Source: Podarcis bocagei
Lineage: Eukaryota
Direction: 5' to 3' (one strand)
Length of the DNA: 64,000 nt
NCBI GenBank assembly: GCA_964188305.1
Contig: OZ076886.1
Part shown: piece after piece, positions 1 through 64,000 of the stretch
Layout of the letters: each line of letters opens with the position of its first letter
Numbering within the stretch: position 1 is the first letter of the stretch
Made by a program: the position numbers and the translations under genes
The notes under the pieces: model-generated
What the model was told of the DNA's origin: nothing
The model's database searches: none
The model's input: only the letters and a program-made list of their open reading frames with translations

Positions 1-480
1 TGTGTCTATAAGTAAGATGAATAAAAAAAAATAAGAAGATTGAACAGCTCTCCACATTCTCAACTAGAATAAGCTAAGTCTATGAAGATATTCTTTGGGT
101 ACAATCTATGTTTCTCTCAGTCCAGGCAGTGATGGTTTCAGTGATGGTCAGGACCTGACACACATGAACGTGAAGCCAATGTGGTGCCTTCAACTACAAC
201 TCCCATCATCCCTAACGATTGACTATGCTGGCTGAGATGGGAGATGTGTCCAAAACAGGCTTCTGCTGCCATTGAACATTCCCCATAGAACCCCTGTACC
301 TTGCAGAGGACATTCCACAGCAAATATATAGAAGTTTCTTGGCACATGGTGGTGTGGGGAAAGTTCTCTGAAGATAAACGTTTAAAAGCTACTCAGTTAG
401 AAATTCTGGAAAATGGGGGGTTGGGGGAAGAGATGCCATAGACACAACTTGGCTGGAATCTCCTTGTTTAGTTCATGTAC

Positions 481-603
481 CTCTTTTGCAGCCTTTAGAG
501 CTTCTATCCATTCATCCCGCGAAATATTTATCGACAAGTTGGACTCCTGCCACACTTCCAGTTTGTGAAGGTAGTTGTGGACCGCAGAGCGCTCAGGAAA
601 ATA
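481..603 (-). CDS. QSOX1-like: QSOX-like exon 9 (gene continues left of the window)
   Basis: 123 nt: YFPERSAVHNYLHKLEVWQESNLSINISRDEWIEALKAAKE, cf. YFPGRPLVQNFLHSVNEWLK; GT donor at 480. Confidence 0.9.
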
Positions 604-1324
604 CTGAAACAAAGCAACAGGAAACAAAATTAACAAGAGGAGCCCAGTAAACTTCTACCTGTGATGGAACTGAATGAAAAGTGGTGTTGTAGCTCTGTAG
701 ACTATTCGCTGGGCTATGTACATACTGCAGGGTTATGTAAAAACAAAATACTGGGTTGTACACCACCAAGTCATCCCCAAAGAGCAAGGATGTCAACCTG
801 CATAATTTGACTTCCTCTCTTTGCCCCCTGCCCCTACAATGTGCTCTCGGGGTTCTACCAACCCACTTGGGCAGACTGGGGAGGGGCATGAGAGAGCAAA
901 TTGGAAGTTCCAGTGCATTTGCACTCAAGGGAGAATTTGGCTGGACACAGAGTTCAGGTACTTGAGAATCTTAGTTTTTCTTTCTTTCCAAACCCCAAAC
1001 TTCCTTTGTACCCAGGTAGGTGTATGTACTAGGAGCTCAAAGGCACAATTTAACTTTAAATGAATGCCAGCTTGACACACTGTATAAACCAGGAATCCTG
1101 TTCCCGCAACAAAGGAGCCAAGGTTAAGCAATCAGCCGTCTTGAGCTGCTATTATCAGAAAGCTGATTAAGTCCTTGGATTTAACTATTCCACCAATACC
1201 ACCTTTTGGAATCTACCTTCCAGGTAGAAAGACAAGGCGCTGGTACCTGAGGTAACCCAGGATGATACAGTGGTCCGTGGTGCTGAAAGTGTCATGCCCC
1301 CACCATTATTTATTAAATAAATAA

Positions 1325-1397
1325 ATGTTGCTGGGGATTGAACCTGGTGCCTTTTGCATGCAAAGCAGATGCTCTAGCACTAAGCTATGGCCCTTCC
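1325..1397 (-). mobile_element. tRNA-derived SINE head
   Basis: A/B-box-like GTGCTAGAGCATCTGCTTTGCATGCAAAAGGCACCAGGTTCAATCCCCAGCA. Related copies at ~9190-9380, 16095-16215, 25150-25330 and 41515-41705. Confidence 0.75.
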
Positions 1398-2536
1398 TCA
1401 CTCCTGTTAAGACTCTCCTGGCACCAAAAGTTGGATATCTCCAACACGAGGTCCAAGAGCACCTGTGTCTGCTCAGGCAAAGCAAGGTAGACAATACAAC
1501 CAGAGATTCATTCAGTCCTCTCTTCCATGCTTTACCCAAAGACTGGGTTCATACATTGCAAGGAGTTATTCTCACCAACCCTGTTGGGTTTTTTTTAATC
1601 AGGCACCTTGCCATGCAACCCACACACCAGAAGCATAGCATCAACCATATGTTTAATTCATCACATTAAGCAAAGAAGAATTATGTTAGAGCAGTAGGGA
1701 CCCTTTCTTTCCCTCCAGGTGTCTCTGGCTCCTGTTTCTTGCAAGTGAGCAGCTGCAGTAATTCAGGCAGTTGCTCAGTAGCTTGGATGCTCAAAGCCTC
1801 TAAGTAGATCAATCAATCTGAAACATGGCTTGCCATCACAGCATGAGGATACAATACAGAATGTTAAAACCACTCCAGTGTCACAATGCAACTTTCTCTT
1901 CAATAGTTCAGCAGACAGACACCTCCACCTGAGCTATTCTTCCTCTGTTGTCTCTCCTTCTCTCTGCAGGTTAATTTGCTCAGATTTGCAAGCTCAGCAT
2001 GCTCAAAATGGATTAGGAGCTCACAGAGCCTTCTCTGAAGAGCAGCAATCCATTTCTTAGCCTAGTGATTTTTTTTTCAGGCAACTCAGTCAATAGCTCT
2101 GTGATCTCAGCCCACAACCAGGAACAGGCTCACAATCCCTTCTAAAGTTCCCAACAACTTTTCCCTTTAATCAAACCACGCTGTTTCAGAGGAGGTAGTT
2201 TAAGGCCTTCCCTCTAGAATGCTGACTCACATCTAAGCAGCATACCAAGCAGGAAACTGTTCCCTAGTCTAGCCCAAACTCCCATAGTTCTTTTGTATTC
2301 TCATCCTAGTATTAATTTTTTTGCGGGGGGGGGGGGAACCCCACTGCTAGATTGTATGCAGGAACCATTCTACTATTTACACTATGTCTTCCTTCAAAGC
2401 CTTACGTTGGTGTCCAACTTCAGGTACAAACTCTCAAAAATGGATTTTTTTTCCAAGTAAGAAGCTCTGAGTCTGAGATGGAACTCTGATAGATATATGA
2501 CGTTTATATTCTGCATGTAGTTGCTGACAGGGAGAC

Positions 2537-2541
<5 letters not shown>

Positions 2542-2601
<60 letters not shown>
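2542..2601. repeat. (GA)n microsatellite
   Basis: Seen directly. Confidence 0.95.
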
Positions 2602-2604
<3 letters not shown>

Positions 2605-3131
2605 GAAGAAAGAGGGAAAGGTAACTGAAGAAACAACAGGTTGACCAGGGGATGGGCTGAGTGGGACAACAGATGGAGAGGAAATGGGGAAACTGGCTTG
2701 TTTTAATTGTGTGCAGAGCAACCCTAGGAAAAGTTTGCTTGCTGATACCGTCCACTGCAGAGTTTCAAACATAAAAGCCACTTCCCCTCTCAAACAAATC
2801 TGCCTTTAGCTAAGGGAATATCACAAGGCTAGGCCAAAATTATGCAGGAATGCAAAAGAACAATCTTACACAGTTAAGTTTTAAACTTGACCATGTCAAG
2901 CCTACTTCAGAAACTGTTTTCCTCCTCAAAACATAGCTTAAAAATAAAATAAAATGTGACAAGCATAGTTTTTATTTACTGCCCCAAAGGACCAAGTAAT
3001 CGCTCACAGAGAACTTTTGAAAATGAGAGAGCCCAAAAGAAAATTAAAATATCTCGCAAAACGTTCAAAAACGGAGTCGCTACTATACCAACAACAGAGA
3101 AGCCTGGATATACCATATGTAGAAAACTTAC

Positions 3132-3261
3132 CTTGGCCAGTATATGCACATACTGCTTCAATGCAGAGAGCCTCTCTTCAGTGAAGTTGGCTAAACTTAC
3201 TTCAATTCTGTGCAGGCTGCAAAGCACAGCATACTCCAGGTCAGCCATGCACAGCTGTGTC
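3132..3261 (-). CDS. QSOX1-like: QSOX-like exon 8 (helix-rich/pseudo-Erv region)
   Basis: 130 nt: TQLCMADLEYAVLCSLHRIEVSLANFTEERLSALKQYVHILAK, cf. SKIYMADLESALHYILRIEV...QRLVALKKFVAVLAK. Confidence 0.93.
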
Positions 3262-4041
3262 CTGTGACAGATAAGAAGGTGGAAAGATAACCTCATCATT
3301 GAAGCAGCCATATCATCTATATCACAAGAGGGCAGACTTCAGGGGTCATCTGTGTTTTTACCAGAGATGAACCAATTGGAACCTAGTGCAAAAGACACCC
3401 TAAGGAATTTTTAGGCCTGGAATTTGGTTTTTTGAGCACCAGAGCCAGAGGCGTACCTAGGGGTTGACTAGGTTGGCCCCTGCTAAGGGCACAGGCCTAG
3501 GGAGATGCAAAAATTGCACCTCTCCACTCTGTCTTGGCTCCTTTGGCAAGGTCGCAAGTGACAGGGGATGGGGTGCCAAGGGCACAAGGGAGCCTAGGTA
3601 TGCCTCTGACCAGAGAAGAATGGAGTTAACAGCCCTTCCACAGAACAATCCATTCCTAGTTTCCTTAAGCTTTTTTCTATTTCCATAGCATCATTTATGG
3701 TAAAGAGAACATTTTGGTTTTGCTGCTGGGAGTCAGAAGTCCTTGCCCATCTATTGGAAGTTACCTAGAAATCTATTCCACTCCTGATCTACCCTGCAGG
3801 AATCAGGAACTGGTTCAGAACCAAATCAGGGCCCACTTTGGCACCACCTGGACCACAACTCAGGTTGCTTCTCAGGGACTAACAGAGTCATCTTCAGTAG
3901 AAGGCCGCCTTCCCTTCTGCTCCCAAAGCTGTGCCTGATCAGCTACTGAATGTTCACCAAGTGTCAAGGATGACCAGTGTTACATAAATGCAGTGAGAAC
4001 AGAAGAAAGTGGAGGCTACTAAAATGGCTCTTGCTTCTTAC

Positions 4042-4176
4042 CTGTCTGCTACCTCCCAGGAGTCAGGGGTAGCCTTTGTTTCTGCTATTGGTGGCTTAGA
4101 AGTGTCAATGATTTCTCTCTGGACCCCAGGTAGTGTCCGCAGGAAGTCTGTATAGAAGGATCTTGAATTATTTGCC
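4042..4176 (-). CDS. QSOX1-like: QSOX-like exon 7
   Basis: 135 nt: ANNSRSFYTDFLRTLPGVQREIIDTSKPPIAETKATPDSWEVAD(R), cf. ESRSFYTAYLQRLSGL...VWKLADR. Confidence 0.93.
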
Positions 4177-5086
4177 CTGTGATGGAAGTAAAATATGAGA
4201 GGAGGCTCTGCTCTAAGATGGTGGGCAATTCTGACCTTCTGATGCAGGAGGTCTCGCTTTGCTACAACGCCATGGGCCATGCTGGCTGAGGCTGATGGGG
4301 GTTGGACTCCAGTCGCAACTGCAAGTCACCATGTGGGCCATCCTTGTCCTAACCCATTTCATGCAGCCCCTTCAGTTCAGCTGTCATAAAACCTGTTCAG
4401 CCCCCATTTTAGGTATGCAAGAGAGAAACAGTGCAGGGCACTCCATTGTGTAGCATCAACATGCACCTATGCACACAGTTGCACTGCCAAAAAAGATTTT
4501 GTGTTAAAGAAGTCCAAATCTGCTCCCAGAATGAGATATACCACCCATTATCTAAAAACCGAATTGCTTAATTGTGCAGAATTATAGGGCTAGAGCAGAT
4601 CCTGTCAGGTTGCAATTTGACATGCAATTCAGCATATGCAGTATGATATGGACCATGTATTTCCCCAGCAAAAATTCCTGATGCACATCATTGATTTTAG
4701 TGGCTGAACTTTAGTGGCCACTGAATTCCTTCAGATGATGGAATTTAGGATCTTTTAGTTTAGAACTCAAGACACACAGGCCCCTTCTGCACTATGCATT
4801 TAAAACAGTATTATACCATTTAAAACTGCCATGGGTTCCCCCCCCCCCGAAAGAATCCTGGGAGCTGTAGTTTGTGAATGGTGCAGAGAGTCATTGGAGA
4901 CCCCATTCCCTTCACAAATCAACAATTCACAGAGTTCACAGGCTGTGTAATAGGAAGACATAAGTAATTGCTCAATGGGGTTTGAAGGAATGTAGCTTAT
5001 AAATCATATACACAAGCACCATGAACACTGTTATGCAAAAGCAGCTCATATATGTATGTTGATTATGGATACCAGCAGCAACTCAC

Positions 5087-5232
5087 AGGGGGATGGGTGT
5101 GCAAGGGCCTTTGCTTGAATACAGGAAGCCAGAAGGGAAGGTGGTGACCTTGCATCTAGTCACTAGCTCCGCATTGCTCTTCAAGACTCTCCTCACAACA
5201 ATGTTTTCATACTGGGCCATGTCCAATATGAC
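5087..5232 (-). CDS. QSOX1-like: QSOX-like exon 6 (Trx2)
   Basis: 146 nt, not in the ORF track: VILDMAQYENIVVRRVLKSNAELVTRCKVTTFPSGFLYSSKGPCTPIP, cf. VALDLSQHKGVAVRRVLNTEANVVRKFGVTDFPSCYL. Confidence 0.93.
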
Positions 5233-6159
5233 CTAAGATCAGAAGTACACATTGCATTACGAATGGAGTTGCTCTTTTAGATTCACAAGCAAACCATCTA
5301 CCTTTCCTCCTCTTAATGCTTGTCTACCAAGTGATCAGATCATCTCTGCTGCATCTCAACAGAGTTTTAGTACCTACTCCCTTGAAGATGGTGCCGCTCT
5401 GGGTAACGCGCATGCCTCAGATGGTTCCTTTACAAACAGCTGAGGGTGTGGAAGGGCAGAAACAGCAGAAGACAGTGTCTATGCCCTTTTCTCCCAGAGA
5501 AAGCCCAAGATGGACCAGTTAACCTTTCCTCACACAGAACTATAAAAAGTATTAACTGCTTACACTGTGTAGACGTTTAGGCAAGAACTTTACAGCTGCC
5601 CGTTTTGTGTGTGGGTGTGCTACCCAAGTGGCCTTTGTAAAGTAAATCTGCAAGTTTCTTAACTTCTCATTGAAACTGAAGGCATTTTAATCCTACAACA
5701 ATCCTACAATTAATGTGAGTAAAAGTTACTTGTCTCTAGCTGGTGACTTATTTACAGAGTTATGCAACATGCAAATCTAACATATTTACAAGCCTAATAT
5801 CAGGCTTGTATCTGGGGTACACAGACTTCATGCATAAGGGGGTTTACTTTGTTTTTCACCAAACTCTTGAGATCCACCAACTGGAGATAAATTTCTGGAC
5901 TCATAATTCTTTTATTTTGAGGATCAGAACTTAAAAAACCTCATGGTCATAATTCCATAATTCATTCCCAGTTACCCTAATCTTTCTTCATCCAGCAGTA
6001 TAATTTGGGCTCATCTTGTTGCTGATATTGTTAAACTGCCCATAATCCAAAATCCAAAAACTTTGCCATAATCCAAAAGCTTTGCTGATCTACTGTGAAT
6101 CACACAGATCTAGATCTGCTCTGTCCAACCCTGTTTTTAATCAACCAATTAAAAATCAC

Positions 6160-6241
6160 CTCTCTGCCCAAAAAGGAGTCCTCCCCCTCGAATATCAGGG
6201 CCACCTTGCTTCCCTGAATGGAGTCAACAAATTCTGTGGTA
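6160..6241 (-). CDS. QSOX1-like: QSOX-like exon 5 (Trx2)
   Basis: 82 nt: TTEFVDSIQGSKVALIFEGEDSFLGRE, cf. YLALIFEKGGSYLGRE. Confidence 0.93.
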
Positions 6242-6729
6242 CTGTAAAATAGCAAAGAGAATAGCATGTTAAACAAAATTTGGACAAAGTCCCACATCAA
6301 CATTCTTTTCATGCAAATACTGGTCCTCCCAATAGCTCAATAGTTATTCCTGGGCATAAATCATGCACTGATCCCTTGACGTAATTGGATTTGGCATATT
6401 GACATGTGACACTGTGGGAGATTAGAAAATTAAAATGTCTTTTTAAAATTTATATATAAAGGCATTTATATACTGCTAACCTGTGTAAAATATCAAGGCA
6501 ATGTAACAAATATTCAATAAAACATAACACATCACGAATGATTGGCTAATCAAGAAATGTAAACAACTGTCTGCATAAAAGATCTGCCAAGCCTGAAAGT
6601 CAATAGTAAATATGCTTGCCCAATTTCTGCTGGAAGAGTATTCCATAGCATGGGACTGATGACACCAAATACCTGACTTCTTAACATATTTTGTGAAGAA
6701 ATTGATTGAAAGATGCCTAAAATATTTAC

Positions 6730-6835
6730 CTGAGCGGAGCCAACAGTGGGGCGTCAGGGGACCACCAACTACTTAGATGACTCTCTGCAAAGGTGATTAT
6801 GGCTTCCCTTAGGCTCTGAGGGTCATCCTTAATTT
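6730..6835 (-). CDS. QSOX1-like: QSOX-like exon 4
   Basis: 106 nt: (E)IKDDPQSLREAIITFAESHLSSWWSPDAPLLAPL, cf. DVQTLRERLIDALESHHDTWPPACPPLEP. Confidence 0.92.
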
Positions 6836-7837
6836 CTATGAGGGGAGGAAAAGGCTGATCATAACTCTGAGGACAGTCATTGTGCATTCTCCAACCCAAA
6901 CACCTCTCACAAACAGATGCCACGTGCCAGCAAAGGCTGCTTGCAAGCCAGATCCAATTTCTAACACATTTTGAATGTGAGCTTCCCTTTGGCCTTTAAA
7001 CTTTATTTATAAATATTTATATCCTAATCTTTACCTCAAAATCTCAGGGCAAGGAACGTTTTTTAAACAAACCCATTAAACAATAAAATCACTATTCACA
7101 CCAAGTAAAAAAACAAACCCTGAACAGCAGCATCTTTAAAAATCCCAAGCTGAACACTAAGAATTTCTAAAAGCTTGAGTACACAGCCATGTTTTAAGGT
7201 TGCTTTGGAACAGAAACTCTGAGAAAAATAGTGCTGTTTTTTTTAAAAAAAAACAAACAAACCATCCCTAAAATATAGTTACCACTCTGACCTTATCTTC
7301 TCTATGGGTATTGGGTTGTAGGCTGTGTATGCCTATTTTGGTTCTAAAACACATATCAGGAAGTCAAGTTCATCTTGCCTTCGGGACCAGAACATATATT
7401 CCTGTGACTCATCTTAACATATATAAATATTTGTGCAGTGTGCATGAATTTCCAATTTGCTAATATATTCCCATACAGGAGTGTGAACTCCAAGCTGCTG
7501 ATTGTCAGAAGAGTGGCAGGCTATTCTTTTAATTGCTCACTAAATGTGAAACATCACAAAAAGAGAAAAAGTAGGGAAGGCCAAAGAGATTGTGTCTGTC
7601 CTAGCTATTTGCACTGATAACCACCCTCCACCTTGGACAACCATGGCTCTGTAAGGCTTCCATGTGATCATGTGTTTCATCTGGGTGGAGAATGGGGAGG
7701 AGGGAGCAAGAAGCTCAGTTCTCCCTCCAGCTAGTCGCAGCCTAGCTAATTAACCTCTGACCCTCACCTCAGCAGTGAGAGCTCTAGATTCAAATAAATA
7801 ATTATGTGAGGTTTAGAATCAATTTCAGGACACATAC

Positions 7838-7886
7838 CTTCAAGCTTTATGCCATCGCCAGCATATGTAGAGGATGGCTTTAAAAA
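7838..7886 (-). CDS. QSOX1-like: QSOX-like exon 3
   Basis: AG/GT-bounded, 49 nt: FLKPSSTYAGDGIKLE; phases compatible with exons 2 and 4. Confidence 0.85.
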
Positions 7887-8808
7887 CTGGAAGAAAACAA
7901 ACCAGCGAGTTAGGTTTTGCTTTGGGCGTCATATGTTCAAGTCTGCTACAGCACGTAGGGCAGGCACCATACTGCCTAAGCACAAAGGTTGCAAGTTTGG
8001 GACTGCACCCATCTGTTTAGAAGTTCTGGCAAGGAGGATGAACTCCTTTTTGGACATTTTGGTGCTCCTGGATTCTTCTGGTGGTGACTAACTGGATTGC
8101 TCTGGCGGCCTCATCTCCTTCCTCTCTTCTTTTCTTATATTGCTTTCTATTTGTTATTGCTGCATATTGCAATATGTACATAGCAGTTGTGAATGTTGCA
8201 CATCCATAAGGAATGTACAGGGCCAGGGTCAGGGAATGGTAGTGTCAAGGACCCTAGGAACCCAAGAAGAGCAGCGACACCACTTCCTCCTTGATCGTCT
8301 GCTGCCTGCTCTCACTTCCATATGGAAAGCGTAGGGACAGTGGGACCCAGTGCTACTGCTGCCAGTAAATAAGTTAGACCTCTGGTCTTCAGAGTGCAGC
8401 AGAAGGTTATCTACAATAAATGAATGACCCAGGAAGGTGTGGATGTATAAATGAATACATTTGCCTTTTGCAAAATGTTATGGGAAAACAAGAAAATCAA
8501 TCAAAAGGTATCCTCACAGTGTTGGCATAACTTCACCATAGACTGAAACAGAGCTAACATTATGAAAAACACAAAGTGATTATCTTTTGTTACAATTTGA
8601 GACTATTGCTCATATAAGGATTTCAACAGCTTTTGAAGGAAATACAGAGATATGAAAAAGGAGGAAGCCAGTATAGTAACACTGGAATTGTAATTATGGT
8701 GTTGTATACTACATTTAAAACAGAAGACTGCCTGCCCCCCTTAAAACAAAATAAAAATCAGGTGGATCTCATAAAACTACGCCATCCAAATTTTCACATT
8801 ATCATTAC

Positions 8809-8909
8809 CTTCACAGTTGGGTATGCGGTGACTTCAAAGTCTGAACACATTTTCTCGTTGCACATCTTGCCACAATCTATCACACCCAGCTTCAAAGTAG
8901 GTCTCCAGT
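8809..8909 (-). CDS. QSOX1-like: QSOX-like exon 2
   Basis: AG/GT-bounded, 101 nt: (D)WRPTLKLGVIDCGKMCNEKMCSDFEVTAYPTVK, cf. QSOX1 WRPALYLAALDCAEETNSAVCRDFNIPGFPTVR. Confidence 0.93.
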
Positions 8910-9628
8910 CTGAAAAGGCAGATAAAACCATATGGGGTGGGGAAAAGATTTAATAGGGGATGGCTGCTTAATCTATCATAGAACGCAAAGTTAAGAGCAC
9001 TCAATGAACGCAGCAGCTTTTAAACATAAATGTGTCAATAGCATATACTATATATCTATATATATATATATATGCTATTGACACACATATATATCTCACA
9101 GTCAAAGAAAGGAGATAGGAAAGAGTGAGTGTTCTGAAGAACAAGGGGATGAAAGGGCCAGAGGGTGGAATCTGAAAGAAAAAGAACATAGAAACATATG
9201 AATCTGCCTTCTACTCAGTCAGACAATTGGGCCATCTAGCTCATTATTGTCCACTCAGACTGGTAGCAGCTGTCCAGGATTTCAGACTGGGGTCTCTCCC
9301 TTTCTACCTGGAGTTTCTGGGGATTGAACTAGGACCTTCTGCATGCAAAGGCCCTCAGCTGCTGAGCTACAGTTCTTCCCCTAAAAAAGAAGGCCTTGGA
9401 GACAGGACAAACATGAAGGGGTGCATGGGGGGGGGAGATAAGCCCCACTCTGTGTATCAAACCTAAGACATGGTGCACATATACCATTTGAATGACCATC
9501 AACCTGGGGGGGGGTGGCACCCTCAAATATTTTATTTGGGGTGGTGAAGACCCCTCGGCTCCTGGGAGTTGGCTCCAATGCCTTACAAGGTGGTGTACTG
9601 TGCAAAATAAGTGCCATTAGCTGGGATG

Positions 9629-9978
9629 AAGGTAAAGGGACCCCTGACCATTAGGTCCAGTCGTGGCCGATTCTGGGGTTGCGGCGCTCATCTCACTTTA
9701 TTGGCCAAGGGAGCCAGCGTACAGCTTCTGGGTCATGTGGCCAACATTACTAAACCGCTTCCGGCTAACCAGAGCAGCGCACGGAAACGCCATTTACCTT
9801 CCCACCAGAGCGGTACCTATTTATCTACTTGCACTCTTACGTGCTTTCAAACTGCTAGGTTGGCAGGAGCAGGGACAGAGCAACGGGAGCTCACCCCGTA
9901 GTGGGGATTCAAACTGCTGATCTTCTGATCGGCAAGTCCTAGGCTCTGTGGTTTATCCCACACCGCCACCCGCATCCC
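9629..9978 (-). mobile_element. Sauria SINE
   Basis: Reverse complement of the 37924 copy; GGGACGCGGGTGGC-type head and CCCTTTACCTT tail. Confidence 0.85.
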
Positions 9979-10489
9979 ATTAGCTAGGGTATCTAACCTT
10001 TTTTGCCTCAAGGGCCACACCGACCCATGTTCTATGGGGCAGGGGGTTGTCAAAGTGGGCATGGCCACTGTCTGCTGGCATTCAGAGACCACCTACTCAA
10101 ATGGAAGAAGCAAGAGATAGGGTGGTTCAAGCGGGAAAAAGCATGGGAGCGCCACGGAGCTTAAACTCAAGGCAGAGAGCCGGCTGGTGTCTCGAGGGTT
10201 GAGCAGAGAAGGGGGAATGCACGGGCTCCTGTCCCTTAAGATGCAGCAGTAGCCGCTCTCTCTGAGCATGACATGGGCTTTCTCTAAATAAGTTGGAGGG
10301 GCAGCCTCGACGCCCTGATAATTCTGCCTTGAACAGCGCGCAATGCGACTGTTCAAGGGAAAGAAAATCTCTGAGCATGCACAGAGGGTCCTTCCGTCAC
10401 ATTCACCAGCCACCAACGCCAAATCTGACGGTGAAGGGGTGTGTGAGAGACAGGTATCCCGGCAGCACAATTAGCCCGGCTTGTCCTAC

Positions 10490-10754
10490 CCTTTATATCC
10501 TGGGCGAGCGCTCGCCACGTGGGGGCGAAGGCGGCGGAGGCGGCAGACCAGCGCGCGTAAAACTGGACAACCCAGGCGCTGCGAGAAAAGAAGAGGCTTT
10601 GCAGCGTGTCCGGCTGCAGCTCCACCACGGGGTCGTGGGGTCCGTAGCGAGAGACGCCGCAGGCCTGCGACGGCGGGGAGAAGAGGCAGGCGGCGGCCAG
10701 GAGGACCAGGCAAGCGGGCAGCCCTGGCCCGACTCGGGGGAGACACCTCGGCAT
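10490..10754 (-). CDS. QSOX1-like: QSOX-family sulfhydryl oxidase paralog, coding exon 1 (signal peptide + start of Trx1; CxxC replaced by SxxS)
   Basis: ATG at 10754 gives MPRCLPRVGPGLPACLVLLAAACLFSPPSQACGVSRYGPHDPVVELQPDTLQSLFFSRSAWVVQFYARWSAASAAFAPTWRALAQDIK. This aligns to QSOX '[32 protein letters not shown]'. Phase-1 GT donor at 10489; lies in a CpG-rich island. Confidence 0.93.
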
Positions 10755-11749
10755 GACGAGCAGCAAGATCTGGGTCGTTGGGGGGAGAGAGGCGCGCACA
10801 CTGCTGGGTGTGCAGCGGGGGAGAGCGAGGTGCTTTTAATGGAATCCACCAGGCCCGCCCCCCAGACCCCCCCCCCTCCATCATGCCCACCCTCCAGACT
10901 TTGGAGGGCGCACGATGGGGTGGATCCTCTGCGACTCCATCCAGTCCCGGAATTGGAGGTCTTCTGTGCCAGTGTCCCCGACGTTGTTTGCCCAGGGCGT
11001 CGAAAGCAAACTCGGCGCGACGCCGCTTCCCGCTCAAAGGGAGGGAGAGGAGGAGAAACTAAGTAAAGTTGTTCTATTACCTTATTGGAGACAAAGAGCA
11101 AGAAGCATGGACGTAGCTGGGGTGGCAGGGAGGGACAGCTGCTCCCCCATCAATAAAAATACATAGCAAACTGAGGTTCTGCCCCTCTAATAAAAGGCTT
11201 CCCCCCTCCCCAACAAAAATCCTGGCTATGCCCATGGCAAGAAGTATGCAATTCTGTTGGCCTAAGCAACACAAGAGACACAGGTGCATGCTGTTCAACA
11301 GTTAGGACACTGCAATAAACAGAATGCGCAACGTAATGAAGGAGCTCCCAGGATACAACACCTGTATTGTGGGAAACAGCATGTAAAGAGAAAAGAAAAA
11401 TGCCCAGGATATGGACAGCATATGGACAGCGTGTGGCAAGCTGTGCATTTGTAGCAACCCTAACCTTTGAACAGAGTACTATAACACATTCATTACCCAC
11501 TACCAATCATTGATGATGTGACCTATTCTGAACCAATGTTCTCTCATGGTTTCCCATAAAAAAGAATGGATTCTGGCACATGCAACTTGACACAGAGTCA
11601 AGGTATCTGACCTCTTTTGCAACTCCTGTTGGCAGATAACGTTGGCTTCAGTCCAGCCCCTGAAGTATTTCAGCACTGATTGAATCATCAGGAGCTAGAG
11701 ATCAGGACAGTCAGAGAGAGTTAGGAGTTAAAGAAAGCTTATTGGATTA

Positions 11750-11991
11750 CAGTGGTACCTCGGGTTAAGAACTTAATTCGTTCTGGAGGTCTGTTCTTAA
11801 CCTGAAACTGTTCTTAACCCGAGGTACCACTTTAGCTAATGGGGCCTCCTGCTGCCGCCGTGCCGCCAGAGCACGATTTCTGTTCTCATCCTGAAGCAAA
11901 GTTCTTAACCTGAAGTACTATTTCTGGGTTAGCGGAGTCTGTAACCTGAAGCGTCTGTAACCTGAAGCATCTGTAACCCGAGGTACCACTG
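11750..11991. mobile_element. Tc1/mariner-type MITE (family A)
   Basis: TA-CAGTGGTACCTCGGGTTA...TAACCCGAGGTACCACTG-TA. Confidence 0.9.
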
Positions 11992-12547
11992 TATAGTTCT
12001 TTGTTTTACTATACACCTGCCCAGTCCTTAATGAAAACCACCACAAGAAACATTGCCCACTTGTTGATTCCCATAAGCATTCAGATGAATACTGCCTCCA
12101 ACGCTAGGTACAACATAGCTATCATGGCAAGCAACCACTGATCGCCTTGTCCCCTACGCTGACTCTTATTCCTCCCCATAGGGATCGGCCTCATATTGTA
12201 ATATTTCAAATTCATGAGAACTTTCATCTTCTGAAGGATCTGGGGGTTGGGTTAAATCAGCATCCCTCTGAATCTGAAACCTCTCTCACACACAAAGCCT
12301 TCCTTTTTCTTCCAAATCTGTGACTGGTGTGGAAACAGAGCAACTGAGCATCTGAAGTGCAGCAGAGCAACTTAACATCTTGGGAGATTGTATGGGTATG
12401 GCATCACTGGGGACCTCAGTGGGGCAGCTTTGGGGCTGTCCTGCTGTATGCCTGCTTGTGGTGCTGACAAGGGAGAGTTGCTCCATCAGCCTGCATGTTG
12501 CTTTTATCTTATCAGATTCCCATTACAAATGACGGCTTTCAACAATA

Positions 12548-12773
12548 CAGTGGTACCTTGGGTTACATACGCTTCAGGTTACAGACTCTGCTAACCCAGA
12601 AATAATACTTCGGGTTAAGAACTTTGCTTCAGGATGAGAACAGAAATTGTGCTCTGACGGCACGGTGGCAGCAAGAGGCCCCATTAGCTAAAGTGGTGCT
12701 TCAGGTTAACAACAGTTTCAGGTTAAGAACGAACCTCCGGAACGAATTAAGTACTTAACCTGAGGTACCACTG
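12548..12773. mobile_element. MITE family A (opposite orientation)
   Basis: Same TIRs, TA TSD. Confidence 0.9.
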
Positions 12774-13659
12774 TATAGTAATTCCTATTCCTCCATCCTT
12801 GCTTAATAAAAACTTTATAAGCAGTGCATTAAATGTTATGCCTAATAATCACTTATCATAATATAAAACAGAATGGGATACTAATAAAACACATGTGCAA
12901 TGTATTTTCCTGAAACTGGACAGGAAGTTGAAATTACATTTATTTCTGGGAAATCATGGGTGCTTGATCTTTGTCACCAATGGGCAAGGTACAGCAGACC
13001 AGGGTGAACCAAGTTATGTGGGTGGCACAAGGCAGAAGTTAGGACAGAAGAGGAAGGATCAACCCAGAACTGAAGTCCAACCAACAGATACAGGAATGGA
13101 AAGCTCTTGTTATTCAAACAAGACTTCACTGGAAGAGGAAGCCCTCTGAAAGTCCTTTCTGTCCCAGAGAATCCAATAGCCAGCCTAGATGGACAGAGCC
13201 AAGTCACATCCTAAGGCTACTGAACTGCTTGTGCAAATATTGCAACATGCAATTTAGTTGCTCACCACGTACACAGGGTAGCTGCACACAAACTCAAAAG
13301 CCTTCCAGTTCAAGCCCCAGCAGCTCTTGACAATCTTTCATAAATATTTGCTCATTTGTGCTGCCTTGCTCAGGTAAATGCAGCAGTCTTTCCCCCCCCA
13401 AAAAATGTTGTTTGTTGTTTACTGTTTCACTGGATAACATGGATGAGGAGGTCACAGTTATACACCTGATTGACAGCAGCAAAAGAGCACACCGTGGCTG
13501 AGCTGAAATGTCAGCAGCAATTCCAGTCCTTTAAAAAATGGTTTGTTCATTCTTATCTTTCATACCAATGAATTTTAATTTTGCTGTAAATGAAGATCCT
13601 GCACTATTGTCCCAAAGTTCACTAGGGTTACAAGTAAGCAGGAGATTAATCATCATCAA

Positions 13660-14870
13660 ACCTTTTATTGGCATCACATACAAACATCGAAAACAAATCA
13701 ATACAGAATGACCACTTCCCCAGTGGCACAAAACATTTGCTAAAAGAAAGGAGGCAGAGCAATCTATCGTCAAATCTCTTGGTCTCCAGGGAGATCAGAC
13801 GTCTTCAGTGTATTTTGACGACAAAAAACCAAATAGTGATATTTAGCCACTAACTTGGTGAGATCGTGAGCATTCCCCAGTAATAGAAAATGTATGACCT
13901 CCAACTCTGGTTTCCATTTGGGGATACAGAGTTGATCTAGAAATTGCTGGCGGAGATCAGCATATGGTTTACAATGAAGAACCATCTGTGTAAGGGTTTC
14001 CACCAGGTGGTCTTCACATGGGCAAGTTCTTTCTCCTTCCACCCTGCCTGAGAACCTTCCCCAAAGGAGGTTTGATGGATTTGAATGAAACCTGGCCAGT
14101 GAAAATGCCCTTCTTTCTTGAGGGTTAAGCGGAAATTCAAGGTAATTGTGGTTAGTTTCATGTGCCCAAGAAAGTTGAAAATAAAGAGGGGAACATGTTT
14201 TCTCTGCTGCTACTGTTAGTTCTTGGCGTTCAATATCCCACAACCTAGTTTTTATTATAGCCTTGGCATATGGTAGGGACATTGATCACAAAAGTTCCAC
14301 TGACAGTCTGAGTTGCTGTACCTTCTTGTTAAACTGTTGTAGCCCTGGGGGAAAGAAAGGGGTCTAACTAAACTTTGCTGAGGAGAGGATCTTTAATTGA
14401 TGTAAGGCAGATGTTTAGCCAGCATAGACAGAATCTCGCCCAGGTGACAGTCTCTGCCTTGTGTTGATCTCCCTCTAGACACAAGGCTGCATAGGGTACA
14501 CAGTGTGGGACAGTAAAAATCTTGAAGAGGAAAGCTGTCTGCACTCATTCTACCAACTGGGTAAACCCCGGCAGCCAGACTGGAATACCATAGAGCAACT
14601 GAGCTATAATTTTGGCATTGAAGACCTTAAGGGCAGAAGGGATATGCGAATTATCTCTTATTATGAAAAAACGCATTATGACCTGCATAGACATCTTACT
14701 GGCATTCACCGCAGTTGCACAGTACGTGGACCAGAGAAGCCTATGATGGAATGTAATTCCCAGATAGTTGAATTTGAATACCAAGCAGGAGATTGTGTTG
14801 GGTGTTGACTTATAACAGTAGTGCTTTACTTCCCTATGTAGAAAGAGCCCTTGAAATTTAATGGGGTTCC
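13660..14870 (-). mobile_element. Degraded non-LTR retrotransposon 3' portion (RT C-terminus + CCHC knuckle)
   Basis: FNYLGITF, ALKVFNAKIIAQLLYGIPVW, RRAFSLARF..ERTCPC..VETL..VLHC..Y. Confidence 0.8.
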
Positions 14871-14899
14871 GTATGAAAGGCTAAACCAGGGATGGGGAA

Positions 14900-15163
14900 T
14901 GTTATGTACTGAAGTTCTCATCCTGGGCCAGCAGGGGGATACTGTAGATAGTTTTTACTCAGGTCCACATATGCAAATAAGGGATCGAAAGTGACATTCA
15001 GTGATTCGATAGTTACAGAAAGTTGTTACAGTTACGTTGTACTGGAGCTCTATATAAGCAGCCTGGCTGAACCCTTCAGTTCAGTTTTTTTCTGACCTGT
15101 GAATAAACGAGAGCTGTTTGGAGAATCGCTGTGTCGTCTGATATGTTCACCCACAACTTAACA
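14900..15163 (+). mobile_element. Solo LTR
   Basis: TG...CA ends, 5-bp TSD GGGAA, internal octamer ATGCAAAT, TATATAA and AATAAA. Confidence 0.8.
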
Positions 15164-15552
15164 GGGAACCTATAGAACACTCTCAGTTTCTATACTTAAA
15201 ACAAATTACTCAAACCATCTGAGGACACCCATTTTTCTTTGGGGGGGGAAGAGGGCAAAACCTCTTCTTCACCTTCATCTTTGGATAGATAACATTTTGT
15301 TGCTCCCATAAAGTACTCCTGTTTTTGCACCTTAGAGCTATATTGTATCCTACATGCTCCTTTCCTACAGCCAATGCAAAACAGCTGGTTTGAGGTATTG
15401 CTTAACATATTAGAAGTGGATATCAAGATAGACATTTTCTGCTCCCACAGGTAGCTGAGCCCTGCTTTTACTTTGCTTGTACCTATTTAGTTACCAAAGT
15501 ATTTATATGCCACTATATCATAAAAAATCAAAGCACTTTACATCAACCACAT

Positions 15553-15616
15553 TAGAATAGAATAGAATAGAATAGAATAGAATAGAATAGAATAGAATAG
15601 AATAGAATAGAATAGA
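15553..15616. repeat. (AATAG)n microsatellite
   Basis: Seen directly. Confidence 0.95.
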
Positions 15617-16240
15617 AACATACAATAGAATCCAGGTGAAAATTTAAGAGATCATCAATGAACTGCTACAGAAATAAGTTTTCTTAATTGCCTGCATAAG
15701 CTTGGCAACACAGAAATGTTTTCAGATGGCCCTGAAGGATTAAAATAGAAAGCACTGGCTGGATTCCACTGGAAAAGCATTCCACAGAACAAGATGTATA
15801 TAAAACAATAACACATCTTTGCAGTGCGTTGTCACTTCCTCTGCTTTAGTATGTGACAAACCCAATTGCCGGTGGAAGAAAAGTGGAGACCCACGAGGAG
15901 AGTAACTGCAATGCAGCTTCATAAGCCCAGAGAGGGGGAAATTGTTTAATGAGCCATGAGTGCAGATGCTCCGCTGCATCAAAGAAGCATTGATTCAATG
16001 TGTACTTCCAGCATAAATATAGCAGCAAAGAAATGGAAAATGCACTATCATATCAGAAGCATAGAGAACCCTTCTGAGGAAAGGGCCAGAGAGAGAGAGC
16101 TGTGGCTCAGAGGTGGAGGACTTGCTTTGACTGATCAAGTCTCCTTTATGCTTTGCGTGTTACTGCTCCCAGGTTCAATGCTTGGCATCTTCAGGTAGGG
16201 CTGGGAAAGATTTCTGTAGTTCATTACAGGATAAACAATA

Positions 16241-16466
16241 CAGTGGTACCTCGGGTTAAGAACTTAATTCGTTCTGGAGGTCTGTTCTTAACCTGAAACT
16301 GTTCTTAACCTGAAGCACCACTTTAGCTAATGGGGCCTCCTGCTGCTGCCACACCGCTGGAGCATGATTTCTGTTCTCATCCTGAAGCAAAGTTCTTAAC
16401 CCAAGGTAATATTTATGGGTTAGCGGAGTCTGTAACCTGAAGCGTATGTAACCCGAGGTACCACTG
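16241..16466. mobile_element. MITE family A
   Basis: Same TIRs, TA TSD. Confidence 0.9.
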
Positions 16467-17349
16467 TACTGAACTATTTCTTTATTTAACAAAATGTATA
16501 TACCCCATACTGTAGCAGTAAATTCAGAAGGACCAGTTTCCCTCCTTGATAGTCACAGGCACATTCCCTCACATCTATGCTCCCTTTGAAGATTATACAA
16601 TAATTTTTATAAATTTAAAATAATAATAGTAATTAGGTATGTGTTTCACTGATCAATGCGCTGATCTCTCTGTGTTACCTTTCAGCTAGATCTACAATTT
16701 TCTGAGCATGTAAATGGGCAAGTGATTTGGAGTGCTGCAATATCTTCTTTCAGAGTAACTTAAGATGTGTTTTGCTTAAGTCCCCATTGTATGTCACAGA
16801 ACTTGCACACAATTCACTTGAAACCGAGGCACCTTGTGTGTTCTTCTCGCATGCCTTCTCCAGGGTGATCCTAGAAGCCGATCTTCAGTGGCTGACTTGA
16901 CTCCTTTCACTCTGATTGCCTCCCATCTGAACATAGGGAGAGAAGATTTCTTCTCAGTTGCTAAAAAGTTCCCCTTTCATGCTGATTGGGTAGCTGTAGG
17001 ATGCTGGAGATCAGTGGTGCCAACTTACATAATAAAAAGGGGGGGGAGAGTAAGCCCTGTCCTGCATAATCGATCACATGACACGGTGCATGGACACCAT
17101 TTGAATGGCAATGACCATCAACTTTGGGGGGGCACCTCAAATATTTCATTGGGGGGCGAAAACCCCTTGGCCCCTAGGAGTTGGCTCCTATGCTAGAGAG
17201 GGACAATACGGCAGAAGTAGTAAGAGGTCTTTGACTGTCTGCGACCACAAACCACTGAACCACTTCCTCTCAGTGGTTTATAACTAGATGGAACAATGAT
17301 TTTACTTGGGATAAGGTAGCTTCCTGGGTCCCAGATAAAGAACTGGATA

Positions 17350-17591
17350 CAGTGGTACCTCGGGTTAAGTACTTAATTCGTTCCGGAGGTCCGTTCTTAA
17401 CCTGAAACTGTTCTTAACCTGAAGCACCACTTTAGCTAATGGGGCCTCCTGCTGCCGCCGCGCCGCCGGAGCACGATTTCTGTTCTCATCCTGAAGCAAA
17501 GTTCTTAACCTGAAGCACGATTTCTGGGTTAGCAGAGTCTGTAAGCTGAAGCGTATGTAAGCTGAAGCGTATGTAACCTGAGGTACCACTG
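17350..17591. mobile_element. MITE family A
   Basis: Same TIRs, TA TSD. Confidence 0.9.
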
Positions 17592-20328
17592 TATAGGAAA
17601 ACATGCAGGTTTGTGTATTCATATAACTGATCTTACATGCTTGTTGTTAAATACATTTCATTATCTGTTTTTTCTACATTACATTGGACAGGCATCCTCC
17701 TTGAATCGGTGACATGTCTTTTGATAGCTATAATGTGAGGAAGAAACTGAAGTGAGGGGAAAGGTATAAACAAACTATCTGGCTGCAAACAGAATAGATG
17801 GGATGAATTGTGCCAGCACATGACCTATGAGCAAAATGGTTCTGCTGTCCATGTGGTATTCTCCCTCCATGTCAAAGTACATCTTGGAGTCTTCCAAAAC
17901 TTCCAAAACTGGACTGATCTTTCAGCACACCAGATTGCGCTACAGATGTGCAAGAGTTTTGCCAGACATTGTCATCTGGGCAATTAATATCCATAGAAGG
18001 CTCGGTCTCATTATCTGTTGATGTTCCATCACAGTACTGTAGTCGGGTTGCCAACCTGAGCTTTAGGACTGCAACTCTCATCAGCCCTGGACAGCATATT
18101 TATAACTAGCAAAAACACTATAAACCATAAGTACCCGGTGACCTCTTTCCAAAGGAAACTAAATCTGGGTAAGTAGCCCTGGAACTTCTCACCACTCAGA
18201 GAACTGGGGTGAATATAATTATAATACTTCTTGGCTTGGAGTTGACATTGTCCCATTGATGGAAGGCACCCTTCATCCCAGGGTCACTCCAGTAAACAGT
18301 GCTGTTAACAACAATGGCATAACATTGCTATGCTAGCTAATTTTGTGCTCTACCATAAGGGTTGTTTGGTTTGCATTCTTAGTGCTATTCATCTAAATTA
18401 CTTGGGAGCAGGCACACTGTTAGTCCTTCAGTTCCTTTCCTTTGCATTTCTTCCTTGTCTATGCCCAGCATTTATATTTATCAGGTTTTCCTTCTATAGA
18501 GAATTAATGAAGGGAAAGGCTTCTCCAAGAAGCGTGCAGCAAAATTTAGCCAAAGGAAAGCACTTTTCATTAGGTGAGTTGAGCATATGCTTACATCTCT
18601 GCCAATGAGATCAATGGGACAAGCAGCACAATCCTGTATATGTCTACTCAAAAGTAAGCCCCATTGAGCTCAAGACCAATCATATTTGCATTTCCTTGGG
18701 AGTAAGTTCCATTTAACTCAATGGGATTTACTTCTGTGTAGACATTCTTGCCTAAGATTGCTTTGAACAGCAACATGGGCCTTGTTTTCTAAGGCTTGGA
18801 AGAGGCTCGGTTTCTTAATTGCACTTTATTGAAGGATATTGCTAATGGTTATGCCAATTATTCAACATTAAGATCTGAAAAAGATCAAAGACTGAAATAG
18901 AGAGGTACAAAATTGGCAAGCTGTTCTGTGAAAATAATGTATTGTCTCTGTTTTTGTTTTTTTTTAAAAAAAACAGGTAGCAGAAAATAGCTTCCCCACA
19001 CTGTAAAAATGATCAAAGCCAAAATGGAATTTCTTGTAATTTGATGAGATTTTGCTTTCCATCACAGCACCAGATTATTCCCATATGTACCCAATTGGAC
19101 AGGCTCCTTTCAATTTCTTCTCAACACTGCAAACAGATGCAGTAAGCTGAAATTCTGCTCTAAAGGAGTTCACTGTGGTTTTATTTATTTCTGAAGGTTT
19201 CAGCTGCCAAATTAATGAAGAGCAAATGATTCAGGGGCTGGTTTTGGATCATGGCTCCATTTAAAATTTCTAAAAGATCTTTTGCATGCCAAGTCTTGCC
19301 CCCCAAATTGCAGCATTAATGCTCAGACAAAACACATATAACCACGGATATGATTCCTGGATAACAGAGAATTGCTATTTTAATTGACAAAAAAGTCTAA
19401 AGAAAGATAGAAAGAAAAGGGCAAGTTTTTGCAAGCATTCTCAAAACAAACAAACAAAAACCTTTTCTGTCTGGCAAACCTGTAAGCTCCCAGATATAAA
19501 ATGACAGGAATTCATCCAATGGGATTAAATGCAATCTCACTCCCAAAAGCAACTGTAGATAACTTTCTCATTATAAAACATGATGGAACAAAGGTATATC
19601 ATTTTAAGATGGACATTTCACCAAGACACTTTTAAGATTCAAACAACTGGTCATGCATACTTGTTGTTAAATACATTTCATTATCTGACACAACCTATGA
19701 AAGTTCATGTTCTTACAAGAAAACGGTGCTCCCGCCTGAGCCCTTTGCACATTTACTCAGAAGGAAGTCACACTGTGTTCAGTGGTGCGCACTCCCACAT
19801 AAGTGTGTGCAGGATTGCAAATTTAGTTTTTAAGCTGCTGCAAAGACCAACTATTTTATAGTTCTAATAGAGATCCCCAGGCCATCAGGGCTGAACTAGG
19901 AATGCAAAAAGGCATCATTTTCTGCTCCACCTCGTACCCACCACATGCAGTGTTGTTTCTGTGCTGCTGCAGTTCGCTTTCTATGGTAAGAATGTTACGT
20001 GACTCACAAAGTTAATAATGTGATTGGTTATGTTACTGTTACACAATTCCATACAATTTATTACAATGGGGGTGGATGGGATATCATCAATTATTGGGGG
20101 CCGGAAGAATTATGACAGTGAATACCGATCCCATTCATCCGCTTGATTTCCGTTCCTGTTTGCCAATGAACACCAAACTGATGCAATTTCTGGTCCTGTT
20201 TCCCATTTTGACAGAATTCTCTAACAGCTCTACTCTTAAATTCAACTTAACTCCTCTGTGGATTATAGTCTTACTTTTTGAGAAGGTTTTATATCATGCC
20301 AGTGATTTAGAGTTTTGTCCCTCTAGGA

Positions 20329-20514
20329 CAGGGGTAGTCAACCTTTTTATACCTACTGCCCACTAATGCATCTTTCTTGATGGTAAAATTTCCTTACCGC
20401 CCACCAGTGCTAAATGGAAGGAGGATTCAGCTTGTGCCATAGAACCCCCTACCGCCCACCTAGAATCCTTAAATGCCCACTAGTGAGCAGTAGGGACCAG
20501 GTTGACAACCTCTG
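20329..20514. mobile_element. hAT MITE inserted in a ZP-like exon remnant
   Basis: CAGGGGTAGTCAAC...GTTGACAACCTCTG; TSD CTCTAGGA/CTCTAGGG. Confidence 0.85.
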
Positions 20515-21305
20515 CTCTAGGGTAATGTTAATTATCTGTTGTGTTCTTTTCTTGGCTTAAGAATGGTCTATCCATGGGTTTCTTTAACAATATCAGTGGT
20601 GGTCAAAATGCATGCCATGCCTGCCAGTGTTCAAGTTTGTCTATTGATCAGCTGATAAAAGGGCAGAAAGGGCAGGCTGGAAACTTCCTGGCTTCACAGG
20701 CTGCACTTGGAGCCAATTTATTTTACCAATGGCCAGATATAAATTCAGAATGAACTTCTGGTGGAAAGCTAACATTATATTAATAATAGAGGGGTGTGTA
20801 CAATAAAACTCCAGGGCTTATTGTTCATATATGTGAAAAGGCCCTTTTACTTCAGCTTTTCCAACATCGCCCGGAAACTCTGGCTTTCAAGAAGTGTGGT
20901 GTTAATGATGATCCTGGACATTAATTTCTTTTAATGAACAGACATTAGGTGACTGCTAAGCACAAAGAGGTACTTGCAAGTCTGGAAAGTTTCTGGCAAA
21001 GAACAAATGGTGAGAATTATCAGCTTGCTAATTTGGATTCCGAAACAGAAAGACTTTCAATGAAAAACAGACATCCTATGGATTCCTAAATGGCATAAAA
21101 TGAACTACAATATTAAATAAATTTGAATGGTAAAGCATTAAAGCTAATAACAAGAGAATACAGTAATAACAAGTACAGTACTTCATTATGAGACTGCTTA
21201 GCCAATTCATAATGCTTAGCAGGTTGACCATTATACCAGTGCAAGCCAGAATGCACAAAAAGTATACATTTCCTACAAAGAAACAAAACTTTTGATTCTT
21301 GAGCA

Positions 21306-21630
21306 TACAGTGTACCTGAAGGAGCGTCTCCACCTCCATCATTCTGCCCGGACACTTAGGTCCAGCGCCGAGGGCCTTCTGGCGGTTCCCTCGCTGCGAG
21401 AAGCCAAGTTACAGGGAACCAGGCAGAGGGCCTTCTCGGTAGTGGCACCCGCCCTGTGGAACGGCCTCCCATCAGATGTCAAAGAGATAAATAATTGCCT
21501 GACATTCAGAAGACATCTTAAGGCAGCCCTGTTCAGGGAAGTTTTTAATATGTAACGCTGTACTGTTTTTAACGCTGATTGGGAGCTGCCCAGAGTGGCT
21601 GGGGAAACTCAGCCAGATGGGCGGGGTATA

Positions 21631-21679
<49 letters not shown>
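21306..21679 (+). mobile_element. L2-type LINE 3' end with (AAT)n tail
   Basis: RTLRSS..LLAVP..RAFSVVAPALWNGLP..FRRHLKAALF. Confidence 0.85.
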
Positions 21680-24600
21680 TCAAAGTAGTGGGTTCCCCTC
21701 AAACCCACCCCCTTGAGGTTTCTCAGAAGACCAGGCCACTCTTGCTCCAGAGTAGACCTGGTGAACGCATTGGTCTCGGAACTCAGGAATCCAGTTCATC
21801 ACAGGACTCTCCAAAGGGCTTCTCTCAACTTCTTGTGTTTAAGTCTCAGTCCCTTTCTTCTACTTGGCTGGTACCTGCGTACCATCAGCACAGGAAGCAC
21901 TACCACTCCTTCGTTTACCCTAGCAACCTTTCCCTTGGTTCCCTAGGAATTGAGGTTGCTACCATCCTACTTGGCCTGCCATTGGCAGCACTGAGGCAGA
22001 GGGAGCCGCCCTCTTCTATGCCCATCCGTTTTCCTATAAGCATCTATACTTTGAGAGGGTTGGGGTTTTTTGCAGCTGTCTCCTCCCCTCTTCTCTCTCT
22101 TTCAAACCCACACCGTTTCTGTTTCATCTCTGTACACTGAGAGAGTAGGGTTACCATTCATCCAGAACTTGGTCGCTAGAGAAGCGTTCTGCAAATACAG
22201 AGGCACGAGCTGATTACAGATGCCTCCTCATAATGAGGCTGCACCTCAACAACAGAACATATCCTTTGCTTACAGATATTTCCTCGTTCAATCCCTGGCA
22301 TTTTCAATTAAAAACAATCCCTCCCTAGGGAGTTGCCACAAGCCAGAGAAGACTCTGCACTCAGTAAACAATACTGGGCCGGACAGATGGATACTCGCTT
22401 CATATTTTTACACTTGGAGCTTTTTATGTGGAGCTCACTTATTTAGTTGTTCCTGGTTAAAGTTAAAGTTTTATCAGAGCTTAATAAAACAAGGGAACGT
22501 GGTTCTTTATCTTTCCACACACTAAATGATTAAGTGCTACGCAGAATTTCTGTCAAGGATGCTAAGCTGTCACTGATATTCTCTTGTAAGGCCAAGCACA
22601 AGAAAACAATCTGTTCCCATCTTTATATGCTGTTCAGTACTTATATGCTTAGCTTTCCATTAATTATTATTTGATTGAGATAAGTAATCCTTACACTGAA
22701 CTTTAAATCCTCCAGTGCTTACAATTAGCTCCACTTTGCTGGATCATGAAGCATTTTCTGATTTAGCCAGTTGTGAGCCCCGAAGGTCAACAACAATTAT
22801 ATTTAATACTGAAAATAAATAGGAAAAGATGCAAGAAAGCTAGCACAGAGACACTGTAATGGCCTGGGGATTCGGAGACATACAGGGAGACATCACAAAG
22901 ATGATAAAGATATAGGGGAAAGCTTTCAAAATAATGCAGTTTTCATCTTGCCTTTATCTGTTACTAGAGAAACAAAATAAAAGCAGAACTAGTGAAACAT
23001 ATACTGATTTTGAGGATAACAGGCGTCCTGGCATGGGTGATTTTGTGGATAGTAACATTATATTGTTTAGTTACTAAGTGGCTCTGGATTTACAGCCCAT
23101 CAGGACTGCTGTTTTATTGTGGTTGTCATCGCTGCATTAATAGTGCATTTGAAGTTATACTGGAGCCTCTACACATCATCCTTCCTTATCAGTTGTCCTG
23201 CAGTGTGTCCCCAATGTTCCTGCATCTATGCTTTAACTATGCCCATTCTATTGTCTGCATTCCCACCATCCCCAATCCCCCCTTTCATCCCATGGGCTAA
23301 ACCACGCTTGCTTGTGGGGGGTAACCCACAGGAATGGCCACATCCAGCAACAACTAGAAGTATATAGGGGTGGCGGAACAGCACACATTTAACCTGCTCC
23401 CACCCCACCAGCAAAAGTACTTGTGCTATACCACAGTTCTTCCATTTTCACACTTTGTTTTCAAGTTCAGCCTCTGCTTGCTCATTTTCATTTTCATTTA
23501 CACACACACAAACAATCCACGGGGATGATATTTTCTGGCATCATCGGAAAGCACAAGGCCGTGGCTATGTCAAAAAGAAGCAGGTGCATTTTGACACATT
23601 GCTAAGGCCCTCAAACTACCGTATAGTGCATTAAAAGAGAGAGTGTAACAGGCACAGCAACATTTGTTTCTGGAAACTATGGAAAACTCAACAATTACAG
23701 TCAAAGCACTATAAGTGCTTTGAAAGGTTTGCAGATTCAAGAGGTGTTGAAAGCACCTGTGTATGACCATCCCGATAGCATCAAGAGCACAACTCATGAT
23801 GAATGCATGATAAAAAGATATCTGGAGGGAGCCTTAGTTGTATCTGCATGGAGCTCAAAGTTACATATTGCTGTTCTGTTCTTGATGGGAAAAGGTACAT
23901 TTTGGCTGGAATTGCTGACTGATGTTCTTCTTAAGCCTCCCATGATAAACAAGTTATATTTGCTGCTAAAAGAAACCTGTTTTGCCCATGAAATGAAAGC
24001 TAATAACGGCTAGTCTCATTTCTTGGGTGTGTGGGCGGGTGGGTGTAAAAGAGAGGGATAGAGGGTGCACAATACATTTGACCATGCTGTCCCAAGAATC
24101 TGGGGTGCTGATTGTATTCCTCTGAATTATTTCATGATTAGCTTGCAGCCCCTGTGATTCTGTAGCTCCAGGCAACTGTATGTATACTTCCTGCTGGGTT
24201 GGGCTAGCCCTGACTTTCACAAATGAGTGTAATGCCATTAATCCAGGCAGAGAAATTTGCAAGAGGAGAATTTTCCTGTGAAGGCTAACTCCCTTCCCAT
24301 GGGCACCCAGTGTCCATCCTGTCTTTAGAGGCAACTCATTCTGCATACACATCCAATACATGGAATGGCTAAGTCTGCTTTGACATTTTAAGGACCAAGC
24401 AATGTGTGCTCTGATGGTTCTGTTTTCTACAATCAGAGAAGCGGTCATAGTTGGCTAAACAGGTACATTTTGTTTTTGTTTTAATGAGGGCAGAGCCCAT
24501 TAAAATGAGCTTTATCTGCTTAATTACTTTAGGATTCAAGGAAGCCTTAATTGGTTTTTTGTTTTTTTTAATGGCTTCAGGCAGGCAATTATTATTGTTT

Positions 24601-25416
24601 CGGTGAACATTCTACTTTTTCTTGCATAAAGCTCATATGTATGCAAAAAGGAAGGAAGGAAGGAAGGAAGGAAAAAAATAAGAGATTAGTGGGGGCCATC
24701 TTCTAAAAATAGGTGCTGGAGTTCAGGTCTGGCCAGGTGCCATATATTCTAACCCAAACATCCTTGTCCCCTACTCCCAGATGTGTGGAATATGACTGCG
24801 GTTATTCAGTAGTAAGGGAAATACACTCTGAAAATGCTCAGACACTTCTTAAAGTTAGTTCTTAAAGTAAGACTTAAACTAGCGCCTATCAAGGCCACCT
24901 CTGTACATTTTCCCCCCTTAGAAAGCCCCCAAGCTATTTGCTTTTAAAGTAGAATAATACTGTACAATTTGCAAACAGTGAAGGGACACTTTGCATCCTG
25001 AGTAGATCTGGCAAGAATAAAAGAACCAAACTTTTATCTAAGCTTCACAGCAGACAATGGTCTGAGAAGCACATTTCATCATTCCTGTCTTGACAGTTTT
25101 CCCCAAGCACTACGCACTGAATGTGTTAGATTTAAATCTACCCCATTGTAAGGGACAGGCCATAAATGCTGTATAGAGCATGTGTTTGGCATGCAGGAAG
25201 TCCCAGGTTCAACCCTCGGCATTTCCAGGTCAGGCTAGGAGAGACCTCTGCTTGAGACCCTGGAGAGCTGCTTGTGGTCAGTGTAGATAACACAGAGCTC
25301 AATGGTCTGACATAAAAGGCAACTTCCTGTGCTTCCACTACTGGGAACTTGTAGTTTTGGACCAGACCTGCTGCTCCCATGCTTGGTATACACTGACTTG
25401 AAAGGCTGTATTAAAG

Positions 25417-26304
25417 CAGGGGTCAGCAAAGTTTTTTTGGCTTGGGCCGGTTCACGATCATGCAGACGCTGCGGTGGGCCGGAGTGTGCGCGTGCACACG
25501 CACATACGCATGCGCAAATGCTATTTCTGGTGTTCCTTCCAGCGTGGAGGAGGTGATTTTCTTTTCTTTTTTTCTTTTATTTGCATTAGCCAATGGCTGT
25601 AGCAACATAAAACAAGCAATATATACAATTAAAAAACAACAACAATGGATAAAAAGGACCATCAAGTGACCAAGACCATCGTTCAAATAGTGGCCCTTAA
25701 TCTCATTGCACCCTCGATAAACCTAGCTACCTTTGCTGTTGTCTGATCATTCTGATCTGACAACAGGAAGAACAATGTGGCCTCAGATGGGCGGCCTGGG
25801 ATGGTAAGTAGGAGTGGGGTGATGATCTCATTCCTCAGGTTTTTATAAAGGGGGCAAGACAGGAGAACATGAGCCTCTGTTTCCAGATTGCCATCTCCAC
25901 AGGGGCAGAGTCGCTTCTCAGTTGGAATCCTTCGGTATCTGCCCTCAAGTACGGCAGAGGGCATCACATCCAGTCTGGCCAATGTGAAGGCACGTCTGTA
26001 TTTTGGGATGGTTAATTTATACAAATATGGTGCCAGGGAGTCAAACTGAGTGGGGGGGGGAATGGAGGAGGTGTATGCAGCGTCCCATTGGTTGCAGGAG
26101 CTTCCAGTATATTTCTAGCCATCTTCCTGCAGCCAATGGGAAGCTGGTCAGTGTCACAGAAGGCGGTCCCTGCTCTGCTTCATGCCGGTTTAGCTGACCA
26201 AGATGGCGGCGGGGGTCCTCGAGTGGGAAGCGGGGTTCCATGGGCCAGTTAAATGACCCCCATGGGCTGCTTGTGGCCCATGGGCCTTAGGTAGCTGACC
26301 CCTG
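25417..26304. mobile_element. hAT MITE with a nested LINE 3' fragment (~25560-26035, minus)
   Basis: CAGGGGTCAGC...GCTGACCCCTG; TSD TATTAAAG/CATTAAAG. Internal ORF RRAFTLARL..ERLCPC..ETEAHVLLSCPLY-type CCHC C-terminus of a non-LTR ORF2. Confidence 0.8.
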
Positions 26305-28654
26305 CATTAAAGGGCTGTGCTGTCCACCCCTCACCCAAGCCAATGCACTTAAGAGTTCTGCATACCAATAAGCTTTAGCAAGCTGAGTTCACTGCTGCTG
26401 TTTTAAAGAGAGAAGAGCAAATAGAAGCAGGAGCTGGTGTGGAGGAGGAAATACTCTAAAATATATTTCTAGCCAGCTCCCCATCTGAGAGTCAAAGATG
26501 CACATACATACAAATAAACAAGCAAAACACACCAAAACATGCTCATTATTTTTGCTGTTCCAATCACTCCAATGAGAGACAGGATGCAACTCTTTTGGCG
26601 CTTCATTTCCTGCCAGCTTTTGCACAGGGTTATCGCTTTTACAGTGGGATATGACCTGGATTTAAGGCCAGGTTGACAATGATTCCCCACAATAATCCTT
26701 ATTTTTAAAGGGGCAGTGCTGTCTACTGCAAAGGACATGGAGAAGAAATGGATGCACAGCGGTAAACAGTTCGCTCACTTGTGAATGCATGTGTATTTTA
26801 CTCCTCACGGAGTTGCAATTCCCAACAATGCTTCACAAACTACATTGCCCAGAATTCTCTGAGAGGAAGAGTGTGCTTCAAATGTACTTTAAAGGTGTAG
26901 GGTGTACACAGCTATAGTGAGCCACATTTGCCATTTTATTGCCTATTCACCGATTTTGGAGAGATCTTTCTGAAGCTCTCTGCAATCTTATTTTGTTTTT
27001 ACCGCCCAGAATAATCTGGCACTGGCAGCAGATTTTGTTCCCTCAAGGCTCACTTGTGATTGTAGTAATTTATGAGCAAGTAAAATTTAATCCTGATAAT
27101 TTAACTCATTAGTTTAATGTTTTTCCAATGCTCTCCCAGAAGAGGGTTTTCTTAGTGTCCAGGTCACTGAATCTTTGTGGTTGATACTCATCGAGGTAAC
27201 GCAGGTCGCCAGGGTGGTCACCAATATTGCTGGGTGCTTACACTAACACTATTGCTGAACAGATGTCACTGTTTCCCTGTGATAATTCCTAATAGCGCCA
27301 GCTAAATGCAGCAAAACAGTGTTTAATATGAATTATTTAGTCGTATACAGATTCAGGTGTGCTATTTGTGAATGGTTCAAATCTTCATTTGTAGTGTAAA
27401 ATGTGCTTCCAATTCTGTGCAGCAATGGGGTCATCTAGTGGATGTTTTGGGTAAGCGATTGTCATTACATTTCCATTTTTCTGCCTCTCTTTTACAGCTG
27501 CATTTTTCTGGCTGTCTTCCAAGGTGGAAATCCTGCTGTCTTGAATTTCCTTTCAAGAAGAGCTGCTGCTAATATTCAGCCCTGGTGGGTGGCAAGAAAG
27601 TTTGCATCATAGGCTCCAACAACTGCCGCATGGGCAGGGCTTGGGGCTGCTGCTAACTGGCTGCAGTTCAGTTTGGACATAACTATAAATTAAAAGCAAT
27701 GCATAGTTATTTTCAGTTTACTTATGCAGACCATAACCCACCTACACAAGTTTCACGATCCCCCTGTGGTTCTGGACGTGCAGGCTGGGAAACACCAAGA
27801 GAGAAGATTAAATGTATTTGGTGGCTTTTATTATGTTCGTTTGTATATTCGTAATGTATATGTATAAATGTATTAATGTTGAATTATTTTAATAAAAAAA
27901 TTATATTAAAATTATTTTTTAACCATTTTACAGGGTTTTTTAGGAGGTGGCCCATAACTTGTATATAAACTAAAAGTTAAGTGGTAACCTTTTCATAAGT
28001 GCAGACTGTGACCGACTAGGATTCAGGCTCCACACATGAGTCATGGGCATGTTATGTTTGGATAAGCACAGGTGAGGCAATTCATTGACTTTTGCAGTGG
28101 GACCAGATACACTAATAAAGGAAACTAATCCTGAGGTTTTGGCTGTAAGTCCTGCCTGTGGCAATACAAAAGGAGGTTGTCACTCTTGTTAACTGGAAAT
28201 GTAGAAGGCAAACAAACTTTCACATACCTACTGCCTACCGCTATGGCTTTTACATACCTATTGCCTACTGCAAGTAGCATAGCCTGTCAAAATGGATGGT
28301 CAGTCAATGGCCCTGCAAAACTGCTGCAGATCTGTGGCAAAATCTTGAGAGTCTCTGTCCTATTTGCACAAGTGGAAGCTGTGGAGAGAAACTGGGATGG
28401 TATGCAACAATATTATATATCATTGATTAACAATATCTATAACAATATATATCAATCATTGATTAACAGAGGCAAAGAAAAGAAAAGGGTATAGAACTTG
28501 TGTTCTTGAAAGAGCATGGCAAGCAGTAGAGAAAGGATGGGCATCCCTAACATGTATTCCAACAGCCCTTGGACATTACTTCTGCCAGTGTGTCCCAACT
28601 GCATTTTCCTGCCCAAACCTGCAGAGAGATTGGACTGCTATGCCTTGGCCCACT

Positions 28655-28982
28655 TCACCTGAAAAGTGTCTCCACCCACATCCTTCAGCCTGGACACTGA
28701 GGTCCAGCACCAAGGGCCTTCTGGCAGTTCCCTCACTGCAAGAAGTGAGGTTACAGGAACCAGGCAGAGGGCCTTCTCAGTTGTGGCACCTGACCTGTGG
28801 AACGCCCTCCCATCAGATGTCAGGGAAATAAACAACTATCTGACTTTTAGAAGACATCTGAAGGCAGCCCTGTTTAGGGAACTTTTAATGTCTGATGTTT
28901 TATTGCTTTTTAATTATTATTATCATTAATTCTGTTGGGAGCCGCCCAGAGTGACTGGGGAAACCTAGCCAGATGGGTATAA

Positions 28983-29027
<45 letters not shown>

Positions 29028-29035
29028 AATAATAA
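28655..29035 (+). mobile_element. L2-type LINE 3' end
   Basis: Same family as 21306; (TTA)n tail. Confidence 0.85.
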
Positions 29036-29191
29036 TACCCTGCCCTCCCCAGCGAAGGCCAGGCTCAGGGTGGCTAACAATAATAAAAACAAGTTGAATG
29101 AATGCAACTTAAAAACAAGTTTAAAATGCAACATTAAAATATTGAAACATTAAAATGCAGCCTCATCACAGGAAGAGAAAGGAAAAAGAAA

Positions 29192-29251
<60 letters not shown>

Positions 29252-29928
29252 ATATTTCCCTCTAGTCAGGTTTCCTGAGACAGGAGAAAAAACACAAAAA
29301 ACAGAAAACAAAGGTGACAGGAAGTTGTTTTTCCTTCAATGTGCTTCACAGCTCTTTCTGCACAACTGTTCGCATCAGTGTGGCTTCAATTTGTTTCTGT
29401 TCACATACACACCAGGCAGCCTTGACAGGGCATCAATGTCTTTGCGCTATTCAAAAGTGTTCACATCTTGGCTAGAGAGGACTTAGGATTGCTTCAGGAC
29501 TGCAGTCAGAGTGAAGCTGGTTTGAGAAACAACAATTCCAATAGTAGTATTTCACAACAAACTACAGGATACACCTGCATTTTGGCTGTTTGAACAAGGA
29601 TTAAAAACCGAGAAGTGGAAATGCAGTGAGTGCATGGTAAACGAGAGTGTGAACACAGGCTAAGGTGGGAGAAGGTTTATAGCTGGATTAAAAAAAGTAC
29701 ACCCACATGCAAGTAACCCATCATGCTAGCAGAATCTTGTGCAAGGATTATGGCTGGCATAACAGGGCTTTCCCAACTCTCCTCCTCCTCCATTACCCCT
29801 TGCTTCCTTCAAATCCACTTTGAGGAGTCAGGAGAAGGCTCCATAACATCACTGGCAAGCAGAAACGTGAAGATGGAAGGATCAAAAGGGTGTCTTTAAT
29901 AGAAATTGACAACTGACAATCTAGAAAG

Positions 29929-30672
29929 TGTAGCAAAGCCACTTCCAGCCTGCCCAGGAGGTGGGGTTGCGGGCTTCACACCCACCCCCCACGTGAGCGG
30001 GGGCTGGTCAGCCCCCGCGAGAGCAGGGGAATCCCGGCCGTGTCTGCCCTATTTAGGGCCGGCGCAGAGGGGGCTCACCCTCTTTTTGCCAGCTAGCCCC
30101 CACGTTTTCCCGCCCTCCCTCCCTTTAGGTAGGCTTTAGGTAGGTCTCTGACTTTGCTATGGACTTCGGTCTGTCGCCGCATGGGGCATGGTAGGAATTT
30201 TTCCCAATTGGCAATTTACAGCCATTTGGTTTTTCGCATACCTCGTAGCAACTCGTCACAACTCTTCGGCATTGGCAGTTAGGCATTGGTAAGAAGGGGT
30301 TAAGAGGATGTGGGGGGGAGGAACGCCATCACCTCCCCCCAGTGAGCGAAGGGTGGTCCGTTAAAGGACTCCGGGGGCGTGGCCCTGTCCGAAGCCTATG
30401 GAGGTGTGGGCCAAAGGCACGCCCCCGAGCGGTGACCTGGGGGAGCTCCTAGTCGACATGCCTAGGCGGGAGACTCCCCCTCTATGGTGTTAACCCTTCC
30501 CCGTGTCTCCAGCAAATGGGCTGGAGCCGGATAGTCGTTAGGACCAATGCCTAAGCTAATGCCTCTCATTCCTGAAGTCAATAAAGTTGTGGCCTAATTC
30601 GCCCATTTAACCTTAAATTATGGTGTCTCGTGTCTTTATTTATCTTTGGGGGGGGCAGGAACTCGCCACGCA
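29929..30672 (+). mobile_element. LTR-like or DIRS/Ngaro-like repeat
   Basis: GC-rich block, TG...CA ends, AATAAAGTTGTGGCC near the 3' end; no clear TSD. Confidence 0.45.
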
Positions 30673-31089
30673 ATGCAAGGTTGCGTGAAACTGGAGTGGA
30701 GGAACGTTCAGCAGGTGCTACTAAAAATGTTTGTAGCGATATTCTCAATGTGAAGCCCTGCTTCAGGATTAACTATGGCTGTGTACACGTAACCATTTAC
30801 TCTGGCTCCAGTGGGCTCCCACCAATGGTGTTTGAAGCCATTTGCACATGATGCTAGCCCCAATCCATGTGTAACCTGTAGAAATACTCGTCTGATGTGC
30901 TTTCTTCTCAAACCAGCTGCCATCCCATTTGAAAACAGCAGTTAAGCAGATATGCTAATGTGACTTGAAAATGACCTCGCTGCACATTAAGCTGCTAATG
31001 TGTATTTTCACCTTTACTTTCTGAATTTAAAACCCTTAAACTAACAGATTGCCCTTTTGCATTATAAACAAGGCAATAAGGAAACTAGA

Positions 31090-31610
31090 GCTCAGGTTCT
31101 GTTTATTATGAACAATACTTGAACTTTACCACTCTCATGCTGTGGCAGCCAATAGCTTAGGGCCCCACTCTCTCTAAAAAAAAATTAAAGGAAAAAACCT
31201 GGATGTACATTTCCAAAATATAAGATAAAAAACAAATACTGTAAAATAAAACCTACATAGAACAGTGTTTCTTGTTGTGTAGGTCCCTATGATGTAAGTA
31301 ATGAGCCCCGCCTGCTAGCCTGCTCCCTAAAATATAACTTGTTTGCTCATTTCTATATACAGTGGTACCTTGGTTCTCAAACTTAACCCATTCCGGATTT
31401 CAGTTCAACAATTACTGTACTTTGAAAAAATACATATTTTGTTATGCGCAAATGGCTTTAGATACCTATTAGGTCCATAAATCACCATATAGCATATATT
31501 CAACACAAAAAACAGCAACAATTTGTTGTTGACAAAGGCCAGTTGGACATATAAAGGGCCCCATTACCTTCAGTAGCTTAGGGCCTCATCAGACCTAAAT
31601 CCGGCCCTGG
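31090..31610. repeat. Dispersed repeat; inverted copy at ~35260-35640
   Basis: Shared GGGCCCCATTACCTTCAGTAGCTTAGGG...ACCTAAATCCGGCCC block in opposite orientations. Confidence 0.7.
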
Positions 31611-32423
31611 GCACAGAAGTTCTTGATCACTGCTCAGCTTCTACACTTTTTAAATAAACTGGGGGACTGCACACCATGAAACTCCATTGCAAAGCGAACA
31701 GAAAGTTATATTAATCCACACATACTGGGGGCTCATCCAGACTTCTTTTGTGCTGCGTTTCAAGGCACAGGGCTGCTCTTTAAAGCTTCATATCCAATGG
31801 CTTTTTATTTATTTTTTACTTTTTTGCCCTGGTGGATGCTTTGCCCACAAAAATCCACTTTATACCACTGACTTGGAGCAAACAGCAATATGTGGAAAAC
31901 CTGAATTACCATTTGTTCTAATTCAGTGTTAAAGAGGTTTTTCTGGTGTAAATGGCAAGGCGCCCCCCCCCCCCAAACAAAGGAAGTACTTGGATAAGCG
32001 CTGAATGTTATGTATGCCAGGGGGTTCTTTGTTTCAATGTAATACTTTTTGAACCTCCTGAGTTCCTTTTGTTTAGCTTGCTGCAAAGCTCCAAAGTTAG
32101 TTTATTTTTCCACTTTCTTATGTAGCAATAAAGGACAGTTGTGTTTGAGAGGCCTGCTTCCCCCTAATGTTTCTTTCCCAACACAACACTGCAGGGGAGC
32201 TTAAGATTGTAAAAGATATGTAAAAGAGCCTTAGCATTTAAAAAACAAACAAACTGAGAAATAGTTTAGGAGAGTCTGTAATCCTGAGGGAGTGTTAACA
32301 GCAGCAGCAGGTCGGGGCAGTTTAACCCCCCCCCCTTACTATGCGTTCCACTAAAAATCCTAATCAGATAAAAGACAAGCCTGTCAGGCCATTGCGTGGT
32401 GAGTTCCCCGCCCCCCACCAGGA

Positions 32424-32648
32424 TAACCAGGCAGAGGGCCTTCTCGGTAGTGGCACCCGCCCTATGGAATGCCCTCCCACCAGATGTCAAAGAGAACAAC
32501 AACTACCAGACTTTTAGAAGATATCTGAAGGCAGCCCTGTTTAGGGAAGCTTTTAATGTTTGATGTATTACAGTATTTTAATATTTTTTTGGAAGCCGCC
32601 CAGAGTGGCTGGGGAAGCCCAGCCAGATGGGCGGGGTATAAATAAAAA

Positions 32649-32688
<40 letters not shown>
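32424..32688 (+). mobile_element. L2-type LINE 3' end abutting a ZP-like exon remnant
   Basis: Same family; (TTA)n tail. Confidence 0.85.
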
Positions 32689-32689
<1 letters not shown>

Positions 32690-34980
32690 GCATGATGTCA
32701 GAGTGTGGCCTCCACTGAAGGATTTGTCGTGTTTCATCACAATCCTGGAATTGTGTAGAGATTGAATGCAGGAGAGCACACTGGCAAGCATGCTCCAAAC
32801 AAGCTGCTGACTAGCTCTTCAGAGGCTCCTTTTATTAGCAGAAGTCGACAATTGGAAACAGTGGTGAAACCACCCTGAACATGACGTATTTCCATCTAAG
32901 CACATTTCCAGCATTAGCAAATACACGTGTTAGCAGGTGTTTCCCTAAAATATTCCCCAATACTTGATTACATCTGCGTCCCTGGTCATGCTCCTGCCAA
33001 GCGTTATGTCTAGTAAACAAATCTGCGAGAGGACAAATGGTCAGGGGGGAAACCCTGTTTTCTAGCCAAGAAGGCAAAAGGTCAGGGACAGCAGGCACAA
33101 CACTCCTTGACATACTGTTGCATGAAATAAGAGAAAATGCCATTATTTTGTCCTTTGGACTTTAATATGTACTACAAATTATTGGCCAGCCACTTCCAGA
33201 TCCATGCAGGAACATTTCTTATCAGCTGAAGAACACAGCTGACTGAAAAACAACACTTATCTAGTCGCTGGCTGGGTTTGCAGGAACAAAGTCCAAATGC
33301 CACACCTGCTTCCCAAACTCTCCCATGGACCACTTGCTGGACAGGTCTTAACAGACTACTTATTTATTTATATTTATTTATTTACTTAGGGTTTTTTCCT
33401 GCCTGTTTCAGCAATTGTAATGCACTGAGCTGCATATTTGTGGTGGGATTCACTGTCACGCTATTACAGACATTCTTCCTGCACAAGGATTGCAGCTTGC
33501 TGGATGGAACAATCTCTTTTCCCCTCCTCCCATGTGCTGTTCTTGGGGGTTCTCCTGACTCCCTCTCCCCGAACCAATTGCAGGTGGTGTGGGGGTATGT
33601 GCGGCAAAGAGAGGAGGCAAAGCCTCATTGCACAGGTGGAAGTCCTTGTTTAGGGCTTCTGCTGATGCTGTGTGTTGGGTGAATCCCACCCTACACGATT
33701 GTTAATCTCTGTGTGTGCGTGCCTGCACACTTCATTCATATTTGATTGCAATTTGAATTCTGTTGAAATAAAAGAAGCAATAAAAAGACAACTTGAAATA
33801 TAAATATTTAATGTGGTGGATGTGTCATTGCCTGTCTTTAACCGCAAACCCACAAACTTGCCACAAACCACATGAATGAAGTCTGGGATCACCTGATTCA
33901 TAGGAGCCAACTCCTAGGGGCCCCCATGATAAAATGTTTGAGGGGTCTGCCCCCCAGGTTGATGGGCATTGCCATTCAAATGGTGTGTGTGCACTGCATC
34001 ATGTGACTGATTATGCAAACTGGAGCTCACCTGGGCCCCCACAATATTTTATTCAAGCTGCACCCCTGTCCTGATTTAGCCACTTGTCATACGTAGACAG
34101 ACTATGTTTTTTAAAATAATAATAATAATAATGCACAACCAGGCCAAGATAAAGCCTTTTAAAGAACAGAAATACATTTCAAGAGAGGGGCTATGACAAC
34201 GTAACGTCTTGTGGCACCTGAAAGTGTAACAATTTTTTTATGGCATAATCTTTTGTGAAGCGGAGTCCACTTAATCAAATGCATAGAATATTATTTATTT
34301 ATCTATCTATTTATTGAAAGCATAAATAAAGTGCAATTTTTTTTTCTTTCCTCTAATCTGTGTGCAACATTAAAACAATAAACCAGGGGTCGACAACCTA
34401 AGGCCCATGGGCCAGTAGTGGCCCATGGGGCTCATCTATCCGGCCCATGGCAACCCCTGACACACCCCACTCCCCACTTTTACCAGCACAGTGTGGGGAC
34501 CGACTTTCGGGTTGATGGCACCTGTGCACATGCTCATGAGTGCTCCTCCGACCCGGAAGAGCGTGCGTGTGCACACGCTCCGGCCCATCTTTTGATGCCA
34601 ACCCCTGCAATGCACCATCACCATCATAATTCTTAAATCATAATTTTATAATTTGTACCCCGCCCAGCCTTTTAATGCTGATGAAAGGAGAAATCTGGGA
34701 AGAACAGCTTCTCCCATTATGTTGCTGGCAGCCTCTCCTACACCGAGTGCAGCCATGACTCGCTGCTCCAGGAGGGACAGGCTGGTCTCAGACTTCATTG
34801 AATGGGAATGGACCTCCTGATTATTGAGAGCAATATGGGCAATGGCACCTGGGCAGGCTACAGGTGTCAGCATCCACCATATCACTGGTGGTAGTCCCAA
34901 GAACTTCACTATCTCCACCAGCCAGGGCAGCATCTCACTGAGCTGCATTAACAACAGACATTATGTGTATTTTATGTGTA

Positions 34981-35222
34981 CAGTGGTACCTCGGGTTAAG
35001 AACTAAATTCATTCTGGAGGTGTGTTCTTAACCTGAAACTGTTCTTAACCTGAGGTACCACTTTAGCTAATGAGGCCTCCTGCTGCCGCTGTGCCACCGG
35101 AGCACAATTTCTGTTCTCATCCTGAAGGAAAGTTCTTAACCCAAGGTACTATTTCTGGGTTAGCGGAGTCTGTAGCCTGAAGCATCTGTAACCTGAAGTG
35201 TGTGTAACCCGAGGTACCAGTG
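34981..35222. mobile_element. MITE family A
   Basis: Same TIRs (one mismatch), TA TSD. Confidence 0.88.
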
Positions 35223-36230
35223 TATTTTAATGACCAGAATAGAGTGAAAGATTATGAGTGGCCAGGGCCAGATGTAGGTTTGATGAAACCTTAAGCTACT
35301 GAAGGTAATGGGGCCCTTTATATGTCTAGCTGTCCTTTGTCATCAACAAATTCTCTCTGTTTTTGTGTGTGTTGAATATATGTTATATGGTAATTTATGG
35401 ACCTATCCATGCAAGCAGTCCATGCAGAATGTAGGCACCCTATATATAGAAATGAGCAAACCAGTGATATTTTAGGGAGCAGGTTAGCAGGCGGGGCTCA
35501 TTACTTACATCATAGGAGCCTACACAACACAAAACACTGCTGCTGTATGTAGGTTTTATTTTATTTGTTTTTTATCTTATATTTTGGAAATGTACATGCA
35601 GCTGTTTAAAAGGTTTTTTTTGGGTGGGGGGCAAGAGAGTATGAATTTAGCAGTGCTTAGTTTATTTTTTTAGTTGCTGTCCTCTTAATGTTGTTAATAC
35701 TGTTTTATCGATTACAAATGTCATATTGATTTCTCGCTCATACAATATGACTTTTGCTCTCATTGTGGTTTATCTTATTTTTTTAAGCTGCTGCTTTGTT
35801 GACAGTGTTTTATAGACCACAATTGTTTTATTGATGACTTGTTAATTATTTTATATGATGTTCTGCTATGTTCTTGTTGTTTATTGTTTGTAATCTGCTT
35901 TGGAATTCATTTGAACGAAAAGCGGGATAGAAAGACAATCAAGGTAATTTGTTGGCTGCAAATTTTGGTGGGGGGGGGAAATGTCTGCTTCTCTGAAAGG
36001 GAAGCATTATCTGTCTTCCTAACATGCTGCTGTCAGAGGGAAATGTCACTGTTAAAGGGAGCCTTTTGCAGCAGGAGTTTGCAATGTATGAAAGAACCTG
36101 AAACGTCTAAGATAAGCAGTCAGGTCACACCTGGACTAGGACCAACTCAAACCTAACGAAAGCGACTCAGCTACGCTTGGCAAAGAAAAAGCGCTTTATA
36201 TGCATTGAAGACGCATTCTAACACTTGTGA

Positions 36231-36245
36231 CACCAGATGGCGCTG
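36231..36245 (+). promoter_or_regulatory. CTCF-like site
   Basis: CACCAGATGGCGCTG closely matches the CTCF core consensus. It sits between the ZP/QSOX block and the SECTM1/CD7 block. Confidence 0.55.
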
Positions 36246-36369
36246 TGGAGTTCTGTTTTTGCCAACCGGATTTCTCATTCAACGTTAACGACGGGTTTAA
36301 CCAAAACGCTTCTTTGATGTGTCTAGATCCAGCCCAGAACACGTCGTCGAGATGTGAAACAAGTGGGGT

Positions 36370-36800
36370 GGGGTGAAAGTGGGTAGCCTAAATGCTCAAT
36401 TCCCTTATTTCCGGGAGGGTGGACTCATTGAACTTAATCCCTCATACGAGAAGTGAAAGCACTTTTCCGTGTTTTCCTTTACTTTCGTTTTGCGCGCGCC
36501 CGGTTGCTTCTTGCTGCTGGCTCACAAGCGGGGATTGCATGCTTCTTGATGCTCGCGCTTTCTACTTCTCAGGTAAGGCTTTTCCCAGTGGTGTTTTTTT
36601 TGGCTTCGGTCGCCCGTTTGAGAAAGCTGCAAAGGTCTTGCGAGGCTGGAGCGAAATCGAGTTCCTCTTACAACGACAGCGCTTAGAATCCGGAGTGGGA
36701 GAATCCGATCCAGGCTGCACGGCGTCAAGATTCATAGCTGTCAACGTTTCCCTTTTTTTAAGGGAAATTCCCTTATTCCGAATAGGATTCCTCGCAAGAA
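36370..36800 (+). promoter_or_regulatory. CpG-rich promoter and putative non-coding first exon (donor AG|GTAAGG after 36572), probably of the SECTM1-like gene; IRF/ISRE and NF-kB motifs
   Basis: GGGTGAAAGT at 36371, AAGTGAAAGC at 36451, TACTTTCGTTTT at 36480, GGGAAATTCCC at 36762; strong plus-strand donor. The next coding exon (47959) starts with an acceptor, so an upstream exon is required. Confidence 0.55.
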
Positions 36801-37035
36801 AAGGGAAAAGTTGACAGCTATGCTGAGGGTGCCTACTAGAGGGTTTACTTCGGGATGAACGCTGTCCGCTTTCCTTTAAATCCAAAACAGATTCTGGATT
36901 GGGAGCCGGGGAGCTGCGGGGGACAGCAGAGTCCCTTTCGTTTGCCAGCCATTTCCCTACTCAAAATCGCCTCCAGGTGCAGTTTAAGAATGCCTGGAGT
37001 GTACTCGCTGGATGCCAGCACTGATTTCGGCTCAG

Positions 37036-37152
37036 TTGCTGTTGTTGCTTAGTCATTTAGTCGTGTCCGACTTTTCGTGACCCCATGGACCAGAGCACGC
37101 CAGGCACTCCTGTCTTCCACTGCCTCCCGCAGTTTGGTCAAACTCATGCTGG
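37036..37152 (-). mobile_element. RTE/BovB-type LINE 3' end
   Basis: TTAGTCGTGTCCGACTTTTCGTGACCCCATGGAC with a (CAA)n-like tail on the minus strand. Confidence 0.75.
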
Positions 37153-37923
37153 CTCAGTCGCATCTTGTGGCAAATCCGTTCGGCTCTGCTGTACACAACG
37201 GAGTTCCCCTTTCCCAAGAACTAATGCACAGCTTAGCTATTGATTGAGTTTCTTCCAGAGAACCATAGTTGGCAGGGAAGGGGGGCGGGATTCAGGAAGA
37301 AAGTGATTGGACGCCTTAACAACTCTCCCCCCCACCCCCGTTCCCAAAGTAATGCAAAACAGATTATCCGGAAGGGATACTTCTTGTTGTTTTGTTTTTG
37401 CAACGTGACAGTTTTGCCCCTTAGGGTGCAAATACTGCACATGGAGTGGTTGGTATTCACATCAGTTTGACTTAGAGTTGACCCATTGAAATGAATGGGC
37501 CTGACTTAATTATGCTCATTAATGTTAATAGCTGTGCCTTGAGGAAAACTGAGTTTGAAGACAACATCCTTTGAATTAATGCTCATCTCCTAAATGAAAG
37601 GGTTTCTTTTCCTGAAGCCTTTTATTTGCCCTGTAGGGCAAAGGCTAGCCAGTTATTATAAGGCGGCTGCTAAAGAGCATACTCTGCATTGCATGAGGAG
37701 ACCACTGAGTTTTGTTTACATGGGAATGGCTTATCTAACTTTGTACCTGGATCAAACTGGACTTCATAATGATACAAAGGTTGTGAGCCATCTCTGCCCA
37801 AGATCCCATGTAGTTCCAGGTGCTCATCCAGGGTCGTGTTTCCGCTGAAAACAAAATGCAGTGGAGGCTGCAGTGTCTTTAAGAAATATGGCTTAATTGC
37901 ACATTTTTACACCTGAGTTTTTA

Positions 37924-38274
37924 GGGACGCGGGTGGCACTGTGGTCTAAACCACAGAGCCTAGGGCTTAGCGATCAGAAGGTTGGCGGTTTGAATCCCTG
38001 CGACAGGGTGATCTCCTGTTGCTCAGTTCCTGCTCCTGCCAACCTAGCAGTTTGAAAGCACGTCAGAGTGCAAGTAGATAAATAGGTACCTCCCTGGCAG
38101 AAAGGTAAACGGCGTTTCCGTGCGCTGCTCTGGTTCACCAGAAGCGGCTTAGTCATACTGGCCATATGACCCGGAAGCTGTATGCTGGCTCTCTCGGCCA
38201 ATAAAGCGAGATGAGCGCCGCAACCCCAGAGTCATCCGCGACTGGACTTCATAGTCAGGGGTCCCTTTACCTCT
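37924..38274 (+). mobile_element. Sauria SINE
   Basis: GGGACGCGGGTGGCACTGTGGTCTAAACCAC...GTCCCTTTACCTCTA. Confidence 0.85.
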
Positions 38275-38817
38275 ACACCTGAGTTTAGATGAAGATGGTG
38301 CAGATCGTACAGCACTGTCATCTCAAGAGCCCTTTTCTTTATCTAAGTGTTGTTGTTGGGTTGGGAGAGTCTGGTTGTTTGTGTGCTTATTGCTGTTGAG
38401 CACTCAACTGAAGGTCTCTCTCTCTTCATCAGGGTAAAAATCTGATTGGCCTTGGATGGCCAACAGATCCATATGCTGATCTTGCAGACAAGGCGGCACT
38501 GTCCAGAAGAGCTAAAATTGAGGGACTGTAATGGAGGGAGGATGGACTTGTTACATGTAGTTAGCAAATGTTTGCTTTAACTGATTAACATTTAAATTAA
38601 TTCCCCCAGATTACAGCTCTGCATTTTCCTTGTACATATCCCCGTTTCCTTTTAAAAAAATTAATCAGCTCAAGTTGCTCAGCTTTTAAAAAATAACGGA
38701 GAGGAGGAGTAAGACAACTTCCCTCTAATGTTCTACCATAAAAAATAAGGCTTCTGCCTCTCTCAATATTCCCATGCAATCTAACAGAGTTCCCTCACTC
38801 CATTACACTGCATAGGG

Positions 38818-41026
38818 CAGTGTTTCCCAACCTTTTTTGGGCAAAGGCACACTTGTTTCATGGAAAAAATCTCGAGGCACACCACCATGCCAGATGGGGA
38901 AAGGTCACTTTTTACTTATGTAAAAAACAAATAAAAAAAAATAGTAACAGCATAGAAGGTAATGGTTAGGCTAGCATCCCTCTTCCAAATATGCTAGGTT
39001 TTTATTTGCAGGGACTGTTCTACATGGGAAAGCATTCAGCACTGTCATTCTCCCATCTGCCATCTGAATTGGTACTATTCTGGGTCAACTTACTCTGCTG
39101 CATGTGTAGATGAAAATGGCACCAAGTGTGGGGGAGGGGGCAGAACAGGTTTCAGATACAGGATATTAAGCATACACGTACTTCAGATTGAACTGGTTGC
39201 TTGCTTTGCAAGTTTTCATTTCCCAAATGACTGCCTTGGCAAGCGCAATACCTACCAGGCTCAACGCCGGTCTCGCGCTGCCGCTTCCCGTGCTCTCAAG
39301 GACCCGGGAGGAGGAAGGCGTGAAGGGAATCCCGAAGGCGCAAAAACCTCGCGCATGCACAGGCCTTCCGCCTGCGACAGCCCAGTAGGCCGGCCGAAGC
39401 GAGCGGCGATGGGATGTGGGAGGGAGCTCGCTCGCCGCCCCGCGTGTGCCTATGTGGGGCACGTTACAGCCCCGTGACGTCAGCGCCACGCAGGCAGCCA
39501 GGCAGGCAGACGGCGAGAGCCCCGCGCTGGGCGGCCTCTCCTCGCCGCCGCCCCGCCTCTCGCCGCCCGACTCGCCCGCCTCCCTCCCACGGCACACCAG
39601 GCAACGTCTCGCGGCACACTAGTGTGCCGCGGAACACCGGTTGGGAAACACTGGTTTATTTCTTTGATGTCTGATGGGAGGGCATTCCACAGGACGGGCG
39701 CCACTACCGAGAAGGCCCTCTGCCTGGTTCCCTGTAACCTCACTTTTCACAGTGAGGGAATTGCCAGAAGGCCCTTGGCACTGGATCTCAGTGTCTGGGC
39801 TGAACGATGGTGGCGGAGACGCTACTTCAGGTATACTGGACCGAAACCGCTTAGGGCTTTAAAGGTCAGACCAACACTTTGAATTGTGCTCGGAAAGGTA
39901 CTGGGAGCCAATGTAGGTCTTTCAAGACTGTCGTTACGTGGTCTCGGCGGCAGGTAGCAGCGCTCACAGCTTACGGACTGCACCGTGTAACAGGTGTCTG
40001 GCCCAGCAGCCTAAGGCGGACAAGCCACTGAAACAGGCATTCAGAATCCATTCATTTCATAAAACCTGCAGGGCTCAATCTCTGTGTTTGTGTATGTGTG
40101 TGTTTCTGTTTTGCCCAAGGGTCTGGGGGTGGGAGAGAGCTCTTTAGCATGATGCTTTTAAAACAATTAAATTATCAACAAACAAACGAATAGCAACGTC
40201 AGGTGCTACGGGGGGGGGGAGAGAAGGGGGCCTACTCGGAAGTAAATACTGCGTCCAGGCGCAATTAGCGCTGATTTAAGGTGCACCAAGACTGCCTAAA
40301 AACCTCACCAAAGATATGCAACAAAGCGCTTCGTTGCAGAGGGGAGAGTTTGTGCACCGTGGAGGCTGGAGGGCTTCTATTCTACATGCGGGGGTTGGGG
40401 GGGCGAGGAAAATGTGCTCCGTGGGGGGGGCGGGGAAGGCAAGAAAAGGAGCTGAGCTCTAACTATAGGCTCCCACGCTTGAGCAGGCCCGACTCGGTGG
40501 GGCGGACCACCCTCTCTCCTGGAGGAGGAGGAGGAAGAGGAGGAGGAGATTCCCATCCACGGCGTGGCCTCCCGCGCTCCTGAACGGGAAATCTCTGCAG
40601 CCCAAGACTCTCCGCGAGGCAGCTCCTCCCTTCCTGCCTTGAGCCGCCGCCAGCCGCGCCCCCCTCCCCAGTTATCTGCTGCCTGCCAAGCCCCGCCCCT
40701 CTTCATTGTCCTCCCCTTCTGTTTATACACAAAGACCCCCCATCTTCTTCCCCCTTCCCCTTCCTCCATCCCTCGCTTTTTTCCCTCTCTTTCCTTTTTT
40801 TAAAAAAATATTTTCTCTTCCCCTTCTTTTTTTCCACCCTTTCTTTTTTCTCTTTCTCCCCCCCCCCCCGCCCTCCTGCCTTCCTGGGTTAAAGGATTTG
40901 AGCAATGGGTCTGGAGGTGGAGCTCGTCGGAGGATTAGCCCGACTCGCCCGCCTCCCTCCCACGACACACCAGGCAACGTCCGGCGGCACACTAGTGTGC
41001 CGCGGAACACCGGTTGGGAAACACTG
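38818..41026 (+). mobile_element. Composite non-autonomous hAT transposon carrying captured DNA
   Basis: TIR CAGTGTTTCCCAACC...GGTTGGGAAACACTG; perfect 8-bp TSD GCATAGGG (38810-38817, 41027-41034); second internal copy of the 89-bp right end at 39565-39653. Confidence 0.85.
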
Positions 41027-42059
41027 GCATAGGGGGTACAGATACAGATGGAATCCCCCAAAACCATGGAGACAAAAGAGTTCACCTCCTGCAGAGGCGC
41101 CATGGGACACCCCCATACCTCATGCAGAGTTTCGGGGTGCATCCTCGTTACTACCATGGGCTGTGAATGCACCTGGACTTTTTCGAAGCTTGTGAATGGG
41201 GCTGCAAACCTAGAGGGTGGAATTTGGGGCCAGCATCAGTTTTCACTATAATTCATGCACTTTGTGGAATTTGTCTTTCAGTTTTATGTTCCCAGAAACA
41301 GCATTATCTTTTTTAAGCAGCTTCAATTTTTCAAGTGGCTTTGTTTCTTAACTTCCTTCCTTAACAAGTAACATGCCTCTCTCCTGAGGTTTGACTTGTG
41401 GTTAACAGAACAGTGTTAATCCTTCGTGTCCATTCCTGCCAAAATTAATTTCTGTTTTGATTCGGTTTCATTTTCTTCATCCCCTAAGGCTTGGCTAAGG
41501 ACCAGACCTGAAAGGAAGGGCCATAGGTCAATTGTAGATCATCTGCTGTGCAGGCAGAAGGTCCCTGGTTCAATCCCTGACATCTCCAGGTAGGGAATGT
41601 GCCTGACCTGAACCCATGGAAAGCCACTGCCAGTCAGTGCAAACAACACTGAGTTAGATGGAATAATTGTTTTATTCAGTATGAGGCAGCTCCTTATGTT
41701 TCCTATGGTGGTGGTTGTTTGTTTATTATTTATTTAATTTATATACCACCATATCCCAGAGATCTCAGGGCATTTCACAGAACAAAATCAAAATATAAAA
41801 CCACAAAATATAAAATAAAAATAAAAACAACAGCCCAATAACTGTACCCCCCAAAAAAAACATTTTAAAAGGGCATCAGATGTCAATTAAATCAGTCAAA
41901 TGCCTGGTGTTCCAGAGGTCAGTCAGGGCTTCAACAGGGGTGCTAGTCATATCAGCCAGAAAACCCCTCAGAGCCATTTTGAATCCCACTTGACCCATCA
42001 GCCTCCGAGGGCTAATAGATCCCCTGCCTCTGTGGAGGGGAGAAGGTGCTGACAACCTA

Positions 42060-42623
42060 CCGTATTTTTCGCTCTATAGGACGCACTTTTTCCCCTCCAA
42101 AAACTAAGGGGAAATGTGTGTGCGTCCTATAGAGTGAATGCAGGCTGCGCGGCTAAGCCGAAAGCTTGGGGTTAGCTGCGCAAAGCCTCCACAGGGCAGC
42201 GGAGGCTTCAGAGGCTGTCCCCAAAGCCAGAATAGCGATACAGAGCGCTGCGCAGCTTGGGGATGGCTGTGCAACTGCTGCTGCGCTCTGGGGGCTTCAG
42301 GCAGCTATCCGCAAGCCTTTGGAGTGCAGCAGGAGTTCCCGCTGCACTCTGGGGGCTTGCAGATAGCCTCCTGAAGTCTGGAGAGTGAGAGGGGTTGGTG
42401 CACAGCAATCTCTTTTGCTCTCCAGGCTTCGCTTTGCTGGAGAGGCGCTGCACAGTTCTCCCTCTCTGCGCAGCACCCCTTCAGCGAAGCGGGAGGAGAA
42501 ATGGAAGGGGGTCCGTTTCTCATGCCGCTTCGCTGAAGCGGCGCTGAGCAGAGAGGGGGAGAATTTTTTCCCCTGTTCTCCCCCTCCTATGGTCCGGTGC
42601 GTCCTATAGAGCGAAAAATACGA
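42060..42623. mobile_element. Tigger/mariner-like MITE
   Basis: TIR CCGTATTTTTCGCTCTATAGGACGCAC...GTGCGTCCTATAGAGCGAAAAATACGA, flanked by TA. Confidence 0.8.
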
Positions 42624-42639
42624 TAAATCTCAACAGAAA

Positions 42640-44200
42640 GTGATCTGACCATGACTGATGTCTATGTCCCACCCCTTCAAATCACTGTCTTCCTGCCCAG
42701 TCGAGAAAACAAGGCCCAGAGCCTGGCCTGCCATGTGCATTGGGCCAGTGACATGTTGGGAGAGCCCCATGGTTGTCATGGGGGCCATGAGGTCCTGAGC
42801 TGCCCCAGACCAGCTGCCTGGGCACGGAAGTTGAAGTCTCCCAGTACCAGCAGTCTGGGAGTCCTCAACACCACCTCTGAGACCAGCCCAGTCAGTTCAG
42901 ACAGGGAGACTGCTGGGCAGCAAGGCAGGCGGTAAACCAGCAGAATCCCTTATCTGTCCCGATTGCCCAACACCAGGAACACCCACACACCCGACTGGAC
43001 AGAGAGTCTGGAGATGGAGAGACTCTATAGACCACAGCAGCTCCCCCTCCTCGACCCTTGAGTCTGGCCTGATGCTGTACTGAGTACCCAAGTGGGCACA
43101 GCTGGGTGAGACCCACTCCACCCTGTTTTTTTGTTTTGCTTTGTATTGTACTGTACCTTTAAAAAAAAAATTATTCAAAGTTATAACAAGACATATTATC
43201 CAAAAACATATCCTTATTCCCCCCATTTTTCCTCCCACCCCCCACAGAACCCCACCCCACCCCACCCCACCCCACCCCACCCCACCCCCCGACTTCCCTC
43301 AGTTCCAGTCTTTGGATTCTCCATTCATCCTTAAAGTCACAGTTATCCTTGTCCCATAGCTTATAGGTCAATTTTGCCAGTTCTGCATAGTCCATCAATT
43401 TTTCTTGCCATGATTCTTTAGTTGGGTCCACCGTGTTCACCCACCCAGGTTTTAGTGATACATGCCAGATCAGCCTCCTCATCCATAATCAGATCATGGA
43501 TGAGGGAGATTTTATTCTGGGCAGACCTGGCACTCAACAGCAGCAGTTGCAGACCCAAGGGCTGGCTGATATGACAACAACAATTCCCTAGGTTGAAGGG
43601 GGGGGGGTTGGCACACGGCATGGTCACTAACTGCCTGTGCCGTATGCCCCTTACCTGGCCTGCCCCTCCTCCCACGCCATACCTCCCTCTACCCAGTGGC
43701 GAAGCTGCGTGCTCCACTACTGGGGGCGGAGAGCAGGCAGGGGCGTGGCTGGTGCCCCCAGGGGCGTGGCATGCCTCCCAAGGGCGTGGTACGTGGGGGC
43801 AGTGTGCAGCACATGTCCAGGGGGGCTGCCATGATAGCAACCTACCAGAATAGTGGTGCTGGGGGCGGTCCGTTTCCTCTGCACTCCTGTTCCTCCGCCA
43901 GTGCCTCTATCCGCAACCCCCCCCCCCGCCGCCCGCTCTCCCCTGCTCCTCTCCTCCCAGGCACATCCCACAAAATGCCCTTACAACTCAGTTAAAAACA
44001 GTTAAAACACTTAAAAAAAAAACCTTTAAAGGATATAAAAAACAATTTAAAAGCAATTTAAAAGAAGAAGCCCTCTCTGCTGAGCAGCGGCAGCAGCACC
44101 TGTCAGGACCCACCCTGGGCCAGGTGGATAGAGGCAGGAGCAGGACTCTAGGGCTCTCAGCAGGGTTTTAAGCAATAGCTGGGCTGGGGAGGAGCCAGAT
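42640..44200 (-). mobile_element. L2/CR1-clade LINE 5' part (APE endonuclease), interrupted by an L1-like 3' fragment (~43130-43420)
   Basis: LLLLSARSAQNKISLIHDLIMDEEADLACITKTW; GRGGGAAVVYR; nested WQEKLMDYAELAKLT..FKDEW. Confidence 0.7.
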
Positions 44201-44381
44201 TAGGTTTGTGGCATGGGAAGCCTTTAACTGGGTTGTGGGTTTTTTTTGCCCTGAATACAGTCCCAAATCAGAATTTGACTACTACTGCGCTGGCATTTTC
44301 CTCTTATCAGAGGAAGTGCACAATTTGATCCAGCTACACAAGACCGAACTGAGTGACAAACCTCACAATCAGGATAATGTA

Positions 44382-44619
44382 CAGTGGTACCTCGGGTTAA
44401 AAACTTCATTCTGGAAGTCTGTTCTTAACCTGAAACTGTTCTTAACCTGAGGTACCACTTTAGCTAATGGGGCCTCCCACTGCCACCATGCCACCACCAC
44501 TCTGTTTCTGTTCTCATCCTGAAGCAAAGTTCTTAACCCGAGGTACTATTTCTGGGTTAGCGGAGTCTGTAACCTGAAGCGTCTGTAACCTGAAGCATCT
44601 GTAACCCGAGGTACCACTG
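44382..44619. mobile_element. MITE family A
   Basis: Same TIRs, TA TSD. Confidence 0.9.
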
Positions 44620-46985
44620 TATATTCCTAACCAGGTTCGGTCACAGAGGTCAAGCGGGCATAAAAACCCAAAGCTCGCCTGTTTTTGTTTCTCTTTTGAT
44701 TTTTGGACATTTGCCCAAAAAGGTCAAGGACAAAGGCCAGGATTTCCTGCACAATCTGTCTTAAAAAAAAAATGCTGTGCACTTTCGGAGCTGGGCTCTA
44801 CCTCTGGACCTCTGCCAAGGTTCCTTCACCTCTTTGAGGACCTCAGTTCTAGCATGGGAATTTCCTGCTTTTGTGTTTTCATGCATCTTATCGTTTGTAT
44901 TTGTATTACTGGGTGGAATCTCCCTTTCAGTTCTTAGATAGTTTGAGAGCAGAGTTTGCTGTGATGTGACCTAGAGATAAAGCTGCAGGCTGGAGAGCCA
45001 GAGAAGTAGAGCACAATATTTGATTTCTGCTTGAATCTTGAGGCTGCCGCTATGGGAGAAACAAGACCCTCTTGGGGTGTTAATGCTGTGAGCCCCTCCA
45101 TCCTTGAACTCCTGGGATCTCATACCGCTTGGAGATTGGGGTGGCATGCAGCAATATACCGGAAATCTGCATCCAATGCAGATATGGTCTTATTTTTTCT
45201 TGTTTATTCCTGTTGCAAAGTTGGTAACTGGTGATAAGGAACTGTGAACAGGATACTCTTGTCTTGTCTGTAAGATATGAGCAGCACTCCCTCTGTTGGT
45301 TGAAAAGATAATGACATGGTAGATCCTTATTCAATAGCAAAATGGACCTATGCTATTTTTTCTGGCAAGGAAGTTGCTTCAGAGCTAGTGTTCTGGGATT
45401 CAAACCTTAGGAATTGTTGTTATTCATGTTTATAGCATGATAACCTAAAGTCTAAATTGTAGGGAGTTGGACTGCAGCCTCTTGGGTCTCGTTGGGTCAC
45501 CATCCTCTTGCCCACTGGAGCAAATAAAGAACCTCATGTTCAGCAGGGAATGCAAGCAAATAATGTAGAGGGAATTTAAAAATGGGTCCCTACCTGTAGT
45601 AGTCTGAGGCCATACAGCCATCTTCTGCCATCTTAGGTCGCTGCCACCTCATTTGCATAGAGGAGGCCTGTGCTTGGCAAGGTTTCTACGTGCTGGATAT
45701 GAGCAGCCTTTATATGAATGTTGGTTCCGCACTGAGGTTGGTAGACAGCGGCCACAGAGCACTGTTGTACCAGTCATGGTTCTCCCCAAAGAATTTTGGG
45801 AACTGTAGCTTGTTCCCCTGTTTCTTTCACGGGGGGGTTAACAATTAATCCCTCTTGCCAGGAAACCCTGGGAATTGTAGTTCTGTGAAGGGAATACAGT
45901 TGTATTTTAGATTTCAAACGCCTTGGCTCTCGAACGATCAAAACCCAGGTGTGAGTGTTCTGGTTTTCGAACAATTTTTGGAAGCCGAACGTCCAGTGTG
46001 GCTTCCAATTGGCTGCAGGATGCTCCTGCAGCCAATCGGAAGCTGTGCCTTGGTTTTCAAATGGTTTCGGGAGTTGAACGGAGTCCTGGAATGCATTCTG
46101 TTTGAGAACCAAGATATGATTGTAGAGTTCTCTTAAGAACTCTCAGCACCTGTAACAAACTATGCTCCCAAGGATTCTTCGGGGGAGCTGTGACTGTTTA
46201 AAAGGGTATAACTGTAGCCTTATGAGGCTTTGCCCTTGGGTGGGAAAAATATTGCGCCTGGGAAAGGGAAGTGGGAGTCAACAGACACTCAAGGAATAGT
46301 TTCGGAGAAAAGGCTTTTATTTCTACCATCCATGAACTGGTAGAAGGAGCAAGTGTGATAAGTCACAAAAAGCATGCATGAGTTTACAATCATGTGCACA
46401 AGCATATATACCCCTTTCCAGTTCCCTCCTCCTTTCTCCTCCCTCAGGAGTCCTGCCCCATGTTGAGGTTCCTGAGCATGTACAGAAAGCTGTCTTGGAA
46501 CTATTGTGGACTCTTGGCAGGAAAGGGGGTGAGGGGGTTTTCAGAGTGTTCCCGTAGTTTCATTCTTGTGCTTTGGCATGGTTCCCGGAGAGAAAGCAAG
46601 TTGCAATGTGGTTCTGAGAAATGCCTGAGAAGACAATGGGCTCTGTTCTCTACCTTGTTGCAATCTTTTTAGTTACAGCAAGTGGAATGTTTCTGATGCT
46701 TAGCTGCTGAGAAAATGATTTTGAAAAGCTTTGAGCCTGCTTGGGGGGGGGGTGTGACTTCGGGCCTAGGTGAAGTCACCTGTCCTCACCTTCCTTCATA
46801 ACCAGTGCTTTTTTCCTAAAAAAAATGTTTAGGGGTAGTCTCATTTTCCTACTCATATTGAAATACTGCCCCTCAATGAGGCCAAACGTAAATTCACAAA
46901 ATGTTTAGGGGTATGCGTCCCCCCAGAAAAAAACCACTGGGTTTAACAGTGCTTTAATGAAAAAGGATGACGTGGCCAAAATATC

Positions 46986-47320
46986 CCATATGATCTCAGT
47001 TCCTCACAAGACTTTACTGGATGTATGTACACGCAGATACAATAAGTATTTCTCAGGAGACTATCAGAAAGGGACAACACTAAAAAATTAGGGGTGGTCA
47101 ACGAGGGACACTGTTGAATTGATACTTTAAGAGAGGTTGACACCAGCACCGCCAGCCCTCCGCTGGGCCTTCCATACTTTGCAGTTTTAAGAGCTGGTTG
47201 AGTGTAACTTGTAAAACCCTGTAATTCAACCATAGCGCCCTCTTTTGCCCAAGTTTCTTGAAGAAAGATGATATCATGTGTTTGTAGATAGGAACAGAAA
47301 TCACTGTAAATCAATGCAAG
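46986..47320 (-). mobile_element. Isolated LINE APE-endonuclease fragment between 22-bp direct repeats
   Basis: HDIIFLQETW...GRPSGGLAVLV..CVYIHP; flanks AGGATGACGTGGCCAAAATATC at 46964 and 47321. Confidence 0.8.
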
Positions 47321-48030
47321 AGGATGACGTGGCCAAAATATCTGTGCCCCACTGGATTTTGAAGGCCTCCATCCCCAATGGGTACCTTTCAAATATATGA
47401 GCAGTTGCTTTTTATGCCTCCTTCCAGGAATTTCTTCCCTTCCGCAAGAAGTAGGGAAGACTCCCTTCTGTGACTGACACCCAGTCACATTCATGCTTGC
47501 TGATTGATCGCCAGTCCCTTCATATTATGAAGCAGTAGCAGACAATGCGGTGATGACATTTACCTGACTTCCCAAAAGGCGATTCAGTGCCGCTTACTGG
47601 GAAGGAGAGAGCAGCACAATGCAGACATACCTGCAAGAGCACCAGACTGGCTTTGCTGGTGCATTTGCATTGTGATGGCAGTGACTAACCTGCTGGGAGG
47701 TCAGGTAAGCACCTCCATACCATTCACTACTGTTACAAAGTGATTTCACACTTCTCCAACATCTTCTTTGTTCTGCAATATTTTTGGTGTTGTTTTTTGT
47801 TGTTTTTTTTTTTAAAGGATGAATCAACTTCAGAGGTAGAATGTGAAGGACTTTGTTGGAAGTGGTCTTCTTTCAAATCCGTTTCAACTGCATGAAAATG
47901 GAGAAGGACTCTCACAAATCCTCTTTTCTCAACAGGTGAACAACGAGGTCTTTTTCAGGTGTGCAACATGGTGTCAGAAACCTCTTCCAGCAGTGGGGCT
48001 GGCCTGTAGCACTATTTCAACATCGTCCCG

Positions 48031-48091
48031 ATGGCATCCCTCCAGCTCTTACCTCTGTGCTTCCTATTAGTAACCACTCAGGGATCTAATG
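48031..48091 (+). CDS. SECTM1: SECTM1-like Ig membrane protein, signal-peptide exon (exon begins at acceptor 47959)
   Basis: MASLQLLPLCFLLVTTQGSN + G|GTAAGC, phase 1. Confidence 0.82.
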
Positions 48092-48668
48092 GTAAGCATT
48101 CCTATTTCCATTGGTGACTGTGGGGTGCTTTGGAATTATCTTTTTCTCTTACTTTTGCCTTTCATTGCACAGGGATAGGCGATAGCCCCAGCTTTCAATA
48201 CTAAAAATATGTACCAGCTGCTCTGTGTTCAGGTATTCTGAGCTATTAAGCACATTTCTGAACAATGAGAGCTGTATTTCAGTAATATTACATAAATCTT
48301 GGTACAACTACAGCCATGGTGCATAAATCCTGATTAAGTACAGCTGTGCAAATTCTCTTGCCATGCATACCTTTCTAAGGGATGCTAGGCAGAAAGATGA
48401 GTCTGGTGTTGACCTTCAGAAGTTGGACTACAGGTCCCATAATCCCTCACCATTGGCCATGCTGGCTAGGAATGATGGAAGTGGAGTCCCACAATATATT
48501 GAGGAACACAGGCTCTGCTGTCAGCAATGGCTAACATGGGTTGTGCTTTGCAGATTGTATACAAAGTGGTCCTTATGTGCTAATTTATGCTCCCTACCTA
48601 TTGCTGTTGGTGATGGATTATATACTTTCCTGGCCAGTGCTCCTAACCAGATTTAAATGATTGAGTAT

Positions 48669-48673
48669 TATAA

Positions 48674-48749
<76 letters not shown>

Positions 48750-49190
48750 TCATCTTTATTGTCATTGCCCCCTCTCGGGGACAACGAAATTACTTGGCTG
48801 CTCCATCCACCCAGGTAGGGCACTCCACACAAAATCAAAACAACTATAAAAACACTAATTAAAACAATACAGTATAATACAGCAAGGAAGATTAGATGAC
48901 TTTCAAAGTCCAGGCTTCCCATTCAGGGCCAAGATCGCTCTGGAGAAGAAGCTGTTCTTAAGACGGCTCGTTCTTGTCTTCATCGTCCTGTATCTCCGTC
49001 CCGACGGCAGGAGCTCGAAGAGACAGTGACCAGGATGCGATGGATCTTTTACTATGTCCAGTGCCTTCCTATGGCACCTTGTGGCATAAATCTGCTCTAA
49101 GGTGGAGAGTGGGCAGCCAACAATGCTCTCTGCTGCCTTAACAACTCTGCACAACCCCAACCTGTCCTGGGTAGTACAGCATCCGTACCA
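48669..49190 (-). mobile_element. Rex1/Babar LINE 3' end with (TAT)n tail
   Basis: KDPSHPGHCLFELLPSGRRYRTMKTRTSRLKNSFF. Confidence 0.85.
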
Positions 49191-50163
49191 CACACACCAC
49201 TCCCTTCTAGCTTGTCTCCTTTTACTATTTTTCCCACAGCTTTATACTCCGACATGCATTTGTACAGGAGTAAGATGTTCAGCCCAAACCCACTCAGCAT
49301 TTTATGGTACAAGCCTATACATGTCTACTCAGAAGTAAGCACCAATGAGACTCCTTCTTCCCCAAATTAATGCCTTCCAGCTGTTCTGGACTACGGCTCC
49401 CATCAGTACCAGCCTGCATGGCCAACAGTGAGGGATTATGGGAGCTGTAGTCTAACTTCTGGAGGTCAGCATTAGTCTCATCTTTCTGTCCAGCATCTCT
49501 TAAAAAGGATGGGAGTTCCAGGTGGAGAAAGGCTTGTTTACGCTAACTGGTGGCAGCTTTCTGATGCCTTAGGATTGTACCTTTTGCTAGCCTTAGGGTA
49601 CAATCCTTATCTCAAGGGCTAAAACAGCCTTTACTAAACTTCCCTCCAAATGTTGTGGACTACAGCTTCCATCAGAGAGGCCAAGAGGTGGAGATGAGTC
49701 AGGCTGGTGAAGAGTCATACTGTAGGTGTCTTTCCCTCCTGCTCTGGCAAATTCCCACCCCCCACCCATCTCCCAGAACCAGGAGTGGTATGAAAGGGAA
49801 GGAGCAAAGACAGGTGCACAGGTGCAGTCTCTGATTGCTTGTGGGGGGGGGGGAATCCCGGAGATGAGGGGACTTTGGCAGCTGTGGGGAGGTGGGGGTC
49901 TTCAGTCTCAACAACTGCTTCACAGGAGTAAGACCTACTGGAGATGAGTCGCTGTGCTTATTAGGCCTGACACTCCTGTGCAGATTATACTTTTGGTAAT
50001 AAAGAGTTAATTCCAACTTTCACGTTGTGATTTACTGCTGGTTTGCTTCTGACACTGAGCTACAGCCATCCCTGACTGACATAATAGTGCCTTTTAATTG
50101 CCTGTTTCAGTGCTTGAATCAACTGATGCATTTGCTATGTCTCCCCACCCCATTTTCTCTCAG

Positions 50164-50487
50164 AATTCCCAAATTTCACATGTGTCGAAGATGTTATTGC
50201 AGCGCTTGGGAAAACCGTTAACCTTACATGTGAGAACAACAAAGCAATGCTAAATGCAACAGTGAAGTTCTGTCATAATGAGACAAGTTGTCCACAGGAA
50301 AGTGACCTCAACTCAATAAGAAATAAATATATTACTGACAATGGAAGAATTTCATTGATGGTGATAAATCAATCGGTTATCCTCTGTGTCCACAAAGTAA
50401 AAATATCTGACCAAAGACATTATAAGTTTTTTTTGGAAGCTGTTAATGGAGATGATCACAACAAAATTATATATCTAAAGGTTGTTG
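50164..50487 (+). CDS. SECTM1: SECTM1-like, atypical IgV exon
   Basis: (E)FPNFTCVEDVIAALGKTVNLTCENNKAMLNATVKF...GRISLMVINQSVILCVHKVKISDQRHYKFFLEAVNGDDHNKIIYLKVV. Has the SECTM1 pattern (cf. [20 protein letters not shown]; no F-strand Cys, YKFFL vs YMWHL). Phase 1-1; lies immediately 5' of CD7 on the same strand, as in mammals. Confidence 0.8.
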
Positions 50488-50688
50488 GTAAGTTTAAGCC
50501 AATGAACAACGGACATCAAGAACTCTGGGTTTGATGGAGCATGGGTTGGGGCTGGTGTCAAAAGCAAGGTGATATTAAAGTAATGAAAATGCATATTGGA
50601 GGAAGTGTGGGCATGCTAAACATATAGCAAACCCAGTTCTGTTTCTGAAAAAATAATGACCTTTAGTTGAATGTGGTCCATAATAGTC

Positions 50689-50974
50689 TGGGAACAATTT
50701 CTTTATTGTTCTATTTACATACGTAGGTACTTGGCTGCAAAATTTTGTTCCACCCCAGATAAAGCTGGTGACAACCTTTATAAAATTCTAGTGCCAGTTA
50801 AAGGCCTATTTATTACACAGAATCATAGAGTTGGGAACAATTTCTTTATTGTTCTATTTACATACGTAGGTACTTGGCTGCAAAATTTTGTTCCCCCCCA
50901 GATAAAGCTGGTGACAACCTTTATAAAATTCTAGTGCCAGTTAAAGGCCTATTTATTACACAGAATCATAGAGT
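50689..50974. repeat. 143-bp tandem duplication (2 copies)
   Basis: 50689-50831 and 50832-50974 are nearly identical. Confidence 0.92.
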
Positions 50975-51288
50975 TGGAAGGGACCCTTAGGATCATCTAG
51001 TCCACCCCCCTGCAATGCAGGAATGGGCAGCTGTCCCATACGGGAATTGAAGCTGCAACTTTGGTGTTATCAACACCACACACTAACAAACTGAACTATT
51101 TCCTGAGGCTTTGTGGTGAATTGTTGACTGCTGAGCTTATTATGTTATTTTAGATTTCTTCAGTCAGTTGTTTGCTTGTTTGTTTACTTATTTCTATACC
51201 ATCCTTCACCCAAGGATCACAGGGCAGTTTATGATATAAAAACACAAAAATACATATCACAGTAACAAACAAAAACAATACCACCCCT

Positions 51289-51295
51289 ACACACA

Positions 51296-51360
<65 letters not shown>
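51289..51360. repeat. Compound (CA)n(GA)n microsatellite
   Basis: Seen directly. Confidence 0.95.
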
Positions 51361-51362
<2 letters not shown>

Positions 51363-51641
51363 AGTTTAAAAGGCCATAATTTATCTTGGTTGGCTGGTGG
51401 TTTTGTTTATGTACATGAGATGTCTTCAACTAAGTCCTACTCAAAGTAAATTCAACAGAATTAATGAACTTAAGTTTGTAATGTCCATTAATTTCAATGT
51501 GTCTGCTCTGAATAGGACTATCTTATGCTTTTAACTACTGATATTGTAACCCACTTTCAGCTTCTTTTTCATAATGCAAAGTGGGGCTAGAAATATTTTA
51601 ATTGAATTGATTAAATAAGTTACCACCTACATATTTTCCAG

Positions 51642-51896
51642 CACCGTATTCTGAACCTCAAATCAAAATCCAGAAGGACACTGTGGTGTGCACAGCGTCA
51701 GGAGGGCATCCACAGAGGCAGCTCTATTGGTTTGGTGACCATGGAACCAACCTGACTCACAATTCAAAACTTGTGTCTTTGAAAAATGAAGATGGTTCAT
51801 TCTCTCTCATCAGTACTCTTCAGCGGCAGTCTCTTGACAGTGGCACGATATGCTGCTCCATCCTGAACAACAACACAAATTGTGATAATCCCCAGG
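51642..51896 (+). CDS. SECTM1: SECTM1-like, B7/butyrophilin-type IgC exon
   Basis: (A)PYSEPQIKIQKDTVVCTASGGHPQRQLYWFGDHGTNLTHNSKLVSLKNEDGSFSLISTLQRQSLDSGTICCSILNNNTNCDNPQ; AG/GT-bounded, phase 1-1. Confidence 0.85.
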
Positions 51897-53760
51897 GTGA
51901 GTTCAACAAAAATGTCTTGTTGCCTACAGACTAAACTGTCCAGAAAGCCATGGCAGTGACACTGGCTTGGATCCATTTCAAAATCAACTTTAACTTGTAC
52001 TGTAGTGGAAGATTTTTGGGTGGGGAATGGGTATTTTGAGAGCAAATTAACTGACAGGAAACTGGTTGTGATTTTGATTATGTTGTGAACTGCCCTGAGA
52101 TCTATGGATGAAGGGTGGTATACAAATTTAATAAATAAAGAATAATAAAATAATAATAATCTAGATGGGAATGTGTTTTGGGGGGAGGGGTGAATTGGAA
52201 AGAAATGATTGGTGGGTTTAATGTTTGGAGCCCAGAGCCCAGTCTCTGCTCTGTACTGGGGTCACTTCTAGAGAACCTGTTTATTGAGCATTCATCCTGA
52301 TTTTTTGTGTGTGGGGATGTTAAGCAATCAATGATGTTTCATCAAGCAATCGTTACCCCACACTTTCTGGTGTGTTTTCCTGTCAGATTAAGTCAGAATT
52401 GTGGGGTGGGTGAGTTTGTTATGCAAGAGCTCCAGATTAAGTTTAACTGAGCAACCTGAATTTCCTGTGTCAAGAGCCCAGGCTGCCATCTTGATAACAC
52501 AGCACGTAAGTCGTAATTAGCTAGAAGATTTATTGCGATACAAACAATTAGTCTCGGACGTCTAACCAAGCATCTGTGCCTTACGAGTCAGTTGACCCTT
52601 CTGAGGAGTGCTTCCTGGTTCTGCAGAATATCCTGAACCTATGACCCTTATGTCTCTGGGTTTGTTTCCTGTCTAATACCTTTCCCATACATCTACTCTT
52701 TGGGCTCAGGGGATTAATTGCCTCCTCTTCCAGTGAAGAAATGCTACCCCTCCTGCTTTCTGAGCCTTCCTGTGCTTCTTAAGCGAGTTGACTTCTCTCC
52801 CTTCCACTCTCTGCTAACACCTTATCTACATTCCATTCCTTGTCAGGAGGAGGGGAGGGGGGCTGCTCCCAGCTGTCTGACTGCTTCCTAACTCATGCTG
52901 TATTTCTCTACTTGGGGCAGATGTGTTCATGACATCCTGGTATGTGATTGAATCCTACCCAAAATAGCAATGGTCTACAAGTGCCCTGAGTTTGTGGCCT
53001 TAGCTAGTCACTTATTTTGAGCTAATCCAACACTGCTCCTTGCAGTAATCATTTCGTACCCTCCAACATTTTTCAGATTAAAATAGGGACGTACTATTCT
53101 AACATCATCATCACCATCATCATCATTTTATTATTTATACCCCGCCCTTCTGACTGGGTTGCCCCAGCCACACAGGGTGCATTCCAACATATATAAACAT
53201 TGAACAACTTCCCTGTTGTTTAATGAGATGTCTTCTAAAGGTTGTATAGTTACTTATCTCCTTGGCTCAGGGGTTGGATAACTCCATACCCTCCAGCATT
53301 TCCCCAATGAAAATAGGGACGTTGTAAGGAAAGTGGGACATTCTGAAATCAAATCAGAAACTGGGATGACTTCTATAAATCCAGGACTATCCCTGGAAAA
53401 TAGGGACACTTGGAGGGTCTGCCATTTGCACATCTCCAGGAAGCTTACAAGCAGGATCCAAGGACCACGGCCTTTCCCTCTCATCTGTCTCCTGCATCTG
53501 GTATTCAGGGGTGTACTGCCCCAGAACATGGAGGTTTTATAGGAGCGACTTCCACTGACAGATTCATGATGGAGGAGTGGAGCTGAGGAAAGGGATGTTG
53601 GCAGTGGTTTTATGATTATTTGTAGCTTCCTCACTTTTTTGAGCTACTGGTGGCTTGATTGTACCTGAGACTTGGGTATTTGCAGATTGTCATAGTCAGT
53701 TGTGTCCAAAGATACAATTCACTCCAGATGTTGCTTTTTTTCTCTTCCCCTCCTGTACAG

Positions 53761-53907
53761 GTTCTGCTCTTGTTCGTGTTGGAAATGAAACAACTACCAA
53801 TAAAGTATCACAAGATGCAGAAAAGAAAATATTAATTCCAGTTTTCATCGTTGTTATCCTGGCAGCCATTTGTGCTGTTACGTTTTTTCATTGCAGAAAG
53901 AAGAAAG
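53761..53907 (+). CDS. SECTM1: SECTM1-like, stalk + transmembrane exon
   Basis: (G)SALVRVGNETTTNKVSQDAEKKILIPVFIVVILAAICAVTFFHCRKKK; hydrophobic span followed by a basic stop-transfer; phase 1-1. Confidence 0.85.
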
Positions 53908-54404
53908 GTCAGTTTTTATAAGAATTGGCTGGGGATTCGTGTTTTTCTTCCCAGGATATCATTTGGAAACATATGGGGGAGGAAACTTCTCCAGGGAGCT
54001 TATATACATGTGTGTGTGTTTGTGTGTGTATTACAAGAAAGATCTGTGTGGAGCATATAATTTACTTATTAGAATAATTGTTCCCCCACAATCTTTGGGA
54101 CTCAACACTTCAGTTTTGCCTATAATAAGCCTACCCAGGCACCAGATGATGCTCGCTGTAGCATTTAAATTTCTTCAGCTTGAATCCAGAGGAACTACCA
54201 CACAGTCCAGCCATGCACCCCAAGTCTGCCTCAAGATCAAACTCTTCCAGTGTGAAGTGTGCCTGGGCTGGGGTGATGCGAAGGTAGGCATTCCTCGTTG
54301 AGCCTTGAGCTGGGTGGCTGTCCTACTGCAGAGTTTAGGCTGGAGAAGTTTTTGCTGCCATGATGAAATCACTACAAAGGCAAAACGTGCTTGCTGTTTT
54401 GTAG

Positions 54405-54517
54405 ATTCATGCACAGGAGTTTGCGGGAGGACAGAGAAGGTCCCCCTCTCCAAGGGTTCGACTTCACCTGAATACACCAGTCCACCTGAATCAGTGATAT
54501 CCAGAGTTCAAAGATAA
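54405..54517 (+). CDS. SECTM1: SECTM1-like, cytoplasmic tail exon (3' end uncertain)
   Basis: TTTTGTAG acceptor, then (D)SCTGVCGRTEKVPLSKGSTSPEYTSPPESVISRVQR*. May instead splice to the acceptor at 55060. Confidence 0.6.
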
Positions 54518-55758
54518 ACAAGAACACCCGGTTTTACTGCTCTTATGGCGTGGGTGTCTAGACTCTGGCTGGGGGAGCCATGGGGTGGGTAGTAGAGTGC
54601 TTGGGTGCATTGCTTTCCCCCTGACCACAACATTTGTTTTTCTTTTGGCTTCAACTATTTTTTAAAAATTCACCTGCGAAAATTCTATATTTGAAGTGAA
54701 ACTAATAAAATGCCAGAGAAACTGTGAGCATTGTGACTTGTTACAGCCACATAAAGCGTTTTCACCATCATGGAGTTCAAGCCAAGAATTATGCATATGT
54801 GCAACGAAAAGGCAACACAAACCACAACATTTCTGTGAAGAGTCAACAACTTGACTTTGAGTGAAAATGTTTAACAGCTTTTACAATAGTTTAGATGAAG
54901 TTTCAGCAAAGTATATAACCAGCGGCTACCAGGACATAGATGCCTTATTTTCTAAAGAGTGGAATGGATGGGGTAAAAGTTGACAGAAAAATACATAATT
55001 CTTCCTCTCCTCCCATCTGATTTGCCTTTTCTGGTTTCCCTTTGTTTTGTCATTCCTCAGGTGCAATAAGGAATAAATATCTCCAGCGGCTTTTCCTATC
55101 TGAAGGTAAATATCTATTAAGTCTGCTAGTTAGTACTGCAGTTAATAACACAGGAAGAAAGGTGTATACATTGCTCTGGCCTTTTCAACATTGGCATGTC
55201 ATAGAAAAATATTTTAGATATTATGCTGATAGGCGAATGATTTCTTAGTTCATTGCAATCAGTGGCATTCTTGCTGTCATCATTATTCTTTCTTTCTCCT
55301 AGAGATGATATAGGAATGTCAGTGACAAACCAAATTGAAGCAAATGCAGTGACTGGATCAAGAAACACATGGAAAACTGTAACACTGTGGGACTCTGCAA
55401 TTCAGATTGCGAAGGCAAGGGACTTCTGCTCTGCAAGCCCATCTTACGACATCTCTAAGCCATTTTAGTGTCTTATTAGTCAAGAAAGACTTGCCTTTCA
55501 TGTGAAAGAATCAGTCTGCTGTTTGGATTCCACTTCTTTCTCCAGCATAATAAAATGCATCTTTCTCCAGGTTTTGAACAGGGTTGTTTTCCTGCAGCAC
55601 TCCTTTATATAGCATCTGTAGATAGTCCTCTCTGTAATAGTTGCAGCAGACTAGGTATATTAATGTGGCAGCAACAGTATAGTCATCTGCATTCAAATCT
55701 CACCTTTGTTAAATACCTTCTGAAAAGCCTTGGACAAATCATGTGTCAGAATTGTGAT

Positions 55759-56016
55759 NNNNNNNNNNNNNNNNNNNNNNNNNNNNNNNNNNNNNNNNNN
55801 NNNNNNNNNNNNNNNNNNNNNNNNNNNNNNNNNNNNNNNNNNNNNNNNNNNNNNNNNNNNNNNNNNNNNNNNNNNNNNNNNNNNNNNNNNNNNNNNNNNN
55901 NNNNNNNNNNNNNNNNNNNNNNNNNNNNNNNNNNNNNNNNNNNNNNNNNNNNNNNNNNNNNNNNNNNNNNNNNNNNNNNNNNNNNNNNNNNNNNNNNNNN
56001 NNNNNNNNNNNNNNNN
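55759..56016. other. Assembly gap (N run), adjacent to a MITE end at 56017-56162
   Basis: N characters. Confidence 0.99.
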
Positions 56017-57003
56017 TATAAGCCAACCTTTTCAGCACATTTTTTATGCTGGAAAAGCCCCCCTCGGCTTATACTCGAGTGAGGCAGGCGGCGGAGGGAC
56101 AAGCAGCCCAAAAGGTGCCTCGGCTTATATTTGGGTCGGCTTATACTCGAGTATATACACTGTATGTATGTATGTATGTATGTATGTATGTATGTGTGTG
56201 TATATATATATTGTAAGTGTTATTGTTTTGTCTTTATTTTTTAAGAATATATTTACTGTACTCATTTGAAGAGGCCTTGTGATTATTACTTTTTTTGAGG
56301 GTGTGTGTCTTCAAATAAAAATACCTGAACTGTGGAAGAATAATACTACTGAACTATTTTAGTAAACTCCCCCTGCCCCCAGAACTGCCCCCAGCTTAGT
56401 CTACCAGCTCCTGAAAGGAGTGTCTTAGCAAAGTAGCTGAGAAGTGGCACAGCCAACTATACAACTATTGGTCAGTTTTGGTTTCACCCACACTAAGGAG
56501 TGAAGCCCCATTGAACAGAATTGCAATCTCATTTTCATTTTCATTTATGGGACCAGTCAATTGCTCTGGTTTTACCTCTGATTTAAAACCTGGGGTGGTA
56601 GCAATGTTTACTTAACTTGGGCTCCTATACAAGCTCTGGGAACTCCACAAGAAGGGGAAATCTTTATAATCCAATGAGTTCTTCACTGGCTCAGATTAAA
56701 ATCCAAGCTGTGGAAAAAACTTCTGCCTCCTCCTGCCTCTCCCTGCCAGCTCCACTCACCATCTTTGAATTTAGCCTTCACAGCACCCTCATTTCAGTCC
56801 CCATGTTAGCTAATACAGCAAAAGACTACTGTACATTCCTTTGTGAAGAGGAAGGAGGAGGGGTAGAATAAAGAGTCTGTTAGACGCACATAACTCACCC
56901 CTCCCACCTGATATGGATAGTGGCTATATCTGAGGATTGGGGGAAAGGAGGTATGTGTGCTTTTAAAAGTTTATTTTCATAACTTTGGTTAATTTTCAAA
57001 TTA

Positions 57004-57245
57004 CAGTGGTACCTCGGGTTACATACGCTTCAGGTTACATACGCTTCAGGTTACAGACTCTGCTAACCCAGAAATAGTGCTTCAGGTTAAGAACTTTGCT
57101 TCAGGATGAGAACAGAAATCGTGCTCTGGCGGCGCAGCGGCAGCAGGAGGCCCCATTAGCTAAAGTGGTGCTTCAGGTTAAGAACAGTTTCAGGTTAAGA
57201 ACGGACCTCTGGAACAAATTAAGTACTTAACCTGAGGTACCACTG
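57004..57245. mobile_element. MITE family A (opposite orientation)
   Basis: Same TIRs, TA TSD. Confidence 0.9.
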
Positions 57246-58222
57246 TAATTGGAGCAGAGTGATGGCAAGCTTGCTCCTTGCTTCTGAAAGAAAAAAGAAG
57301 AAGAAATGTCTCTCTTGTTAGCTTATGTTAGTGAGAGTTCCATTCTGTGGCAATTGTGCATGATCGAATCCCCACAGATTAACAAACAGAATTACAATTT
57401 TTTCCATTTTTGGCTGGCAGCATGGTGCCCTGGAAGCAGAGCTGCTGGGACAGAGAGGGGACATTTTGTCCTGGATTGGGGGAGAGTGTAAGGAGACAAC
57501 ATCTAGGAGCACCAGCCTGACCACATGAGAGAGGCACAGACTCCATCTCACATGGCATCCATTATAAATAGCTCTAACTCCATCTTATAAGCTATTCAGG
57601 AGAACAACAGGTCCAGTAACAGATGGCGGTGAGAGTAGAGCAAGCACTGCACATGTTACCCTGCTCTGAGGTGGTGTCTAGTGGGGCCCCAATTACTGTA
57701 TGTTACTTGTAACTCACTGCATCCCTTTCAGATGCAAAAGAGAACAGGGCTCTGCTGTGTAGAAAAGGGAATTGTACTAGGTACAGCTTATGCCAGCTAC
57801 ACCTGCTGAAACCCCTCTTTTCTACACAACACTTAACAGGTGCACTATGGGAGCCTGTCCTCTTTTGCATCTGGCCTCCCTACTTCCTATAGCATCTAAT
57901 ATATGCACTACTGTGGCTGGGTGCTGGTCTACTTGAACACCTGTGTACAAAAGCTTTGCCTTCAGAAAAACACGAGACTTGCAGCTCCCCAGACATATAA
58001 AGCACAAACAATTCTGAACCCCGAGCCTTGAAAATGTTTCATTATCTATTTATTTTCTTACCCACATACCTATCACACTTACGAGCTCAACATGTCCCAT
58101 GTGACTTGTGCTGTGGTTAACATCAGTCCTCAGGGTTGCTGTGTTTTCAGTTCAGAATCAGTTCAGTCACTTCAGCGACAAGCCAGTTCTGCTGCAGAGT
58201 TTTAAGAGAGTCAGTCTGCAAA

Positions 58223-58289
58223 ATGCCCAATTGGGTGCTTGCCATGCATGTTCTCTTCCTGCTTTCCCATGGAACATCAGCCTCCAATG
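58223..58289 (+). CDS. CD7: CD7 signal-peptide exon
   Basis: MPNWVLAMHVLFLLSHGTSASN + G|GTAAGC, phase 1. RUNX-type TGTGGTT about 110 bp upstream. Confidence 0.75.
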
Positions 58290-60482
58290 GTAAGCATAAG
58301 AAAAATTACAATTTTTTCTGACTTTGCTGCATTGTATCTGTATCTGTGGCGGGGAGTGGAGGGGTTGCCTCCTTAATTTCCCCCCTAAAGTCCTCCCCCT
58401 CCCCATTTCTGCAACTAGGGTTCTACCAATAACATTCTACTGTTTCTTGGGGCATTTCTAGACGGTTGCTATTTTCAGATGGGATTCAGTCACATACCAG
58501 CAAATTCAGGTTGTGCAATTAAATTTGATTTGGAGCTCTTGTGCCTCCCCTGCTAAGAAAAACAAACAAACCTCCAGACCTTTTGCTGAGGAAGGTGATG
58601 GATAAATGCACTAGGAAGTGTGGCATAATGTTTGCTTGATGCAATGTTCTCTAACCTCTCCACAAACAGAACAAATGCTCAAAAATACAATCGGATTGCA
58701 AACTTTTTGAAACATTATTAAGGTGAATGCTCAATACACAAGTTGTCTTGAAGTGAACTCAGAGCAGGGCTGGCTGACCCATGAAGCCCAGTGAAGTGAT
58801 CGCTTAGGGCAGCAGGATTCACAGGGGCAGGAGATCCCACTGTGGATCCTTCTCTCCCCACCCTCATTCTTGATAAAGATCTTCACCCCTTCTTCTCTGG
58901 TAGGCAAAGGGACACCATTTAGTAGTTTGCCTCGGGTGCCAAAACGTATTCGACTGGTCCTGCTTCAGAGGCTCCCTTTTGTCTACATAGCCATCATAGC
59001 TGTTAACATCATACAAGTAGAAACTGCTCATGTCTTTTAACTCTTGAAAAATAACATTATCCCCCACCCACCCCAGTTGAAAGTCCTATGAATCCCAAAA
59101 TGTGTATCAAATTTGAAATTCCCATTTTGAGATCTTTACGTTTTTGAAGATTTTTGGATTTGGGAAATCATAATCTACATGGCCCAAATGTTTCCCTGCA
59201 TACATGATGCCATTTACAGTGAATTTACATGTTAATAATTTCCTACTAAAAAAATCTCACCCCACCCCAGCTGCTATTTTGCACTCAAAGGTGGTGTTCA
59301 TTGTAAGCTATTGCGGGATTTGATGTGGTTCAGATTCCAGATCAGGGTCATATAGCTGCTTTTTCTCAAAATAGAAGGAGCCAGTTTGCAATGCTTTCTG
59401 AAAAGTGTGTAGAAGGTAAAGTGCAGTTTGACCCTCTTTTGATATCAAATGACTGAGCTAGAGTCAATTAACATGGCATTTGACAGGGATTTTTGTTTGG
59501 AGTGTGTGTGTGTGTGCGTGCGCGTGCATGCCTGCTGCACAACCAGTGAATAAAACACTGTTTGTGTCTGCAGAAAAGAAAAATACTGCTACAGGCAACG
59601 TTAATAGTCTATTATTAATTTTGAAACCTGAGTGTATGAATATAATTAGTGGCTACATGGTGGTTTAAGCTAAATTTATATATAAAAGATTAAGATACTG
59701 AACTCTCCTCAAAGCTTTCTGAGAACTAGTCCTCATCGTGCCTAATTTCCCCCTCCATAAATGTTGAGTTCTCAATGGGGGGGGGGAGAGACAGTAAAAT
59801 ATATCAAATATTCAAATAAAAACAGCAGAAAGCAGATCCTCGTGTCTATGCAAAAAAAGTTATCTAAACTAAATGATTTTGGCTGTACCAGAATAAGGTG
59901 ATAATGGGCTCTGGTAGGCCTGTCTGTGACAGTAGGCAGGGTGGGTGGATGACAGTCGTCAGGAACTTTGCATTTTCCTATTAACATAATGTTATGGGGT
60001 AGATGCTGAGAAATGTAGGTTTTCTGCAATGAAAGTGAGCGTCTTTAGAAAACACTGCAGCAACAGTTCTCTGGTTTCCACATACCACTAAATCATGGTT
60101 TACTAATGGCTTAGAATTATGTGTGAACCCTTTTCGATGGATTGGCTATGTTTGCTTACTGCTAGCAAACCGCAGTCTGAAACCATGGTTTGTTGTTGGC
60201 TTATGAACCTTGATTTGATGGTATATGTGAACTCAGCACGCTTTGTAAACCATGGTTTGTTTGACCACTACACTCCAGACACTCACCAAACAACAAAGGC
60301 AAGAGCAGCTGTAAAACAAAACAAGCTTTAAAGAAACAATTCATGGTTTATTTGTCAACTGTGCTTAACTTTGTTAAACAAACCATGGCTGGGCATTATG
60401 CGTGAAATTGGCCAATGTGAATCCCTGGCATCTCCAGGTAGGGCTAAGAAACCTTGGAAAGTCATTGTGAGTCAGTGTAGAC

Positions 60483-60668
60483 CAGGGGTTGTCAACTTGG
60501 TCCCTACCACCCACTAGTGGGCGTTTCAGGATTCTAGGTGGGCAGCAGGGTTTTTTACAGCACAAGCTGAATCCTCCTTCCATCGAACACTGGTGGGCGG
60601 TAAGGAAATTTTACCATCAAGAAAGATGCATTAGTGGGCGGTAGGTACAAAAAGTTTGACTACCCCTG
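60483..60668. mobile_element. hAT MITE (same family as 20329), inserted in a SINE
   Basis: Perfect 8-bp TSD GTGTAGAC; reverse complement of the 20329 copy. Confidence 0.88.
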
Positions 60669-62263
60669 GTGTAGACTAAGGTGGTTCAACCTGTGGCCTT
60701 CCCGCCAGATTCAAGAATAATAATCTTAAAATCTTAAAAAATTATCATTTGTGTCATGGGTTGCTAACAAAAGTGCATACATTAAATTTGTTTAATAATT
60801 AAATCAATTAAATATATTAATTGTGTATTTAATTATATATATTTATTTAAATATATTGTGTATATTAAATGATATTAAACATATTGTGAACACTTTAATT
60901 CATGATATGGAAATTTAATTTAGTTTGTGGGCCGCAGGTTCTGTGCTTAAGTACTCTTGCGTCCCAATTAGTATGAAAAATTGGACCACACTTATATAGA
61001 CAATATTTCACTAGATGTCTCAGTGGTCTGATTCAGTATAACAAAGCTTCCTAAATTTCCATGTGGGGGATCAGTCTTACTACAGAGAGACTGGACAAAG
61101 AAAACATGCTCATACCTTTAAGCAGGCAAACAAATGAAACTGGAAGGGACATTCTTCAGTGCTGTGTGCGTGCGTGAGTGGTAGAGACAGTCTTCCAGGG
61201 TGAAGAAACTAAATAAAATAATAATCTCAAGTTGTAGGCATTTCTTCTGGAGGGGTGGTGGTGGTTCTCTTGCTCAAATTCTCCATTATTTTCTCTTAAA
61301 GGTCACATGCAGCACATAACTCATTGCCCACAACATTAGAATATGCACCCAGAAAAATGCTAAAACAATAACAAGCATTTTTTTATTTTTAAAAAATTAA
61401 ACATCCCTGTGTTGTATCTGTCTCCTGCAAACAGTGATATTTCAGGGGCTATGGACAACTGCAGACAAGCACATTCATATCTAAAACTCAAAAGCATGTT
61501 GGTGCTAGTAAGGAAAGTCTGATTTCTCCAGGAACTAGTTGCGGTGTAAGTGCTGAATTCCGAGAAGCAGTAGCACTGTCTGGAGGAATATGTATCCCCT
61601 TTATCTCCCAAGGAAGCCTGGGAAGAAATTGGGTTCACTTTGCATTTTAATATGAACCACCTTATTTGTGCTTCCCAAAACAGTGCACAAACTGAAACAC
61701 CAGTATCCTTTGGAATTTGCATTTCCAAATTTTGCAGTGCAGTTCTGTAACCAAAATATTTCTGAAGAAATTTCTTTATTAGGAAAACATGCATTAAAAT
61801 GCATGCACTAAGGAAAATAACAAAGTACACTGCAGAAATATACAAGCCGGGGAAAAGAACATACAAAAATGTGTCTATTAGGAGAAATGCACCCTAAAAT
61901 GTGGACTTATTTTCATGAAGACTTAGTTACTGAAAGAATGCAAATGACGCAGGAATGTGGCAAACTGAACTAAAGACTGGGGAGCTAAGAAACTGGGAGT
62001 CACTGAAATTGACTGTGCTGTCCATTCCTACTCAAGAGTGAAAGGGCTTCCACCATTTCAGAAACTGGAATTGATTGCATCCACTCTCAGCTCCTGCTGG
62101 TTTCAGCATTTGAAACCTGTTGCAATCCATCATTCTTAAAACCCACTGAAGTCAATTGTGCAAGTGTATAGGTAAGTCCCATTATTTTACAGCAGTACGG
62201 CCAATATCTTCAGAGTCTCACCTGTCCTGTATGCCTGTCCCTCACCCTTTTTCCCCCTTTAAG

Positions 62264-62605
62264 TCACAGAAAACAAACCAGAACTAATAGTTATCACTGC
62301 TGAGGAAGGGGAGTCTGTCAATATTACTTGCAAGTTTGACCAACTGGCGATGTCAGGGCTGCGTTTGAGACGGACACTTGTGAAAGCCATGGATGTGCTA
62401 TATGTGAAAAAGCTGGGTCTACGCATGACCAAAGCTCCTGAATATGCTTATCGCATGGAGTACTTTGAGCTGAAGAACGCATCGACGATAATGCTGAAGC
62501 ATGTGAAGAAGAATGACAGTGATGGGTATTTGTGTGGTGGCACCCTGATAATTAACCAGGAGCCCATGATAATGAATTTCAGCACTATCATCTTGGCAGT
62601 GAAAG
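62264..62605 (+). CDS. CD7: CD7 IgV exon (alternative in-frame acceptor gives start 62270)
   Basis: ITAEEGESVNITCKFDQLAMSGLRLRRTLVKAMDVLY...RMEY...TIMLKHVKKNDSDGYLCGG...TIILAVK, cf. human CD7 [22 protein letters not shown]..QDIIY...LTITMHRLQLSDTGTYTC. Confidence 0.88.
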
Positions 62606-62715
62606 GTGGGTCAGGAACAATCATTACTTCAACAGTTAGAGGGAATGGCAGCTCGATTTGTTGGCTACAAAGAGAAAGACAAGTATCTAGCAAAATGTGT
62701 CTGTGCATGTATATA

Positions 62716-62944
62716 CAGTGGTACCTCGGGTTAAGTACTTAATTCGTTCTGGAGGTTCGTTCTTAACCTGAAACTGTTCTTAACCTGAAGCACCACTTTA
62801 GCTAATGGGGCTTCCTGCTGCTGCTGCCGCGCCGCCGGAGCACGATTTCTGTTCTCATCCTGAAGCAAAGTTCTTAACCCGAGGTACTATTTCTGGGTTA
62901 GCGGAGTCTGTAACCTGAAGCGTATGTAACCCAAGGTACCACTG
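62716..62944. mobile_element. MITE family A
   Basis: Same TIRs, TA TSD; in CD7 intron 2. Confidence 0.9.
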
Positions 62945-63514
62945 TATGCACAACTAACTCATACCATCAGTGCAGTAAGTTGTCATGGACGGGCTGGATG
63001 CAGAGGAGTGCTGGGAGGCACCAACTGGGGAATCCCCAAGGGAACCCTCAGTGGAAGAAGGCTCAGAGGCAGGGGATTGGTGGGGGGACAGGACAGACAA
63101 TGAGTGGTCAGAGGGAGAAGTGGGAGCAGGCTGGGAGAAGGAGGTGTCAGAAGCTGAAGAAGCAACAGGGTTTAGTGAGCAGAAAGAGGCTGTGGCAGAT
63201 GGCAGCCCAAACTCAGAGGCAGGGGAGGAGGTGGGCCAGGAGACAGAGATGAGGCAGAATTCAGGGAGACTCCTTCTTCTGGACGATGCCCTTAACTCTT
63301 TAAGGATAGTACAGACAATGTTAATTAAGCAAACATTAATTCTTCTGTTCATGACAGACATTTATATCTTAGGGCATGTTTGGAGAAAGACTTGTAAATG
63401 GCAAAACTTGCATCCACAACCCCAGCATAGCAATTGGGTTCCTGATTTGCTCTTCTTCAGCATAGGCTTGTGTGGAAAGTAACAAAACATGTTCCTCTCT
63501 TTCTATCTCAAAAG

Positions 63515-63633
63515 AGACCTCAGCTATGAAGCTAATGGAGTGTCCTTCATTTCTCTGGGTGCCATATATCCTTATCTTCATGTCACTGCTCTTGCTTGTT
63601 GGACTGGGATATTTTATCCTATCTCATATAGAT
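63515..63633 (+). CDS. CD7: CD7 stalk + transmembrane exon (last exon lies beyond the window)
   Basis: (E)TSAMKLMECPSFLWVPYILIFMSLLLLVGLGYFILSHID|GTGAGT; phase-0 donor. Confidence 0.82.
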
Positions 63634-64000
63634 GTGAGTATGACTAACACTTTCCTTTATGTTAGCTGAGTTCCATCAGTCTTCCTCCTAAAAGATTTGC
63701 ACCTCACTGAGGAAATATTCCCAAGTATATAGCATCAGAATCTCTCTCCCCTTCCCCATAATTTGCTAAATTGTTGGCATAATAACGTGCTTCTTCATGG
63801 ATCTGTATGAATGAGAAGGTCTCTTGGACTCAGTATCATAGTTATTTCAGGACTGAATGGGCTCATGCAATCTCAGTACTGAAGAGAAAAGAAATAGACT
63901 GAAGATTCAAAACTACATCAAAGCATGTTGACATACTGAGTATGCAGAATTATCCCAATTTAAAAGAATAGACAAGCACACTAATGGCTTTTCCTTTGCA

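What the first reader, a model, noticed from the sequence alone, without database searches (positions are those of the whole stretch)
10536..10550. Intact QSOX paralog whose catalytic Trx1 WCGHC is rewritten as WSAAS: candidate pseudo-enzyme or rewired sulfhydryl oxidase
Seen: codons TGG TCT GCC GCC TCC replace both redox cysteines with serine and GH with AA. All nine visible exons are open, in phase and have canonical splice sites. Established: in QSOX1/2 this Trx1 CxxC takes electrons from substrate dithiols and passes them to the Erv/FAD domain, so without it protein-thiol oxidase activity is lost. Inference: four substituted residues in an otherwise preserved secreted protein point to selection for a non-canonical role. 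Options are a redox-dead binder/chaperone, an inhibitor of canonical QSOX, or an Erv-only oxidase fed by an external PDI-like partner.
Basis: partly seen in the sequence, partly recalled or inferred. Interest (0 to 1): 0.85.

Follow-up and report, generated by a model that had tools for sequence, protein, structure and literature searches.

The report
Redox-dead QSOX1 duplicate in lacertid lizards
Wall lizards and their relatives carry an intact, spliced extra copy of the disulfide-making enzyme gene QSOX1 that has lost all four catalytic cysteines and over half of its flavin-contact residues, so it is predicted to be no enzyme at all and is likely kept as a secreted binding protein.

Summary
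The WSAAS motif is real. It lies in exon 1 of an intact 12-exon, 531-aa gene, with all 11 introns at QSOX1's positions; canonical QSOX1 and QSOX2 sit on other contigs. Left of the window the Erv CxxC is also gone (YSPA), the FAD-binding HNxxN helix segment is deleted, and the membrane tail is missing, so an 'Erv-only oxidase' is refuted. Five annotated lacertid species have the same 531-aa protein (RefSeq: 'sulfhydryl oxidase 1-like'). Rhineura (half-decayed) and two Elgaria copies (Erv intact) form one clade with it inside squamate QSOX1. Spliced contigs exist. Structural disulfides and the fold are kept, no frame-breaking change occurs where neutral decay predicts about 31, and divergence between genera is no greater than QSOX1's. 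Best reading: a secreted QSOX pseudo-enzyme kept for binding; partner and tissue unknown. Caveats: amino-acid change is fast at times, and the SAAS rewrite sits in a 9-nt tandem repeat, so it may be one slippage event rather than four selected changes. No description turned up in my paper searches.

The parts
10490..10754 (-). Exon 1 (coding): predicted signal peptide (about aa 1-31), start of Trx1 with WSAAS; transcript contig begins near 10807
   Evidence: hydropathy peak 1.98 at aa 8-26; no signal-peptide program was run
10536..10550 (-). W69-S70-A71-A72-S73 in place of WCGHC; S70 onward lies in an imperfect 9-nt tandem repeat running to the conserved FAP
8809..8909 (-). Exon 2: Trx1 CX8C loop (C101, C110 kept; new C105) and cis-Pro119 kept
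7838..7886 (-). Exon 3 (Trx1)
   Evidence: joint 6835/7838
6730..6835 (-). Exon 4 (end of Trx1, start of Trx2)
6160..6241 (-). Exon 5 (Trx2)
5087..5232 (-). Exon 6 (Trx2; clade-specific C228, plus C245)
4042..4176 (-). Exon 7 (end of Trx2, linker)
3132..3261 (-). Exon 8 (pseudo-Erv/HRR; new C299, C309)
481..603 (-). Exon 9 (pseudo-Erv/HRR)
1..480 (-). Intron 9, running out of the window. Beyond it lie exon 10 (G000:C2:95292110-95292254; backstop loop, FAD Arg to Glu, alpha1 Trp to Arg, new C391), exon 11 (95289891-95290046; Erv CxxC replaced by Y446-S-P-A449, HNxxN segment deleted) and exon 12 (95288342-95288499; C499-x-x-C502 kept, stop after residue 531, no membrane tail; AATAAA about 450 bases further on)
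10401..11100 (.). CpG-island-like promoter/exon 1 region (GC 0.60-0.70, CpG observed/expected 0.64-0.95)

Best explanation
This is an intact, spliced squamate duplicate of QSOX1 whose lacertid form lacks both redox CxxC motifs, part of the FAD site and the membrane anchor, and it is likely a secreted, flavin-free pseudo-enzyme kept by selection for a binding role, most likely through its PDI-like Trx1-Trx2 half. Shown: gene structure, residue losses, orthologs, spliced contigs, clade. Predicted: QSOX fold retained. Inferred from QSOX biochemistry: no dithiol oxidation, no O2 reduction, probably no FAD. Inferred: secretion (signal peptide, no tail, no KDEL, 7 N-glycan sequons). Inferred and untested: it binds client proteins or a ligand in a tissue-restricted secretion without catalysis. 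History (inferred): DNA-level duplication early in squamates, loss of the tail, FAD-site damage in the lacertid+amphisbaenian ancestor, loss of the remaining cysteines on the lacertid stem, then renewed constraint.
For: 12 exons, 531 aa, no stop; 11 of 11 introns match QSOX1 in position and phase. All four redox Cys (70 of 70 other QSOX) are absent in 6 of 6 lacertid sequences; FAD contacts R401, W408, H455 are replaced and H481/N482/N485 deleted, while C101-C110, P119, C393-C405 and C509-C512 are kept (roles from PMC3616962 section 12). Family-conserved columns kept: Trx2 19/20, Trx1 20/28, HRR 12/17, Erv 24/54. Model pLDDT 79, pTM 0.70 matches rat QSOX1 at Z 33.3; Trx half rmsd 1.7-2.0 A, Erv half 3.6 A. 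Seven lacertid sequences are 531 aa without indels; neutral simulation expects 7.9 disabling point hits in the crown and 23 on the stem, 0 seen. Between genera 5.1-6.7% divergence versus 7.6-8.8% for QSOX1. Spliced contigs in runs X2 and X12 show five exact junctions. Loss of either CxxC greatly lowers activity and TCEP oxidation needs C449-C452 (PMC3401233 passages).
Against: No partner, tissue, protein detection or assay. Within Podarcis it diverges as fast as or faster than QSOX1 (2.8-4.0% versus 2.0-2.8%), and 7 of 8 (X2) and 4 of 5 (X12) listed exonic differences change the residue (only 40 of 147 rows were shown). dN/dS against own QSOX1 is 0.51 (0.38-0.63); as the paralog lineage carries about 80% of the amino-acid change, its own average may be near 0.8 (rough inference). 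Contig depth is low (3-17) and raw RNA run X23 (about 12% read) had no depth over exons 1-4 and 8. It is absent from the 667-protein L. agilis femoral-gland list, which has canonical QSOX1. The model was built with a 79-row alignment of mostly active QSOX, which biases it toward their fold. Four of eleven FAD contacts remain, so weak flavin binding is not excluded.
Confidence: 0.7

Rival explanations
1. Rewired thiol protein: not an oxidase, but uses a new cysteine (C105 beside the dead active site, or C32/C309) to capture clients or itself by a mixed disulfide, as single-cysteine PDI relatives do (ERp44, AGR2; recalled).
For: The mature protein has 13 cysteines, an odd number, all invariant in 6 of 6 lacertid sequences; C32, C105, C228, C299, C309 and C391 occur in 0 of 70 other QSOX. 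C105 lies in the CX8C loop, which forms the Trx1 docking face (PMC3616962). cis-Pro119 is kept.
Against: Without the Erv engine nothing would reoxidise it. No data on thiol state.
Confidence: 0.12
2. A dispensable duplicate under relaxed selection, still transcribed, drifting toward loss.
For: Long branches (0.43 clade stem, 0.45 lacertid stem against 0.15 for QSOX1); mostly amino-acid-changing differences within Podarcis; low transcript depth; SAAS explicable by slippage.
Against: Zero stops, frameshifts or splice losses where about 31 point hits are expected (P about 4e-4 for the crown alone, indels not counted); 5 of 5 lacertid species with an annotated QSOX1 also have the intact paralog; losses concentrate on catalytic and FAD positions and spare fold positions; divergence between genera is below QSOX1's.
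Confidence: 0.1
3. Decoy or inhibitor of canonical QSOX1, competing for substrates, binding sites or the Erv docking face.
For: Trx half is well kept; canonical QSOX1 and a QSOX2-type gene keep their motifs in the same genome.
Against: Human C70A/C73A QSOX1 at about six-fold excess did not harm matrix or adhesion in fibroblast culture (PMC6295897 passages); the backstop residues for Trx-Erv docking are degraded; QSOX relays electrons within one chain.
Confidence: 0.05
4. Erv-only oxidase fed by an external PDI.
For: H412, F456, W503, F535 equivalents and the C-terminal CxxC remain. It could still apply to Elgaria copy 2 (WCIDT with Erv CPKC).
Against: Erv CxxC is Y-S-P-A; HNxxN deleted; R401E, W408R; Pfam Evr1_Alr absent for 4 of 4 lacertid paralog proteins tested, present for QSOX1, Rhineura and both Elgaria copies.
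Confidence: 0.02

Closest known systems
QSOX1 (quiescin sulfhydryl oxidase 1), especially the short secreted isoform
   Same: Trx1-Trx2-pseudoErv-Erv order, 11 of 11 intron positions, structural disulfides, cis-proline, predicted fold (Z 33.3 to PDB 4P2L); about 45-50% identity to squamate QSOX1
   Different: Separate gene on another contig, between UTS2R and a CD7-like gene; no Trx CxxC, no Erv CxxC, FAD helix segment deleted, hard-wired stop before the membrane tail, six new cysteines, pI 5.1 against 8.0 for the QSOX1 core
RefSeq/UniProt 'sulfhydryl oxidase 1-like' of Podarcis muralis, P. raffonei, P. lilfordi, Lacerta agilis, Zootoca vivipara (e.g. XP_028572892, XP_032995347, XP_034960483)
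   Same: The same gene: 531 aa, 13-33 differences
   Different: Automatic names imply an enzyme; the names shown do not note the loss of catalytic residues
Pseudo-Erv (HRR) domain inside QSOX
   Same: An Erv fold without FAD or catalysis (PMC3616962, PMC3401233 passages)
   Different: That is one support domain of an active enzyme; here the second, formerly catalytic Erv has followed the same path and the whole protein is predicted dead
Non-catalytic PDI-family proteins (ERp27, ERp29, PDILT, calsequestrin; recalled, not tested)
   Same: Thioredoxin folds without a CxxC, working as binders or chaperones
   Different: ER/SR residents with no Erv module; this protein has no retention signal and descends from QSOX1

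Membership tests
QSOX enzyme family (EC 1.8.3.2) | N-terminal Trx domain fused to a pseudoErv/Erv module | tested here: met
   Pfam Thioredoxin, QSOX_Trx1, FAD_SOX above cut-off; structure match over residues 36-531
QSOX enzyme family (EC 1.8.3.2) | Redox-active Trx1 CxxC | tested here: not met
   SAAS in the window and 6 of 6 lacertid sequences; Cys in 70 of 70 others
QSOX enzyme family (EC 1.8.3.2) | FAD-proximal Erv CxxC | tested here: not met
   YSPA (FSPA in Zootoca)
QSOX enzyme family (EC 1.8.3.2) | FAD-contact residues (alpha4 His/Asn/Asn, alpha1 Trp/His, phosphate Arg/Lys, alpha3 His/Phe) | tested here: not met
   6 of 11 lost, K500 to R/S, 4 kept; Evr1_Alr not matched
QSOX enzyme family (EC 1.8.3.2) | CX6-8C disulfide, cis-proline, backstop disulfide, C-terminal CxxC | tested here: met
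   C101/C110, P119, C394/C406, C499/C502 kept
QSOX enzyme family (EC 1.8.3.2) | Bound FAD and thiol oxidase activity | not testable with these tools
   needs recombinant protein
QSOX1 gene lineage (descent) | Nests with QSOX1 and shares its exon structure | tested here: met
   inside squamate QSOX1 100/100; own clade 100/100; lacertid-only origin rejected, p-AU 7e-49; introns 11 of 11
Pseudogene | Broken frame, lost splice sites or no transcript | tested here: not met
Pseudo-enzyme | Enzyme fold without catalytic residues, expressed and conserved | tested here: met
   sequence, model, spliced contigs and conservation; protein-level expression not shown
Pseudo-enzyme | Demonstrated non-catalytic function | not testable with these tools
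   no partner or phenotype known

The most novel reading that the evidence does not exclude
The first whole-protein QSOX pseudo-enzyme with a new job: a squamate secreted protein whose emptied flavin pocket or new reactive cysteine (C105) has been repurposed for ligand carrying or covalent client capture, with Elgaria (active-looking), Rhineura (half-dead) and lacertids (dead) preserving the steps of that conversion.
Probability: 0.2. Interest if true: 0.75.

Novelty: new variant of a known kind. Interest (0 to 1): 0.55.

Why it matters
QSOX catalytic motifs are almost invariant: 214 of 225 aligned homologs keep all four cysteines, and the only records with none are this lacertid gene. A naturally dead but conserved QSOX would show that the scaffold has a value apart from catalysis, a question approached in the papers I saw only with engineered mutants (PMC13168330 claims such a role for QSOX2; PMC6295897 saw no effect of an inactive QSOX1 mutant in fibroblasts). 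The Elgaria-Rhineura-lacertid series gives a testable path from enzyme to pseudo-enzyme. It also corrects database names that call these proteins sulfhydryl oxidases.

Tried and rejected
Assembly error, pseudogene and retrocopy: rejected. Extra copies in this genome: searches with exon 1 and with an Elgaria copy found only the three QSOX loci at strong E-values (lower bounds). Alternative P. lilfordi models (389, 530, 622 aa) read into introns 8, 11 and 10; contig lengths fit the 12-exon form, but junctions 8/9 to 11/12 were not seen directly. Femoral-gland protein: accession not in the supplement of PMC9000839 (I did not check that it was in their 2020 database). Uterine role: no 'sulfhydryl' or 'QSOX' in the 2 held supplements of PMC13387830. 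Tissue of expression: no RNA holder listed as on record; 14 guessed-RNA contig runs from 4 studies held part of the last exon and UTR, without tissue labels. True dN/dS among lacertids: no ortholog CDS available. Orthologs in iguanians, snakes, geckos, skinks, turtles, birds: none among the named hits or the top hits; these searches score limited candidates, so absence is weak. Synteny of the Elgaria and Rhineura copies could not be checked; orthology rests on the tree and shared C228/C309. Earlier scan findings: none. No complex prediction was run.

Full report
1. Observation. The minus strand at 10550-10536 encodes W-S-A-A-S at residues 69-73 of a reading frame that starts at ATG 10754. Nine exons in the window are AG/GT-flanked, in phase and give 379 residues without a stop. 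The window is G000:C2:95294001-95358000; the same search found two other QSOX loci, on C5 and C20. C5 has WCGHC and an intact Erv motif, and C20 has an intact Erv motif and membrane tail. The C5 gene joins to 763 residues and matches annotated lacertid QSOX1; C20 I take as QSOX2 by its weaker match and tail, without placing it in a tree.

2. The rest of the gene. Three more exons lie left of the window, giving 12 exons, 1596 nt and 531 residues with a single terminal stop. All 11 introns fall at the same aligned position and phase as in the genome's QSOX1, so this is a DNA-level duplicate, not a retrocopy. It sits between a urotensin-2 receptor gene (E 4e-122) and a weak CD7-like Ig exon (E 0.018). 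The protein has one strongly hydrophobic stretch, at the N-terminus, where QSOX1 has two; it stops just after the last Erv helix, has 7 N-glycan sequons and no KDEL-type end. Secretion is inferred from this.

3. Both catalytic centres are gone. Against 70 other QSOX sequences in alignment A3, all four redox cysteines are 70 of 70 conserved and absent in 6 of 6 lacertid sequences. The Erv motif reads Y-S-P-A. Using the FAD contacts named in PMC3616962 (abstract, passages and section 12 read) and PMC3401233 (passages): R401 is Glu, W408 is Arg/Gln, H455 is Arg, and H481, N482, N485 are deleted with a 7-residue segment (exon 11 is 156 nt against 177); K500 is Arg/Ser; H412, F456, W503 and F535 remain (numbering of gibbon P0033). 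Structural features stay: C101-C110, cis-Pro119, C393-C405 and the C-terminal CxxC. Of columns at least 90% conserved in the family, the paralog keeps 19 of 20 in Trx2, 20 of 28 in Trx1, 12 of 17 in HRR and 24 of 54 in Erv. Pfam Evr1_Alr is missed by 4 of 4 lacertid paralog proteins tested and hit by the 4 controls. The AlphaFold model of the P. lilfordi ortholog (pLDDT 79, pTM 0.70) matches rat QSOX1 at Z 33.3, rmsd 4.3 A over 466 residues; the Trx half fits at 1.7-2.0 A and the Erv half at 3.6 A. The alignment behind the model is mostly active QSOX, so the fold is a prediction biased that way.

4. How unusual. Of 260 proteins aligned (redundant set, all hits under 1000 aa plus this protein), 225 had both motif sites aligned: 214 keep four cysteines, 8 have none (this protein and 7 lacertid ortholog records), 2 lack one Trx cysteine (Elgaria copy 2 and an unnamed protein with WCGHS), and 1 is a PDI-type non-QSOX; 35 with a gap at one site (fragments, truncated models or PDIs) were set aside.

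5. Relatives and history. The ortholog cluster has 9 records from P. lilfordi, P. muralis, P. raffonei, L. agilis and Z. vivipara, named 'sulfhydryl oxidase 1' or '1-like'; six are 531 aa, 13-33 residues from this protein, with no indels. A partial Rhineura protein has Erv CPDN, the same Arg-to-Glu change and the same deletion; two Elgaria proteins lack the tail, keep the Erv motif and FAD helix, and have WCSDC and WCIDT. These form one clade (100/100) inside squamate QSOX1 (100/100); its exact root within squamates is open; a lacertid-only origin is rejected (42 and 21 rows chosen from the hits). The lacertid stem is 0.45 changes per site against 0.15 for QSOX1; crown branches are alike. Stepwise loss is inferred from this tree. 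The Rhineura record lacks Trx1, so the timing of the SAAS change is only bounded.

6. Is it under selection? For: a neutral simulation on the CDS (kappa 4, point changes only) expects 7.9 stops or splice hits over the crown tree and 23 on the stem; none exists. 5 of 5 species with an annotated QSOX1 have the intact paralog. Between genera it differs by 5.1-6.7% against 7.6-8.8% for the QSOX1 core. Against: within Podarcis 2.8-4.0% against 2.0-2.8%; 7 of 8 and 4 of 5 listed exonic differences in runs X2 and X12 change the residue (partial listing); dN/dS to own QSOX1 is 0.51 (0.38-0.63, dS 0.74), and most of dN belongs to the paralog lineage. The picture is fast, perhaps partly adaptive change with a strictly kept frame. 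The SAAS codons themselves sit in the CDS's best 9-nt-period repeat (15 of 18, p about 0.001), so they may be a single slippage event; I do not count them as four selected changes.

7. Expression. Contigs from runs X2 and X12 (RNA by guess, two coded species) are joined exactly at introns 3-7, and X10 at intron 5. The 2104-nt X2 contig runs from 10807 through exons 1-8 and has 1036 further letters, which fits exons 9-12 (582 nt) plus about 454 nt of UTR ending at an AATAAA about 450 bases past the stop; those last junctions were not seen directly. Depth is low (3-17). Raw RNA run X23 (about 12% read) gave no depth over exons 1-4 and 8, which hints at tissue restriction but rests on one sample. 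No tissue label was available.

8. Mechanism. Canonical QSOX passes electrons from substrate to Trx1 CxxC, to Erv CxxC, to FAD, to O2 (PMC3616962). Every link is broken here, so no oxidase activity is predicted, with or without an outside PDI. What selection keeps is the fold, best in the PDI-like half, so I commit to a secreted non-catalytic binder (0.70). The 13 invariant mature cysteines are an odd number and six are new, so covalent thiol capture is the main rival (0.12). Relaxed decay (0.10), QSOX1 inhibition (0.05; a C70A/C73A mutant was inert in fibroblast culture, PMC6295897 passages) and Erv-only oxidase (0.02) follow. A reproductive-tract role is a guess by analogy with secreted mouse QSOX1 (PMC8506963, passages); femoral glands are not supported (PMC9000839, passages and supplement). 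A non-enzymatic role has been claimed for human QSOX2 (PMC13168330, passages).

9. Novelty. It descends from QSOX1 but fails the family's catalytic criteria, so it is not a QSOX enzyme; it works most likely like non-catalytic PDI relatives (recalled). The gene is already in automatic annotations. No listing pointed to a description of it in paper searches (listings only; open-access library; supplements and subscription journals not searched). The 2013 family survey's passages that I read mention motif variation among paralogs but no cysteine-free member. Verdict: new variant of a known kind, interest 0.55.

Noticed in passing
L006:2570-6313 and 6335-7411 (-), G000:C2:95266570-95271411: Non-LTR retrotransposon with an open 1248-aa endonuclease/reverse-transcriptase frame and an adjacent 359-aa frame; looks full-length and recent.
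   Followed up: partly
L005:1836-2960 (-), G000:C2:95275836-95276960: Single-exon urotensin-2 receptor gene about 11 kb downstream of the paralog. With the CD7-like exon this resembles the human CD7-SECTM1-TEX19-UTS2R interval (recalled).
   Followed up: partly
window 51611-51931 (+): Ig-C exon of B7/butyrophilin type, best match CD276; gene not worked out.
   Followed up: partly
window 62263-62739 (+): Ig V-set exon, weak match to CD7 (E 0.018).
   Followed up: partly
protein P0020 (UniRef A0A7N5JHL1): Labelled giant panda but groups with Python QSOX1 at 100% support: probably a mislabelled snake sequence.
   Followed up: partly
proteins P0013, P0014 (Elgaria): Two tail-less QSOX1-like copies on a contig of the same length with unusual Trx motifs WCSDC and WCIDT and intact Erv: candidates for retuned or Erv-only oxidases.
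   Followed up: partly
protein P0151: Unnamed non-vertebrate-looking QSOX with WCGHS and intact Erv CxxC, an independent single-cysteine variant.
   Followed up: no
window 9629-9978: High-copy SINE-like repeat in intron 1, abundant in transcriptomes.
   Followed up: no
lacertid QSOX1 (P0021 cluster): Podarcis and Elgaria QSOX1 lack three residues in the backstop loop next to the FAD-phosphate Arg, and lacertid QSOX1 diverges about 8% between genera.
   Followed up: no

Follow-up and report, generated by a model that had tools for sequence, protein, structure and literature searches.

The window analysed here (64,000 nucleotides of Podarcis bocagei, GenBank assembly GCA_964188305.1, contig OZ076886.1) contains, upstream of CD7, a transcribed gene whose product carries an atypical IgV domain and an IgC domain that by its sequence is of B7 type, and this gene is probably the lacertid counterpart of SECTM1 in a B7-like form. 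Mammalian SECTM1 has a single Ig domain and is the ligand of the T/NK-cell receptor CD7, itself a single-IgV receptor. In the literature SECTM1 figures as eutherian-specific and structurally orphaned, with a single odd Ig-like domain (PMC4603632), and a search of the literature library found no paper that links it with B7 proteins or with non-mammals. We infer the SECTM1 identity from three indirect lines of evidence, namely synteny with CD7, the published hallmarks of SECTM1, and shape retrieval with AlphaFold models. The result suggests an origin of SECTM1 before the placental mammals, as a B7-like protein.

Gene structure and transcription

Six plus-strand exons spanning 48031-55468 (Table 1) encode a predicted type I membrane glycoprotein of 331 residues, with the domain order signal peptide, atypical IgV, IgC, stalk/transmembrane segment, and tail. 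Exon junctions are phase 1 wherever checked, and the V, IgC and stalk/transmembrane exons are each flanked by AG/GT. The 5' UTR reaches upstream past 47950, and the N-terminus encoded by exon 1 agrees with those of the Rhineura, Zootoca and Lacerta orthologues. Hydropathy places the transmembrane helix at residues ~235-258, and the cytoplasmic tail comprises ~70 residues. Exon 5 was fixed by a loose RNA end of X1 that leaves at 53907/53909 and maps uniquely to 55063-55092, and it agrees with the Lacerta and Zootoca proteins; for exon 6 the acceptor is the sole one that preserves the frame and is not among the read-supported joints, and the translation agrees with the tails of the Lacerta, Zootoca and Rhineura orthologues. 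No paralogous V or C exons were found within the window. A run of N occupies 55759-56016.

Table 1. Exons of the SECTM1-like gene and of CD7 in the window
Feature	Position	Strand	Content	Basis or remark
Exon 1, coding part	48031..48091	+	ATG and signal peptide; 20 codons + 1 base, phase 1	ATG, hydrophobic core, GTAAGC donor; RNA joint 48091>50164 in X1, X5
Exon 2	50164..50487	+	Atypical IgV; 107 full codons	RNA joints on both sides
Exon 3	51642..51896	+	IgC, B7 type by sequence; 84 full codons	RNA joints 50487>51642, 51896>53761
Exon 4	53761..53907	+	Stalk, transmembrane helix, basic stop-transfer motif RKKK	Sequence, hydropathy peak
Exon 5	55061..55105	+	Cytoplasmic; 14 codons + split codons	AG/GT sites
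Exon 6	55305..55468	+	Cytoplasmic tail and stop codon	Acceptor inferred from homology
CD7 V exon	62264..62605	+		6.8 kb downstream of the stop codon of the SECTM1-like gene
CD7 transmembrane exon	63515..63633	+		tblastx conservation; splice sites read

The gene is transcribed, and its spliced RNA contains the C exon. RNA-derived contigs of runs X1 and X5 contain the joints from signal exon to V, from V to C and from C to the transmembrane exon (all GT..AG), the V>C joint is also crossed by two raw reads of RNA-seq run X23, and no skip from V to the transmembrane exon occurs among the RNA joints listed; with the first three joints present and the fourth absent from that listing, the C exon is part of the mRNA. 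The read depth of X1 is 158-170 over the C exon, 156-171 over V and somewhat higher (~200) over the transmembrane exon, and it is ~2-12 in introns outside repeats. The original prediction, which proposed a V exon followed in frame by an IgC exon, is confirmed in its layout: the peptides it quoted are found where it placed them, and its outer bounds coincide with the V acceptor and the transmembrane donor. Its dependence on the C exon being present in the transcript is answered by the RNA joints in X1, X5 and the X23 reads. A pseudogene or an unspliced exon is ruled out, for the tissues sampled, by the RNA joints together with the substitution rates given below.

The V and C domains compared with SECTM1 and B7 proteins

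Pfam recognizes the C exon as C2-set_3 (1.3e-7, above cut-off) and as C2-set_2 too, and a PDB sequence search with this exon finds CD276 as its best match. When a profile of the C family is compared with the PDB, CD276 (5e-9), PD-L1 (1e-5), CD80 (4e-5) and ICOSL (1e-3) rank ahead of all other single domains; identity to CD276 is ~30%, as judged by eye from the alignment. On these comparisons the C domain is a conserved IgC domain of the B7 family with CD276 as its nearest solved relative, in agreement with the CD276/B7 likeness that the original prediction had proposed for it.

The V domain is of a different kind. Its Pfam V-set match is weak (0.0016), it lacks the canonical F-strand cysteine (Y-K-F-F-L stands there) and hence the canonical B-F disulfide of B7 V domains, and by sequence it is not specifically B7-like. 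It carries instead Cys6 and Cys22, together with five N-glycosylation sequons. Across 25 reptile family members Cys6 and Cys21/22 are invariant, and none has a cysteine at the F-strand Y-x-C position. For eutherian SECTM1 the published description gives an invariant pair of N-terminal cysteines (human Cys38 and Cys55) with a spacing of 17 residues, the lack of a classical disulfide, and the motif GxYxWxLxGxQ (PMC4603632). The spacing of the N-terminal pair in the reptile family is 15-16 residues, versus 17 in human SECTM1. The sequence G-x-Y-x-W-x-[L/I] is found in 12 of the 13 turtle sequences and R-x-Y-x-F-x-L in lizards, with the Tyr invariant throughout the family; the lizard motif shares only Y and L with the six invariant SECTM1 residues, F replacing W, and its Gly follows the Leu at a different spacing. 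The G-x-Q end of the SECTM1 motif is not conserved in the reptile family.

AF2 models the lizard V domain as an Ig fold with a pLDDT of 84, and the turtle V domain reaches 94. When the two models were used for a shape search of the ESM Atlas, the cluster 'Secreted and transmembrane protein 1' was retrieved at rank 1-2 for both, with TM scores of 0.82 and 0.80 and an rmsd of 1.9 Å over 101-103 residues; other Atlas V domains score only a little lower, at 0.71-0.81. Other searches returned more general relatives. Searched by sequence against the PDB, the lizard V, the turtle V and likewise the V profile gave generic Ig domains, with no chain named SECTM1 among the matches listed (BTN1A1 appears among those of the V profile, at 3e-4 over half the domain); Foldseek of V against the PDB gave generic V domains (CRIg and antibody V among them); and an Atlas search by language-model features, over named and unnamed clusters, gave generic V-set clusters only, among the matches listed. 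For the top viral structural match (BFVD A0A650AIS6, 246 aa) no paper was found under its UniProt accession.

Taken as a whole, the predicted protein resembles eutherian SECTM1 in being type I, with a signal peptide, an N-terminal Ig-like domain of ~100 residues and one transmembrane helix; in its pair of N-terminal cysteines, coupled with the lack of a classical inter-sheet disulfide; in the aromatic residue (Trp in turtles) at the F-strand Cys position, within Y-x-W/F-x-L; and in its rapid evolution and its position adjoining CD7 on the same strand. It differs in the extra B7-type IgC between V and the transmembrane segment and in the further cysteines Cys36 and Cys42 of the V domain, which are absent in Paroedura. 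With CD276 (B7-H3), PD-L1, CD80 and ICOSL it shares the exon plan of signal, IgV, IgC, transmembrane segment and tail, the Ig and transmembrane exons being flanked by phase-1 junctions, and its presumed partner would likewise be a single-IgV lymphocyte receptor. Unlike the genes of those ligands, however, it lies at the CD7 locus and not at a known B7 locus.

The reptile family and the CD7 neighbourhood

The identity of the downstream gene as CD7 is supported by its V exon, for which the best PDB sequence match is CD7 and a two-species profile scores CD7 at 42.7 bits in one stretch (E 4.8e-10); the exon is 90% identical to its equivalent in Lacerta and 46% identical to that in Paroedura, at the same relative position. 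The transmembrane exon is conserved in tblastx with Lacerta (L006:26812-26943) and Paroedura (L005:26631-26762). The SECTM1-like gene lies tail-to-head upstream of CD7, as it does in Lacerta agilis and Paroedura, and SECTM1 and CD7 adjoin in human, mouse and rat (PMC4603632). Its place directly upstream of CD7 is that of mammalian SECTM1. No CD7 was found in the 10 kb searched next to the genes of turtles, Rhineura and Eublepharis. In Eublepharis a downstream 207-aa V-set gene begins just inside the stretch examined.

Searches with the V domain (phmmer, 1.84 billion proteins, E<=1e-3) recover relatives only in squamates and turtles, and these have the order V-C-transmembrane except for the gecko models and a single V-only fragment. 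Birds, crocodilians, amphibians, monotremes and marsupials yielded no family member in the searches. Word-index searches gave no candidates for the V exon, turtles only for the turtle V, and reptiles only for the family alignment. Identity of the orthologues to the Podarcis protein is 80% in Lacerta, 73% in Zootoca and 49% in Rhineura, with the same domain order. Trees built from the V domain and from the C domain each separate squamates from turtles with 100% support and are congruent.

The two domains evolve very differently: compared with Lacerta, dN/dS is 1.41 for V and 0.08 for C, values that put V at or above the neutral rate and C under strong constraint. The fast evolution of V would explain why BLAST-based surveys termed SECTM1 eutherian-specific. 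The similarity of the C domain to B7 proteins explains the automatic NCBI names of the orthologues (CD276 antigen-like, ICOS ligand-like, PD-L1-like, butyrophilin-like 2). None of the RefSeq orthologues (Lacerta agilis LOC117039169, Zootoca 'butyrophilin-like protein 2', Rhineura LOC133379996, turtle 'CD276 antigen-like') is named SECTM1 or tied to CD7.

Geckos have lost the C exon. The genes of Eublepharis (LOC129326925) and Paroedura (LOC143832763) have the same V and transmembrane exons with no relic of the C exon between them, and the Paroedura V has only the two SECTM1-type cysteines; these orthologues show a mammalian-style single-domain architecture and lie upstream of a CD7-like gene. 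In the turtle Caretta a RefSeq isoform skips the C exon. Loss of this exon is thus feasible, as the gecko genes and the Caretta isoform attest.

Alternative readings and the ancestry of SECTM1

The larger claim of the original prediction, a SECTM1-like protein with B7 architecture, stands in its architectural part, since V, C and transmembrane exons are spliced together, the C domain matches B7 proteins by sequence and the gene adjoins CD7; the SECTM1 likeness is supported by the hallmarks and by the rank 1-2 retrieval of the SECTM1 cluster, but single-sequence phmmer against the 1.84 billion proteins yielded no significant match between eutherian SECTM1 and the reptile V. The gene might accordingly be read as a fast-evolving member of the B7/butyrophilin family that lies beside CD7 by chance, eutherian SECTM1 having arisen separately. 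Such a reading would accommodate the fact that the statistically firm similarity is that of the C domain to B7 proteins only, the generic Ig matches of the V profile in the PDB, BTN1A1 included, the failure of V sequence searches to reach any eutherian protein, and the automatic orthologue names; a 2015 survey, moreover, reported no SECTM1 outside eutherians (PMC4603632). It is nevertheless unlikely, because the canonical B-F disulfide is missing and the N-terminal Cys pair that defines SECTM1 is present in its place (PMC4603632), because turtles have GxYxWxL, because each of two independent models brings up the SECTM1 cluster at rank 1-2 of the Atlas cluster representatives, and because position and orientation with respect to CD7 match those of SECTM1. 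The V domain, furthermore, evolves quickly enough to evade BLAST.

Two further readings concern the C exon. One is that the exon is a genomic relic or unused, the mature mRNA being V-transmembrane as in mammals. The annotated V-transmembrane isoform of Caretta and the V-transmembrane genes of geckos lend it some colour, but the V>C and C>TM joints exist, V>TM is absent among the joints listed, the depth of C in X1 is about equal to that of V, the C domain has the low dN/dS noted above, and the RefSeq models of Lacerta, Zootoca and Rhineura contain the exon; we consider this reading extremely improbable. The other, which is doubtful although it deserves more credence than a chance neighbour of CD7, holds that the gene is the SECTM1 orthologue but that the amniote ancestor was V-only, and that the phase-1 V/transmembrane intron received a B7-type C exon by insertion on the sauropsid stem, before the turtle/squamate split, so that nothing was lost in mammals. 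Since the junctions flanking V, C and the transmembrane exon are all phase 1, insertion of an Ig exon preserves the frame; no outgroup V-C SECTM1 was found in the searches, and V is not specifically close to B7 V domains. On the other side, V and C have evolved side by side since before squamates and turtles separated, loss of the C exon is documented (geckos) and its skipping is annotated (Caretta) with no documented case of gain, and C is no recent duplicate from a known B7 gene. The change of architecture may have been a loss in mammals or a gain on the sauropsid stem. Shuffling of a B7 C exon within sauropsids, which had been offered as the alternative to loss, does not fit the occurrence of V-C in both turtles and squamates and the congruence of the V and C trees; any shuffling would predate the turtle/squamate split.

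The reading that we prefer, a SECTM1 counterpart of B7-like form, would make the gene orthologous or co-orthologous to eutherian SECTM1. The membrane-distal V domain would then bind CD7 on lymphocytes in trans, with the IgC domain possibly acting, like that of B7 ligands, as a rigid spacer, and the single-domain form of placental mammals would have come about by loss of the C exon, with an independent parallel in geckos. In its fullest form, for which we judge the chances to be about even, this account makes SECTM1 a divergent B7-family ligand of at least amniote age and not a eutherian invention, CD7/SECTM1 an ancient, genomically linked pair of CD28/B7 type, the IgC domain lost on at least two occasions (by the mammalian lineage and by geckos), and the V domain subject to diversifying selection.

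If the reptile V-C gene is an orthologue, SECTM1 gains a family, its architecture being that of B7 ligands, and evolution of the V domain at or above the neutral rate accounts for its apparent absence elsewhere. Because geckos and mammals have no IgC domain and in lizards and turtles it is retained and strongly constrained, the family offers a natural experiment on the role of the IgC spacer. Given orthology, the CD7 co-stimulatory axis would date at least to the amniote ancestor.

Gene structure and inclusion of the C exon

All the peptides quoted in the original prediction were located at their positions in the window, and its in-frame IgC exon after the V exon is borne out by the phase-1 exons and by RNA joints from V to C and from C to the exon for stalk and transmembrane helix (TM). 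The signal exon is the best candidate from a search for an upstream start codon leading into a hydrophobic core and then a phase-1 donor; at the other end of the gene, translation of the last exon agrees with the protein tails of Lacerta, Zootoca and Rhineura. The assembled protein has 331 residues, one transmembrane helix and eight N-glycosylation sequons.

Features of the SECTM1-like gene and its neighbors in the window
Feature	Coordinates	Strand	Description
QSOX-like gene	481-10754	minus	upstream of the SECTM1-like gene
Signal exon	48031-48091	+	donor GTAAGC; joined to V in RNA contigs
V exon	50164-50487	+	V-like domain, 107 full codons; AG/GT bounds, phase 1
C exon	51642-51896	+	C-like domain, 84 full codons, starts A-P-Y-S-E-P; AG/GT bounds, phase 1
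TM exon	53761-53907	+	glycosylated stalk, hydrophobic helix, R-K-K-K; AG/GT bounds, phase 1
45-base exon	55061-55105	+	255-base loose RNA end from TM exon, mapping uniquely to 55063
Last exon (putative)	55305-55468	+	frame kept by only one of two adjacent AGs
CD7 V exon	62264-62605	+	top PDB sequence match human CD7, weakly (E 0.015)
CD7 TM exon	63515-63633	+	conserved; downstream of CD7 V exon

RNA was mapped to the region 47950-53949 from two contig runs, X1 and X5 (recorded merely as "RNA?"), and two raw RNA-seq runs, X23 and X24. The contigs show intron-less joints with GT..AG ends; thus X1 and X5 derive from spliced RNA. The joints 48091 to 50164 (signal to V) and 51896 to 53761 (C to TM) are present in both X1 and X5, and the joint 50487 to 51642 (V to C) is present in X1 and in two raw reads of X23 (shorter side 52 bases), refuting the possibility, raised in the original prediction, that splicing leaves out the C exon. 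No V-to-TM joint skipping the C exon is listed in any of the four runs across this region. In X1 the depth is ~156-171 over V, ~158-170 over C and ~200 over TM, with ~2-12 in introns outside repeats; as V and C are covered about equally, inclusion of the C exon looks constitutive in that sample.

At 50385-50387 the assembly has TGT (Cys, residue 74 of the V domain) and the X1 and X5 contigs have AGT (Ser); the residue is Ser in Lacerta and Asn in Zootoca, and the difference seems to be a polymorphism giving the assembly's protein an additional, unpaired cysteine. Within the C exon X1 and the window disagree at 8 positions, 3 of the changes being non-synonymous, and X1 may therefore stem from a divergent population. 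Stretches of very high depth with many loose ends in all four runs (48750-49350 in intron 1 and 50950-51149 in intron 2; up to ~9,400 in the contigs) look like transcribed interspersed repeats from many loci, not gene parts. At 55440-55468, compared with 19562-19615 of the Lacerta agilis locus L006, the window protein has its final 14 residues in another frame than Lacerta and Zootoca, in which the end is ...AKARDSV; the C-terminus differs between these close relatives through an indel near the 3' end. The 37 kb separating the QSOX-like and SECTM1-like genes are taken up mostly by transposon-derived ORFs, a hAT-like element near 38.8-41 kb among them.

The C and V domains and their range

Judged by its sequence, the C domain is a B7-type IgC. 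It falls in Pfam C2-set_3 (butyrophilin/B7 IgC; 31.9 bits, cut-off 27), with weaker matches to C2-set_2 (CD80-like) and C1-set, and its top match by phmmer against PDB sequences is CD276, in the alignment originally described. A profile built from 16 C domains of the family matches CD276 at 5e-9 (two-domain form) and 1e-19 (four-domain form), followed by PD-L1 (~1e-5), CD80 (4e-5) and ICOSL (1e-3), and these four outrank every other single-domain match. The names that NCBI gives to family members (CD276 antigen-like, ICOS ligand-like, PD-L1-like, butyrophilin-like 2, uncharacterized) mirror the C domain, and SECTM1 appears in none of them. In P0035, a Zootoca vivipara RefSeq protein (isoform X1), about half of the C domain is tandemly repeated, the segment from NSKLVSSKNEDG to CCSILNNN being present twice; the repeat is either a true internal duplication or an artefact of the assembly or the gene model. 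In Caretta (L007:12000-12128, minus strand) an antisense fragment resembling half a C domain lies inside the V-C intron (tblastn E 6e-4).

The V domain scores 19 bits against Pfam V-set, below the cut-off; no specific relative was found among PDB sequences, and a word search with the V exon gave no candidates. Single-sequence phmmer against 1.84 billion representatives matched only 12 proteins at E<=1e-3, including ten real proteins, all squamate or turtle, and did not reach mammals; two further word searches contributed lacertids and many turtles. Against the window protein, Lacerta agilis LOC117039169 shows 80% identity and Zootoca "butyrophilin-like protein 2" 73%, which places the source of the window among the lacertids or their near kin. 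The V-C-TM order holds in all family members but four (two gecko models, a Caretta isoform and a V-only fragment), and turtles carry two tandem same-strand paralogues (Malaclemys loci L001 and L002; also Chrysemys, Emydura and Mauremys). In maximum-likelihood trees, one of V (25 rows) and one of C (16 rows), squamates stand apart from turtles with 100% support, and each tree recovers lacertids and also skinks plus a cordylid; the two exons have therefore been together since before the turtle/squamate split.

Relation to SECTM1 and CD7

The Ig-like region of SECTM1 spans ~100 residues; its sole invariant cysteines, Cys38 and Cys55, are unable to make a classical disulfide, and it carries an invariant motif GxYxWxLxGxQ; SECTM1 and CD7 are adjacent in human, mouse and rat, and tBLASTn detected SECTM1 in eutherians only (Bianchetti et al. 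2015, PMC4603632). In the reptile family Cys6 and Cys21/22 are invariant, giving a spacing of 15-16 residues, with an aromatic residue five positions before the first, like human Trp33. As in SECTM1, the canonical F-strand position has no cysteine, and the Paroedura domain has exactly two cysteines. The family has the Tyr and a nearly invariant Leu of the motif, in Y-x-(W/F)-x-L; G-x-Y-x-W-x-L/I, with four of the six invariant positions, occurs in 12 of 13 turtle sequences, whereas lizards keep only Y and L, with F replacing W.

AlphaFold models of the lizard V (12-sequence alignment, pLDDT 84) and turtle V (25 sequences, pLDDT 94) were compared by shape with ESM Atlas cluster representatives, and the same two clusters fill the first two rows for both. 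These are the cluster "Secreted and transmembrane protein 1" (88 members; TM 0.82 for lizard and 0.80 for turtle, rmsd 1.9 A over 103 and 101 residues) and an unnamed chordate cluster (243 residues, 310 members, no Pfam domains). The next V domains lie at TM 0.71-0.81, a modest margin; what is informative is that two divergent model queries give the identical top pair. Among the matches listed, the PDB searches turned up no SECTM1-named chain. The predicted SECTM1-type V has in its favor the cysteine pair, the missing F-strand cysteine and the shape match; against it, the lizard motif is reduced to Y and L and the single-sequence search stopped short of mammals. The reptile gene is probably a SECTM1 orthologue. 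In the viral structure library BFVD, A0A650AIS6 (unnamed, 246 aa) is the top match of both V models, leading the next match in E-value by nearly two orders of magnitude for lizard and about one for turtle. EMCLV007 is the only reported viral SECTM1 homologue, with an ORF of 741 nt (PMC8515872); this poxvirus homologue of equine SECTM1 equals A0A650AIS6 in length, only a lead toward their identity.

The V-C-TM gene is followed on the same strand by CD7 in three squamates (the window, Lacerta and Paroedura), the CD7 V exon having downstream orthologues of 90% identity in Lacerta and 46% in Paroedura. When the window and Paroedura exons are combined in a profile, its top single-domain match is CD7 (a single stretch of 42.7 bits, E 4.8e-10), outranked by polymeric Ig receptor only through the sum of several weak domains. 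Eublepharis has a 207-aa V-set gene at this position, and no CD7 exon was found within 10 kb in the turtle and Rhineura loci. For the lizard CD7 V exon the next PDB sequence matches after CD7 are without exception PD-1, a receptor of the CD28 family, with E (0.5-1) short of significance, a weak hint at a CD28-like reading of CD7.

Evolution of the gene and its implications

Compared with Lacerta agilis, the V exon is 66% identical in amino acids (dN 0.182, dS 0.129, dN/dS 1.41, a point estimate), the C exon 96% (0.015, 0.183, 0.08) and the CD7 V exon 90% (0.055, 0.174, 0.31). Nucleotide identity is 84.7% for the V exon and 84.6-92.8% for the surrounding introns and intergenic DNA; the rate of V is thus neutral or higher. 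The C domain clearly has a function. A V domain this fast would evade the tBLASTn surveys behind the "eutherian-specific" label of SECTM1.

In two geckos, Eublepharis and Paroedura, ~1.1-1.2 kb separates the V exon from the TM exon, and C-like sequence is undetectable in between. Since turtles and other squamates have the C exon in common, the gecko state is a secondary loss, which leaves a gene with the architecture of mammalian SECTM1; a Caretta RefSeq isoform likewise omits the C exon precisely. By analogy with these two cases, loss of the C exon in the mammalian lineage, as originally proposed, is plausible, but insertion of an IgC exon into a phase-1 intron on the sauropsid stem fits equally well. 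The alternative of shuffling within sauropsids must be moved back before the turtle/squamate split, and in that form fits the data.

If it works like B7 ligands and mammalian SECTM1, the protein would be displayed at the cell surface, its V domain held out on the IgC spacer, and this V domain would engage CD7, a single-V receptor of T and NK cells, in trans; a fast V with a slower receptor would suit a ligand under pathogen or co-evolution pressure. The protein itself is not new, as RefSeq gene models exist in related species; in the searchable library no paper ties the reptile V-C gene to SECTM1 and CD7, or reports SECTM1 as a derived B7-like ligand older than eutherians. If the reptile gene is linked to SECTM1, that is what SECTM1 would be.
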